DNA from: Macrostomum hystrix
Taxonomy: Eukaryota > Animalia > Platyhelminthes
NCBI GenBank assembly: GCA_950097015.1
Contig: CATNEN010000002.1
Coordinates: forward strand, 4,278,001-4,342,000
DNA: 64,000 bases
Reading direction: 5' to 3'
Positions 1 through 64,000 of this stretch are shown piece by piece. Positions within the stretch are counted from its first letter, which is position 1, and every line of letters starts with the position of its first letter. The notes beneath the pieces were generated by a model that worked only from the letters and a program-made list of their open reading frames with translations, did not search any database and had not been told where the DNA came from. The translations under genes and the position numbers were made by a program.

Positions 1-3000
1 AGAGCCTGATTGAGCTGGTCCGTGACCAAGCTGCGCAGGGTGCCAATGTCCACACTGCCGGGTTCGCCTTTCTCGCCAGCTGGACCAGGAGAACCGGTGA
101 CACCTGTGCACAGGTCAATGCTGCAGACTCCACGCGGACCTGTTAGGCCCGGCTCGCCCTGTTTGACAGGTTGATCATTGACAGTACAAATCAATAACAA
201 TTGGTCATAGAGAGTATCTTATGAGCACTAGTCATTAAAAGCAGAGCGGTCTAACGCGTCTGCCTCTCGCACCACGGTCCCTAAGTTCGATTCCACGGCG
301 AGGCCACATTCATTTGGGGCGCAGCCGCGGAGAGAAGGCTTGTGGGCTTGTCGTGCAGTTTATGCTCTTGAGGGCCAACCTTCTCAAGGTACAGTGAGAG
401 TGTACACTGCCTGACGATGAGAAAGTCAGTGCAGATGTACACACCTGTGTGAGCGTGTGCCTGCGTACAGTATCTGTGTGCGTGTGTGCACAGGAGTCAG
501 CGAAATGGGCAGAATTGCCTCTCCACTGGCTGCGGGTCTGGTGTCACCAAATGGTGATGCATTCCCATGTTTATGCATGTTTATAGGTCAGTAAGGGTAA
601 TACCCTTACATGTAAGTCTATTTAAATCTACAGATCTTATGATTTATTTCAAAATCAATTGCTCACCTTAACTCCAGCGGGTCCTTGCGGCCCCTGAGAA
701 ATAAAAGTACAAAAAGTTTAAAAAAAACTGCATGAGATTTTAACTGCTTTTTTATCCTTTAATTATGAGAAAATCTGGTTTATTTTGCAACTTACAATGT
801 CACCTTTTGGCCCGGGTGCTCCAGGTGCTTGAGTCGCCCTGGTGTTGACGCAGTCGGACAGATTGGGGCAGCTGCCAGGCGGACCCTGCGGACCCCTGTC
901 TCCCTGGAAATTTGATGTCATTGGAAACACTTTTAGAAACAGCAGTAGAAAAACTGCCGGGCAAGTTGTCTCATCAGATAGAGCGGAAAATTGTAGCCAC
1001 TGTTCTGAATTTTCATCGCGATTAATTGAATATTTAGAAAAATACTCAAAAATAAAAATGTGGGTTCTTGACATACCCTTGAGGTCTGTCTTACTGCGTT
1101 AACGCATTACAAATTGCGTTACTTTTTTAAACTGCTGGATGGGGTACAAGTCCATGAAAATGGGCTGCTACTTAAATTCTGATACCCCATTTCGTATTGT
1201 GACGAATTGTGACCCCATTGGGAAAAAACACTGCTTATAACACGACGATAAAACTTGTTCTACGAGCGTACTACCTCAATGTTGGCTTCCTCTAGTAGCA
1301 AATTTACCTTTTCTCCCTTGATCAAAATCGGCTGTCCGGCTGCCCTTGACGGAGGCGAAAGAGATCTGCCACTCGACGATGTGGCGCTTGTTGGCGGTGA
1401 ATCGGTGGTTGTCAACTTTGAGGACACCTGTAAAATGAAGCGCGTGTTACACCTGGATGCTGAATTCCTATTTCGAAGGCAAACACACAGTGTAACCTCG
1501 CAAGGTCGTGTCGCGATAAGATATCAATTATCTTGCTTTAAAAGAATGAAAAAAGCGAACAGTTGGTTCTGGCGTATCAGTTTGTGAACCAGATGAAAAG
1601 CATCAGTGAATATACGTCAGCAGATATTTTATTCCCCTTGAGGGGATATGAAGCAGTCTGGGGGATATGATTGACGTAAAACAAACGTTGAATAAACCCA
1701 ATGCTTGGACTGATTGATCCAGGGTTCTAATAGATTTTGCTGATAATATGAGATATGGTTCGAATATCTGCATAGAAGAAACGCATGCGAAGAATTTTCA
1801 TTCGGGCTGGAGAGTAAAAGTAATTGATTGCTTGATATTAAAGCTATTTAAGGATGGAATATTTGATGGAGAAGCGATGATGGAGATGGTAGAGAAGGAG
1901 AAAGAGAGGGAGAGAGGGAGAGAGGACACTGCCCATTGGATTTCAAAAATCTAATGTTGGAATCGATTCCGATATGTTTCGAAAAAATTGAAATCCTGAT
2001 TCGAACCAAGGCAACTCCAGACGCGTTTCGCTCTTATTGGAGCTTATCAGAGGAAAGAGAGAGGGAGAGAGAAGGAAAGAGAGAGGGAGAGAGAAGGAAA
2101 GAGAGAGGGAGAGAGAAGGAAAGAGAGAGGGAGAGAGAAGGAAAGAGAGAGGGAGAGAGAAGGAAAGAGAGAGGGAGAGAGAAGGAAAGAGAGAGGGAGA
2201 GAGAAGGAAAGAGAGAGGGAGAGAGAAGGAAAGAGAGAGGGAGAGAGAAGGAAAGAGAGAGGGAGAGAGAAGGAAAGAGAGAGGGAGAGAGGAGGAAAGA
2301 GAGAGGGAGAGAGAAGGAAAGAGAGAGGGAGAGAGAAGGAAAGAGAGAGGGAGAGAGAAGGAAAGAGAGAGGGAGAGAGGAGGAAAGAGAGAGGGAGAGA
2401 GAAGGAAAGAGAGAGGGAGAGAGAAGGAAAGAGAGAGGGAGAGAGAAGGAAAGAGAGAGAGGGAGAGAGAAGGAAAGAGTGAGGGAGAGAGAAGGAAAGA
2501 GCGAGGGAGAGAGAAGGAAAGAGAGAGAGGGAGAGAGAAGGAAAGAGAGAGGGAGAGAGAAGGAAAGAGAGAGGGAGAGAGAAGGAAAGAGAGAAGGAGA
2601 GAGAAGGAAAGAGAGAGGGAGAGAGAAGGAAAGAGAGAGGGAGAGAGAAGGAAAGAGAGAGAGGGAGAGAGAAGGAAAGAGAGAGGGAGAGAGAAGGAAA
2701 GAGAGAGAGGGAGAGAGAAGGAAAGAGAGAGGGAGAGAGAAGGAAAGAGAGAGGGAGAGAGAAGGAAAGAGAGAGAGGGAGAGAGAAGGAAAGAGAGAGG
2801 GAGAGAGAAGGAAAGAGAGAGAGGGAGAGAGAAGGAAAGAGAGAGGGAGAGAGAAGGAAAGAGTGGGTTGTCCTTTACTTTATAATCTTTCGTGATTTCT
2901 GATTATATTTTTCCTTTCACTCAATTTCCTCATCGTAATGCAACTTAATAAAAAAATTGCCCTTGCATATGAGGCACGTCTGAAAAATAAATTGGTAGTT

Positions 3001-6000
3001 TAGAAGCTTGGGTCATATCTAGTTGAATTGTGATTCTTGTTCCTTTCAAGCTCAAATTAAGAATGTCTACAAGCGAGTTAACGCACAGAGGCTGGCGCGT
3101 TTGTTCTTTTCGTTGGCGACGGAGTAGAATGAGTTTTTGTTGGCGACTGAGTTTCGAAATTGCTCTCATCAGCTGCCCTTTGATCCGAGGCCGAGTCTGT
3201 TGTAAATGATAAGGAGCAAAGCTGTTGTTAAAGTTGAAGTGCAGACGAACTTTAAAAAATAAGTAATACGAACGCTTTCGCAGGAGGGCTGTGGGCAGTG
3301 GCACAGCACTCAGTAACACCAGACCCGGAGACAGTAAGGAGGCAATTCTGCCGATTTCTTTGACTCGTGAACACACTCGCACACAGATACCGTACACAGG
3401 CACAGGTGTGTACATCTACTTTCTAATAGTCAGGCAGTGTGCACTTTCACTATGACTTGGAGGTTGGCCCTCAATTGCGTAAATTGCGCGAAAAGCCCCC
3501 AAGCCTCCTGTCCGCGGCTGCGCCCCAAATGAATGTGTCCTAGCCGCGGAATCGAGCTAACGGACATTGGTGCGAGAGGCAGACCCGTTAGACCGATCTG
3601 CGACTCACCCCCCGACAAGTAGGTAGACAGTCAGGCAAATTACATACAATTAGTCACACAGGAAACATAGAGTTGAAGGTTTCAATCAGAACAATTCTCA
3701 CCTTTATCTTCAAATTTGCTCAGATTATCCTCCATATCAACATGCCGATCATTATCGGCTCCCTCCTGAAGCTTCGGCTTCTCGCTCATCGGCCCGTCCA
3801 GATTAACCGCTTCGTCAAGCCATTTGGCGGGTTGCGAATTTCGAGACGATCTTCGACTGCTAGCCGGACTGGCAGTGGTCATGTTCAGCAGCAGCTGGGT
3901 CAGCATCAGGGCGCTGTTGAAGGTGCAGACTGTCTGGCTGCCAACAAGCCGACAGTTCTGAACTGGCGGCAGCTGACTTGCTGGAGGTTGTTGCATCAGC
4001 ATGACTTGCCGATTCGATGGAAACTATTCTAGCTCTTCGATGATTCTAAATCTGAGCTCGCTGGTGCCAAGCGGGGTTTCTGTCCGATTTTATACTGACG
4101 TCGACGGGTGGTAAAACTGGTAACAGAAAGTTCTCGCTTCACATTGGAGGACACAGAGACAGAGAAATGAGGCTGGTCTATTAACTTTCTTTCTACCACC
4201 CACTCGCAGTCGATCTAGTGTATCTGGATTATAAATATAATGAAGGTATTTTTTGTAGAGCTAGCATCACTAAAAGTCTTGTTCGCAGCTTTGCTGTTGG
4301 CTGTTCTGATCCAGTCGATAAAAACTCACTCTTCACTCTTTCTCTTTCTGTGTGTTGCAGAAATTTCGAAACTTTGTTGTTTAGCTTCTCTCATTTCAAT
4401 TCTACGAGATTCTCAATTCTCGTATATTTTTCATCTCAGATTTTTTGCCACTCATAAAACATTGGTGACCTCATTTTAAGACATTAATTTTTAACCTACT
4501 TTTTTCAACTGTACTCTCCACTAACACTCTTTCTCTGCCACTGTTCTCACTTCTCCCATGTTCTCTATCTTCCACTCCTGCTCTCTCCCTTCCCTTTTTC
4601 TCTTATTAACTCTCTCTCTCTCACTTTTATGTCCCCCTTCACTCTTTCTCACTGTCCCTTCACTCTTTCTCACTGTCCCTTCACTCTTTCTCACTGTCCC
4701 TTCACTCTTTCTCACTGTCCCTTCACTCTTTCCACTGTCCCTTCACTCTTTCTCACTGTCCCTTCACTCTTTCTCACTGTCCCTTCACTCTTTCTCACTG
4801 TCCCTTCACTCTTTCTCACTGTCCCTTCACTCTTTCTCACTATACCTTCACTCTTTCTCACTATACCTTCACTCTTTCTCACTATACCTTCACTCTTTCT
4901 CACTGTCCCTTCACTCTTTCTCACTGTCCCTGCACTCTTTCTCACTATACCTTCACTCTTTCTCACTGTCCCTTCACTCTTTCTCACTGTCCCTTCACTC
5001 TTTCTCACTGTCCCTTCACTCTTTCTCACTGTCCCTTCACTCTTTCTCACTGTCCCTTCACTCTTTCTCACTGTCCCTTCACTCTTTCTCACTGTCCCTT
5101 CACTCTTTCTCAGTGTCACTTCACTCTTCCTTTCTCCCCTTCATTCTTTCTCTCCCACCTTAACTATTTTTCTCTTCCCTTCCGTCTTTCCCACCCGTTT
5201 CCCCATCACTGCACAGTTTATTGTTTGCTTCTGAATTACGTAGAAGAATTACGTAGACACAGGTCACCGAAGGACGTACATCAACATCAAGAACTGTCAG
5301 TTAGGATGCAGATGAACAGATTGGCTCTGCACTAAATAAGCGAATATCAAATCTAATTAGGTGAGATTTTATCTGTCAGGAAAAGTATTTTAAGCGGAAG
5401 ACATGAGATAGAGAGTGTTTTCGAGAAGAGCAACACAACACAGCTGTGTTAAGTTCAGATGAAACTCTATACACTCTACCAGCTAGTTTGATCCTGAGAC
5501 ACCATAATTGGAGAATGAATCAAATTTAACTAGAAAGCCGAAACCCAGTTTGCTAATGAAGTGACCAAAGCCATAAGATTCTAGGAAAGGGCACTGAGCT
5601 GAAGGCGTTGTAAACAGGTTTTGTTTCAGGTTCAAACTCGCTGTCTCTGAACAGGTTCTTCCTGTCCGAGCATCGGCTAAATCAACGGTGACCAAATCGC
5701 GTTGAAAACCGATCTAATGCAACTTGTTTTCTCACGTAAAAAATAATTACAAAGAAATTAATTAGTGCTAGAACCTTCGAATAAAACAATATTGACTTGA
5801 AGGTAAACGAAAAATTATTAAATTGTTAGAGGAGAAAATTTAACTTACTGTTGTTGAGAGTTGCAGAGCTGCAACTGTTGTTGGTCTTGCTGATGTTGCA
5901 GCTTCTGCAGTTGTTGCTGAGGTTTTGGTGGTAGTTCGAGTTGTTGTGGCAGTAGGGGCTGTTGTTGTGGTAGTTGGGGCTGTTGTTGTTGTGGTTGGGG

Positions 6001-9000
6001 TTGTTGTTGCGGTTAGGGTTGTTGTGGTAGTTAGGGTTTTTGTTGTTGGGGCTTTTATGGTAGTTATGCCTGGGGTTGTAGCTAAGATTGTTGTTGTTGG
6101 GGTTGTTTTTGTGGTTGTTGTTGTTGTTGTTGGGGTTGTTTTTGTGGTTGTTGTTGTTGTTGTTGTTGGGGTTGTTGTTGTTGTTGGGGTTGTTGTTGTG
6201 GTTGGGGTTGTTGTAGTTGTTGTTGTTGGGGTTTTTGTTGCGGTTAGGGTTGTCATGGTAGTTGTGGTAGTTGTGGTTGTTGTGTTTGTTATGGTAGTTG
6301 GGGTTGTTGTTGTTGTTGTTGGGGTTGTTGTTGTTGTTGTTGTTGGGGTTGTTGTAGAGGGGGTTGTTGTTGGGGTTGTTGTTGTTGTTGGGGTTGTTGT
6401 TGTAGAGGGGGTCGTTGTTGTAGAGGGGGTTGTTGTGGTAGTTGAGGTTGTTGTTGTTGGGGTTGTCGTGGTAGTCGCGGTTGTCGTGGTGGGCGCAGTG
6501 CTGAGAATGACGTTGAAGTCAGGCAGAGGTAGCGGCAGGTCCACGCTCGAGCTGCCGGGTCCGCTGGGTTTGTCCGGAAGCGGAGGCCAGTAGGTGCCAG
6601 TGATTTCACTGCCACCAGGACCTGGAATTGGCGGCGCATTGTCGCCAGAGCCGCTCTTCGGCAGCAGTAGGGCTTGACCTGTTCGTCGGGTCTCGCGTGG
6701 CTGCGCGAGAAAAAAAAGCGGAACACGCGTTTCGTGCGTGGATTCTATTTTTAGCAACAAACGACCTTGAACCACGCGTCATGTGCATGACTAAAGCTTG
6801 TCTAGCGCTTTGAAATCAGAGAATGCAAAAATCATCCTCCTGATCACATTTCGAGTTTCGTAGGTTTTACTGCAAGTAGGTAGCAATGCTTGCCAAAAAT
6901 ATATTTAACAATAAAAATCCTAATGTTCTCTGAGAAACTACCAACCTGTCAAGCCTTTATTTGTCTTACCAATCGAGCGCGACACTTTTTGGCCCGTCGA
7001 CTGTAGAGAGTTTTAGCCGGGCTGATCAGAGCCAGTCTGTAGATGTCACCCTGACGAATGTTGATTTAGTAAGCGTAATGTACTTTTATTGTAATACTTT
7101 ATTGTCGCATTTAATTCTTTACTCCGTCCCTCTTTAGTCTTTGTTTTGTGCCTTTTTATTAGTTGTTCCGGCTTTCTTAAGTATTTGTTCTGTCACTCCA
7201 TAATCTTTGTTCAGTCACTCTTTAGTCTTTGTTCTTTCACACGTTAGTCGCTGCTCTGTCACTCTAGACTTTTTTGCGACCCTTTAGTCTTTGTTCTGTC
7301 ACACCATACCCATACGGCTTGCATCTCGCTCACCTGGAAAAAGTCGCCGACTCCATCCGACAGCAGGTGAAGAGACGATCCGGAAACAATGTCAAATCCC
7401 TCGCTGGATGACAAGCTTTTGGAGCGACCAATTGTCCCGCCATCCGCCCAGCCGGCTTCATCTTCGTCTTGGGCGTCGTCTATGGAGTCGACGACAACTT
7501 GGGAATTTCGTCGACCGAGCTGACGCGGCCCGAGCTGGTGCTCGTACTCCGGGTTCCCCGACCAGTAACGCTGACTGCGAAATCACGGTGAGTGACGTGA
7601 TTGCGGTATCCTCATGAGTCCAATCCTAATTGGCACCGAATCAAATTAAATTCAATCCCAATCACACCCAAATCCCATCACACCCAAATCCCATCACACC
7701 CAAATCCCATCACACCCAAATCCCCATCAATCTAGAATCCCCATCACACCCAAATCCCCATCAATCTAAAATCCTCATCACACCCAGATCCCCATCACAC
7801 CCAAATCCTCATCACACCCAAATCCCCATCACACCCAAATCCCCATCACACCCAAATCCTTATCACATCCAAATCCGTATCACACCCAAATCCCTATCAG
7901 ATCCAAATCCCTATCACACACAAATCCCATCAATCTAAAATCCCCATCACACCCAAATCCCCATCAATCTAAAATCCTCATCACACCCAGATCCCCATCA
8001 CACCCAAATCCTTATCACATCCAAATCCGTATCACACCCAAATCCCTATCAGATCCAAATCCCTATCACACACAAATCCCATCAATCTAAAATCCCCATC
8101 ACACCCAAATCCCCATCAATCTAAAATCCTCATCACACCCAGATCCCCATCACACCCAAATCCTCATCACACCCAAATCCCCATCACACCCAAATCCCCA
8201 TCACACCCAAATCCTTATCACATCCAAATCCGTATCACACCCAAATCCCTATCAGATCCAAATCCCTATCACACAGAAATCCCAATCACACAGAAATCCC
8301 TATCACACACAAATCCCATCAATCTAAAATCCTTATCGCACCGAATCCCGCTCCCACAAAAGATGCTAGCAGGGCACGAACCCAGGACACCAGAACTCAA
8401 ATCTGGCAGTATTCTGGCTCAAATGCAGATAGAATAGAATCCAGCTCTCGCCCAGAGTGAAGCTGCGAACTTCCCGAAACTCGGCGCTCGGTTGCTGACC
8501 TCCGCCCGCAACGCTGGGGCCGTCCAGCTTGCCTTCGTGGAGCTTCTTGGCCAGCAGGGTGACATTGTCTGACGACTCTCGCCAGAGCCGGAAGGTCAGC
8601 ACCGTCTGCTGGGCGCCGTCCTCCGTGTAAGGTTGGTGGGAGCCGAACGGTGTCAGGGTGAAGGCCAGGCCAAACTGAATCACCTGCCCACTGGGGTCTC
8701 GGATGGCCAGCAATGTCCCGTTCGGCTTGCTCGGCCTGATGATGACGGCCAGAAGGAGATCGTCTGGTAGGGAGAGTCTCGGCGCCATCGGCAGCGTTGC
8801 CGGCGACGGTGGCAGCGACGGCGGGCGGGCGATCTCTGCCAGGGGAGCCGTGATTGGGCTGTTGGCGGAGACTCGCCAAACCACCGAGTTGTCGAAGGCC
8901 CCGGAGTCGCTCTCCAGCATGTAGTGGCGCAGCTGAGTCTGCGAGCTGTTCAGCTCAACCAGGCTGTCTTGCGGACTCAGGTAGCGGGTGAGATCGCGAA

Positions 9001-9891
9001 GGTACGACACTGGGGGACAGGGAGAGAAGCGGTGGAGCTGCTTGAAGTCTGGGCTCCATTCACGATCGGGAAGAATTTAGGAGGGATGTGTATTTTTTTA
9101 AAGGGGATCTGGTGTGATGAGGATCTGGTGTGATGGGGATTTAGTGTGATGAGGATCTGGTGTGATGAGGATCTGGTGTGATGAGGATCTGGTGTGATGA
9201 AAAATTGGTGTGATGGGGATTTGGTGTGATGAGGATCTGGTGTGACGGGGATTTGGCGTGATGGGGATCTGGCGTGATGGGGATTTGGTGTGATGGGGAT
9301 CTGGTGTGATGGGGATCTGTTGTGATGGGAATCTGGTGTGATGAGGATCTGGTGTGATGAGGATCTGGTGTAATGAGGATCTGGTGTGACGGGGATTTGG
9401 TGTGATGAGAATCTGGTGTGATGGGGATCTGGTGTGATGGGTTCGTGCCCTGCTAGCATCTTTCGTGGGAGAGGGATTCGGTGCGATAAGGATTTTAGAT
9501 TGATGGGATTTGTGCGTGATGAGGATCTGGCATGATGGGGATTTGGTGTGATGGGGATCTGGTGTGATGAGGATCTGGTGTGATGAGGATCTGGTGTGAT
9601 GAGGATCTGGTGTGATTGGGATCTGTTGTGATTGGGATTTGTTGTAATGGGGAGTTGGTTTTGATGGGGATTTGGCGGGATGAGAAATTTTATTTTAGTT
9701 GTTGAAGGTATATTGACTTAGTTTTTGGGGCTAATTGGTTTAGTCGATGTACCTGCTTCCTCAGATGGATATTGTGCTGTAGTTCCTTGAAGAAGCTGTG
9801 CCATTGTCACTAAAATCAGTGACAGCAGCAGCATCGGCGGCGGCAGTTTTTTTGGCTTCATTGACCGATCGAAAGTACTCGACGACGGCAT
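1..9891 (-). CDS. TSPN-domain collagen, multiplexin (collagen XV/XVIII)-like; 5' part, continues beyond window start
   Basis: Phase-consistent GT-AG exons: 9753-9891 (signal peptide MPSSSTFDRSMKPKKLPPPMLLLSLILVTMAQLLQG), 8382-9009, 7334-7574 and 6970-7050 (TSPN/LamG-like LPDDLLLAVIIRPSKPNGTLLAIRDPSGQVIQFGL...GDFFQGDIYRLAL), 5849-6700 (Thr-rich), 3702-4023 (acceptor uncertain), 3087-3196, 1308-1427, 796-903, 667-693, 1-158. The Gly-X-Y register is kept across junctions (IKGEK|GDRGPQGPPG, GPKGDI|GPQGPAGVK|GEPGLTGPRG). The endostatin domain is not in the window, so the family call is provisional. Confidence 0.8.
241..560 (+). mobile_element. tRNA-derived SINE copy
   Basis: A-box-like GAGCGGTCTAACG, B-box GTTCGATTCC (285-294), then a conserved body CACATTCATTTGGGGCGCAGCCGCGG...CAGTGAGAGTGTACACTGCCTGACGATGAGAAAG...GGTCTGGTGTCACCAAAT shared with several other loci. 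Confidence 0.8.
2016..2050 (-). ncRNA. Degenerate minimal hammerhead ribozyme (Penelope-type)
   Basis: Minus strand CTGATAA-GCTC-caataa-GAGC-GAAACGCGTC-TGGA: perfect stem II, palindromic ACGCGT stem III, GUC site; G8 changed to A. Confidence 0.55.
2051..2863. repeat. Polypurine minisatellite, about 20-bp unit GAGAGAAGGAAAGAGAGAGG
   Basis: Direct tandem array in a collagen intron. Confidence 0.95.
3280..3613 (-). mobile_element. tRNA-derived SINE copy
   Basis: Diverged reverse-complement copy of the same element, head GGGGGTGAGTCGCAGATCGGTCTAACG. Confidence 0.75.
4630..5125. repeat. 21-bp minisatellite CCCTTCACTCTTTCTCACTGT
   Basis: Direct tandem array. Confidence 0.95.
7655..8340. repeat. 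About 16-17-bp minisatellite CATCACACCCAAATCCC
   Basis: Tandem array with higher-order blocks; reverse complement of 9105-9670. Confidence 0.9.
9105..9670. repeat. 16-bp minisatellite GGTGTGATGAGGATCT
   Basis: Inverted relative of 7655-8340. Confidence 0.9.
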
Positions 9892-10199
9892 TTTTCTGGA
9901 AATTCAAAGCAATAAAGAATTGCGAAACGAAAAGCTATTTCCAAATTGGTACTGTAGGATTCCATGCATCGTTTTGCAATAGTTAAGTGAGCATGTCCCA
10001 ATGGTACAAGTGCTGGGGCACTGACGAAGGTACCAAGGCTATAATTTATTACACCTGGCTATTGTAGCTAAAGTTGCTCTACGAGTTTTAGCCATAAAAG
10101 AATAGGCTTCTATTTTATATTTCATTGTAGAATGGGATGCATTCGAATAGAAATTAAAAATAATACAAACCATAGAGTTTTAAAAAACGGAAGGATCAA

Positions 10200-10555
10200 G
10201 GGTGAGTGCCAGAGCGGTCTAACGCATTTGATTTTTCTCGCACCAAGGTTCCTGAGTTCGATTCCGCAACGAGGCCACATTCATTTGGGGCGCAGCCGCG
10301 GAGAGAAGTCTAGATGCTTACGGCCTTGAAGTCCGAGTACAACCTCAAAGGCACAGTGAGAGTGTACACTGCCTGACGATGAGAAAGTCAGGGCAGATGT
10401 ACACACCTGTGCGAGTGTGTGCCTGTGTACAGTATCTGTGTACGTGTGTGCTCAGGAGTCAGCGAAATGTGCAGAATTGCCTCCTCGCTGGCTGCGGGTC
10501 TAGTGTCACAACATGATGTGCCACTGCCCGCAGCCCTGCTGCAATTATTAATATT
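10200..10555 (+). mobile_element. tRNA-derived SINE copy, near full length
   Basis: Head GGTGAGTGCCAGAGCGGTCTAACG, B-box GAGTTCGATTCC, body, tail GCCACTGCCCGCAGCCCTGCTGCAATTATTA. Confidence 0.8.
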
Positions 10556-10726
10556 ATTTTTAGCCGAAAAAGATCAAAGTAGCGCGGCGCTGCTTTCAAG
10601 TAACAGTCAAGGACTAATGGAACTACTGGTCCTTGGTAACAGTGTAATGTATGGGTCTGTTCTCAATTTCATACTTATCTCAGTAAGTGCAGCATGAAGC
10701 CTAATTCTAAAATGTCTAAATGCAGT

Positions 10727-10728
<2 letters not shown>

Positions 10729-10761
<33 letters not shown>
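10729..10761. repeat. (CAG)11 microsatellite
   Basis: Direct read. Confidence 0.95.
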
Positions 10762-10762
<1 letters not shown>

Positions 10763-11177
10763 TATTTCTCACGACTTGTCTAAACGCCCTTCTCTTTCAG
10801 AGAAAAAAAATTAGTGCCTTGATACAATTAGCAATCTTCTTAGGCCGTACTGCTTAGATTTGTAAATAAAAACTGCTAAAATTGAGAAACTGTTGCGAAA
10901 TACGAAATAGGTTTCTGTAGTAGCTCGTATTTTCTCGTATTTTTAATGACCGATTTATCAACAAAAATGCCGAACCCTAAAATGGAATGGAGTTGCGTTG
11001 GCTTCATTTTAATTGAAAAAATCAGAAAGTTCTAAAAATTGAATTTTATGAACCGTATTTTTATGAGCCTAGGTTTTACTGAATTTATTAACATGGTCAA
11101 GTTAAACTGTACATCAATAAAAACTGGGTCATGGTCGAGGAATTTAAGGGTCAGCGGCTTAAATTAAGGATAAAGGG

Positions 11178-11451
11178 TCATCAATGAAGGCAGCGGGTCA
11201 TCAGTGAAGGCAGCGGGTCATCAGTGAAGGCAGTGGGTCATCAGTGAAGGCAGTGGGTCATCAGTGAAGGCAGTGGGTCATCAGTGAAGGCAGTGGGTCA
11301 TCAGTGAAGGCAGTGGGTCATCAGTGAAGGCAGCGGGTCATCAGTGAAGGCAGTGGGTCATCAGTGAAGGCAGTGGGTCATCAGTGAAGGCAGTGGGTCA
11401 TCAGTGAAGGCAGTGGGTCATCAGTGAAGGCAGTGGGTCATCAGTGAAGGC
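11178..11451. repeat. 20-bp minisatellite GGGTCATCAGTGAAGGCAGT
   Basis: About 13 near-perfect units ending next to a minus-strand GTAAGT donor. Confidence 0.95.
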
Positions 11452-11457
11452 ACTTAC

Positions 11458-11518
11458 CCTAAGCTATTCCGTCAGCAGGTATTCTCTGGCATGTGGCAGA
11501 GCTGCTGTGCAAAACTCT
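11458..11518 (-). other. Candidate non-coding 5' exon of the collagen gene
   Basis: Acceptor TTATTGCTTTAG and donor GTAAGT followed directly by a satellite. The first coding exon has its own acceptor (TTTCCAG at 9896-9902). Three CCAAT-like boxes at about 11655-11720. Confidence 0.35.
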
Positions 11519-12387
11519 AAAGCAATAACAATAAAACTGCAGGTAAACTCGCAAACTGCGGTTCAGAGGCCGAGGACACTTCGGTGCCAGATGCAGGCAG
11601 ACGGGTTCCTTCAGCGATGACACGCGGCCTAACGGCAGCCAGTTTGGGGGATGTAACCAATTTTGGTTCATTCCCCACCCCTCAAACCAATGCTTGCCCA
11701 ACCCCATCCGTAGCCAATGCGTAACCAAACCGACAGTGCAGGGAAGGGTTGCTAGGGAGGGAGCAGAGCCAGATATTAGGTTTGGGCGATTTACCGTTGG
11801 GCAGAAACTTATTCCTGCCTTCGTCCCCGCACCAAAATTCGGCCCTTAAAGGGATCACCCAAAAGTAGGTATATACGGGGATTGGGGATTTAGAAAATAG
11901 TTTTTTTCAACAGCAGATCCCAGGTGCCATATATACACACAGATGCAATGGATTCTGCGATGTGCAAGTGGGGGGTGGTCAGCCCCATAGGACGGGGGCT
12001 GGAAACAGACAGACGGACGGACGGATGGATAAAGATAAAAGAAGACAGAACGCAAGCTGTATTGGCTGTTGCTTGTGATGAGGCAGTCTGTGAGATTATT
12101 AGTACGCTTATAGAGAAGAATAATTGTATGACTAACAACTTATTGATGATGCTGGCTCAGTACACTCAAGAAAAATTATGATTGAATGCAGCATTTTTCT
12201 CAGTCAGTAGTTTATCCTCTTGGAAATAGTCTTCCCTCACTAGAATGAATAAATAATAGGACGGATATTTAATTTCAAATGCTGTCAATTGCAGGCACAG
12301 GTCTGTGAGATTTTGCTTAGAAGCATAGCATGCGAACCTAACTCACAGGACATTGCTGTCCCAGTGCGGTGTAGGAACATTTATGAA

Positions 12388-13640
12388 AAATCTACCCCCA
12401 TTCCCACATCTACCCCCATTCCCTAATCTACCCCCATTCCCTCATCTACCCCCATTCCCTAATCTACCCCCATTCCCTCATCTACCCCCATTCCCTAATC
12501 TCCGTCCATTCCCTAATCTACCCCCATTCCCTAATCTACCCCCATTCCCTAATCTACCCCCATTCCCTAATCTACCCCCATTCCCTAATCTCCGTCCATT
12601 CCCTAATCTCCGTCCATTCCCTAATCTACCCTCCATTCCCTCATCTACCCCCATTCCCTCATCTACCCCCATTCCCTAATCTGCACTCCATTCCCTAATC
12701 TGCACTCCATTCCTTCATCTACCCTACATTACCTAATCTACCCTCCATTCCCTAATCTACCCCCCATTCCCTAATCTCCGTCCATTCCCTAATCTACCCC
12801 GCATTCCCTCATCTACCCCCATTCCCTAATCTACCCCCATTCCCTCATCTAGCCCAATTACCTAATCTACCCCCAATCCCTAATCTCCGTCCATTCCCTA
12901 ATCTACCCTCCATTCCCTAATCTCCATTCCCTGATCTGCCCTCTAATCCCTAATCTCCGTCCATTCCCTAATCTACCCCCATTCCCTAATCTACCCCCAT
13001 TCCCTAATCTACCCCCATTCCCTAATCTCCGTCCATTCCCTAATCTACCCTCCATTCCCTCATCTACCCCCATTCCCTCATCTACCCCCATTCCCTAATC
13101 TGCACTCCATTCCCTAATCTGCACTCCATTCCTTCATCTACCCTACATTACCTAATCTACCCTCCATTCCCTAATCTACCCCCCATTCCCTAATCTCCGT
13201 CCATTCCCTAATCTACCCCGCATTCCCTCATCTACCCCCATTCCCTAATCTACCCCCATTCCCTCATCTAGCCCAATTACCTAATCTACCCCCAATCCCT
13301 AATCTCCGTCCATTCCCTAATCTACCCTCCATTCCCTAATCTCCATTCCCTGATCTGCCCTCTAATCCCTAATCTACCCTCCATTCCCTAATCTACCTTC
13401 CATACCCTGATCTACTTTTCATACCCTGATCTACCTTCCATACCCTGATCTACTTTTCATACCCTGATCTACCTTATGCTGAACTAACTTCCATACCCTA
13501 ATGTAACTTCCATTCCCTAATTTAACTTCCATACCCTAATCTACGTTCCCAATCTACCGTACATTCCCTAATCTACGTCTCTCTATTTCCTAATCTCCCT
13601 GCAATCCCTAATCTATCCTCGATTCCTTAATCCCACATTC
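12388..13640. repeat. 18-bp minisatellite TTCCCTAATCTACCCCCA
   Basis: Tandem array with a roughly 420-bp internal duplication. Confidence 0.92.
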
Positions 13641-14334
13641 CTTCGCTAATCCCTAATCCCAGCAGAGTACAGACAATAACCAGGCCCAGATTTGCATTTA
13701 TTGGACAGCCGAACAAAAATAACAAGTTGCCCAGCGCCCGTCAGTTGGGGCTGGCAGATACTGTTGCTCGGTCGATCATTAGTTTTTTTTACGTCAAACT
13801 GGAAATTATCTGGACAAGCACTAATATTACTTATTATTGGTACATTATTAGCGTGCACTAAATCTGAAGTTCGAATAGGTATTTAGTTAATAATAAACTC
13901 GAACAAAAGACGCTGAGGCAACAAGAAAATGGTTTCTAAGCCCAAAGTGGCGGCTCTAGTCTGGTGTCTGTCTGTCGCTGCGCGACAGGATTTGCGGCAA
14001 GTAACAGACAAACTGACCAAAGCTAGTAAGGCCATGAATCACTGACACGCAAACACAAACAGTTGGAGCGGAAATCTACACAAACCAGATTTCGATGGGA
14101 ACCCAGATTCTAGTTTTTTATCAACCGAGAATGGTGCCGCGAAGTGGGTATTGCGCACAAATATGGTAAATCGAAACCTAAGATTATATTTCACAGCAGA
14201 TTTCAGTACTGTACTGTTTTCCATTGTATATTTATTTCTATCTAGCGCAGACAAGGATAAACTAATCCAACTGAACAATTGAGTGCACAGTAGGATTATT
14301 TAGTTTCCAGTGAGATTATCCTATGTACATTTTC

Positions 14335-15013
14335 CAAATCTACCCTCCATTGCCTAATCTACTCTCCATTGCCTAATCTGCCCTCCATTGCCTTATCTAC
14401 CCTCCATTGCCTTATCTACCCTCCATTGCCTTATCTGGCCTCCATTCCCTAATCTACCCTCCATTCCCTAATCTGCCTTCCATTCCCTAATCTGCCCTCC
14501 ATTCTCTAATCTGCCCTCCATTCTCTAATCTGCCCTCCATTGCCTAATCTGCCCTCCATTCTCTAATCTGCCCTCCATTCTCTAATCTGCCCTCCATTGC
14601 CTAATCTGCCCTCCATTGCCTAATCTGCCCTCCATTCCCTAATCTGCCCTCCATTCTCTAATCTGCCATCCATTCCCTAATCTACCCTCCATTCCCTAAT
14701 CTGCCCTCCATTCTCTAATCTACCCTCCATTGCCTAATCTACCCTCCATTGCCTTATCTACCCTCCATTGCCTTATCTACCCTTCATTGCCTTATCTACT
14801 ATCCATTGCCTTATCTGGCCTCCATTCCCTAATCTACCCTCCATTCCCTAATCTGCCGTCCATTCTCTAATCTGCCCTCCATTCCCTAATCTGCCCACCA
14901 TTCCCTAATCTGCCCTCCATTCCCTAATCTGCCCTCCATTCCCTAATCTGCCCTCCATTCTCTAATCTGCCCTCCATTCTCTAATCTGCCCTCCATTCTC
15001 TAATCTGCCCTCT
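14335..15013. repeat. 18-bp minisatellite CTAATCTGCCCTCCATTC
   Basis: Same family as 12388-13640. Confidence 0.92.
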
Positions 15014-15411
15014 AAAGTAGGATTATCCATTGTACAGAAGGATTATCCGGAAATTTAAGTTTAATCTTACGGGTAGTTGAGCATAGACAGTAGTTGTTCA
15101 GTTATAAAAAACAAATGAACAATTAGACACAATGAGTCAGTAATTTTTTTATGAAATTGAAAACAGTTCGATATAATGTCGGAATCAATAATATAAATTT
15201 TATATTTGTATAAAAAAGTTAATATTATGCTTAATAAAATAGCACCACAGTAAATAGACTTCATTATCAGATCACAGTCAAGCAGTGAGGAAATTATTTC
15301 AGAAATCAAACTGAATCACTGTTCAAAAGTGATTTATAGTAATCGTGTTAACTTAAAAATAAAAAAATCCTCAGAAAGACTGTTCCCAGTTGAGGATAAA
15401 CATCTGGAGGA

Positions 15412-17233
15412 TCACCAGGGAGCGCAGGGGTCAGGGCACTCTCGCCGATAGGCAACTAAAGTGGCGTCGTCAACTCGCATCAGCGCCGTGTAGACCGTCA
15501 GCTTGTTTAGCACAGGAATCGAACTCAGGACGTTGAACAGGCCGGCAAAACTGGCAGCCCCAGTCTGACCCTTCTTAGTCATGCAGGCATTGGCTGGACC
15601 GCGCCGATTATCGATCGGATTTGGCGATTTCCAATGATCGTAATTGGTCTGCAACACATACCAGGTGTGGTTGCTGACTGAAGCCCGCTCCCAGATGTCC
15701 GCAGGGCCGACGCGATCCCTGGTGATGACGCAGCCTTCCAGGCGTTTAACGCCGCCAAGAATGAAGTACACTGGAGCAACGAGTTTCCAATTAGCCAGGC
15801 TGGACTTGGCCTCCGAGTAGCTGGTGGCATTCTCCAAAACTGAGCGGGTGGCGATGCCGAGCCAGAACTGATCCCGGATGCCAAGCAGCCATTCGAGGAC
15901 GCCGGCGAAACTCTGCGGCTTGGCGCCCACCCTACTGTTGACCGTCAGGCTGAACTGGCCAGGCCGGAGTCCGGTCAGCACGCCGATGTAGCCGGCGAAA
16001 TGGCTGGACATGAACAACTGTGGCAGACGTGGGTGGAGAAGAGGATATTAGCGGAGTTTTTTTTAATTTCTTAGTGCCCTTAAGAACCAACCACGAAGGC
16101 ACAGTGAGAGTGTACACTGCCTGATGACAGTACACAGTGTACGGGTATCTGAGTGTGTGGATGGGTGTGGCGGTCCCCCCAGTCCATGGACTGAACAGCC
16201 GTACGCAGCCTTCAGATGCGCCGCGCAATAGCTGCGGCTGTAGGCTCAATAGAGCTGGTGTAATCAACTATTATTATTATATTATGGAGGGCTGAGGGCT
16301 ATCAATGGCACATCACTTGGTGACACCAGACCCGCAGCCAGCGAGGAGGCAATTCTGCTCATTTCGCTGACTCCTGAGCACACACGCACACAGATACTGT
16401 ACGCAGGCATACGCTCACACAGGTGTGTACATCTGCACTGACTTTCTCATTGTGAGTAAGTGTACACTCTCACTGTGCCTTGGAGGTTGGCCCTCAAGGG
16501 CGTAAATTGCACAAAGATTCTCCAAGTCTTCCTCTGCGGCTGCACCCCAAATATGGAATCTCTGATAATCTGATAATTTTTCTCTTTTCTTTCTCACCAG
16601 TTTTCCATCCCTATAGAACTCCACATTAACCAGCAGTGGTCGCAAATAGTCGGCAATGATCCAAGAACTATTGGTGACATTCCAGCCTAGGAACAGGCCG
16701 AAGTCCATATTCCTGGCGTGGTACAGTCGGCCTGCCGAGTCCTCGGCTAGAATAGACGTGCACAATGGAAACAGTTCGTAGAATACGTTGAACAGAGTGA
16801 CCTCGCCAAGGCTGAGATTGGACAGCGCCGACACTCCGGCCAGCTCGCTGCGAAACGGCTCCGGTAGGGTTTGTGCCAACGGCACCATCTCCTTGTCGAC
16901 TAGGTTCATCAGTGCATCGGAGCCAGTGAGGTTGAACAGGAACTGCCGGAACTGGCCCAGTAGGGCGCGCATGCCGGCGGCGCGAGATTCAACAACCGGC
17001 CGCCAGCGAGTAGCCGGCGAATCGTCAAGATTGACGCGAGCCACCGGCACTAGGCTGTCCGGCGATGGCGGAAACGCGTCGGACACGCACTGGGCCAGTG
17101 GAGGTTGCGGCTGCTGCAGAAAATAAAAATCATAACTGTCGCTAGAAGGATATTGGGACGAAGTCGCGACTGGCCAATGCGCACTAGCGACCAGAACTAG
17201 CAGCAGAAAGGAGGATAGCAAGCACTGACGCAT
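15412..17233 (-). CDS. ASAH1: Acid ceramidase (Ntn-hydrolase)
   Basis: Exons 16598-17233 and 15412-16017, phase 0, about 413 aa. Signal peptide; FNVFYELFPLCTSILAED...HARNMDFGLFLGWN with the nucleophile Cys; FAGYIGVLTG, GCVITR, VLQTNYDHW, C-terminal CPDPCAPW. Confidence 0.95.
16270..16552 (-). mobile_element. SINE copy lacking the tRNA head, in ASAH1 intron
   Basis: Body and tail of the same family, ending in ATAATATAATAATAATAG. Confidence 0.75.
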
Positions 17234-17340
17234 GGCCTTCTCGGCTTGTATAGGCTGCAATGTATTTGATAACTTCTACTATTAGTAGGCAGATATGCGC
17301 ATTTGATTAAAAATTTGTTTGCTAATTAGCCTAATATAAA

Positions 17341-17650
17341 AGGGGTTGAGTGGCTTGCGGTCTAACGCGTTTGCCTCTCACCAAGGCGCCTGAAGCTCGA
17401 TTCCGCGGCGAGGCCACATTCATTTGGGGCGCATCCGCGGAGAGAAGGCTTGGGGGCTTGTCGAGCAATTTACGCCCTTGAGGACAAACCTTCAAGGTAC
17501 AGTGAAAGTGTACACTGCCTGACGATGAGAAAGTACATTACCTATCGCATTACGGTATCTGTGCGCGTGTGTGCTCAGGAGTCAGCGAAATGGGCAGAAT
17601 TGCCTCCTGGCTGGCTGCGGGTCTGGTGTCACCAAATGATGTGCCATTTG
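17341..17650 (+). mobile_element. tRNA-derived SINE copy between U2SURP and ASAH1
   Basis: Head GGGGTTGAGTGGCTTGCGGTCTAACG, then GCTCGATTCC and the conserved body. Confidence 0.78.
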
Positions 17651-18413
17651 CCTACGGTCCTGCAGATAGGAAATTATTCCCATTAAGCAGCCACTCATTA
17701 TCCTTGTACCCTGTACCTAGGGGGCAATGATTCCACTTTGCCAAAAATCGAAAAAACTCAGAAAATGTTGAAAAGCTCATTGCGCTAGTCAAAGCACTCG
17801 AACAATAAATATTATATTTACAAAAAACCAAATTAATCCTGCGTAGAACAAATTCTATTACTGCAAGTAGCTAAGTGATCAATAAGGCAAAATAATATAG
17901 AACATTTTGTTTTCATTAACAAGACAGCACATTTATTATAACAAACAAACAAAGGAAAGCTAGACTTGTAGTTTTCAAGTTTCACTACTTATAGTACCCA
18001 AGATTGAAGATACACCGTTGAAACTATTCATTTTTATAAAGAAACACTAAAACTTTTTAGTTTGATGTTTTAGGAATTAAAGACAAATAATTATAACATT
18101 GCTAGACTAATGATAGCCAGACACTTGTCTTTTGATAAGAGGAAAGCAGAAAATATAACAGAGCAATAGGTAGAATCGGGATTTATTAGGGGGAAGTGGG
18201 AGAAAGATGGAGAAAGCGTGTGAAGGAGGCTAGAGGAAGAGTTGGGGAAGGGGCAGAGGAAGAGTGGGAGAAGGGGCAGAAGAGTGGGAGAAGGGGCAGA
18301 GGAAGAGTGGGAGAAGGGGTAGAGGAAGAGTTGAAGATAGTTAGAAGCAGTTCACATGTCAAGAATAACCGGCATTGCTGACAGACAAATCGATAAGTCA
18401 ATCAGTGAACGCA

Positions 18414-21400
18414 TCAATCGGATTCGCTGCTATTGCCATCGCTATCATAGCCAGTCACCAGGCTGCCAGAGCTGCCACCGGTTGGCACAGTGGCCCACTT
18501 GGACCGGGTGAAACTGGTCGCGGCTCCGCTGCCAGTTGCGGTTCTCGCCGAGGACGAAGCGGCCAACAACAGCGGCTGCCCGTCGACGTCCAACGGATCG
18601 CCGTCGTAGTCGGCGATGCCAGGCAGCAGCTGCAGCGGTTGGCCGTCCAAATCCGCCGACACAGTCGACTTGCCGTCTCTCCTGGCATCGGGCTCCAGGC
18701 TGGAGTCCGGGGCCGAAGCCGCGGACTCGTTAAACATAGCCGGGACAATGTCCGAGTCGGCAGCGGACGGCACCACCAGGCCCAAGAAAGCATTGTTGAG
18801 CCGCATGAGATAGTCGGCCTGGTAGAGCGCCCACTCGGACCAGGCCTTGATCACCGAGGACACCGGCTGGCGATGGCGTAGCGCCTGCAGGCTGCTGCCT
18901 AGGCGGGCGAACACTCGCGGCATTCGCGCCTGTTGGGATATTGTTGAGAAAGGGATTTTTTAGGCGAATGAAATGTTAAGAGATCTTAAAACCTCTACTG
19001 TCTAAGATCCAAAATCTCACCTCTACTATCAAAGATTCAAAATCTCACCTCTAGTATCAAAGATTCAAAATCTCACCTCTAGTACCAGAGTTTTAAAATC
19101 TCACCTCTACTGTCTGAGATTCAAAATCTCACCACTACTGTCTGAGATTTAAAATCTCACTTCTAATGTCTGAGATTCAAAATCTCACCACTACTGTCTG
19201 AGATTCAAAATCTCACCTCTACTGTCTGAGATTCAAAATCTCACCACTACTGTCTGAGATTCAAAATCTCACTTCTACTGTCTGAGATTCAAAATCTCAA
19301 CTCTACTATCAAAGATTCAAAATCTCACCTCTAGTACCAGAGTTTTAAAATCTCACCTCTACTGTCTGAGATTCAAAATCTCACCACTACTGTCTGAGAT
19401 TTAAAATCTCACTTCTAATGTCTGAGATTCAAAATCTCACCACTACTGTCTGAGATTCAAAATCTCACCTCTACTGTCTGAGATTCAAAATCTCACCACT
19501 ACTGTCTGAGATTCAAAATCTCACTTCTAATGTCTGAGATTCAAAATCTCACTTCTACTGTCTGAGATTCAAAATCTCAACTCTACTATCAAAGATTCAA
19601 AATCTCACCTCTAGTACCAGAGTTTTAAAATCTCAACTCTACTGTCTGAGATTCAAAATCTCACTTCTACTGTCTGAGATTCAAAATCTCACCACTACTG
19701 TCTGAGATTCAAAATCTCGACTCTACTGTCAAAGATTCAAAATCTCACCTCTAGTACCAGAGTTTTAAAATCTCACCTCTACTGTCTGAGATTCAAAATC
19801 TCACTTCTAATGTCCGAGATTCAAAATCTCACCTTTACTGTCTGAGATTCAAAATCTCACCTCTACTGACTGAGATTTAAAATCTCACTTCTTATGTCTG
19901 AGATTCAAAATCTCACCTCTACTGTCTGAGATTTAAAATCTCACTTCTAATGTCTGAGATTCAAAATCTCACCTCTACTATCAGAGATTCAAATTCTTCC
20001 AAAAAATGCAAATCGAAACTCATTTTAAAGTTTACTACTCTAAAACAGTCTCAAACTGTACTCAAGTCTCACCTGAAAGTGAGTCCTATAGAAGGCAGCG
20101 CAGGGCAGTTTAACAGCCGAATTGTGCAACAGATCCGAGGCCAAGAACAGTGCTGACAGCCGTCTCTCTGGTTCCACATCGGCCTCAGTGGCTGCTGCTG
20201 CCACCACAGAGTCGACGATTTCTAAAGCTGACTCTGCGTGCTCCAGACACCAGACCATGGCCTCGGCTATGCTCTGCCGCTTCGGTGTCAGGTTGGCTGG
20301 AAAATATCAGAGAGAAATCGATTTTTAAAGACCGACAAGTAGCTGGAATAACACCACGAAATCCGAGAAGTGAAATCTGGAAATTTAGAAAGAAGCCCTG
20401 AACAATCGGGTGTGAGACCTGAAGAATCAGGAATGAGACCTGAAGAATCGGGAATGAGACCTGAAGAATATTGTATGAGACCTGAAGAATCAGGAATGAG
20501 ACCTGAAGAATCGGGAATGAGACCTGAAGAATATTGTATGAGACCTGAAGAATCAGGAATGAGACCTGAAGAATCAGGAATGAGACCTGAAGAATATTGT
20601 ATGAGACCTGAAGAATCAGGAATGAGACCTGAAGAATCAGGAATGAGACCTGAAGAATCAGGAATGAGACCTGAAGAATCAGGAATGAGACCTGAAGAAT
20701 CAGGAATGAGACCTGAAGAATCAGGAATGAGACCTGAAGAATCGGGAATGAGACCTGAAGAATCAGGAATCAGACCTGAAGAATCAGGAATGAGACCTGA
20801 AGAATCAGGAATGAGACCTGAAGAATCAGGAATGAAACCTGAAGAATCAGGAATCAGACCTGAAGAATCAGGAATGAGACCTGAAGAATCAGGAATCAGA
20901 CCTGAAGAATCAGGAATGAGACCTGAAGAATCGTAACCATGTCAGTGAAAGCTACAATCGCAAGCGTCTCACCCAGCATCTTGCTCAGTAGAGCCTTATT
21001 ATTGTCAGACAAAGGTCGCTCTCCAGGATTGTACTTTTGCTTAACAGTGCTTTCTTCCTTGACTGCGTCCTCGGAGGCTCCGTCTGGCGAATTTCTACGC
21101 CGATTCCGATTAAAGGACGACCCAAAATTGTCGCCGCCGCCGCTGCTTCCAGGCGAGGGTGACCTTCGATTGGCGCCAACGTAGGGTGGCAGGCCGTTCT
21201 CGTCAATGAGCTCAGGCGGCATACCGGCGGTAAAGACGTTGATGGGCGGCGGCCGCCACCAGGAGCCGCCTTTGTACATTCGAAAGTCGCCCAGTCGCCA
21301 ATTGTGAGCCGTGTCGCCGTGCAGAATAGAGTACAGGCGCCAACGATAATAGACATGCTCGGGACTGTTGTAGTCCGTCAGGAAGCGAAATCTGGGATTC

Positions 21401-24400
21401 TCCGACTCGCGTTGAATCGCTAGCAGCTCCAACAATGGTCCCTCTCGAACAACGTGCTCAACCATGCGATTGATCGAGCTGAGCAGTACGCGATCAGCTG
21501 GCACTGTCACTTTTACAATGGCCTCCGATATGAGCTTCTCTTGCTCTGCCTCGCTTAGACTGCTCAAATCTATTGGGGTGCGCTCTGCGTGTTTTGAGAC
21601 AGGATTTTAGGATTTAGAAGGAATCGAAGCTAGTATTTAACAGGCTCGGAATCCAATAGAGATCACTAGAACCCTACCAGGAATCAAAGCTAGAAGCCTA
21701 CCTAGAATCGAAGCTAGAACCCTACCTGGAATCGAAGCTATAAGCCTAACGGAATCGAAGCTATAAACCTACCCGGAATCGAATCTAGAACCGAACCGGA
21801 ATCGAATCTAGAACCCAACCCGGAATCGAATCTAGAACCGAACCCGGAATCGAAGCTAGAACCCTACCTAGAATCGAAGCTAGAACCCTACCTAGAATCG
21901 AAGCTAGAACCCCTACCTAGAATCGAAGCTAGAACCCTACCTAGAATCGAAGCTAGAACCCTACCTAGAATCGAAGCTAGAACCCTACCTAGAATCGAAG
22001 CTTGAACCCTACTTGGAATCGAAGCTAGAACCCTACCTAGAATCGTAGCTTGAACCCTACTAGGAATCGAAGCTAGAACTCAACTTAAAATTGAAGCAAG
22101 AACCCAATACGATACTGGCCCATTCAGCAGGCAACTCACTAGCATTCCTCTGCTGAATAATATCGCCAGTCATCCAGTCTTTCGGCTGAGCATTGAATGG
22201 CAAGCCGGACACTGGCGGAGGATCAATCGAAGCCTGCAGCATCGGCGGCACGTAGATAGGATAGGTCGGTATCGGCACAGATTTGCCCCAACCAATCAGC
22301 ATCTGGTAGCCCATCAGATCGCGATCCCGCAGACGATCGACGGCCCGCTCGGAGTCTCGCCGACACATGTAGGCAACGAAGCCGCAGTTGCGCTTCTTGC
22401 TGCGCTCCATCTCAGTTCGGGGCCACATTATCTTCACGCTGGCTAGCGGCCCGAACCGGCCAAACAGGTCCATCAGATCGCGCTCAGTTATCTCCGGGTT
22501 CAGGTTGCCCAGAAACAGGTTAGTGGTGTCCTGGGGATAAACAATCCATAGGATAATTCACGATCGAAAATCAAGGTCACACATTTTCCTATGGGCTAAG
22601 AATCGAACTCTTGACCTCCTAGTAAGGAGATTGAGTCTCTAATGACACAATCTGAGTGAATTATGACCCAATATGACGGAAACATGACCCAATCAAACTA
22701 AACTATGACCGAATCAAACTAAACTATGACCGAATCAAACTAAACTATGACCGAATCAAACTAACTATGACCCAATCAAACTAAACTATGACCGAATCAA
22801 ACTAAACTATGACCCAATCAAACTAAACTATGACCCAATCAAACTAAACTATGACCCAATATGACGGAAACATGACCCAATCAAACTAAACTATGACACA
22901 ATCAAACTAAACTATGACCCAATATGACGGAAACATGACCCAATCAAACTAAACTATGACCCAATCAAACTAAACTATGACCCAATCTGACGGAACTAAA
23001 ATTCAAATTCAAAGAGTGAATTCTTCGCATTCGCAAGAAATTCAGCTATAAAAGTACACCGATTCCTTCAATTAGAAAATGTTTACCTTATCAGCTTCAA
23101 AATGAGAGGACCCGAAACCAATTTCGGAAGGGTCCAGGCTCAGCTCGGATCGAATGGGACTTGGCGGTCTCAATGGCGGCTGCTGCTGCTGCTGCGGATC
23201 AGGCTCAAATCGACTGCTAGACCGCCTCTCCGGCTGCTGCTCCTGCTGCATCATCTGCTTCCTCTGCTCCCGCTTTTCCTGCATGACTTTCAGCTCCTCC
23301 TTAAATAGCTCGAGGTTGGTCTTCCGTTTACCGGCGTCCTTGCGCTGCTGCCGAGAGGCCAGCGCGGCCGCCTTCTCAGACGCCGTCGAACTGGACGATG
23401 AAGAAGCGCCAATTGGAGGCAGATCTGAAGGCTGCGACGGTGGACTGTTTGATCTGCGAGTGGGCAGTGTTTTAAATGGTTACGCACTGACAACTAGTGC
23501 AATCCGAACATGCGTTGGTGAAAATTGAAATCCGAATTTTAGCGAAAATACTAGCACACTAAGCCCCCCTTTGGGGGGCACTACTGTTCAAACAAAAATA
23601 TTGTGTAATGCAGAAGGACAAAATAAACCTGAAAGCAAACAAAAATGAAAACTCATGTCGTCAGTATTAATTTCCCTGATTGCAAATATACACTCGTATG
23701 TGATTGCGATTCAACGAAAATTTGAATTCTCACTAAATACAAAAATAGTCTGTCTGAGACATTCAGTCTGTACACCAAGAGCCCCATCGGGGCAAAATTA
23801 CACAAGTAACTTACGTTTGATACAACTCAGCTTAATGCTACTTAAGTACATGTGAAAACTATCCCCTCAGCAGTAAAAAACCAGTGTCTCCCCAGCTGCA
23901 GAGAAGTAATTCCCCCCCCCCAGCAGCAAAGCGGTAATTCCCCCCAGCAGCAGAGCAGTAATTCCCACCCCAGCAGCAGAGCAGTAATTCCCCCCCCCAG
24001 CAGCAGAGCAGTAATTCCCCCCCCAGCAGCAGAGCAGTAATTCCCCCCCCAGCAGCAGAGCAGTAATTCCCCCCCCAGCAGCAGAGCAGTAATTCCCCCC
24101 CCCAGCAGCAAAGCAGTAATTCCCCCCAGCAGCAGAGCAGTAATTCCCCCCCCCCAGCAGCAGAGCAGTAATTCTCCCCCCCCAGCAGCAAAGCAGTAAT
24201 TCCCCCCAGCAGCAGAGCAGTAATTCCTCCCCAGCAGCAAAGCAGTAATTCCCCCCCCCAGCAGCAAAGCAGTAATTCTCCCCCAGCAGCAGAGCAGTAA
24301 TTCCCCCCCCCAGCAGCAAAGCAGTAATTCCCCCCAGCAGCAGAGCAGTAATTCCTCCCCAGCAGCAAAGCAGTAATTCCCCCCCCAGCAGCAAAGCAGT

Positions 24401-26361
24401 AATTCTCCCCCAGCAGCAGAGCAGTAATTCCCCCCCCCCAGCAGCAGAGCAGTAATTCCCCCCCCCAGCAGCAGAGCAGTAATTCCCCCCCCCAGCAGCA
24501 AAGCAGTAATTCCCCCCCAGCAGCAAAGCAGTAATTCCCCCCAGCAGCAGAGCAGTAATTCCTCCCCAGCAGCAGAGCAGTAATTCCCCCCCCCCAGCAG
24601 CAGAGCAGTAATTCCCCCCCAGCAGCAGAGCAGTAATCCCCCCAGCAGCAGAGCAGTAATTCCCCCCCCAGCAGCAGAGCAGTAATTCCCACCAGCAGCA
24701 AAGAATACTGGTAAACCCACTTAGAAAACTGTTAAACACTTTTAGAAAACTTGTAAACACATTTAGAAAACTGGTAAACACATTTAGAAAGCAGTTAATC
24801 CACACTTAGAAAACTTTTAGACACATTTAGAGAACTATAAAACACATTTAGAATACCGAAACCCAGTTTTAGAAAACTGTTAAACACGTTTAGAATACTG
24901 TAAAACAAATTTAGAATACTGGTAAACACATTTAGAAAACTGGTAAACACTTTTAGAATACTGGTAAACACATTTAGAAAACTGTTAATTAAAAACATTT
25001 AGAATACTGGTAAACACATTTAGAATACTGGTAAACACATTTAGAAAACTGTTAAAAACATTTAGAATACTGGTAAACACATTTAGAATACTGGTAAACA
25101 CATTTAGAAAACTGTTAAAAACATTTAGAATACTGGTAAACACATTTAGAATACTGGTAAACACATTTAGAATACTGGTAAACACATTAAATAAACTGTT
25201 AAAAACATTTAGAATACTGGTAAACACATTTAGAATACTGGTAAACACATTTAGAATACTGGTAAAAACATTTAAAATACTGGTAAACACATTTAGAATA
25301 CTGGTAAACACATTTAAAATACGGTTAAAAACATTTAGAATACTGGTAAAAACATTTAGAAAACTGGTAAACACTTTTAGAATACTGGTAAACACATTTA
25401 GAATACTGGTAAACACTTTTAGAATTCTGGTAAAAACATTTAGAATACTGGTAAACACTTTTAGAATACTGGTAAACACATTTAGAATACTGGTAAACAC
25501 ATTTAAAAAACTGTTAAAAACATTTAGAATACTGGTAAACACATTTAGAATACGGTTAAAAACATTTAGAATACTGGTAAAAACATTTAGAAAACTGGTA
25601 AACACTTTTAGAATACTGGTAAACACATTTAGAATACTGTTAAAAACATTTAGAATACTGGTAAAAACATTTAGAATACTGATAAACACTTTTAGAATAC
25701 TGGTAAAAACATTTAGAATACTGGTAAACACTTTTAGAATTCTGGTAAAAAAAAACATTTAGAATACTGGTAAACACTTTTAGAATACTGGTAAACACTT
25801 TTAGAATACTGGTAAACACTTTTAGAATACTGGTAAACACATTTAGAAAACTGGTAAACACTTTTAGAATACTGGTAAACACATTTAGAATACTGGTAAA
25901 AACATTTAGAATACTGGTAAACACTTTTAGAATACTGGTAAACACATTTAGAATACTGGTAAACACATTTAAAAAACTGTTAAAAACATTTAGAATACTG
26001 GTAAACACATTTAGAATACGGTTAAAAACATTTAGAATACTGGTAAAAACATTTAGAATACTGATAAACACTTTTAGAATACTGGTAAAAACATTTAGAA
26101 TACTGGTAAACACATTTAGAATAGGCCCTACAGGTAAACACATTTGGAATACGGGTAAACACATTTAGAATACTGGTAAACACATGTAGAAAACTGTAGG
26201 ACATTTAAAAAACTGTTGGACATTTAAAAAACTGTTGGACTCTTTTCTCGATTGAAATTTTGTTAAAGATTTGATGATTTATATGTTGTAGTAAGAAAGG
26301 AGTAGATGTCTCAATATATCGTTGAATTGAAGTCTGCTATGCACATTTTACCTATTCAAAT

Positions 26362-26406
<45 letters not shown>

Positions 26407-29400
26407 GTGAGAAAAGCTGTGATGTAATCTATTTATAAATTCGCACTGACTGTCTCGCCAGTGGGGTTGACATAGCTATGTACATTTGACACAGTGAAAT
26501 TCTTATCAGTGTACTCACTTTTAACGAAACTGGCCCTGATGCAATCATTAAAATTGGCAGCGAAATGCACGTTGACAAAACTGGCTCTGATGTAATGCAT
26601 TAAAAATGCTATCTAAAACAGTTTTTCGAATATTTAATCCCCTTGGCAATGGAATTAAGCTTAATAAAATTACGTGTATATGTGTCCCCATATTTGGCAT
26701 CTTTTGGTGAAGAAATGGTGAAAATCGGTTGAGCCGTTCGGGAGAAAATCAATTACAACCAAGTAACCAACCATTTCATTTTTAGTATATAAGACTAGCA
26801 AGTTTTGCCCCCCTTCGGGGAGCAGAAATACTTTTAATTCGTCTAGTATATACTTTTTAGCAGCTGTATTTACAGCTTTTTAAAGCTACAATGAACCCCC
26901 AGTTGACAATGATCCCCCCGTTGATGATGATCTCCTAGTTGATAATGATCCCCCAGTTGACAATGATCCCCCAGTTGACAATGATCCCCCAGTTGACAAT
27001 GATCCCCCAGTTGACAATGATCCCCCAGTTGACAATGATCCCACGGTTGACAATGATCCCCCAGTTGACAATGTTCCCCCAGTTGACAATGATCCCCCAG
27101 TTGATGATGATCACCCAGTTGACAATAATTCCCCAGTTTACAATGATCCCCCAGTTGATGATGATCCCCCAGTTGACAATGATCCCCCAGTTGACAATGA
27201 TCCCACAGTTGACAATGATCCCCAGTTGACAATGATCCCCCAGTTGATGATGATCCCCCAGTTGACAATGATTCCCCAGTTAGCAATGATCTCGCAGTCG
27301 ACAATGATTCCCCAGTTGACAATGATCCCCCAGTTGATGATGACTCCCCATTGATGATGACAACAAGTTGACAATGTTCCCCCAGTTGACAATGATCCCC
27401 AGTTGACAATGATCCCCCAGTTTACAATGATCCCACAGTTGACAATGATCCCCCAGTTGACAATGATCCCCCAGTTGATGATGACTCCCCATTGATGATG
27501 ACAACAAGTTGACAATGTTCCCCCAGTTGACAATGATCCCCAGTTGACAATGATCCCCCAGTTTACAATGATCCCACAGTTGACAATGATCCCCCAGTTG
27601 ACAATGATCCCACAGTTGACAATGATCCCCCAGCTGACAATGATAACCAGTTGACAATGATCCCACAGTCGACAATGATCCCCCAGTTGACAATGATACC
27701 CCAGTTGATGATGATCCCCCAGTTGACAATGATCCCCCAGTTGACAATGATCCCCCAGTTTACAATGATTCCCCAGTTGACAATGATCCCCCAATTGATG
27801 ATGATCACCCAGTTGACAATGATCCCCCAGTTGATGATGACTCCCCATTGATGAAGATCCCCAGTTGACAATGATCCCCAGTTGATGATGATCCCCCCAG
27901 TTGACAATGATCCCCCAGTTGACAATGATCGCCCAGTTGACAATGATACCCCAGTTGATGATGATCCCCCAGTTGACAATGATCCCCCAGTTGACAATGA
28001 TTCCCCAGTCGACAATGATTCCCCAGCTGACAATGATCCCCAGTTGATGATGATCCCCCAGTTGACAATGATCTTCCAGTTGACAATGATCGCCCAGTTG
28101 ACAATGATCCCCAGTCAATAAATGTTCCCCCAGTTGACAATGATCCCCCAGTAAATGATGATCACCCAGTTGATGATGATTACCCAGTTGACAATGATCC
28201 CCCAGTTGACAATGATCCACAAGTTGACAATGTTCCCCCGGTTGACAATGAACCCCCATTTGATGATGATCCCCCAGTTTACAATAATCCCACAGTTGAC
28301 AATGATCCCCCAGTTGACGATTATCCCGCAGTCTACCATGATCCCCTATTTTATGAAGACTCCCCAGTTGACAATGTTCCCCAGTTTAATTTTTTATTAG
28401 CTGCTATTGTAGAAAATTGAGAAGAACAACATTAGTTGAATATCAGACAAAATTATTTTCATACAAATGTATATCATTATGACGTTATATGAGAATTCAT
28501 CAATGGCAAAAAAAATTGCTATGATTCACACCCTGGTTTTCCTATGATTCAAACTCTGGTTTAGCAATGATTCAAACTCTGGTTTAGCAATGATTCAAAC
28601 TCTGTTTTAGCCACGATTGAAATTCCGGTTTAGCCATGATTCAAAATCTGGTTTAGCCATGATTCAATCTCTGATTTTGCCATGATTCAAACTCTGGGTA
28701 AGCCATGATTCAAACGCTGGTTTAGCCATGATTCAAACTCTGGTTGGCCATGATTCAGACTCTGGTTTAGCCATGATTCAAACTCTGGTTTAGCCATGAT
28801 TCAAACTCTGGTTTAGCCATGATTCAGACTCTGGTTTAGCCATGATTCAAACTCTGGTTTAGCAATGATTCAAACTCTGGTTTAGCCATGATTCAGACTC
28901 TGGTTTAACCATGATTCAAACTCTGGTTAGCCATGATTCAAACTCTGGTTTGCCATGATTCAAACTCTGGTTAGCCATGATTCAGACGCTGTTTTTGCCA
29001 TGATTCAAACTCTGGTTTAGCCATGATTCAAACTCTGGTTAGCCATGATTCAGACGCTGTTTTTGCCATGATTCAAACTCTGGTTTAGCCATGATTCAAA
29101 CTCTGGTTTAGCCATGATTCAAACGCTGGGTTAGCCATGATTCAAACTCTGATTTAGCCATGATTCAAACTCTGGTTTAGCCATGATTCAAACTCTGGTT
29201 AGCCATGATTCAAACTCTGGTTTAGCCATGATTCAAACTCTGGTTTAGCCATGATTCAGACTCCGGTTGACTATGATTCAAACTCTGGTTTAACCATGAT
29301 TCAAACTCTGGTTTAGCCATGATTCAGACTCTGGTGTAGCTATGATTCAAACTCTGGTTTAGCCATGATTCAGACTCTGGTTTAGCCATGATTCAGACTC

Positions 29401-32400
29401 TGGTTTAGCCATGATTCAGACTCTGGTTTAGCCATGATTCAAACTCTGGTTTAGCTATGATTCAAACTCTGGTTTTGCCATGATTCAGACGCTTGTTTAG
29501 CTATGATTCAAACTCTGGTTTAGCCATGATTCAGACTCTGGTGTAGCCATGATTCAGACTCTGGTTTAGCTATGAGCCATGATTCAGACTCTGGTGTAGC
29601 CATGATTCAGACTCTGGTTTAGCCATGATTCAGACTCTGGTTTAGCCATGATTCAGACTCTGGTTTAGCCATGATTCAGACTCTGGTTTAGCTATGATTC
29701 AGACTCTGGTTTAGCCATGATTCAGACTCTGGTTTAGCCATGATTCAGACTCTAGTTTAGCCATGCTGATGATGATGGTTTAGCCATGATTTAGTCTCTG
29801 GTTTAGCCATGATTCAAACTCTAGTTTAGCCATGCTGATGATGATGGTTTAGCCATGATTTAGTCTCTGGTTTAGCCATGATTCAAACTCTGGTTTAGCC
29901 ATGATCCAGACTCTGGTTTAGCCTTGATTCAGACTCTGGTTTAGCCATGATTCAGACTCTAGTTTAGCCATGCTGATGATGATGGTTTAGCCATGATTTA
30001 GTCTCTGGTTTAGCCATGATTCAAACTCTAGTTTAGCCATGCTGATGATGATGGTTTAGCCATGATTTAGTCTCTGGTTTAGCCATGATTCAAACTCTGG
30101 TTTAGCCATGATCCAGACTCTGGTTTAGCCTTGATTCAGACTCTGGTTTAGCCATGATTCAGACTCTGGTTTAGCCATGATTCAGACTCTGGTTTAGCCA
30201 TGATTCAGACTCTGGTTTAGCCACGATTCAGACTCTGGTTTAGCCATGATTCAGACTCTGGTTTAGCCATGATTCAGACTCTGGTTTAGCCATGATTCAG
30301 ACTATGGTTTAGCCATGATTCAGACGCTGGTTTAGCCATGATTCAGACGCTGGTTTAGCCATGATTCAGACTCTATTGTTGCAATGATTCAAACTCAGAT
30401 TTGCTATGATTTATGATATTTTATTTACGAAATGAAAAAAATAAATCAAAATAATCTTCAATCACTACTGGCTGAAAATTAGTCTAAATGATTTGACGCA
30501 GTGCAAAATCGAACCCTAGCCATGCCTAACTTATTCCTAGTGCCTACACATCGGCTATTCCGACTGTTGGTTAGTGGGTGCAGAAATCAGCCTTATAAAA
30601 TGAATTCTCAAAGTTCTGGCTTTGTACAATGAAGTAAGAAAATAGAGTACACTCAGTCTCGCGGTTGGTTGTGTACATTTATTTCCAATTTGTCTCCAGA
30701 GTGCAGGCTTCAAATTCAATCAGCTTGGGGTTGTTGCGCAATTTGACGATGCAATTTCAATTCAGTGGCAGTGAGTGAAATTCTCAATAGGCCAAGATGG
30801 TTTGACCTTTGAAAAAATCATGTTTTTCGAATATTTAATCCCCTTGGCAATGGAATTAAGCTTAATAAAAATACGTGTATAATTGTCCCCATATTTGGCA
30901 TCTTTTGGTGAAGAAATGGTGAAAATCGGTTGAGCCGTTCGGGAGAAAATCAATTACAAGCAAGCAAGCAAGATTTTCATTTTTAGTATATTAGACTAGC
31001 TGCCTTCGCTACCCTCTGGGTAGCCTCCCTGTGAGTTCTTATCAGTTCGTTATCAAAACTGGCTCTGATGCAATCATTAAAATTGGCACTGGAGCCTCAC
31101 TGTGCACAAGCTGAAAACAAGAATGCATTAGAAAAGCCTATTTAAAACTGTTTTTCGAATATTTAATCCCCTTGGCAATGGAATTAAGCTTAATAAAAAT
31201 ACGTGTACCGATTCCGGCCCATTTGTGATCTTTTGGCGAAGGAATTGCGAAAATCGGTTGAGCCGTTCGGGAGCTAGTCGATTGCAAGCAAGCAAGCAAG
31301 CAAGATTTTCATTTTTAGTATATTAGACTAGCTGCCTTCGCTACCCTCTGGGTAGCCTCACTGGAGTTCTTATCAGTGCGTTATCAAAACTGGCTCCGAT
31401 GCAATCATTAAAATTGGCACTGGAGCCTCACTGCGCACAAGCTGAAAACAAGAATGCATTAGAAAAGCCTATTTAAAACAGTTTTTCGAATATTTAATCC
31501 CCTTGGCAATGAAATTAAGCTTAATAAAAATACGTGTACCGATTCCGGCCCATTTGTGATCTTTTGGCGAAGGAATTGCGAAAATCGGTTGAGCCGTTCG
31601 GGAGCTAGTCGATTGCAAACAAGCAAGATTTTCATTTTTAGTATATTAGACTAGCTGCCTTCGCTACCCTCTGGGTAGCCTCCCTTGAGTTCTTATCAGT
31701 GCCTTATCAAAATTGGCTCTGATGCAATCATTAAAATTGGCACTGGAGCCTCACTGTGCACAAGCTGAAAACAAGAATGCATTAGAAAAGCCTATTTAAA
31801 ACTGTTTTTCGAATATTTAATCCCCTTGGCAATGAAATTAAGCTTAATAAAATTACGTGTACCGATTCCGGCCCAATTGTGATCTTTTGGCGAAGGAATT
31901 GTGAAAATCGGTTGAGCCGTTCGGGAGCTAGTCGATTGCAAACATACAAACATACAAACATACAAACAAGATTTTCATTTTTAGTATATTAGAAGAAGAA
32001 ACTGAGGTTTGTAAGAAATCCTGGAAAGGTAACTGACTCAAACTGACACCCAAAACAGAGAGCCAAGCTCAAACCTCATCTGTCGTGACGCCGGTTCAGT
32101 TGGGCCGTATTTTGCCTGCGGAATGTACACCCGCCTGGTGTCAGCCAGTTGAATCTCGCCGGCTCCCGGTTGAACCACACCCGCCTTGATCCACATCCGG
32201 CCCGCTGCGGCGCCGCCGCTCCTTCCGCCAGGCCGATTGTCGACTGAGAAGCTGTCCACCATCTGCTGGTAGATGAGCCGCTCCTCTGGCGCGGCGCCTG
32301 GCAAATCCGCTGCGAGGCTGCCGCCACCGCCGCTGCCGCTGTTGCCAGAGTCTGAAGCGCCGCGTTTCGCTAGACGCGATGGCGGACCTTCAGCCGGCGA

Positions 32401-32421
32401 AGCAAAATGTCGCTTGCGCAT
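18414..32421 (-). CDS. U2SURP: U2 snRNP-associated SURP motif-containing protein (SR140)
   Basis: Exons 32075-32421, 23087-23453, 22140-22530, 20973-21569, 20073-20296, 18414-18929; phases all match; about 813 aa. Motifs KTNLELFKEELK, RRM (TTNLFLGNLNP...GRFGPLASVKIMWPRT...RNCGFVAYM), SURP (VVREGPLLE...HVYYRWRLYSIL), CID (EAMVWCLEHAE...LFLASDLLHNS...WSEWALY). Confidence 0.93.
18985..19985. repeat. 28-bp minisatellite GAGATTCAAAATCTCACCTCTACTGTCT
   Basis: Fills U2SURP intron 5. Confidence 0.95.
20395..20933. repeat. 21-bp minisatellite GAGACCTGAAGAATCAGGAAT
   Basis: Fills U2SURP intron 4. Confidence 0.95.
21660..22080. repeat. 24-bp minisatellite GAATCGAAGCTAGAACCCTACCTA
   Basis: U2SURP intron 3. 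Confidence 0.92.
22665..23000. repeat. 21-bp minisatellite ATGACCCAATCAAACTAAACT
   Basis: U2SURP intron 2. Confidence 0.92.
23885..24700. repeat. Minisatellite CAGCAGAGCAGTAATT(C)5-9
   Basis: Tandem array with a variable C run. Confidence 0.95.
24705..26200. repeat. 21-bp minisatellite AAACACATTTAGAATACTGGT
   Basis: Tandem array. Confidence 0.95.
26365..26404. repeat. (AC)20 microsatellite
   Basis: Direct read. Confidence 0.97.
26890..28385. repeat. 18-bp minisatellite CCCCAGTTGACAATGATC
   Basis: Tandem array. Confidence 0.95.
28530..30410. repeat. 23-bp minisatellite TTAGCCATGATTCAAACTCTGGT
   Basis: Tandem array with higher-order blocks. Confidence 0.95.
30996..31993 (-). mobile_element. 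Three tandem non-autonomous Helitron-like units (30996-31327, 31328-31650, 31651-31993)
   Basis: Each minus-strand unit starts TCTAATATACTAAAAATG, has a tetranucleotide microsatellite and AACGGCTCAACCGATTTT, and ends with hairpin GCTACCC-AGA-GGGTAGC, 8 nt, CTAG. Junctions are CTAG|TC. Confidence 0.85.
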
Positions 32422-32689
32422 TGCCAGTTAGAGCTTTCTTTTTCAAAAATAACTTTTGCTGCAGGAACCGATACGTTTCGAAAAATGCATTTTGCTAGTC
32501 TAAAGATATAACAAATGTTCTGTTTTTTTTATTTAAAGGACATCGTTTAGTACTTTGTCTTAATAATTCAAGGCTTCTACGAAAACGCAAGAGATAATTT
32601 GAAAACTAAGGCCGAGGGGTAAATTAGAACACTTCAGGATAATTTACTGTGGGGATGATTCTAGAACTTTCTGGATAATTAGAAAACTG

Positions 32690-33470
32690 GATGATAATAA
32701 GAAAACTATGGCGATGGTAACAAATCTAGGGTGATAATTAGAAAACTGAGGGGATAATTAGAAAACTGAGGGGATAATTAGAAAACTGAGGGGAAAACTG
32801 AAAACTGAGGGGATAATTAGAAAACTGAGGGGATAATTGAAAATTGAGGGGATAATTGAAAACTGAGGGGATAATTAGAAAACTGAGGGGATAATTAGAA
32901 AACTGAGGGGATAATCGAAAACTGAGGGGATAATTAGAAAACGGAGGGGATAACTAGAAAACTGAGGGGATAATCAGAAAACGGAGGGGATGACTAGAAA
33001 ACTGAGGGGATAATTGACAACTGAGGGGAAAATAGAAATCTGAGAGATAATTGAAAACTGAGGGGATAATTAGAAAACGGAGGGGATAATTAGAAAACTG
33101 AGGGGATAATTAGAAAACTGAGGGGATAATTAGAAAACGGAGGGGATAATTAGAAAACTGAGGGGATAATCGAAAACTGAGGGGAAAATAGAAATCTGAG
33201 GATAATTGAAAACTTAGGGGATAATTAGAAAACTGAGGGGATAATTAGAAAACGGAGGGGATGACTAGAAAACTGAGGGGATAATTGAAAACTGAGGGGA
33301 AAATAGAAATCTGAGGGATAATAGAAAACTGAGGGGATAATTATAAAACGGAGGGGATAACTAGAAAACGGAGGGGATAACTAGAAAACGGAGGGGATAA
33401 CTAGAAAACGGAGGGGATAACTAGAAAACGGAGGAGATAATTAGAAAACGGAGGGCATAATTATAAAAAA
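32690..33470. repeat. 21-bp minisatellite GGGATAATTAGAAAACTGAGG
   Basis: Between RNF170 and U2SURP. Confidence 0.93.
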
Positions 33471-33916
33471 GTTTGGGAATAACTGAAGAATTCGGACGGA
33501 TAAATTAAAATCTGCGAGAATATTTGAAAACTTTTGGGGGGATAATAAACGACAAAGGTGGATAACTTTCTACATCGTCTTTCATTCTTTTATTAATTCC
33601 CACTTCACTAAATCATAAAAAAACCGAAGACAAAACCGAAACAAATAACGAAAAAACTAGAAGCAAGCTTGCGTAGGCAACTACAAGTTTTTTTCAGTCT
33701 AAATATTCACTTGCATGAAGGACCAACTGGCAAATTAGGCCACAACATTTAAAAGTAAAAAAAGAACAAAAATATATAAAAAAACTACATCTGCTTTTAA
33801 GCAGCAACCGATTAAAAGTGGCAGATACTGTAGAAAGCCCATTAGTCATTTTGGATTCAATCTTAGCTGATATAACTGCAATAACTAGGTCACAGCAACT
33901 GTCGAGTTGGGGATAA

Positions 33917-34891
33917 TTAAGCATGAAACTGTCGCTGGCTAATTGCATTGCGATACATGAACACAACAAAGATCAGGCACAGCAGTAGCACCACCAAATC
34001 GTCTAACAATCCTAGCAGGCCGAACACGGCCTCCGGTAGAATGTCCAATGGCGCTAGAAGGTAGGCAAAGCACATCACAATGACAATGCCGAACCTAGCC
34101 ATGTAGATAAATGAGAAGCCAGTTGGACTGAACAGATCAGCTATGAAGTGACGCAATAGAGTTGGAAAATCACGGATTAAATCAGTTAGCGACAGGCCGC
34201 GACCGGAATTGTAGCGATTGAATCGGTTCACTCTGCAATTTCATTTGTTTCTGCTTCAATTTAACAGTAGAACTACCAACGGAAGGATTTCCAACCCTCC
34301 CCTGACAGGTTTTTGCTGCACCCGGACAAAGCAATGCAAGCACAAGAAACTCAAGAACACGGGCCAACTTTTTATTGCGCACCTTCAGATACAAGAATCC
34401 AGTCGCCAGCTCTTCAGACCGTCGAGATATTCAACGGTTCTGGCCGAAGGTCAAACGGCAACTTTTTTTGGTATTCCTACTGTTAAACACGTTTCACTAA
34501 GAAGCTGACGAGGAACAGCTAATAGCATAGTTACTCCCGCCTTTTACCCATCCCAGACAGGTTTAGCATCGACTCACCTCGCCAACACCTGTTCAATTCG
34601 TTGATAAGCTTCTATATCGTTTTGATTATTATTATCATTAGGATTGGCTGTTGCGAGTTCATCTGTGGTAAACACTGGAAACAAGATAGTAACAGCCTGC
34701 CTGCACAATGGACAGGCTACAGAGTTCAATAGCCGATCATTCCACAGAGTGAGGAAGCACGGTCCGCAGAAGTGATGACCGCATGAGGTTTGCACAGCCA
34801 ATTGTGGTGATTCCTCTAGGCAGATTGGGCAGGGGTCCAGCTGTAGCTGGGGTGGGCGCGGTTGCAATTGGAAGCGCACACTAGTTGCCAT
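33917..34891 (-). CDS. RNF170: RING-finger E3 ligase RNF170
   Basis: Exons 34578-34891 and 33917-34232, phase 2, about 209 aa. C3HC4 RING CPIC...CGHHFCGPC...CPLC; DFPTLLRH; DUF1232-type YLLAPLDILPEAVFGLLGLLDD hydrophobic tail. Confidence 0.9.
34285..34455 (+). repeat. Dispersed repeat, copy 1 (RNF170 intron)
   Basis: GCTGCACCC...GCAAGCA.AAGAAACT...GTCGCCAGCTCTTCAGACCGTCGAGATATTCAA.GGTTCTGGCCGAAGGTCA is shared with 61380-61535. Confidence 0.75.
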
Positions 34892-35880
34892 GGCAATTGG
34901 GTGAAAGATAAAGGTTGCAAGTTTAAGTTTATCATTATTGGGTTAAATAACAATTGATCCATAACACAGCAACGTACTCCAATCAGAATCAATAAAGCCT
35001 GGTAAGGGTGCAATTGTTAAGAAGACAATAAGAAAGAAATGGAGACAAGAAGAATATTAGGATATTGGGCTATCAAGATATAGCTTGAGCAAATAAAAAT
35101 TATAAATTAGCCAAGCAATTCTAAGAAATAGCTCATTAAAGTATGATAATTATTATTCTTGTTGATAATAAACACAGAAGCTTTTGTTAAAATGGAGTTA
35201 GAATTATCTTAAGAATGGAATATAAAAACATTTGTATATATAATTGAGATCATTACTTGATGCAAACTTCCCCTAAGCTAGTGTTTCTTGACTTATTTAG
35301 TACCAATATCAACATTTTGCCACATTCCATAATTAAAATTGGCACATTTAATTAGGATTGTAACAAATACTTTCAGGAATACTTTCAAATACCTAGTTAG
35401 ACAGCCATTTTTAGGAAAGTTTACATAAAATATAAAAAAACTAGAAAATATTTGTTTCAAACAAAAAACTAGTTTGTGTATATAAGCATCTTTATAGTGC
35501 ATTTGCTGTGCTGACTATAGCTGATTGGCAATACACTACTGTGTATCTAGCAACAGCAAAAAGGAAATACGCACAGTAAGATCACAATGCACTTTAAGAC
35601 CTATAGACAATACATATATGATATTGATACCTATATACATATACATATATTGATATCAACTATAGGATTGTAACATCAAATGTGTTTAAGTGGCATGAAC
35701 AGAGAGCAGTGCTGGCAAAGTTTTACTATGTTTCCTATAATTATTTTTCTGCAATGTTCTACTTCTGTTTTTTATATCACTTTTTTTGTTTGCAAACGAC
35801 AGATAACAACAAAAAACAAGCTTAATGGTAATAAAAAGTCAGTACTTAGTTTAGTTCTGAAAAGTTCTGAAAAGTCTTGG

Positions 35881-36100
35881 TCAGTCTTTCTTCTTTCCAA
35901 CTGGGTAATAGTGCCTAATCCAGTAGAGGAGGGCACGAAAGCTATTCTTGGGGAATAGACGGTGCCATAAGAATTCTTTGAGGTGGCTTTCAAATAGAGC
36001 AGCACACGTGCCAAGCATTTGACACAGCTTGGCCTTCGCAAAATCTTCAGCTGCAGAATTGCTGTGCTTTAGGCCTAGCTTCCTGTCCCCCCATATTTGC
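35881..36100 (-). pseudogene. Merlin/ISXO2 (IS1595-like) transposase C-terminal relic
   Basis: Hand translation HSNSAAEDFAKAKLCQMLGTCAALFESHLKEFLWHRLFPKNSFRALLYWIRHYYPV resembles the recalled ISXO2-domain C-terminal pattern (YLxEFxWR...F..LL..I...YP). Confidence 0.55.
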
Positions 36101-38732
36101 CAGATTTTGCAATAGACTTAGATCTAAGTGTCAAATAATGGCAAAGCCATGTCAGCACAACTTTTTCAAACTCAGAATGCATGTGTGGCATGAAGTCAAA
36201 CGAATAAATAATATAACAAATGGAAGTAGAACATTGCCTATTTTTCCTTTTGAATTTCTATGTCCTTATCATAGAATATCATAAAACAATTAAATAGGCC
36301 TATACAAAGAGCAACAAACAGCAACAAGATGGCACTTCAATATTTTGTCCCAATTCATCCCTAGCGCCAGCACACAAAGCCGGGAAATGTCTATGGTACT
36401 TAATCCCCAAAAAAAATTTAGCACTTAAAACCTTGAAAAGCTACATCAGCATGTCTGTGACCCTTGCCATGTCATATTATCCATCACCATGGTCATGTAT
36501 TGTATTTGTAAGTTTTAATCAGTTAGAAAAATAATTATGTAAAACAAAGTAAAACATTGCCAAAAAACATTCCCAATCTCATCCTGTAGGAGCTATACCA
36601 AAAAGCACTGACAGGTACCAAAATGCCAGAGCTGGTACTAAAATGCAGAGAATCCAAGTGTTTACTAGGTAGGCTAGGGTGCATAAAAAATTATTTTACA
36701 CCAGCAAAATTGGCTAGGCCCCAACTGTAAGTATGAGTCGTATGATTGATTAAGTAAAATGAGAAAATTAGGCTTATTAAGTTACTAGCTAGACAAATGG
36801 AATTTAAATAAATCTGTTAATAATTTACTTTTTTCTTTATCCTTGACCTTAGCTAAGTTGGCATTGAAGCAAACATAAAAACTTGCAGATCAAATGATTA
36901 AGATCCTACTTACCCAGGGTTTCCATTTTCTCCAGTACCTGTAGACGTAGTTGTAGGCCTATGCATAGCCATAGATACTAACAACATAGCTAGACCACCC
37001 ATGACAACAATAATAAGAACAACCTCATAACCAAGACCATCAAAAAGCATTGTAGAAAAATCTGCATTAAGTGAGTTCATTTTGACAGGCCTTGATAATG
37101 TATTATTAATAATGGCAGTGTGTTTAGCTTAGCTAGTAGCTAGACCACCAGACCGAGGCGTAATCTAAATAGATTGATTGGGATAGTAGGCCTAAACGAG
37201 AAAGGGAACTAAATAAGGGCTGCAATTTAAGATTATGCAATAATAATAACCTATTTTCTTTCTTTAATGTTGTTTCTGTATCTGTCTAGCTAAGTATCAT
37301 GGCCACAATGACAACGATTAAATAGAACCAGCTTTTAAAGCTCTAAATAAGCTCTCGAACACACAAATTTATTAAAAATTGTACTGATTTTTTGCATTTG
37401 AAAAAAACGAAAAACTCTAACAGGTGAAACAAAACTTTTAATTAACATCAGCAGTGCTTACAAATGTTTTTAGGAGAGTTGTAAATTCTTCATGAGGAGA
37501 TCTACCGTATTAAACACATATTCATCAGCGAAAGAAAGGTACACTGAACATTTTGTTCCTTATGTAATCAATTATTTTTTTAACATTTTGTATCAATCCT
37601 TCCAAAAAATTTCGCCAACTTGTTGATGCTGTCGTCGACGTAATTCTCGAAAAGTCTTATCCTGCACGATGACTCACACCTGCAAGAGCTAAACTTTTAA
37701 AATCCCCTCCCTTTCAGAAATACAATTTTAGTGGTTTTTGCTTGTCCGATTATACCCATCCCCTGATCCTTTTTAAAATAATCCATTGCTTTCCTTATCT
37801 GTCAAGTTTCACTCACCTCCCTCCTGCCCCAATTGCGCATATAGTACTAATAAAAATAAATCCTATTTTTTCCTGGTACACCCACCTCCCTCCATGCATT
37901 CATTTGTTCTCCTATCCTCCATCCAACATAGTAATCACGCGCCCACCTCCCTCATATAGTCACCAATAACATTTCCTCTAGTCATGCACCCAGCCCACTT
38001 TCGTCCTAACCAATCACCGCGCGGCGATCCGAACCACATGATCCGGCTGTCTGGTAAATATGTTAAGGTCGGGTGAACCATCATGCGATCACGGAGTGTG
38101 CGCGTGATTCTCACGACTCAATATAAAGCAGGTGCACGGTGCGGCGCCCATTTGGGAGAAGACTTTTCCTGCCATGCGGACTCTTTCCGTTCCGGTTGGA
38201 CATTTCCAGTCATCTGTACGTAGACCTTAGCTTTTCGTCCAGTTCCCATCTTAGTCGGACTTTTCGTCCCCCTTCGGCATTCGTCATTTCAGCAGCTGAT
38301 CTAAGGTTCACGCCTTAAGTACATGATCGATCGGGTCGGTTTTGTGAATCCCGGCTCGCCGCACAACAACGGCGTCTCGCCCACACTAAGCTAGAGCTAT
38401 GGGCCTGCACGCATCGACCGGCCGTTCGACATCACCAGAGTAACGCTCCACACAGCGCAAAGAATTTAACTGACTGAATGGCTTACACAGGTAGTTTTAG
38501 CATTTTTATATATAGATTTTAACATTGAAATAACAAATTCTGATAAAGAAATGCTGACACATAAGATGTTATGTAGTACACTTTAGATCAAACATGCTCG
38601 CTCGTGCGCGATGCATTTATTTATCGGCGATTTCCAAAAACGAAAGCTCGTACAGTCCAGAATCGTTATTAAGAGCTTCGGATTTCTGACTGACAGTGGT
38701 CGGAGGTTCGAATCCTGAGATGAGATAATTGC

Positions 38733-39933
38733 TCACAAAAAGCGAAATCTAGCTGCAATGCTGAAGTGATCGGATGCCAAATTCTGATCCGGCACGAAGT
38801 CTTTGTCCTGTAGGATGTACAAAGACGGCACCTCCAAGACAGCTACTGAACCCAGCTGAACCGGATTGTAAAATATGAAATCCACACATCCGGCATTGTT
38901 TGTCAGATTCAATGTGCACTCGGGCTCCGAGTCAGCAACAGCCAGGTAGGCACTGGCAACACCAGCACCGCAACCGTTTTGATTTCCTGCTGCTGTTGTG
39001 AGAAGGTGCGTTAAAGGCAGCTGTGCCTTTGCCTCTGTCTCTGCAGAAGGTGCCAAAAGTTTGTCCTTGTCAGGCGACGCCATCGTAATGAGTCGATAAG
39101 CCATCGACTCCGGTGTTGAATTGAAATCTCCGCACAATAGAAAACTGTCTCCATTGGCAACTGACGCTGTTTCGGCAACCATGGCAACCGACTGAATTGT
39201 AATAGAAAACAGAAGGGAATGTCAGTTTTTTTAATAATTACAAATTCGGTGGACTTAATCGGTTGTCGACACAACAATGTTGCAACAAATATTTATCAGG
39301 CCACATTTAGAACCAAGTAATTGTAGGTAGACTTACTTGAGCTGCTCGAAGATCAGGCTTTGGTGGGCGCTGATAGCTGATGTGAGCATTTCCCACAGTG
39401 AGTTTTCGCCCTGACTTTCTGTGTCTCAACTGCGCAATGCAATACCTCTGAGGCGCCGATGAGTAGTTAGCAAGAGACTGAAAATCTGGCAGCTCAGGAT
39501 CTAGCAATCGAGTCACAACAAGATCCGACAGACGGCCGCACCTGTCTTCTTCGTCAGTGCGTTGAAACGCAGTCTCGCGCGCGCAGGTAACCACACCTTC
39601 GCTGGGTTCCTCGTCTCGCCAGCTGCAGGCTTGGATTGTGTAACCTCGCTGGAGAAGATCAACTTCTAAATGCTGAGTCCAGTAGTCCTTGTCTACCTCT
39701 TGAAGGCACAGTAGGTCAGCGCTTACCCTATCTAGTTCACTCAAAAGGCGCGCATGCCTAGTCGCTCGATTCCAGTTTTCCGGCTTTATTTTATTAAAGT
39801 AGGATGATTTCCTTAGCAAATGTTCAGACAAAATATTGTAGGATAGCAGTATAAAGTCTGGCTGCTGGCTTGTTTGAAGACTGTTCGATATCCAACGGCG
39901 AGAATTTGCAAGTGTCGAGATCGGCTCTTCCAT
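38733..39933 (-). CDS. EEP-superfamily phosphoesterase, CCR4/nocturnin/Angel/PDE12 type
   Basis: Exons 39337-39933 and 38733-39191, phase 0, about 351 aa. Motifs LSYNIL, LCLQEVD, NAHI, LCGDFNSTP, VDFIFY, SDHFSI. Confidence 0.88.
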
Positions 39934-41302
39934 ACTTCAAAATGCAGTCCGCTAAAGTTCAAAGTGTTTTGGAAACTATTCTTATAGTTTTTAAAGAGCT
40001 CAGGGAATCTCCAACAATGTCAGGAAGTATATAATGGCCATTGAAATAGCTGCTTAGCAAAACTATTGATTAAGTTTCAGACTAGAATCACAGCAATCGA
40101 AATAGTGATACAGATTTTCACATACATTAATTTCATGCATTTTTGGCTACATGCATTCAGTTTCGCTTTTGATTTAATTTCACTCTCATGTAAAGTTATA
40201 AAACAAGTACAAAAACTTGAATTTAGTTTAAATGAGAGTTGGTATAGTTAGAATTTTTAAATAGGGTTCATAACTCACATACGCATAGCTAGCTATTATA
40301 TCTAAAAAAGGTATAATTAAGACTGCAGAATTACTGAGAACAAAAAAAGTGTGCACACAAAAGACATAACCTTTTAATTACTATTTTTATGTAGTTAATA
40401 ATTGCCACATCAAATTGCTTACATTATCAAGCGTCTTTTTCTAAAACTAATAAGTAAACACCATATGAAAAAAACTTAGTGGTTCGTCAGTTCAGTAACT
40501 TTCGTGTGAGTCCTTGGTAGAACAAGTACTATACAACGAGAAAACTATCGTCGCTCGATGTATCTTAGAAAATTTCACATTTGAACTTGTGCTCTAAAAA
40601 TGTAGATACAGTTCTTTTTTTGTGAGAAATCTGTGTGCATATTAGTTTATGTTAGTAAAATATATAATTTATTATAAAATAATACGTGTTGTGTAGTAAC
40701 GTTTGTTTTAAACTTTTTTCCTGGAATACATTTTTTGAATACGGTATAAAATTTTTTTTTACAAAATGTGGCAAATTGTACATCGTATTTACAATAATAA
40801 AAAATTAACGCTTTGCTTTATCTCGCGGCTTGCGATTGTAAAAGCTTTTAGCGTAGATTAAAGTTCGAATTCAATTTTCAAGTAATTCGGGTCTTAAACA
40901 ATGTTTTAATATGTTAACTGACACCTGAAGGATAAAACCTGACAATCTGACATAGTTCAACTGCGCCTCAAACATAGTGATGGCATATGAAAATACCTAG
41001 GCTATGCCCCATAGTATATATATTTTTAATTTGTATTTTTAATGGTAGGCTTTGAAACTCAGTATTTGCATATAAAGAAATAAATGTGCATTTTATAAGT
41101 ATATAATTTATAAAGACATGGGCTGATGAGTGATGACCTTTCTCATATTTCAATGAAAAACCTTAGATTATACTCTACATAAATAGTATTCCTGTTATTT
41201 TTTATTCTGTGCCTTGCATAGTTTATCTATAAGCTGTAAATATAAAGGCAGATAAAAAATCACATATTTATTCTTTTATCAAGACAATGGCTAAGGCTAA
41301 GT

Positions 41303-41691
41303 GGTACCTGGACACTTTGTCATCCCACAACTTTGTCATCCAGATGACTATCTGTCCTTAGAGGGTGGATGATGAAGAGACTTAGACTTGTGGACACTTC
41401 ATCATCTATAAAACAAAAGTTTTCAAAGTTAGAACAGGACCACCCCTCCCACCCCTCCTCATGTCACATCGTGTTGGCACCTATCTTTCAACTCTTGTAA
41501 TGAAATCAGTTATGACACCTCTTTTTGACAATTTAGAGTGTGAAGTGTGTTCACACCTCTGCCCCACCACCCCACCCTCACTTTATTGACGACAAACTTG
41601 ATTGCTTGTTATTAGTAGATGATGAACTGACCAAACTTGATGATGACGAAGCATCCTACCTTCCAAGTGGATGACGAAGTGTCTAGGATCT
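41303..41691. mobile_element. MITE with 23-bp imperfect TIRs and 8-bp TSD
   Basis: Left TIR GGTACCTGGACACTTTGTCATCC; right TIR reverse complement AGATCCTAGACACTTCGTCATCC (5 mismatches). GGCTAAGT flanks both sides (41295-41302, 41692-41699). Internal repeats of the TIR motif. Confidence 0.75.
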
Positions 41692-42886
41692 GGCTAAGTA
41701 TATTGCAATTTATATAGGGGCCTACTGGTTTTTATAGTAACAATTTGTCTATGGTCAGTTTTCCTTTTCAAATAAATTTACAGAGCATAAATTTCTATAA
41801 AGTGGGCCTAACTAAATAGCCTTGTAGTTTCTAACATAGCCAAGTTAATGTAATGGAATAAAGGGCTCTGAGAATAAAAAAAAATCTGAAATTCCCTGAC
41901 TTTTCATTCATGCAATTAGATGTATTTAAGTATAGGTGGATAATATAATGGCTGGAATGCTTCATAGGCACTACACAAGAAACTATTTCTACTATATTAC
42001 TATGCTATATCTTAGGTACATAGAATACAACATTTGAGTTATATACTCTAAAAAGTTGAGAAAGACTAGAAAATGGATGCAAATTACAAAGTTGCACAGT
42101 CTTTCATAGTTTAGCTAAAAAATTAAATTGTGTGTGGATTACACTTTTACCCAACTATATTGGACTTAAGTGCATTGAGGCTAGTTCTTTGTGGGTGTAA
42201 AAAGGCCAGCAGACTCTCCATTCAGGGGTTGTTTATGCCATTTTCCAAAGTTCATCTGTTAAAATGGCACTTCTGGAGGACTGGTTGGTTTTTGACTGGT
42301 TGGACAAGCTAAGGGCTGTGCTCCTGTAGCTTCATCTGCCAGGAATCAGGGCACAGATCATACTCAGGCCCCTGTGTCAGTGGCACCAAGTGGCCCCTGC
42401 ATTTCCAATCCTTGTCATTTGTCATGCCTGCCATAATCCCTTGTTGCCCGCCAGAATATTATCAATTAGCATAGACCAGTTGATGACATGTGAGCTGTCC
42501 ATTGAGGGGCATTGGAATATGGGACTACAAGAGAGGTACTCACCCAAAATATTCTTCAGCTTTCCTCTGGTTCTATGGTCAGTGAATTTTTGAAGCAAAA
42601 GCAGAATTGCTTGTCTAGGGTTAGGAATGAGGCTGTTTAGTTGACAACTATCTTACTATCAAGTATTGGAGTTCTTCCTAGAACATATTGAATACATCAG
42701 GGAAGTCGGGGAACGTAAAACAGGTCAAAGTTCGGCTCCTATTTTTTTACCATTCAAATCTGATCAGAAGTCGTCTTACATAACCTCGATGATATAAATT
42801 TGCAGCATAAACTGACAAAAATTATAAGGTTTCGATCGAAGTCTACTTAACCAGAAAAGGGTATTCAAGCTATTTAATTTAAGATC

Positions 42887-45800
42887 ATGTCTGGGGTGGA
42901 GGCTGTCTCCGCTGTGGAAGAGCGGTTCACCAACACCCGCAAGAAGTTGGACCAGTTGGGCTACAGGCAGCCGCTAACTGTTGAAGCTCTGCCATTGGCT
43001 GAGCGCCTTCTAGCCGACCTGATCTGGACTACGGAGCATTTGCGCAAGGCCAAACAAGAGACTGAGAAACGGGTTGAAGTTAAATCGAAAATCGAAGAAT
43101 ACATTGAGCCATATAAGTCCGACAATGGTAAACTTGTTAAGGAGAACAATGAGCTGCATCAGGAACTGTTGCGAATAAAACAGAAATATGAGGAGGAGAA
43201 TAGGGAACTTCAGGTTGGTTTCTGCTGTTTTTTATTTTTAGAGACACAAAAAATATGACACAGTAGAAATGAGAGACACGGGAGAGGTGAGACACGGGAG
43301 AGATTAGACACATAGGAGAGATGCGACGGGGAGAGAGATGAGACAGGGGAAAGATGAGACATGAGAGATTAGACACATAGAGAGATAAGACACGGGAGAG
43401 ATGAGACACGGGAGAGATTAGACACATAGAGAGATGAGACACGGGAGAGATAAGACACGGTAGATATGAGAGACACGGGAGAGATGACACACGAAAGAGA
43501 TAAGACACAGTGGAGATGAGACACGGTAGATATGAGAGACACAGGAGAGGTGAGACACGGGAGAGATGAGACACGGGAGAGATAAAACACGAGAGAGATG
43601 AGACACGGGAGAGATAAAACACGGGAGAGATGAGACACGGGAGAGATAAGACACGGCAGAGATGAGACACGGGAGATATAAAACACGGGAGAGATGAGAC
43701 ACGGGAGAGATAAAACACGGGAGAGATGAGACACGGGAGAGATGAAACACTGGAGAGATGAGACACGGGAGAGATGAAACACTGGAGAGATGAGACACGG
43801 GAGAGATAAAACACGGGAGAGATAAAACACGAGAGAGATGAGACACGGGAGAGATAAAACACGAGAGAGATGAGACACGGGAGAGATGAGACACGGGAGA
43901 GATGAGACACGGGAGAGATGAAACACGGGAGAGATGAGACACGGGAGAGATGAGACACGGGAGAGATGAAACACGGGAGAGATGAGACACGGGAGAGATG
44001 AGACACGGGAGAGATGAGACACGGGAGAGATGAAACACGGGAGAGATGAGACACGGGAGAGATGAGACACGGGAGAGATGAAACACGGGAGAGATGAGAC
44101 ACGGGAGAGATGAGACACTGGATATTTTTTAATTGTAATAAATACTATCAAGCGAAGCAATTAACACTGTTGCTATTCAACAGGCTGCCAAACGTCGACT
44201 GGAAAGCGAAGCCGAAGATCTTCGCTTCTTCAACTCTCAGTGCTTGGCCAAGCTCAAGCAGTTGGAGGAGGAGTCGCGCAAGAAGTCTGAGAAGATACTT
44301 CAGCTGCAGGAGAAGAATCTGCAGGCTGTGGTGCAGACCCCTTCTGGAAAGAAGAAGTCTATTCCTTTCCGGTTTGTTGCTTGACTTGGGCTTGTGGAGT
44401 CAGATAGTAAGGCCCAGATCAATTAGATGATCTGAGCTGGGCAATGACCAATCTGAGGATATAGACAATGACCAATCTGAGGATATAGACAATGACCAAT
44501 CTGAGGATATAGACAATGACCAATCTGGGGATCTTAGCAATGAACCATGGGACATTAACAAGAGTAAATTATCTTACTTTACTTTACCCAGCTAATTATC
44601 TCACCTCACTATAATTTGCTAATTATCTCCTCTTACTGTACCCCGCTAATTATCTCACCTCACTAAACCCCGCTAATTATCTCCTCTTACTGTACCCCTC
44701 AAATTATCTCACCTCACTAAACCCCGCTAATTATCCCACTGCAAAAACCCGCTAATTATCTCACCTCACTGTACCCCTCTAATTATCTCACCTCACTGTA
44801 CCCCTCTAATTATCTCACCTCACTGTACCCCTCTAATTATCTCACCTCACTGTACCCCACTAATTATCTCACGTCAAAAACCGCTCTATTTATCTCACCT
44901 CACTAAACCCGGCAAATTATCTCACTTTACAAAAACACGGTAATTACCTCTCCTTACTATGCCCCGCCATTTCTCAGCCGTCAGCGCATGGAGGTGGACG
45001 AGCTGCTGGAACCTGCCTCGTCTCGCCGTCAGCCGACGCGGGCGGCTCCCCTGGCCGGAGTGCGCAAGCAACAGCAGGACCCCCAGGTTGTCGACCTGGT
45101 GAAGGCGGCCCAGAAGAGAATTAGTGAGTTGCAAAGCCAGCTGGAGCGGCAACGTGAGGAGGCCGATATTCAAGAGCGACGCATTGCTAATATGAAACGG
45201 GCGGTTAGTACTGGGGCTCTTTTTGTAAAGTTGAAGAAGTCCAATTTTTAAGATAAAAAGTCCGCCGCTGGTTATATTTTCTGTTGCCGTTGTAATCGCT
45301 GGTCTCCGTTGCTAAGCCGTTGCTAAGCGAAATCATCGGAATTTTTAGTGTTTTTGAGTTAATTACTAACATCTTAATGCTGCCTTTTTGGTAATTCCTT
45401 GTATTAGCTCCTTTGTTGCTAAGTTAATCGTTAGCCTTAGTGCCGTCGCTAAGGTAAATGTTAAGTTATCTTTACCGTTGTTAAGGTAATCGCAAGCCCC
45501 TGGGCCGTCGCTAAAGGATATCGTCAGTTTTACTGTTCTGTGGCGAAATCCGAGGTTTTTTCTGTTGCTTAGAGAAATTCTAGTTTTTTTACTGTTGCTT
45601 AGGGGAATCCCAGTTTTTACCATTGCTAAGGGGAATCCCAGTTTTTACCGTTTCTTAGGGAATTCCCAGTTTTTACCGCTGATTATGGGAATCCCAGTTT
45701 TTTACTGTTGCTATTGCTAAGGAAAATCCTCGGGTTTACTGATGCAAAGAGAAAACCTAGATTTTTTGTTGCTAAGGGAAATACTCGGTTTTTACTATTA

Positions 45801-48800
45801 CTAAGGGAAATCCCAGGTTTTTACAGTTGCTTAGGGGAATCCTGGCAGTTTTTTACAGTTGCTTAGGGGAATCCCAGTTTTTTACAGTTGCTTAGGGGAA
45901 TCCCGGTTTTTACTGTAGATTAGGGGAATCCCAGTTTTTTACTGCTGCTATTGCTAAGGAAAATCCTCGGTTTTACTGTTGCTAAGGTAATCGCTAGCTT
46001 CGTAGCCGTTACAATGAAAAATGTAATAACGCCATTTTTTAAAACACAGGCGGCTCTGCGCGAGGACGAAATCAGCCGGTTGAAGATCCTCTGCGAAGGC
46101 GGCCGACCCTACGAAGCCGTCAGCCTGGAGGCCGAGGCCCGCGGCGCCGAGCGCATCCTGCATCAGCAGGCGGCTCAAATAGACGCCCTGTCGGCTCGCA
46201 ATCGCGACTTGGAAGCGGCGCTGGCTGCAGCCGAAGCTCGAATCGGTGCCGAGAGGCGCGCCGAAATCGATCTCAACGTCAGAAATCGTCACCTTAGCGG
46301 CGAACTCGAAAACGTTGGTCGCATTGCTCATAGGCTAGAAGTTGAGAAAGCCGAAGTCTTGGCTACAGCTGATGTAGAGATTGCTCAAGCTCGCGCTCAA
46401 CTGGAGGCCACGCGCCAGCGGCTGACTCAGTTGGAAGAGGCCTGTGCACAGCTCGAAGATGTAAGAAATTAATTGCTTTTTACAAGTAGTATGTTCTTTA
46501 GTTGTAGTTTTTGCGCTTAGGCATGTCTCAGGAGGTTTTCAATAGTTATGTACGCACATTTTAGTTTGATCTGCGTAGTAAATCAAGTATGTGGCAGCTC
46601 ACAATCGCCGCTTTTTCTGCTCGTTTAATGTGCAAATAGTACTACTCGCAGTATAAGTAGTATCATTTACAATTTTTTTTAACTGTAAAAATGTTTGACT
46701 TTAAATGTCGGAAAAAAATCTTGCTTTTAGCATGATTTGAATTACTGAGTAAAATAATTAGTAAATTATATCTGTACATTGTCTTTTCGATATTAACGTT
46801 CTGGATTCCAACATTTTAACGCTACGAAAAAGACGTTTTCTCCTTAAGTGTGGTAAGATTCTTACAAATAGCAAATTTTTTAAACTTCGAACGTTTTTAC
46901 ATTCTCCCTACGCCATAAAGTGCTTTCAATTTCCTAGTTGATTGCGACTTTGCCAGATAGAGGAGTAGAATGTTTATTTGCTGACTTAGGAAGTTGGTCC
47001 CAGAGTTACCCACAGTACGGTGACCAATGCCGAATAGTCAGCAACAGTCGTTTCTATATTTAAACTTTATTTCTGCAAAATTTGCTGAACTACGATATTG
47101 TATATTATTGTAAAACGGTCGTCAAGTATAAAGATCAGAAAATACTATAAATTTAAATTTATGCTTTAAACTTAAGGAGCGCAAACAGTTAAGCAATTCC
47201 TTGAGCGACACAAAACGGGCCGCCACCGAATCCAACAAGGACAATCGAGATCTGCAAGAGCTAGTACTGCGACTGCAGGCGGACAAGAAGCGTTTAGCTC
47301 AACGAGTTGAGAAGCTAACTGCCAATGGTGAGACACTCCTCTATTGATATTTTTTAATAAGAAAATGATAGTACGCAATTCTCCTACTTATAGTAGCTGG
47401 ATGAGATTTTCTACTAGAATTGTCTTTCTATAGTGCAAACAATCTTGCTCGCGTGTTTGATCTTGCCCTTAAATCATTTTAGTTCGTTTAAATTTTTAGC
47501 TTGGTAAAACAAATGTTTACCATTGGATTTTTCTGTTACTAGTACCATTCTGTGAGAATTTAGTTCATAAGAAACTAACATAGATGAAATTTGTTTGGTT
47601 ATTGAGTCAACAAACTCAGGTCAACGACTAGCTCGATGGTGTTTGCCTATCTGCATGCTTCTCTGTGTGTGTGTGTATGTCTACTCTTGATGTTGCCAAA
47701 GTAAAGCTTTCTGTTCTTATTGAAAAGTTGTTTGAGCAGAGAAAGTAAATGTAGATTTTTTGGCGTGTTTTTAAACTAATGTTAAAAAATTTCAATCATT
47801 ATACTCGTATACTTTTTTGACGTCTCTTATGAGAATTTAAGAGTCTTTTAAAAGTCTTTTAAGCGCACTTTTGTTCTCCAGATCTTTCATCTTTTTAACT
47901 ACCTACTTCTCTCCCCAGTCCTCCTTCACCTACTCCCACCACTCCCTTCCCACCCTCTCTCCCACCCTTCATATACCCTGTCTCTCTCCACTCTCTCACT
48001 CTTCCACTGCCCCGCCTCTCAGTCTCTCTCACCCTTCCTCTGCCTCTCTCTGTCTGTCTCTCACACCCTTCCTCTGCCTCTCTCTGTCTGTCTCTCTCAC
48101 CCTTCCTCTGCCTCTCTCTGTCTGTCTCTCTCACCCTTCCTCTGCCTCTCTCTGTCTGTCTCTCTCACCCTTCCTCTGCCTCTCTCTGTCTGTCTCTCTC
48201 ACCCTTCCTCTGCCTCTCTCTGTCTGTCTCTCTCACCCTTCCTCTGCCTCTCTCTGTCTGTCTCTCTCACCCTTCCTCTGCCTCTCTCTGTCTGTCTCTC
48301 TCACCCTTCCTCTGCCTCTCTCTGTCTGTCTCTCTCACCCTTCCTCTGACTCTCTTTGTCTGTCTCTCCCACCCTTCATCTGCCCTGTCTCTCTACACTC
48401 TCTCACTCTTCCACCGCCCCGCCTCTCTGTCTCTCTCACCCTTCCTCTGCCTCTCTCTCAGTCTCTCCCACCCTTTATCTGCCTCTCTCAGTCTCTCCCA
48501 CTCTTTATCTGCCTCTCTCAGTCTCTCCCACCCTTTATCTGCTTCTCTCAGTCTCTCCCACCCTTCCTCTGCTTCTCTCTCACCCTTCCTCTGCCTCTCT
48601 CAGTCTCTCCCACCCTTCCTCTGCCTCTCAGTCTCTCCCACCCTTCCTCTGCCTCTCTCAGTCTCTCCCACCCTTCCTCTGCCTCTCAGTCTCTCCCACC
48701 CTTCATCTGCTTCTCTCTCTCCCACCCTTCCTCTGCTTCTCTCTCACCCTTCCTCTGCCTCTCTCAGTCTCTCCCACCCTTCCTCTGCCTCTCAGTCTCT

Positions 48801-51800
48801 CCCACCCTTCCTCTGCCTCTCTCTCTCTCACACCCTTCCTCTGCCTCTCTCAGTCTTTCCCACCCTTCCTCTGCCTCTCTCAGTCTTTCCCACCCTTCCT
48901 CTGCCTCTCTCAGTCTCTCCCACCCTTCCTCTGCTTCTCTCTCTCTCACCCTTCCTCTGTCTCTTTCAGTCTCTCCCATCCTTCCTCTGCCTCTCTCTGT
49001 TTCTCCCACCCTTCCTCTGCTTCTCTCTCTCACCCTTCCTCTGCCTCTCTATCTGTCTTTCTCACCCTCTCTACAGTTTCTCTCTCCCATGTACGCGCGC
49101 ATATTTCAATTGCCGGCCTCAGTGACTTTGGCTACTCCTAAGTGCCAATTCCCGTACAAAAGAAACACTTCCACACTCCATTGCCATTGTCAACACACCC
49201 AAATGCTGACATTCTCTATTGTTCTTCCAGTTTCTTACCAAGTTATAAAGTTAGCTTGAAAATCCTATTCCTTTGTTTATTCGCAATAGGCTTGGTGTCG
49301 GCGTTTGAAAGTTGGCATTGGGTAATCCTCATTCCTCATTACTTTCCATCTCCGCTGGCTAAATGCAGTACAGTGTGAGTCATTGTGCTTCCACTACCAT
49401 CTGGCCAGTCCTCCATTGCTACTATTGGTTCATTCTTAGTCCGTGTTTTTTTCTAGTTGTACGTTTCTGCACTGCACTCTCACTATACGGCCGCATTGTC
49501 ATTAGCTCTATTCTCATTGGCTGAGAACTGTTCTCCTGTTCCCTAAATTGACCCCTCCTACCTTTCTGAAGCTGGTTTAGCAAGATCTCCGCCCATTGCC
49601 AAGACGTGTCTGGTCTGGTTTAGACAGCAGAAAAAATTCCATATATCATTCTGAATAGCAATGCCTTATAGCAGACAGAAATAACAAAACTGTACAAATA
49701 AATCTGATTATGAGCAGCAGCGGCCATTGGTCAGCAGCTAACGATTCGCAGAATTTTCAAACCAAAGTATTCTTTAACGAATCTTCGCCTAGAACAAAGA
49801 AGTTAAAGAGCAGAAATAAAAAAGTAAAAAGGCGGCAGCAGCAGCAGCAGCAGCAGCATCCGGGCTTGCTATCTGCGGCTACTCAAAATCGTCTAGCTAG
49901 GCGTCGAGAAGCAGCTAATAGCCTAACAACTGAGTATAACAGTTGCGAACAGCAGTTTCTGCCTGGTAAATATCACAGATTTAAAACTATTGTCTGTCTG
50001 TAAAACTATTGTCACACACGTTTGTGAGTAAGTGCCTTGTGTACAGTATCTGTGTGGGTGTGTGCTCAGCAGTCGGCAGATCGGACAGAATTGCCTACTC
50101 GCTGGCTGTTGGTCTAGTGTCACCAATATATGTAGCAGTGCCCTCAGTATTCTATTTACAGCATTTATGACTGTCACATGATAGTCAGGCATAGGTCCTT
50201 TTATGACTTGTAATATATTATAATTTTCATTTAGTCTTTCCGCTGTGCCGCAATGAATTGGTAGAGACCCTATAGCAGCTGCCTGTAATAACTAGTCGGT
50301 GATTGAATTATTTATGCTAATTTGGGGGATTTTATATGACAGCCAGTCTGTTTTTGTTTCGCCAATATTTTGCTGATAGAGAACATGAGAAGGCGACATA
50401 AGAGGCGAGAATGGACAAAAGAGAACTGACAAGTGAGATAAGAGATAGAGAGAACTGACAAAATAGAACTGACAAGGAAGATAAGAGATAGAGGAAGGGA
50501 GATAAGAGATAGGGATGACAAGGGAGATAAGAGATAGAGATGACAAGGGAGATAAGAGATAGAGATGACAAGGGAGATAAGAGATAGAGATGACAAGGGA
50601 GATAAGAGATAGAGGGATGACAAGGGAGATAAGAGATAGAGGGATGACAAGGGAGATAAGAGATAGAGGGATGACAAGGGAGATAAGAGATAGAGGGATG
50701 ACAAGGGAGATAAGAGATAGAGGGATGACAAGGGAGATAAGAGATAGAGGGATGACAAGGGAGATAAGAGATAGAGATGACAAGGGAGATAAGAGATAGA
50801 GAGATGACAAGGGAGATAAGAGATAGAGGGATCACAAGGGAGATAAGAGATAGAGATGACAAGGGAGATAAGAGATAGAGGGATCACAAGGGAGATAAGA
50901 GATAGAGATGACAAGGGAGATAAGAGATAGAGGGATGACAAGGGAGATAAGAGATAGAGGGATGACAAGGGAGATAAGAGATAGAGGGATGACAAGGGAG
51001 ATAAGAGATAGAGGGATGACAAGGGAGATAAGAGATAGAGGGATGACAAGGGAGATAAGAGATAGAGGGATGACAAGGGAGATAAGAGATAGAGGGATGA
51101 CAAGGGAGATAAGAGATAGAGATGACAAGGGAGATAAGAGATAGAGAGATGACAAGGGAGATAAGAGATAGAGGGATCACAAGGGAGATAAGAGATAGAG
51201 GGATGACAAGGGAGATAAGAGATAGAGGGATGACAAGGGAGATAAGAGATAGAGATGACAAGGGAGATAAGAGATAGAGAGATGACATGGGAGATAAGAG
51301 ATAGAGGGATCACAAGGGAGATAAGAGATAGAGGGATGACAAGGGAGATAAGAGATAGAGGGATGACAAGGGAGATAAGAGATAGAGGGATGACAAGGGA
51401 GATAAGAGATAGAGGGATGACAAGGGAGATAAGAGATAGAGGGATGACAAGGGAGATAAGAGATAGAGGGATGACAAGGGAGATAAGAGATAGAGGGATG
51501 ACAAGGGAGATAAGAGATAGAGGGATGACAAGGGAGATAAGAGATAGAGGGATGACAAGGGAGATAAGAGATAGAGGGATGACAAGGGAGATAAGAGATA
51601 GAGATGACAAGGGAGATAAGAGATAGAGGGATGACAAGGGAGATAAGAGATAGAGATGACAAGGGAGATAAGAGATAGAGGGATCACAAGGGAGATAAGA
51701 GATAGAGATGACAAGGGAGATAAGAGATAGAGGGATGACAAGGGAGATAAGAGATAGAGGGATGACAAGGGAGATAAGAGATAGAGGGATGACAAGGGAG

Positions 51801-54800
51801 ATAAGAGATAGAGGGATGACAAGGGAGATAAGAGATAGAGATGACAAGGGAGATAAGAGATAGAGGGATGACAAGGGAGATAAGAGATAGAGATGACAAG
51901 GGAGATAAGAGATAGAGAGATGACATGGGAGATAAGAGATAGAGGGATCACAAGGGAGATAAGAGATAGAGGGATGACAAGGGAGATAAGAGATAGAGGG
52001 ATGACAAGGGAGATAAGAGATAGAGGGATGACAAGGGAGATAAGAGATAGAGGGATGACAAGGGAGATAAGAGATAGAGATGACAAGGGAGATAAGAGAT
52101 AGAGGGATGACAAGGGAGATAAGAGATAGAGGGATGACAAGGGAGATAAGAGATTAGGTTTAAATGAAGATATGATGCTAAGGTGAGATAAAGGTGGGAG
52201 AGCAATATGAGACTGCAGTAGAGAATGCAATAAGTATAATACGAGCCATAACGCCAGAGAATGTGTCGAAACAGGAAAGCAAAGTAAATAAAAGTATTTC
52301 AACAAGCTCGCAAAAATTATATAACTTAGAAATAAATTTGCTGCCTAACATGCAATTGTATAATTTATTGACATTTTATTGATTCATTTTCCAAGTGTGT
52401 TTATAGATTTTTTCTGAATAATTAATGAACATAATATTTTAGGCGGGTCTTTCTTGCCAGTTTTCGGTCTAACGTGGAGTCGCTGAAAGAATTCTGTGTT
52501 AACCGAAATTAATTAATAGTGACGCGCGAACTTTTTCTTTATTTCTGAATCGCTATTATTTGTTTTACACCTTCAAGAAAATCCAATATAGACGGTTGAA
52601 GTACCCCCACCCAAGCTTGTCTAGGCAGTAATTAAAAAAGAAGCAATAAACCCGAGAGAAGGTGTTAATTGTGGAGTTTGATTGACAGCTAGTTTAGCAT
52701 CGTTATTAAGAAAGGGGTTGTAGCCTAGTAGTACGATGGCATTGATAATAATAATTGCAGGAGGGCTGCGGGCAATGGCACATCATTTGGTGACATTAGA
52801 CCTGCAGCCAGCGAGGAGGCAATTCTGTTAACTTCGCTGACTCCTGAGCACACACGCACACAGATTCCGCACACAGGTGTGTACATCCCTGCCCTGAATT
52901 TCTCATCGTCAGGCAGTGTACACTCTCACTGTGCCTTGGAGGTTGGCCCTCGAGGGCGTAAATTGCACGACAAGCCCCCAAGCCTTCTCTCCGCGGCTGC
53001 GCCCCAAATGAATGTGGCCTCGCCACGGAATCGAGCTCAGGGACCTTGGTGCGAGAGGGAGACGCTAGTTAATTATGTACGATTCGGCTTCTAGAAAGCA
53101 AAACTAACTGCTCAAATTCCTTCCCGTGAATTAATTTGAGCAGAGCGCGAACTCGTGCTGGAGATCGAGCGCCTAAAACGGCGGGTCGGGTCCGCAAAGA
53201 AAGTCCCAGCCGCCGCCAACGCCAGCAGCTCCCAGATTGAGCAGTATTTCAAAGGCGTCGAGAGCGACAGAGACTATTGGAAAAGAGAAGCTGAGCAGTT
53301 GAGCCAAATGCTCAAATCGCCAGCCCTGATGTCCGGCCGGTCGGCTGCGGCTAACGGCTCAGCTTCCCGCGGCCCCAGTCCAACTGGCGGTGCCCGGCTG
53401 AGCAGAGCTGTAAAAATGCGCTCAGCCAGCCCGGCCAGGCCGGCTATCAACGGCAAGGTGAGAATAATAGTGTGCGATTTCTGGGGTTAGTGTCAGTTGC
53501 TGATGTCATTTTTTTGAATTGCCACATCCTATTGTCATTTTTAATGAATTGTCACATCCTGTTGTCATTTTTAGTGAATTGCCACTTTCTGTTGTCATTT
53601 TTAATGAATTGCCACTTCCTGTTGTCATTTTTAATGAATTGCCACTTCCTGTTGTCATTTTTAGTGAATTGTCACTTCCTGTTGTCATTTTTAATGAATT
53701 GCCACTTCCTGTTGTCATTTTTAATGAATTGTCACTTCCTGTTGTCATTTTTTAATGAATTGTCACTTCCTGTTGTCATTTTTAGTGAATTGTCACATCC
53801 TGTTGTCATTTTTAGTGAATTGGCACATCCTGTTGTCATTTTTAGTGAATTGGCACATCCTATTGTCATTTCAATGAACTGTCACTTCCTGTTGTCATTT
53901 TTAAAACCCTATCTCCACCTGATGTACTTGACTGTCACTTCGAGCTTCAGGTGTGAACTGTGCCTGACGATGGAAAAGCCAAACTATAATATATGAAAAT
54001 GATGCTTTGCGCCAGGCCTCGAAAAAACTACAGTTCTTACTGTCAGTAGTTAGTCAAAGGTACTATCCATACCATTCTACCGTGACATAAAACAGTGAAG
54101 TTGTGATTTTCATATGAGAGGGACTTTCTGCTAAATCTGATAAATGATTAATTATTCATGAACAAGGCACATCGCTGCTTCTCAGGTTTAAAGTCGTGAA
54201 TGTAGCTTTATTTGCATAGCAACAGCAGCCCTTAATTCTGACTATTTCTGTCTATGCGCCTGTGTGCGTGCGTATGTAGCTCTATAAATTGATTTACTCC
54301 ATATTAGCCAGCGACTGTCGTTTTCACTCATGCTCTCGTGTGTCTGTCAAAGCAATGCTTCTCAAGGAAGGTATATATTGTAGCTACAATGGTTGGCTTT
54401 CATTCGATTGTCAGTTTCTTATCAATTTGGCATAGTATTTTTTTTCACTTCAACCCACTGGTGAGTTTTTATAGCTCTCAGTTATTTTTATGCTTTTAAT
54501 TTAAATGATTTAATTCAGTTAATTGTTGTCAATGAAACAGGCAAACTGTTTTGTTTATGTTGTTTATGCTTCTATGCTTATTTCGCCCATGTCGCCGATT
54601 TCGTCGTTGTCGCCGATTTCGTCGATGTCGCCGATTTCGTCGATGTCGCCGATTTCGTCGATGTCGCCGATTTCGTCCATGTCGCCGATTTCGTCGATTT
54701 CGTCGATGTCGTCGATGTCGCCGATTTCGTCGATGTCGCCGATGTCTGCGATTTCGTCGATGTCGCCTTTGTCGATGCCGCCGATTTCGTTGATGTCCCC

Positions 54801-57800
54801 GAACTCGCCGATTTCGTCGATGTCGCCGATTTCGTCGATGTCACCGATTTCGTCGATCTCGCCGATTACATCGATGTCTCCGACTTTATCGGTGTCGCCG
54901 ATTTTTTCGATGTCATTCAAGTAATAAATATTACCCCGTTAACTGTTTTAGGATTATTCCTCGGATCATAATGCCGACTATGGAAGCGGCGGTGTCGGCG
55001 GCAGCTACGACAAACTGCGCCAGCGAGGTCGGTCTCCGCCAACTCGCGATCGCGACCGAGCCTCGCTGAGCGCCGATCCGATGGCCTCAGCAGCCGCCTC
55101 ATTCGACGACTCCGAGCTGCTCCGCGTTAAACGAGAACGCGATGAGTTGCAGGCCCTGCTGGACAAATTCGAGCGGCACATGGCCGAGATTCAGGGCAAT
55201 GTCAGGGCTTTGACCCTCGAGCGGGACCAGCTCTGCCGGGTGCTGGACGACACCAAGGACGAGCTTCATCGAGCGCGACGCGAGCTCATGTCTTCGGCGA
55301 CTCAGCCGAAGGTGTCCCTGGCCGCTCAGGCGGTGCTGAAACGCGTCGAAACTGAACGAGACGACGCCATCGCCGAACTGAGGCGGACGACTGTTGAACG
55401 GGACAGCCTGCGGGACCGGATGAAGGCGTCGGCGGAATCGGCGACGGTCGACCGGGCGCGACTGGAACAGCGCGTCGAGGAGCTGCAGGCGGCTGCTAGA
55501 AAGGTTTGCACTTTGCACCCACCAGCCATTTTTGACTGTTTCTTTCCTTAGTCTATTAAATCTACCCGGACACATTTTGTTCTCGCACCCCTGAAGCATC
55601 AATGTTACCGCCTGAGCATCAGCCACATCAGCCACTAAATTCACCTTAGTTACTGGAGCCTGACCCGACTTTTCACACCTGAATCCACATCACGTTTCTC
55701 ACACCTGAAACCACCCACATTTTCCCACCTGAACCCTTCGTTTCTCCTACCTGAACCCTACGGTTCTCCTACCTGAACCCTACGTTTCTCCTACCTGAAC
55801 CCTACGGTTCTCCTACCTGAACCCTACGTTTCTCCTACCTGAACCCTACGTTTCTTCTACCTGAACCCTACGTTTCTCCTACCTGAACCCTACGTTTCTC
55901 CTACCTGAACCCTACGGTTCTCCTACCTGAACCCTACGTTTCTCCTACCTGAACCCTACGTTTCTCCTACCTGAACCCTACGTTCTTCCCACCTCAACCC
56001 ACCTTAGTTTTCCCACCTGAACCCACGATTCTCACACCTAAACCAGACTGAGGTTTCTTACCTGAACTCACTGTTCTCACACCTGAACCCACGGTTCTCA
56101 CACCTGAACCCGCGGTTCTCACACCTGAACCCACGGTTCTCACAGCCGAACCCGCCTGAGGTTTCTGACCTGAACCCACGCTTCTCACACCTGAACCCAC
56201 GGTTCTCACACCTGAACCCATGCTTCTCACACCTGAACCAGTGGTATTCTCACATGAACCCACGTTCTCACACCAGAAGCCACATTTATTACACCTGAAC
56301 CCACATCTGCACCAGTTCAAGCTGACAGTTTTTATACTTCTCCTCCGAAATCCGCAGGCGGCTGCCGAGCGCGACGACAATGGCACCCGAGCTGCCACCC
56401 TGCGCCACCGCTGCCAAGAGCTGGAAGAGCAAGCCAAGCAGCTGCACCGCGCCTTGGCCGATCGCGACGACGAATTTGCCAATGAGCGCGCCGGCTGCAA
56501 TCAGGCCCGCATGCAGCTGGAGTCTGCTCAACGACAGTGCCGCCAATTGGAGGCCGACTTAGCGCAGGCGCAGGACGCTGCCGCTCTGCTGCAGGTAAGC
56601 TATAGAAAACTGAATAAGTAGTATGAATAGTATCTGACCGAGAGGTCTGGGGTTCGATTCTCAGCCAAACAGAATTCCCCTTTAATGCTATTAGTATCAT
56701 TCAAATTATCAGTAGTATAAATTAAAGTGTCTAATATCGCCTAAACTGTCAGTAGTATCGATAAACTGTCAGTAGTATGATTCAATCTGTGAGTAGCATC
56801 ATTCAAACTGTCAGTAGTATCATTCAAACTGTCAGTAGTATCATTCAAACTGTAAGTAGTATCATTCAAACTGTCAGTAGTATCATTCAAACTGTCAGTA
56901 GTATCATTCAAACTGTCAGTAGTATCATTCAAACTGTCAGTAGTATCATTCAAACTGTCAGTAGTATCATTTAAACTGTCAGTAGTATCGATAAACTGTC
57001 AGTAGTATGATTCAATCTGTGAGTAGCATCATTCAAACTGTCATTAGTATCATTCAAACTGTCAGTAGTATCATTCAAACTGTGAGTAGTATCATTCAAA
57101 CTGTGAGTAGTATCATTTAAACTGTCAGTAGTATCATTCAAACTGTCAGTAGTATCATTCAAACTGTGAGTAGTATCATTCAAACTGTGAGTAGTATCAT
57201 TCAAACTGTTAGTAGTATCATTCAAGCTGTCAGTAGTATCATTCAAACTGTGAGTAGTATCATTCAAACTGTCAGTAGTATCGATAAACTGTCAGTAGTA
57301 TGATTCAATCTGTGAGTAGCATCATTCAAACTGTCAGTAGTATCATTCAAACTGTCAGTAGTATCATTCAAACTGTGAGTAGTATCATTCAAACTGTCAG
57401 TAGTATCGATAAACTGTCAGTAGTATGATTCAATCTGTGAGTAGCATCATTCAAACTGTCAGTAGTATCATTCAAACTGTGAGTAGTGTTATTTAAACCA
57501 TGAGTAGTATCATTTAAACTGTAAGTAGTATCATTCAAACTGTGAGCAGTGTTAATTAAACTGTGAGTAGTATCATTCAAACTGTGAGTAGTGTTAATTA
57601 AACTGTGAGTAGTATCATTCAAACTGTGAGTAGTGTTGATTAAACTGTGAGTAGTATCATTCAAACTAACAGTAGCATCGCTTCAACTGACTGTAGAATC
57701 GCTTCAACTGTCAGTAGTATCATTCAAACTGTCAATAATATTATTCAACTGTTATTAATTCTTTTCTGATTCGAAAATCTACCCTGCAGGACCGCTGCCT

Positions 57801-60800
57801 CTGCTTGGACCGCGAAGTGAAGACTCTGCGCGACGAGCACGCCCAACTGCGCGCCGGCATCAACAGCCTGGACTACGAAAAGGACAGCCTGGAGGGCGCC
57901 CTGCAGGAGCGCGCCGATCGACTGCGCGCCGCCGAAGAGGAGGCCAAAGCCAAGGAGACGCTGCTAGGGGACCTGCGAGCCCAGCTGCACCACGCCGAGT
58001 ATCAGCTGAGCCGAGCGCAGGATCAACTGGCCAGCCGGGAGAGGGAGCTGCGGCAGTCTAGGAAAACTTCCGAAACTGCTCAGGCTGAGCTCAATAGCGA
58101 GCGGCATCGGGCCGACTGCTTGCAGCGCGATGTGGCCAGACTGCAGGACGATCTGCAGGTGGGTTGGTCGGCAGTTCGGATCTTTAGTTGTTGGGAGTGT
58201 TAAAATCTTGAGCAGTAGAGAGTTCAAATTGTGAGTAGTCGAGAGTTCGAATCTTGAGCAGTAGAGAGTTCAAATTGTGAGTAGTCGAGAGTTCGAATCT
58301 TGAGCAGTAGAGAGTTCAAATTGTGAGTAGTCGAGAGTTCGAATCTTGAGCAGTCGAGAGTTCGAATCTTGAGCAGTCGAGAGTTCGAATCTTGAGTTGT
58401 CTATAGCTGTCTATAGTTGTCTATAATCCAGTCTATATCTTGAGCTATACGGTTTTTTAATCTGCGGCGATTCGAGCGCTCTGGAGTTCGAGTCCTTCAT
58501 AGCTAAAATGCTTCACTGAAGAGCTGATTTCCTAACTGTTGCAGGTCATGACCAGAGAGAATGCCAGTCTGCAGTCGGAGATTCAAGAGACTGCGCAGGA
58601 ACGAGAACAGTTCAAATCCAAGGCCCAGGACTACCTGGCCGAGGTGCGCCGGGTTGAAGAACTGCTCGGCCAGAAGGAGCAGGAGAGGGCCGACCTACTC
58701 GAGCAGTACCGCCTGCTATCCAGCGAGTCCGACAGATTCCAGGCCGACGCTCACCAGCTGGAGTCCGAGGGCAGCGGCCTCCGATTGGAGCTGGCCGCTC
58801 GCGAGGCCGACTGTCGACGCCTGCGCGAACGACTTGAGCAGGCGGAGTCGGATTTGCGTGACTCCAAGCACACGACTTCGGCCTACGAGTTGCAGGTGAG
58901 GCTGAGGTTCGAAACAACGGGAGGTCAGGAGTTCGAGTCCTTCAAGTTCGAATCTTAGAGAGGTCGAAAACTAGTATTGGATCTTTTAGGTCAGGAGTTC
59001 GAAACTTCGTAAGGTCGGGAGTTCGGATCTTAGTGTGATCGAGAACTTGTATCGAATATTCTGGGTCGGGAGTGAGTGAGGTCAGGATTTCGAATCTTTA
59101 AAGAGTTTAGGAGTTCAAGTCTTAGATAGGGCGAGAACTCGTATCGAATATTGTGGGTCAGTAGTTCGAATCTTAGTGAGGTCGGGAGTTCTAATCTTAG
59201 ACATTTTAAGAACACGTATCAATCAAACGTTTTAAGTCGGGAGTTCGAGTCGTAAAGAGGTCGGGGGTTCGAATCTAAGTGTGGTCAGGAGTTCGAATTT
59301 TACATAGGTCGAGTATTCGAAATGAATCAAATAAATCGAGAGTTCTTTGAGAGTTTTGGAGTTCGAATCCTTAATTTTTTTAGTTGATTTTTGTTTCTAA
59401 AATCGATAAAAAGCGTGACAGCTCCTTTTTAACATCTTCCACAGCTCTCCAACCTCACCCGATCTGTGGCCGACCTCGAAGACAGCCTTCGTCAGCAGGA
59501 GCTAGAACGAGCCGAAACCATGAAAGATCTGGCCGCCCTTCGCGACCTCTGCGCCCGCCTGGAATCCAGCAAGGATAGCGTGCAGCGCCAGCTCACTAGT
59601 AAAGCCCTGGACACCGAGCAGCTCGCTAGCCAGGTGGACGAGTTGCAGCACGAAGCCAATTTGCTTCGTGAGCAGTTAGCCGCTGAGACGGACGCCAAGA
59701 AGAGCCTAGAAACTGTGCTCAGCGCCAGTCGGGAAAAAGAATTCCAGACCCAGCTGGAGGCTCAGGACAGGCAGGCCGAGATGTCCATGATGCGGGAGAG
59801 GCTGGAATTGAGCGACACCAAGCTGGAACAGCTGGGCCGGGATGTCAACAGGTGAGTTTAATCAATGCCTGATTGGATTGGAAATCTTGCGGGTCTTTAG
59901 ACTCTTTTGGACTCAGGCTTTCTTCAGGAAATTCTACCGAGTTTTTTTATGAAATTCCCCATCATTTTCTAAAGAAATTTCACAGCGTTTTTCAGGAAAT
60001 TCCCCACATGGTCTTCTAAGGAAATTCCTCGTTATTTACTCGGGCAATTCTTCTGGTTTTTCATATGAAATTCCTCAGGGTTTAATCAGGAATTTCCTCA
60101 GGGTTTACTCAGGAAATTCCTCATGGTTTGCTCAAGAAATTTCACGGGTTTTCTTAAGAAATTATTCAGGGTTTACTGAGGAAATTCCTCAGGGTTTACT
60201 CAGGAAATTCCTCAGGGTTTATTCAGGAAATTCCTCAGGGTTTATTCAGGAAATTCCTCAGGGTTTACTCAGGGTTTGCTCAGGAAATTCCTCAGGGTTT
60301 GCTCAGGAAATTCCTCAGGGTTTGCTCAGGAAATTCCTCAGGGTTTGCTCAGGAAATTCCTCAGGGTTTACTCAGGGTTTGCTCAGGAAATTCCTCAGGG
60401 TTTGCTCAGGAAATTCCTCAGGGTTTACTCAGGGTTTGCTCAGGAAATTCCTCAGGGTTTACTCAGGGTTTGCTCAGGAAATTCCTCAGGGTTTGCTCAG
60501 GAAATTCCTCAGGGTTTACTCAGGGTTTGCTCAGGAAATTCCTCAGGGTTTACTCAGGGTTTGCTCAGGAAATTCCTCAGGGTTTGCTCAGGAAATTCCT
60601 CAGGGTTTACTCAGGGTTTGCTCAGGAAATTCCTCAGGGTTTACTCAGGAAATTCCTCAGGGTTTACTCAGGGTTTGCTCAGGAAATTCCTCAGGGTTTA
60701 CTCAGGGTTTGCTCAGGAAATTCCTCAGGGTTTACTCAGGAAATTCCTCAGGGTTTACTCAGGGTTTTCTCAGGAAATCCCTCATGATTTTCTTAGCAGT

Positions 60801-62586
60801 TCCTGTGTTTTATCAGGAAATACCTAATTGTCTTTTTAAAGAGTATGTCAGGTAGTCGTTCAACTTTCGGGGCCCTAAAAGAAAAAAAAGTTCTATTAAT
60901 CTACTGGTTGCCCCCCTAATTCCATGATGCGGTTGATTTCTCAGATTCCGGTCGCGCAATTCCGAGCTGGAATCGGAGGTGGAACGCCTCACAAGGCAGC
61001 TGGCCTCGGAGAGATTCGAACGAGAACGGCTGGCGGCTGAGCTCCGGCGAAGCGGCGGCGGCGGCGGTCTGGCGGCTTCATCCTCGACAGGGGCATTGTA
61101 CCGAACTGACTCTCGCAGGTGTGTTTGCCTGTGTAGACTTTGTTTATTTAGTTTCTAGGATTTCTAGGATTCCGGAAGAATAAAATTTTTATCCCTTAGC
61201 AGAGACACTTGATTCCACAGCGCTTCATTTCACCCATTTGTAAAATTTGTCCATGGACTGAACAGCTGTACACAGCCTTTAAATGCTATTTATTCAGTTT
61301 TTTTATAGTGCTTTTTAAAAGAAATCTTTGCTATGTTTGTATTTATGAAATTTAACAGTATAGCTACAAAGGGAGGGGGGGATTCCACCATCCTGCGTTG
61401 ACAATCTTTTTGTGCTGCACCCGAACGGAGCAACGCAAGCATAAGAAACTTTTTGTTGCGCATCTTCTGAAACAATAATCATGTCGCCAGCTCTTCAGAC
61501 CGTCGAGATATTCAATGGTTCTGGCCGAAGGTCAGATTTTTCCCGTAAGCGCTAGTGTGTTTCATACACCCCTATACACAAATTAGCACTGCGCCTCAGT
61601 GCGGCCTTGCCAGGCCTTCAAAATTGATCAGCATGTCACCCGAATGTGCCTGCATCATCTCCGTCTTCGTTGGTCACCTACCTTTATCTAGACGGAGCTG
61701 CTGGACATACAAGGGCTACAACGGGTGGAAATGGATACCAGTATGGACACCCTGACGCAAATTTCTCCAATTTCACGGCTCGAGCCTAAGTATTAGGCGC
61801 AGCTCAACCACAGGACACCATCGTCTAGTCTGTCAACCAACCAGCGGGGGGGATTTCCCCGTTGGTATAAAAACGGGTGGCAAAATGGCTTGGTAGTCAC
61901 ACTGTTAATGTATTAAATAGTTCGATATGACGCTGACTGGGCCAAAAATAACACTTGAAAACACAGGGATTTAGCCACGCTTGAAGAGCCCGCGTCTCCA
62001 ACTATCAGCCAAAGCTTTCAGCATCATCGCCAGCTTCATCACAGTCAGCGGCAGCAGCAGCAGCAGCAGCAGCAGTCATCTCCTTTGCCTAGCAGAAGCA
62101 GGGTTCATCACTCAGACATTGTTGCAGTCAGCAGCAGCAATAGAATTCTGACTGCCTACACTGTGACGAGCTCTACTAAGCGAAGGACTTCTAATCAGCA
62201 TCGGTCAGATAGTCATGCAGCAGAATCATCTAACTACCTCAATCTTCACTGTTACATTTTCATTGTTTTAATTATCTTCACCACGTCTAGCCAAGTTGCA
62301 TTTGTAAATCTTTTGATTTTTGTCGTCACTTAAATAAGTACTTTTACTAGTAGTAGATTTGCATGCACTACATTTTTTTGTTTAGAAATTAAGCATTAAA
62401 CTTATCTATATACTCGTATATATGCGTAGTTTCTTGTTTTAATCATAAAAAAATTGTTTAAACTTATTTTCCACTTCCTACAGCAATGTGTCGCCTACAT
62501 CAAGACAGCAGCAACAGCAACAGCAGCAGCAGCATTACCGGTCGCACAGTCCGTCTGGAAGATATCAGCAAGAGCATGATGCTTGA
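42887..62586 (+). CDS. CEP135: Centrosomal protein 135 (Bld10), centriole cartwheel coiled-coil protein
   Basis: N-terminus RKKLDQLGYRQPLTVEALPLAERLLADL and IPFRRQRME match CEP135. Exons 42887-43213, 44184-44371, 44978-45203, 46050-46460, 47177-47327, 53144-53457, 54952-55503, 56358-56594, 57790-58158, 58545-58895, 59445-59851, 60945-61118, 62484-62586; all GT-AG and phase-consistent; about 1269 aa. Confidence 0.93.
43270..44122. repeat. 16-bp minisatellite GAGACACGGGAGAGAT
   Basis: CEP135 intron 1. Confidence 0.95.
44445..44940. repeat. Two short arrays: 24-bp AATGACCAATCTGAGGATATAGAC and about 25-bp CTAATTATCTCACCTCACTGTACCC
   Basis: CEP135 intron 2. Confidence 0.88.
45325..46000. repeat. 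Degenerate about 27-bp minisatellite GTTGCTAAGGGAATCCCAGTTTTTAC
   Basis: CEP135 intron 3. Confidence 0.85.
47990..49080. repeat. Polypyrimidine minisatellite (about 34-bp unit CTCTCACCCTTCCTCTGCCTCTCTCTGTCTGTCT and variants)
   Basis: CEP135 intron 5. Confidence 0.93.
50030..50140 (+). mobile_element. SINE 3' fragment
   Basis: GTACAGTATCTGTGTGGGTGTGTGCTCAG...AGAATTGCCTACTCGCTGGCTG...GTCTAGTGTCACCAA matches the SINE 3' half. Confidence 0.65.
50440..52152. repeat. 27-bp purine-rich minisatellite GAGATAAGAGATAGAGGGATGACAAGG
   Basis: CEP135 intron 5; highly homogeneous. Confidence 0.96.
52748..53066 (-). mobile_element. tRNA-derived SINE copy in CEP135 intron 5
   Basis: Reverse-complement copy with tail GCCATTGCCCGCAGCCCTCCTGCAATTATTATTA. 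Confidence 0.8.
53505..53905. repeat. 30-bp minisatellite CTGTTGTCATTTTTAATGAATTGCCACTTC
   Basis: CEP135 intron 6. Confidence 0.93.
54585..54915. repeat. 18-bp CpG-rich minisatellite TCGATGTCGCCGATTTCG
   Basis: CEP135 intron 6, next to the acceptor at 54951. Confidence 0.92.
55680..56300. repeat. 21-22-bp minisatellite CCTGAACCCTACGTTTCTCCTA
   Basis: CEP135 intron 7. Confidence 0.92.
56740..57750. repeat. 21-bp minisatellite AAACTGTCAGTAGTATCATTC
   Basis: CEP135 intron 8. Confidence 0.95.
58205..59375. repeat. GAGTTCGAATCTT-core repeats on both sides of CEP135 exon 10 (58205-58400 and 58910-59375)
   Basis: Tandem array in intron 9 and a degenerate array in intron 10. Confidence 0.8.
60080..60790. 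repeat. 23/34-bp minisatellite CAGGAAATTCCTCAGGGTTTACT
   Basis: CEP135 intron 11. Confidence 0.95.
61380..61535 (+). repeat. Dispersed repeat, copy 2 (CEP135 intron 12)
   Basis: See 34285-34455. Confidence 0.75.
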
Positions 62587-62704
62587 TCATCATCGACTGA
62601 TTGTTTACCAAATATACTATTATTTCAACTTATTTTTGTTACTAATTTAGTAACGTACTGACTGACTATACAGCCTAGAAACTTCATAAATGAAAGTTAA
62701 ATAA

Positions 62705-63250
62705 AATGGGATCGATCGAAGTATCGATTAGTCTTAGTAACGATAGAAATATAGACTAGTCTTTGTATCGACCGAAATATGGACTGGTCTTTGTATCGAC
62801 CGAAATATGGACTGGTCTTTGTTATCGATCGAAATATGGACTGGTCTTTGTATCGACCGAAATATGGACTGGTCTTTGTTATCGATCGAAATATGGACTG
62901 GTCTTTGTTATCGATCGAAATATGGACTGGTCTTTGTTATCGATCGAAATATGGACTGGTCTTTGTTATCGATCGAAATATGGACTGGTCTTTGTATCGA
63001 TCGAAGTATCGATTAGTTTTTGTGTAGATCGAAATATGGACTGGTCTTTGTATCGATCAAAAATTGGACTGGTCTTTGTATCGATCGAAGTATCGATTAG
63101 TCTTTGTGTAGATCGAAATATAGACTGGTCTTTGTATCGATCGAAATATAGACTAGTCTTTGTGTAGATCGAAATATGGACTGGTCTTTGTATCGATCGA
63201 AATATGGACTTTGCATCGAAATATCGATCGAAATATCGATTAGTCTTTGA
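62705..63250. repeat. 28-30-bp minisatellite TATCGATCGAAATATGGACTGGTCTTTG
   Basis: Downstream of the CEP135 stop codon. Confidence 0.92.
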
Positions 63251-64000
63251 AACAATTAAGATATCGAGTAGATTATATTGTATCAATCGATAAGTTGATT
63301 GATTACTTTTATTAATATAAGGATGTGCTAATTAATACTGTCTCATTTAAACCATTTTATTTCAACTTTATTTTCCGTCCTTCTAAACTATTACATCATT
63401 TAACACGTGCATCACAATTTAACTAAGATGTGAATCATTTATTTACAGTTTTCGGATATTTTGCTGTCAGATCATTCTAGCCCTATTTTGTTTTTCAATT
63501 TTTTTATTTACTAGCAATTTTTGTGTGTCCCTGTTTACTTTAATCTACATCATTCTTGTATTTTCGTCACAAATACCTAAATTTGCGTTACATCCTACTA
63601 ACCAAAACATTGTCAGTAGGCCTTTAAGCAAATCTCTTCCTCCTTTATTATTTCCGCAGACGGGTTCTGCTGTCTTATCCGAAACTAAGCGATTTAATTC
63701 CGTCCTTTGAACATTTTCTAGTAGCAACTTTTTCTTACAAATATAAATATGCAATTTATTTTATATTCTTGTTTCATTTTCCTCTTTAATATATTAAAAA
63801 GCTTTCTAAGCATTGTAGGAGAACATTTTTAATGTAAAAACATTTATTAAGGTGCGAAAGTAAAAATGTACTTTTAAGCTATTAGCTAGAAAACTGTCGC
63901 TGTGATTGGAGAACATTTTGTACTGTTCTGCGAGTGGCCTCTTTTAAAACATTTCCAAAATAAAATTTGTGCTTGCATGCACTGCATTGCTATTCGCTTA

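Follow-up and report, generated by a model that had tools for sequence, protein, structure and literature searches.

Helitron circles with exact joins have been demonstrated experimentally (PMC4778049, PMC5876387), and bat elements are known to gain new 3' ends and to form compound elements (PMC4224331, PMC4778049). For a dissimilar Helitron pair in maize, consecutive insertion has been debated, with the same two models that arise below (PMC2267711). Examples of tandem Helitron arrays and of elements with minisatellites come from frogs, oyster, Hydractinia, and plants (PMC7492417 and PMC12001565 among the sources). New ends have also been described in Lepidoptera (PMC4038834). The literature already has examples of mixed trains, of new 3' ends, and of Helitrons that carry satellites.

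The locus described here, a train of five Helitron-like units in the first intron of a flatworm gene, is a real and tidy case of an arrangement known from earlier work on maize and bats. A literature search turned up nothing published on Helitron trains in Macrostomum. What is new is the recognition of its three short units as pre-diverged variants, along with the mosaic head of a fourth unit; these suggest that the train grew in steps, with recombination within a head common to the units.

A five-unit train in U2SURP intron 1

The window is a stretch of 64,000 nucleotides of Macrostomum hystrix DNA. The gene that hosts the train lies on the minus strand and is U2SURP: searched one exon at a time, it gave RRM_1 and Surp matches in later exons, and its first exon matches a Macrostomum lignano protein (71% identity, 84 amino acids). 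The same M. lignano protein also contains RNF170-like sequence, and an RNF170-like sequence is the upstream neighbour in this window. The limits of intron 1 (Table 1) are set by a spliced contig from public run X8, because this contig joins the first exon exactly to the predicted start of exon 2; it is silent on the train in that animal.

The train consists of units U1 to U5, arranged head to tail on the minus strand, and fills 8,443 of the 8,621 bp of the intron. Subtraction of the train leaves 178 bp, made up of 81 and 97 bp of host sequence. The train has thereby enlarged a small intron of about 178 bp to 8.6 kb, and the splice sites remain intact. An empty, train-free allele was not found in contigs of the four public runs compared with 31500-32420.

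All four inner junctions read CTAG|TC, with zero bases gained or lost, and the whole train occupies a single T|T site whose outer flanks have no repeat in common. The assembly gives T as the outer 5' flank, and so does contig X1-8, which carries this flank plus 22 nucleotides of U1 with zero differences. The five-unit structure is real. Much of this had been proposed by a sequence-only reading of the window, and its main observations are borne out: five minus-strand units of these lengths with exact joins; a 7-bp stem, 3-nucleotide loop, 8-nucleotide spacer, and CTAG at the end of each; two different minisatellites in each long unit; and T as the outermost 5' flank.

Table 1. Features of the U2SURP intron 1 train, in the order of the minus strand.
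Feature	Position	Strand	Basis
U2SURP first coding exon	32075..32421	-	ORF; M. lignano protein match; RRM_1, Surp in later exons
U2SURP intron 1, GT..AG, 8,621 bp	23454..32074	-	Run X8 spliced contig, 32075 joined to 23453
Target-site 5' host base, T	31994	-	Sequence of outer flank
U1, short non-autonomous Helitron (by end features), 343 bp; terminator 31679-31651	31651..31993	-	Ends, junctions; flank contig X1-8
U2, short Helitron (by end features), 323 bp; head 31650-31481; terminator 31356-31328	31328..31650	-	Ends, junctions, head alignment
U3, short Helitron (by end features), 332 bp; head 31327-31150; terminator 31024-30996	30996..31327	-	Ends, junctions, head alignment
U4, long non-autonomous Helitron (by end features), 4,201 bp; own body past nt 174; terminator 26823-26795	26795..30995	-	Ends, junctions; head-body join also in X5, X8 contigs
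U4 mosaic head: nt 1-39 U3-like, nt 40-174 U5-like; switch near 30957, at microsatellite end	30822..30995	-	Identity runs
23-bp minisatellite in U4, 82 copies	28521..30411		Tandem-repeat analysis of sequence
18-bp minisatellite in U4, 84 copies	26888..28386		Tandem-repeat analysis of sequence
U5, long non-autonomous Helitron (by end features), 3,244 bp; head 26794-26621; terminator 23579-23551	23551..26794	-	Ends, junctions
21-bp minisatellite in U5, 70 copies	24702..26196		Tandem-repeat analysis of sequence
25-bp minisatellite in U5, 31 copies	23890..24690		Tandem-repeat analysis of sequence
Target-site 3' host base, T; no target duplication	23550	-	Sequence of outer flank

Every unit starts with TCT(A/T)ATATAC (not TC(T/A)ATATAC, as first read) and carries an 18-nucleotide core motif. 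The window contains this 3' end geometry at five places, whereas 200 local shuffles give 0.16 on average (maximum 2), and the terminator hairpin of each unit folds as predicted. Three versions of this hairpin are present, and these had been taken for unrelated sequences. Their stems are in fact identical at 13 of 14 positions (U4 and U5), 11 of 14, or 10 of 14, with pairing retained; the loops, AGA, GAA, and AAA, all follow the pattern purine-purine-A; and the 8-nucleotide spacers are largely dissimilar (3/8), each ending in G. Judged from these alignments, the three terminators are homologous hairpins. Terminators with variable stems and conserved loops are expected, because in the bat element Helraiser a stem swap costs little activity and loop changes matter (PMC4778049). 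The long units U4 and U5 contain no bypassed internal terminator of the hairpin-CTRR type, and the non-satellite parts of the units contain no coding frame longer than 68 amino acids; nor was an autonomous partner seen at this locus.

By their end features, and by HELIANO criteria, the units would be classed as non-autonomous Helitrons of the canonical type (HLE1). Both the 5' TC and the hairpin with CTAG are found in 5/5 units, target duplication is absent, and the X1 contigs reveal a dispersed multi-copy family with sharp ends. The target here, a single site, is T|T, as opposed to the usual A|T of HLE1; T|T is the target of HLE2. The A|T target of HLE1 is a preference and not strict (PMC11417382), and TT is a leading minor target of Helraiser (PMC4778049). 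Terminal or subterminal inverted repeats of the HLE2 type, 11-18 nucleotides long, are absent: the best matches span 7-10 nucleotides and stand at shuffle level in four units, and U5 has a single 10-mer inverted match composed of A and T only. Pattern scans of metagenome and viral contigs gave no match.

Shared heads, several bodies, and minisatellites

All five units have a head in common: 170-190 bp, comprising a short microsatellite and the core motif. The Lep1 elements of Lepidoptera have a head of similar microsatellite-plus-core arrangement. The U1 head (31993-31804) has an 8-nucleotide microsatellite, unlike those of U2 to U4. Beyond the head the units part ways. U1 to U3 end no more than about 150 bp further on; U5 has the same body in diverged form (88/132 identical) until about nucleotide 295 and then continues for 2.9 kb more; and U4 changes at nucleotide 175 to an unrelated body.

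The U4 head is itself composite. Its first 39 nucleotides are identical to U3 (39/39), after which it matches U5 at 132/135 positions versus 118/138 for U3. The informative sites, 6 and then 19, fall into two clean runs (P about 1e-5). This mosaic may be an older subfamily trait rather than a local event.

Contigs from four public runs (X1, X5, X6, and X8; X1 is possibly the source sample) were compared with 31500-32420, and in X1 757 contigs match within this segment. Depth in X1 is 85 for the exon and single-copy flank and 8,452 for one element contig, falling at the unit 5' end; because of this disparity the family is put at no fewer than hundreds of copies, summed contig depths being rough figures and not copy numbers. 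The outer 5' junction and inner junctions are covered by public contigs, including a junction of the U1-U2 type crossed by X8 and X6 contigs; these are short-read contigs, and none spans the whole train.

The same parts recur in other combinations. At 31803/31804 contigs pass out of the head, in X5 and X8 into the U4 body and in X1 into a third body, and seven other X1 contigs have a U4-like terminator immediately before the head. In X8 a unit 3' end gives way to T and host sequence, and contigs from other loci show CTAG|T, plus one A|TC. The one 175-bp head is therefore followed by three or more bodies and by several hairpin-CTAG ends that are homologous, and, because contigs join it elsewhere to the U4 body, the third body, and U4-like terminators, the modular build is a family trait. 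The proposal of a head-to-tail, Helitron-like family that swaps its ends therefore stands as regards one head with several bodies and 3' ends, at other loci too; its picture of unrelated terminators swapped in does not. X5 and X6 are labelled as other organisms; their element pieces, at depth 2-18 with no exon, fit trace worm DNA and are not taken as evidence of horizontal transfer or of a second species.

Outside the microsatellite, U1, U2, and U3 differ at 13 columns. At nine of these the other allele is present in X1 at depths of 5,600-118,000 (flank 85), so these variants are common to many other copies; three columns vary in U2 only and are not among the nine. For the most part, then, the short units are pre-diverged variants that already existed in the genome. 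This speaks against their origin in a single rolling-circle event or by simple tripling of one unit in place, although gene conversion could leave a similar pattern.

The four minisatellite arrays make up 76% of the long units U4 and U5. Outside the train the window holds 25 further arrays, with periods of 16-34 bp, occupying 30% of its length, and it had been suggested that the minisatellites filling this genome's introns may be carried by the train's family. None of the 25 contains the head (0/25, five mismatches allowed), and none has a repeat unit in common with the train's four arrays (at most two shared 11-mers each). The other arrays are not explained by this family.

Growth of the train

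The favoured account, given about an even chance, is a founding insertion followed by stepwise growth through recombination of pre-diverged units in the shared head. A Rep/helicase acting in trans would have made the founding insertion in the T|T site, to judge from the ends. The train would then have grown step by step from units already diverged elsewhere, by recombination in the head, the partner being either an excised circle, in which CTAG|TC is joined exactly, or another copy. With the head present in all five units, such an exchange could take place at any of the junctions. This route is favoured on three counts: junctions would stay exact, a single T|T event is enough, and mosaic heads of the U4 kind are predicted. 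Helraiser circles have precise CTAG-TC joins, and a swapped stem is tolerated (PMC4778049). The several bodies and 3' ends may have arisen by the known routes of terminator read-through and new-end capture, and by exchange at the head boundary; the minisatellites would have expanded inside the long bodies and travelled passively with them. The odd microsatellite of U1 is of the kind that a reciprocal product might show, but reciprocity is only suggestive, because U1 does not start like U5. No intermediate train allele was seen in contigs of the four runs compared with 31500-32420.

A possible, if doubtful, alternative is cassette-like growth in which the transposase adds incoming units at resident ends, with nicks placed either at CTAG|T or ahead of the 5' TC. 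Such addition is consistent with the G|T junctions, which are exact to the base and link pre-diverged variants, and with an X6 contig in which a different CTAG-ending sequence lies upstream of the head. For the dissimilar maize pair, successive insertions at a GT site have been put forward (PMC2267711), and abutting insertions occur in bats (PMC4778049). However, all five units share the head, so recombination suffices; the U4 mosaic is left unexplained; and Helraiser insertions in cells did not cluster around donor sites (PMC4778049). The stronger proposal, that the ends of resident copies (CTAG|TC, the same sequence as the circle join) are the transposase's preferred target and that mixed trains inflate small introns about fifty-fold, is advanced tentatively. 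If true, it would settle the question of insertion versus concatemer that has been open since the maize and bat reports.

It is rather unlikely that a ready-made train moved in as a block, in one event that started at the U1 5' end, bypassed four terminators, and stopped at the end of U5. A single non-canonical T|T event would then be enough, and there are documented cases of bypassed terminators and of compound elements (PMC4778049, PMC4224331). However, all four of the hairpin-CTAG ends to be bypassed are intact, no second block was seen in the window and the contigs examined, and the origin of the train is shifted to another locus. The growth routes considered so far (recombination, end addition, and block movement) can combine.

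In one of the two maize models (PMC2267711), canonical insertion takes place repeatedly between a host A and the 5' TC of the resident copy, which would yield exact CTAG|TC joins. This model is very improbable here: the outer base is T, which would require five non-canonical events or later mutation of an A. The suggestion that the family targets its own 5' end in this canonical A|TC form is likewise not supported, the outer flank being T and the inner junctions G|T. Plain rolling-circle concatenation, also proposed from the sequence, is not supported: the units are different variants, with three body types, and the short units differ at sites that are polymorphic among genomic copies.

Finally, an assembly artefact, or satellite, SINE, or retrozyme repeats that resemble Helitrons, is hardly credible: no single contig spans the train, which short-read contigs cannot do, but many of the sites at which the units differ vary genuinely among genomic copies, the outer 5' junction and inner junctions lie within contigs, the end geometry is above chance, and no Rfam family, hammerhead included, was matched (one sub-threshold match fell on an (AC)n run alone).

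Comparison with known systems

By itself this is a clean but otherwise ordinary Helitron train, and it counts as one data point. Pre-diverged units and mosaic heads, counted genome-wide, could separate recombination from end-targeted insertion.

The dissimilar maize pair (Du et al. 2008, PMC2267711) is alike in that TC follows directly on CTAG, at a G/T junction between elements that differ. It differs in joining two gene-carrying elements, whereas here there are five non-coding units with a shared head, one of them mosaic. The bat Helibat and Helraiser elements (PMC4778049, PMC5876387, PMC4224331) share the 5' TC, the hairpin near CTAG, and the precise circle join, as well as abutting insertions, new ends by bypass, and TT as a minor target; the Helraiser hairpin differs in lying 11 nucleotides from the end. 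Lep1 (PMC4038834), compared by description, likewise combines a short conserved 5' part with variable, acquired 3' sequence ending in CTRR, but Lep1 copies are said to stand alone, inserted at A|T. Satellite-carrying Helentrons (oyster Cg_HINE, PMC7492417; Heli2Xen, PMC12001565) resemble the long units in their left microsatellite and one or two central tandem arrays. They differ in that they have subterminal inverted repeats and that their monomers are longer (in oyster, 100-500 bp), whereas the units of the train are without such repeats, have TC and CTAG ends, and carry monomers of 18-25 bp.

Element pieces and the body of the train

Contigs of two public sequencing runs labelled as other organisms (X5 and X6) were compared with window 31500-32420. 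Both contain low-depth pieces of the Helitron-like element that match window 31531-31970 and are up to 98% alike, although the first coding exon of U2SURP (32075-32421, minus strand) is absent from the contigs of either run. The simplest reading is that these pieces are trace worm DNA.

Within the 3,244-bp unit of the train (U5, minus strand), a short motif of about 17 bp is locally duplicated in window 26500-26600, its copies about 50 bp apart. The duplicated motif sits in the body portion common to this unit and the three short ones (U1-U3).

Repeats and composition outside the train

Outside the train, 25 minisatellite arrays with periods of 16-34 bp account for about 30% of the window; across window 1-64000, none of the 25 is related to the four arrays inside the two long units. 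Two long A+T-rich stretches (35000-37900 and 40000-42800) lack minisatellites, in contrast to the remaining window, and an island richer in G+C, with a TATA-like motif, lies at 37900-38500.

Six near-full copies of a repeat about 330 bp long are dispersed through the window in both orientations (74-88% identity). One end of the repeat carries A-box and B-box-like motifs and the tail is A/T-rich: by appearance, it looks like a tRNA-derived SINE.

Features of the window outside the train
Feature	Position	Strand	Details
RNF170-like gene	33917-34891	-	RING and DUF1232 domains
200-bp repeat, two copies	34258-34453; 61349-61534		74% identity
~330-bp repeat, near-full copies	241-556; 3280-3610; 10200-10554; 16286-16552; 17357-17661; 52745-53065
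~330-bp repeat, partial copies	16076-16127; 50014-50147

The neighbouring RNF170-like gene

An RNF170-like gene lies 1.5 kb upstream of U2SURP; its intron contains one of the two copies of the 200-bp repeat. A database entry from M. lignano fuses the end of an RNF170-like sequence to U2SURP exon 1, which suggests that the entry is a mis-joined model and that the order of these genes in M. lignano matches that in the window.
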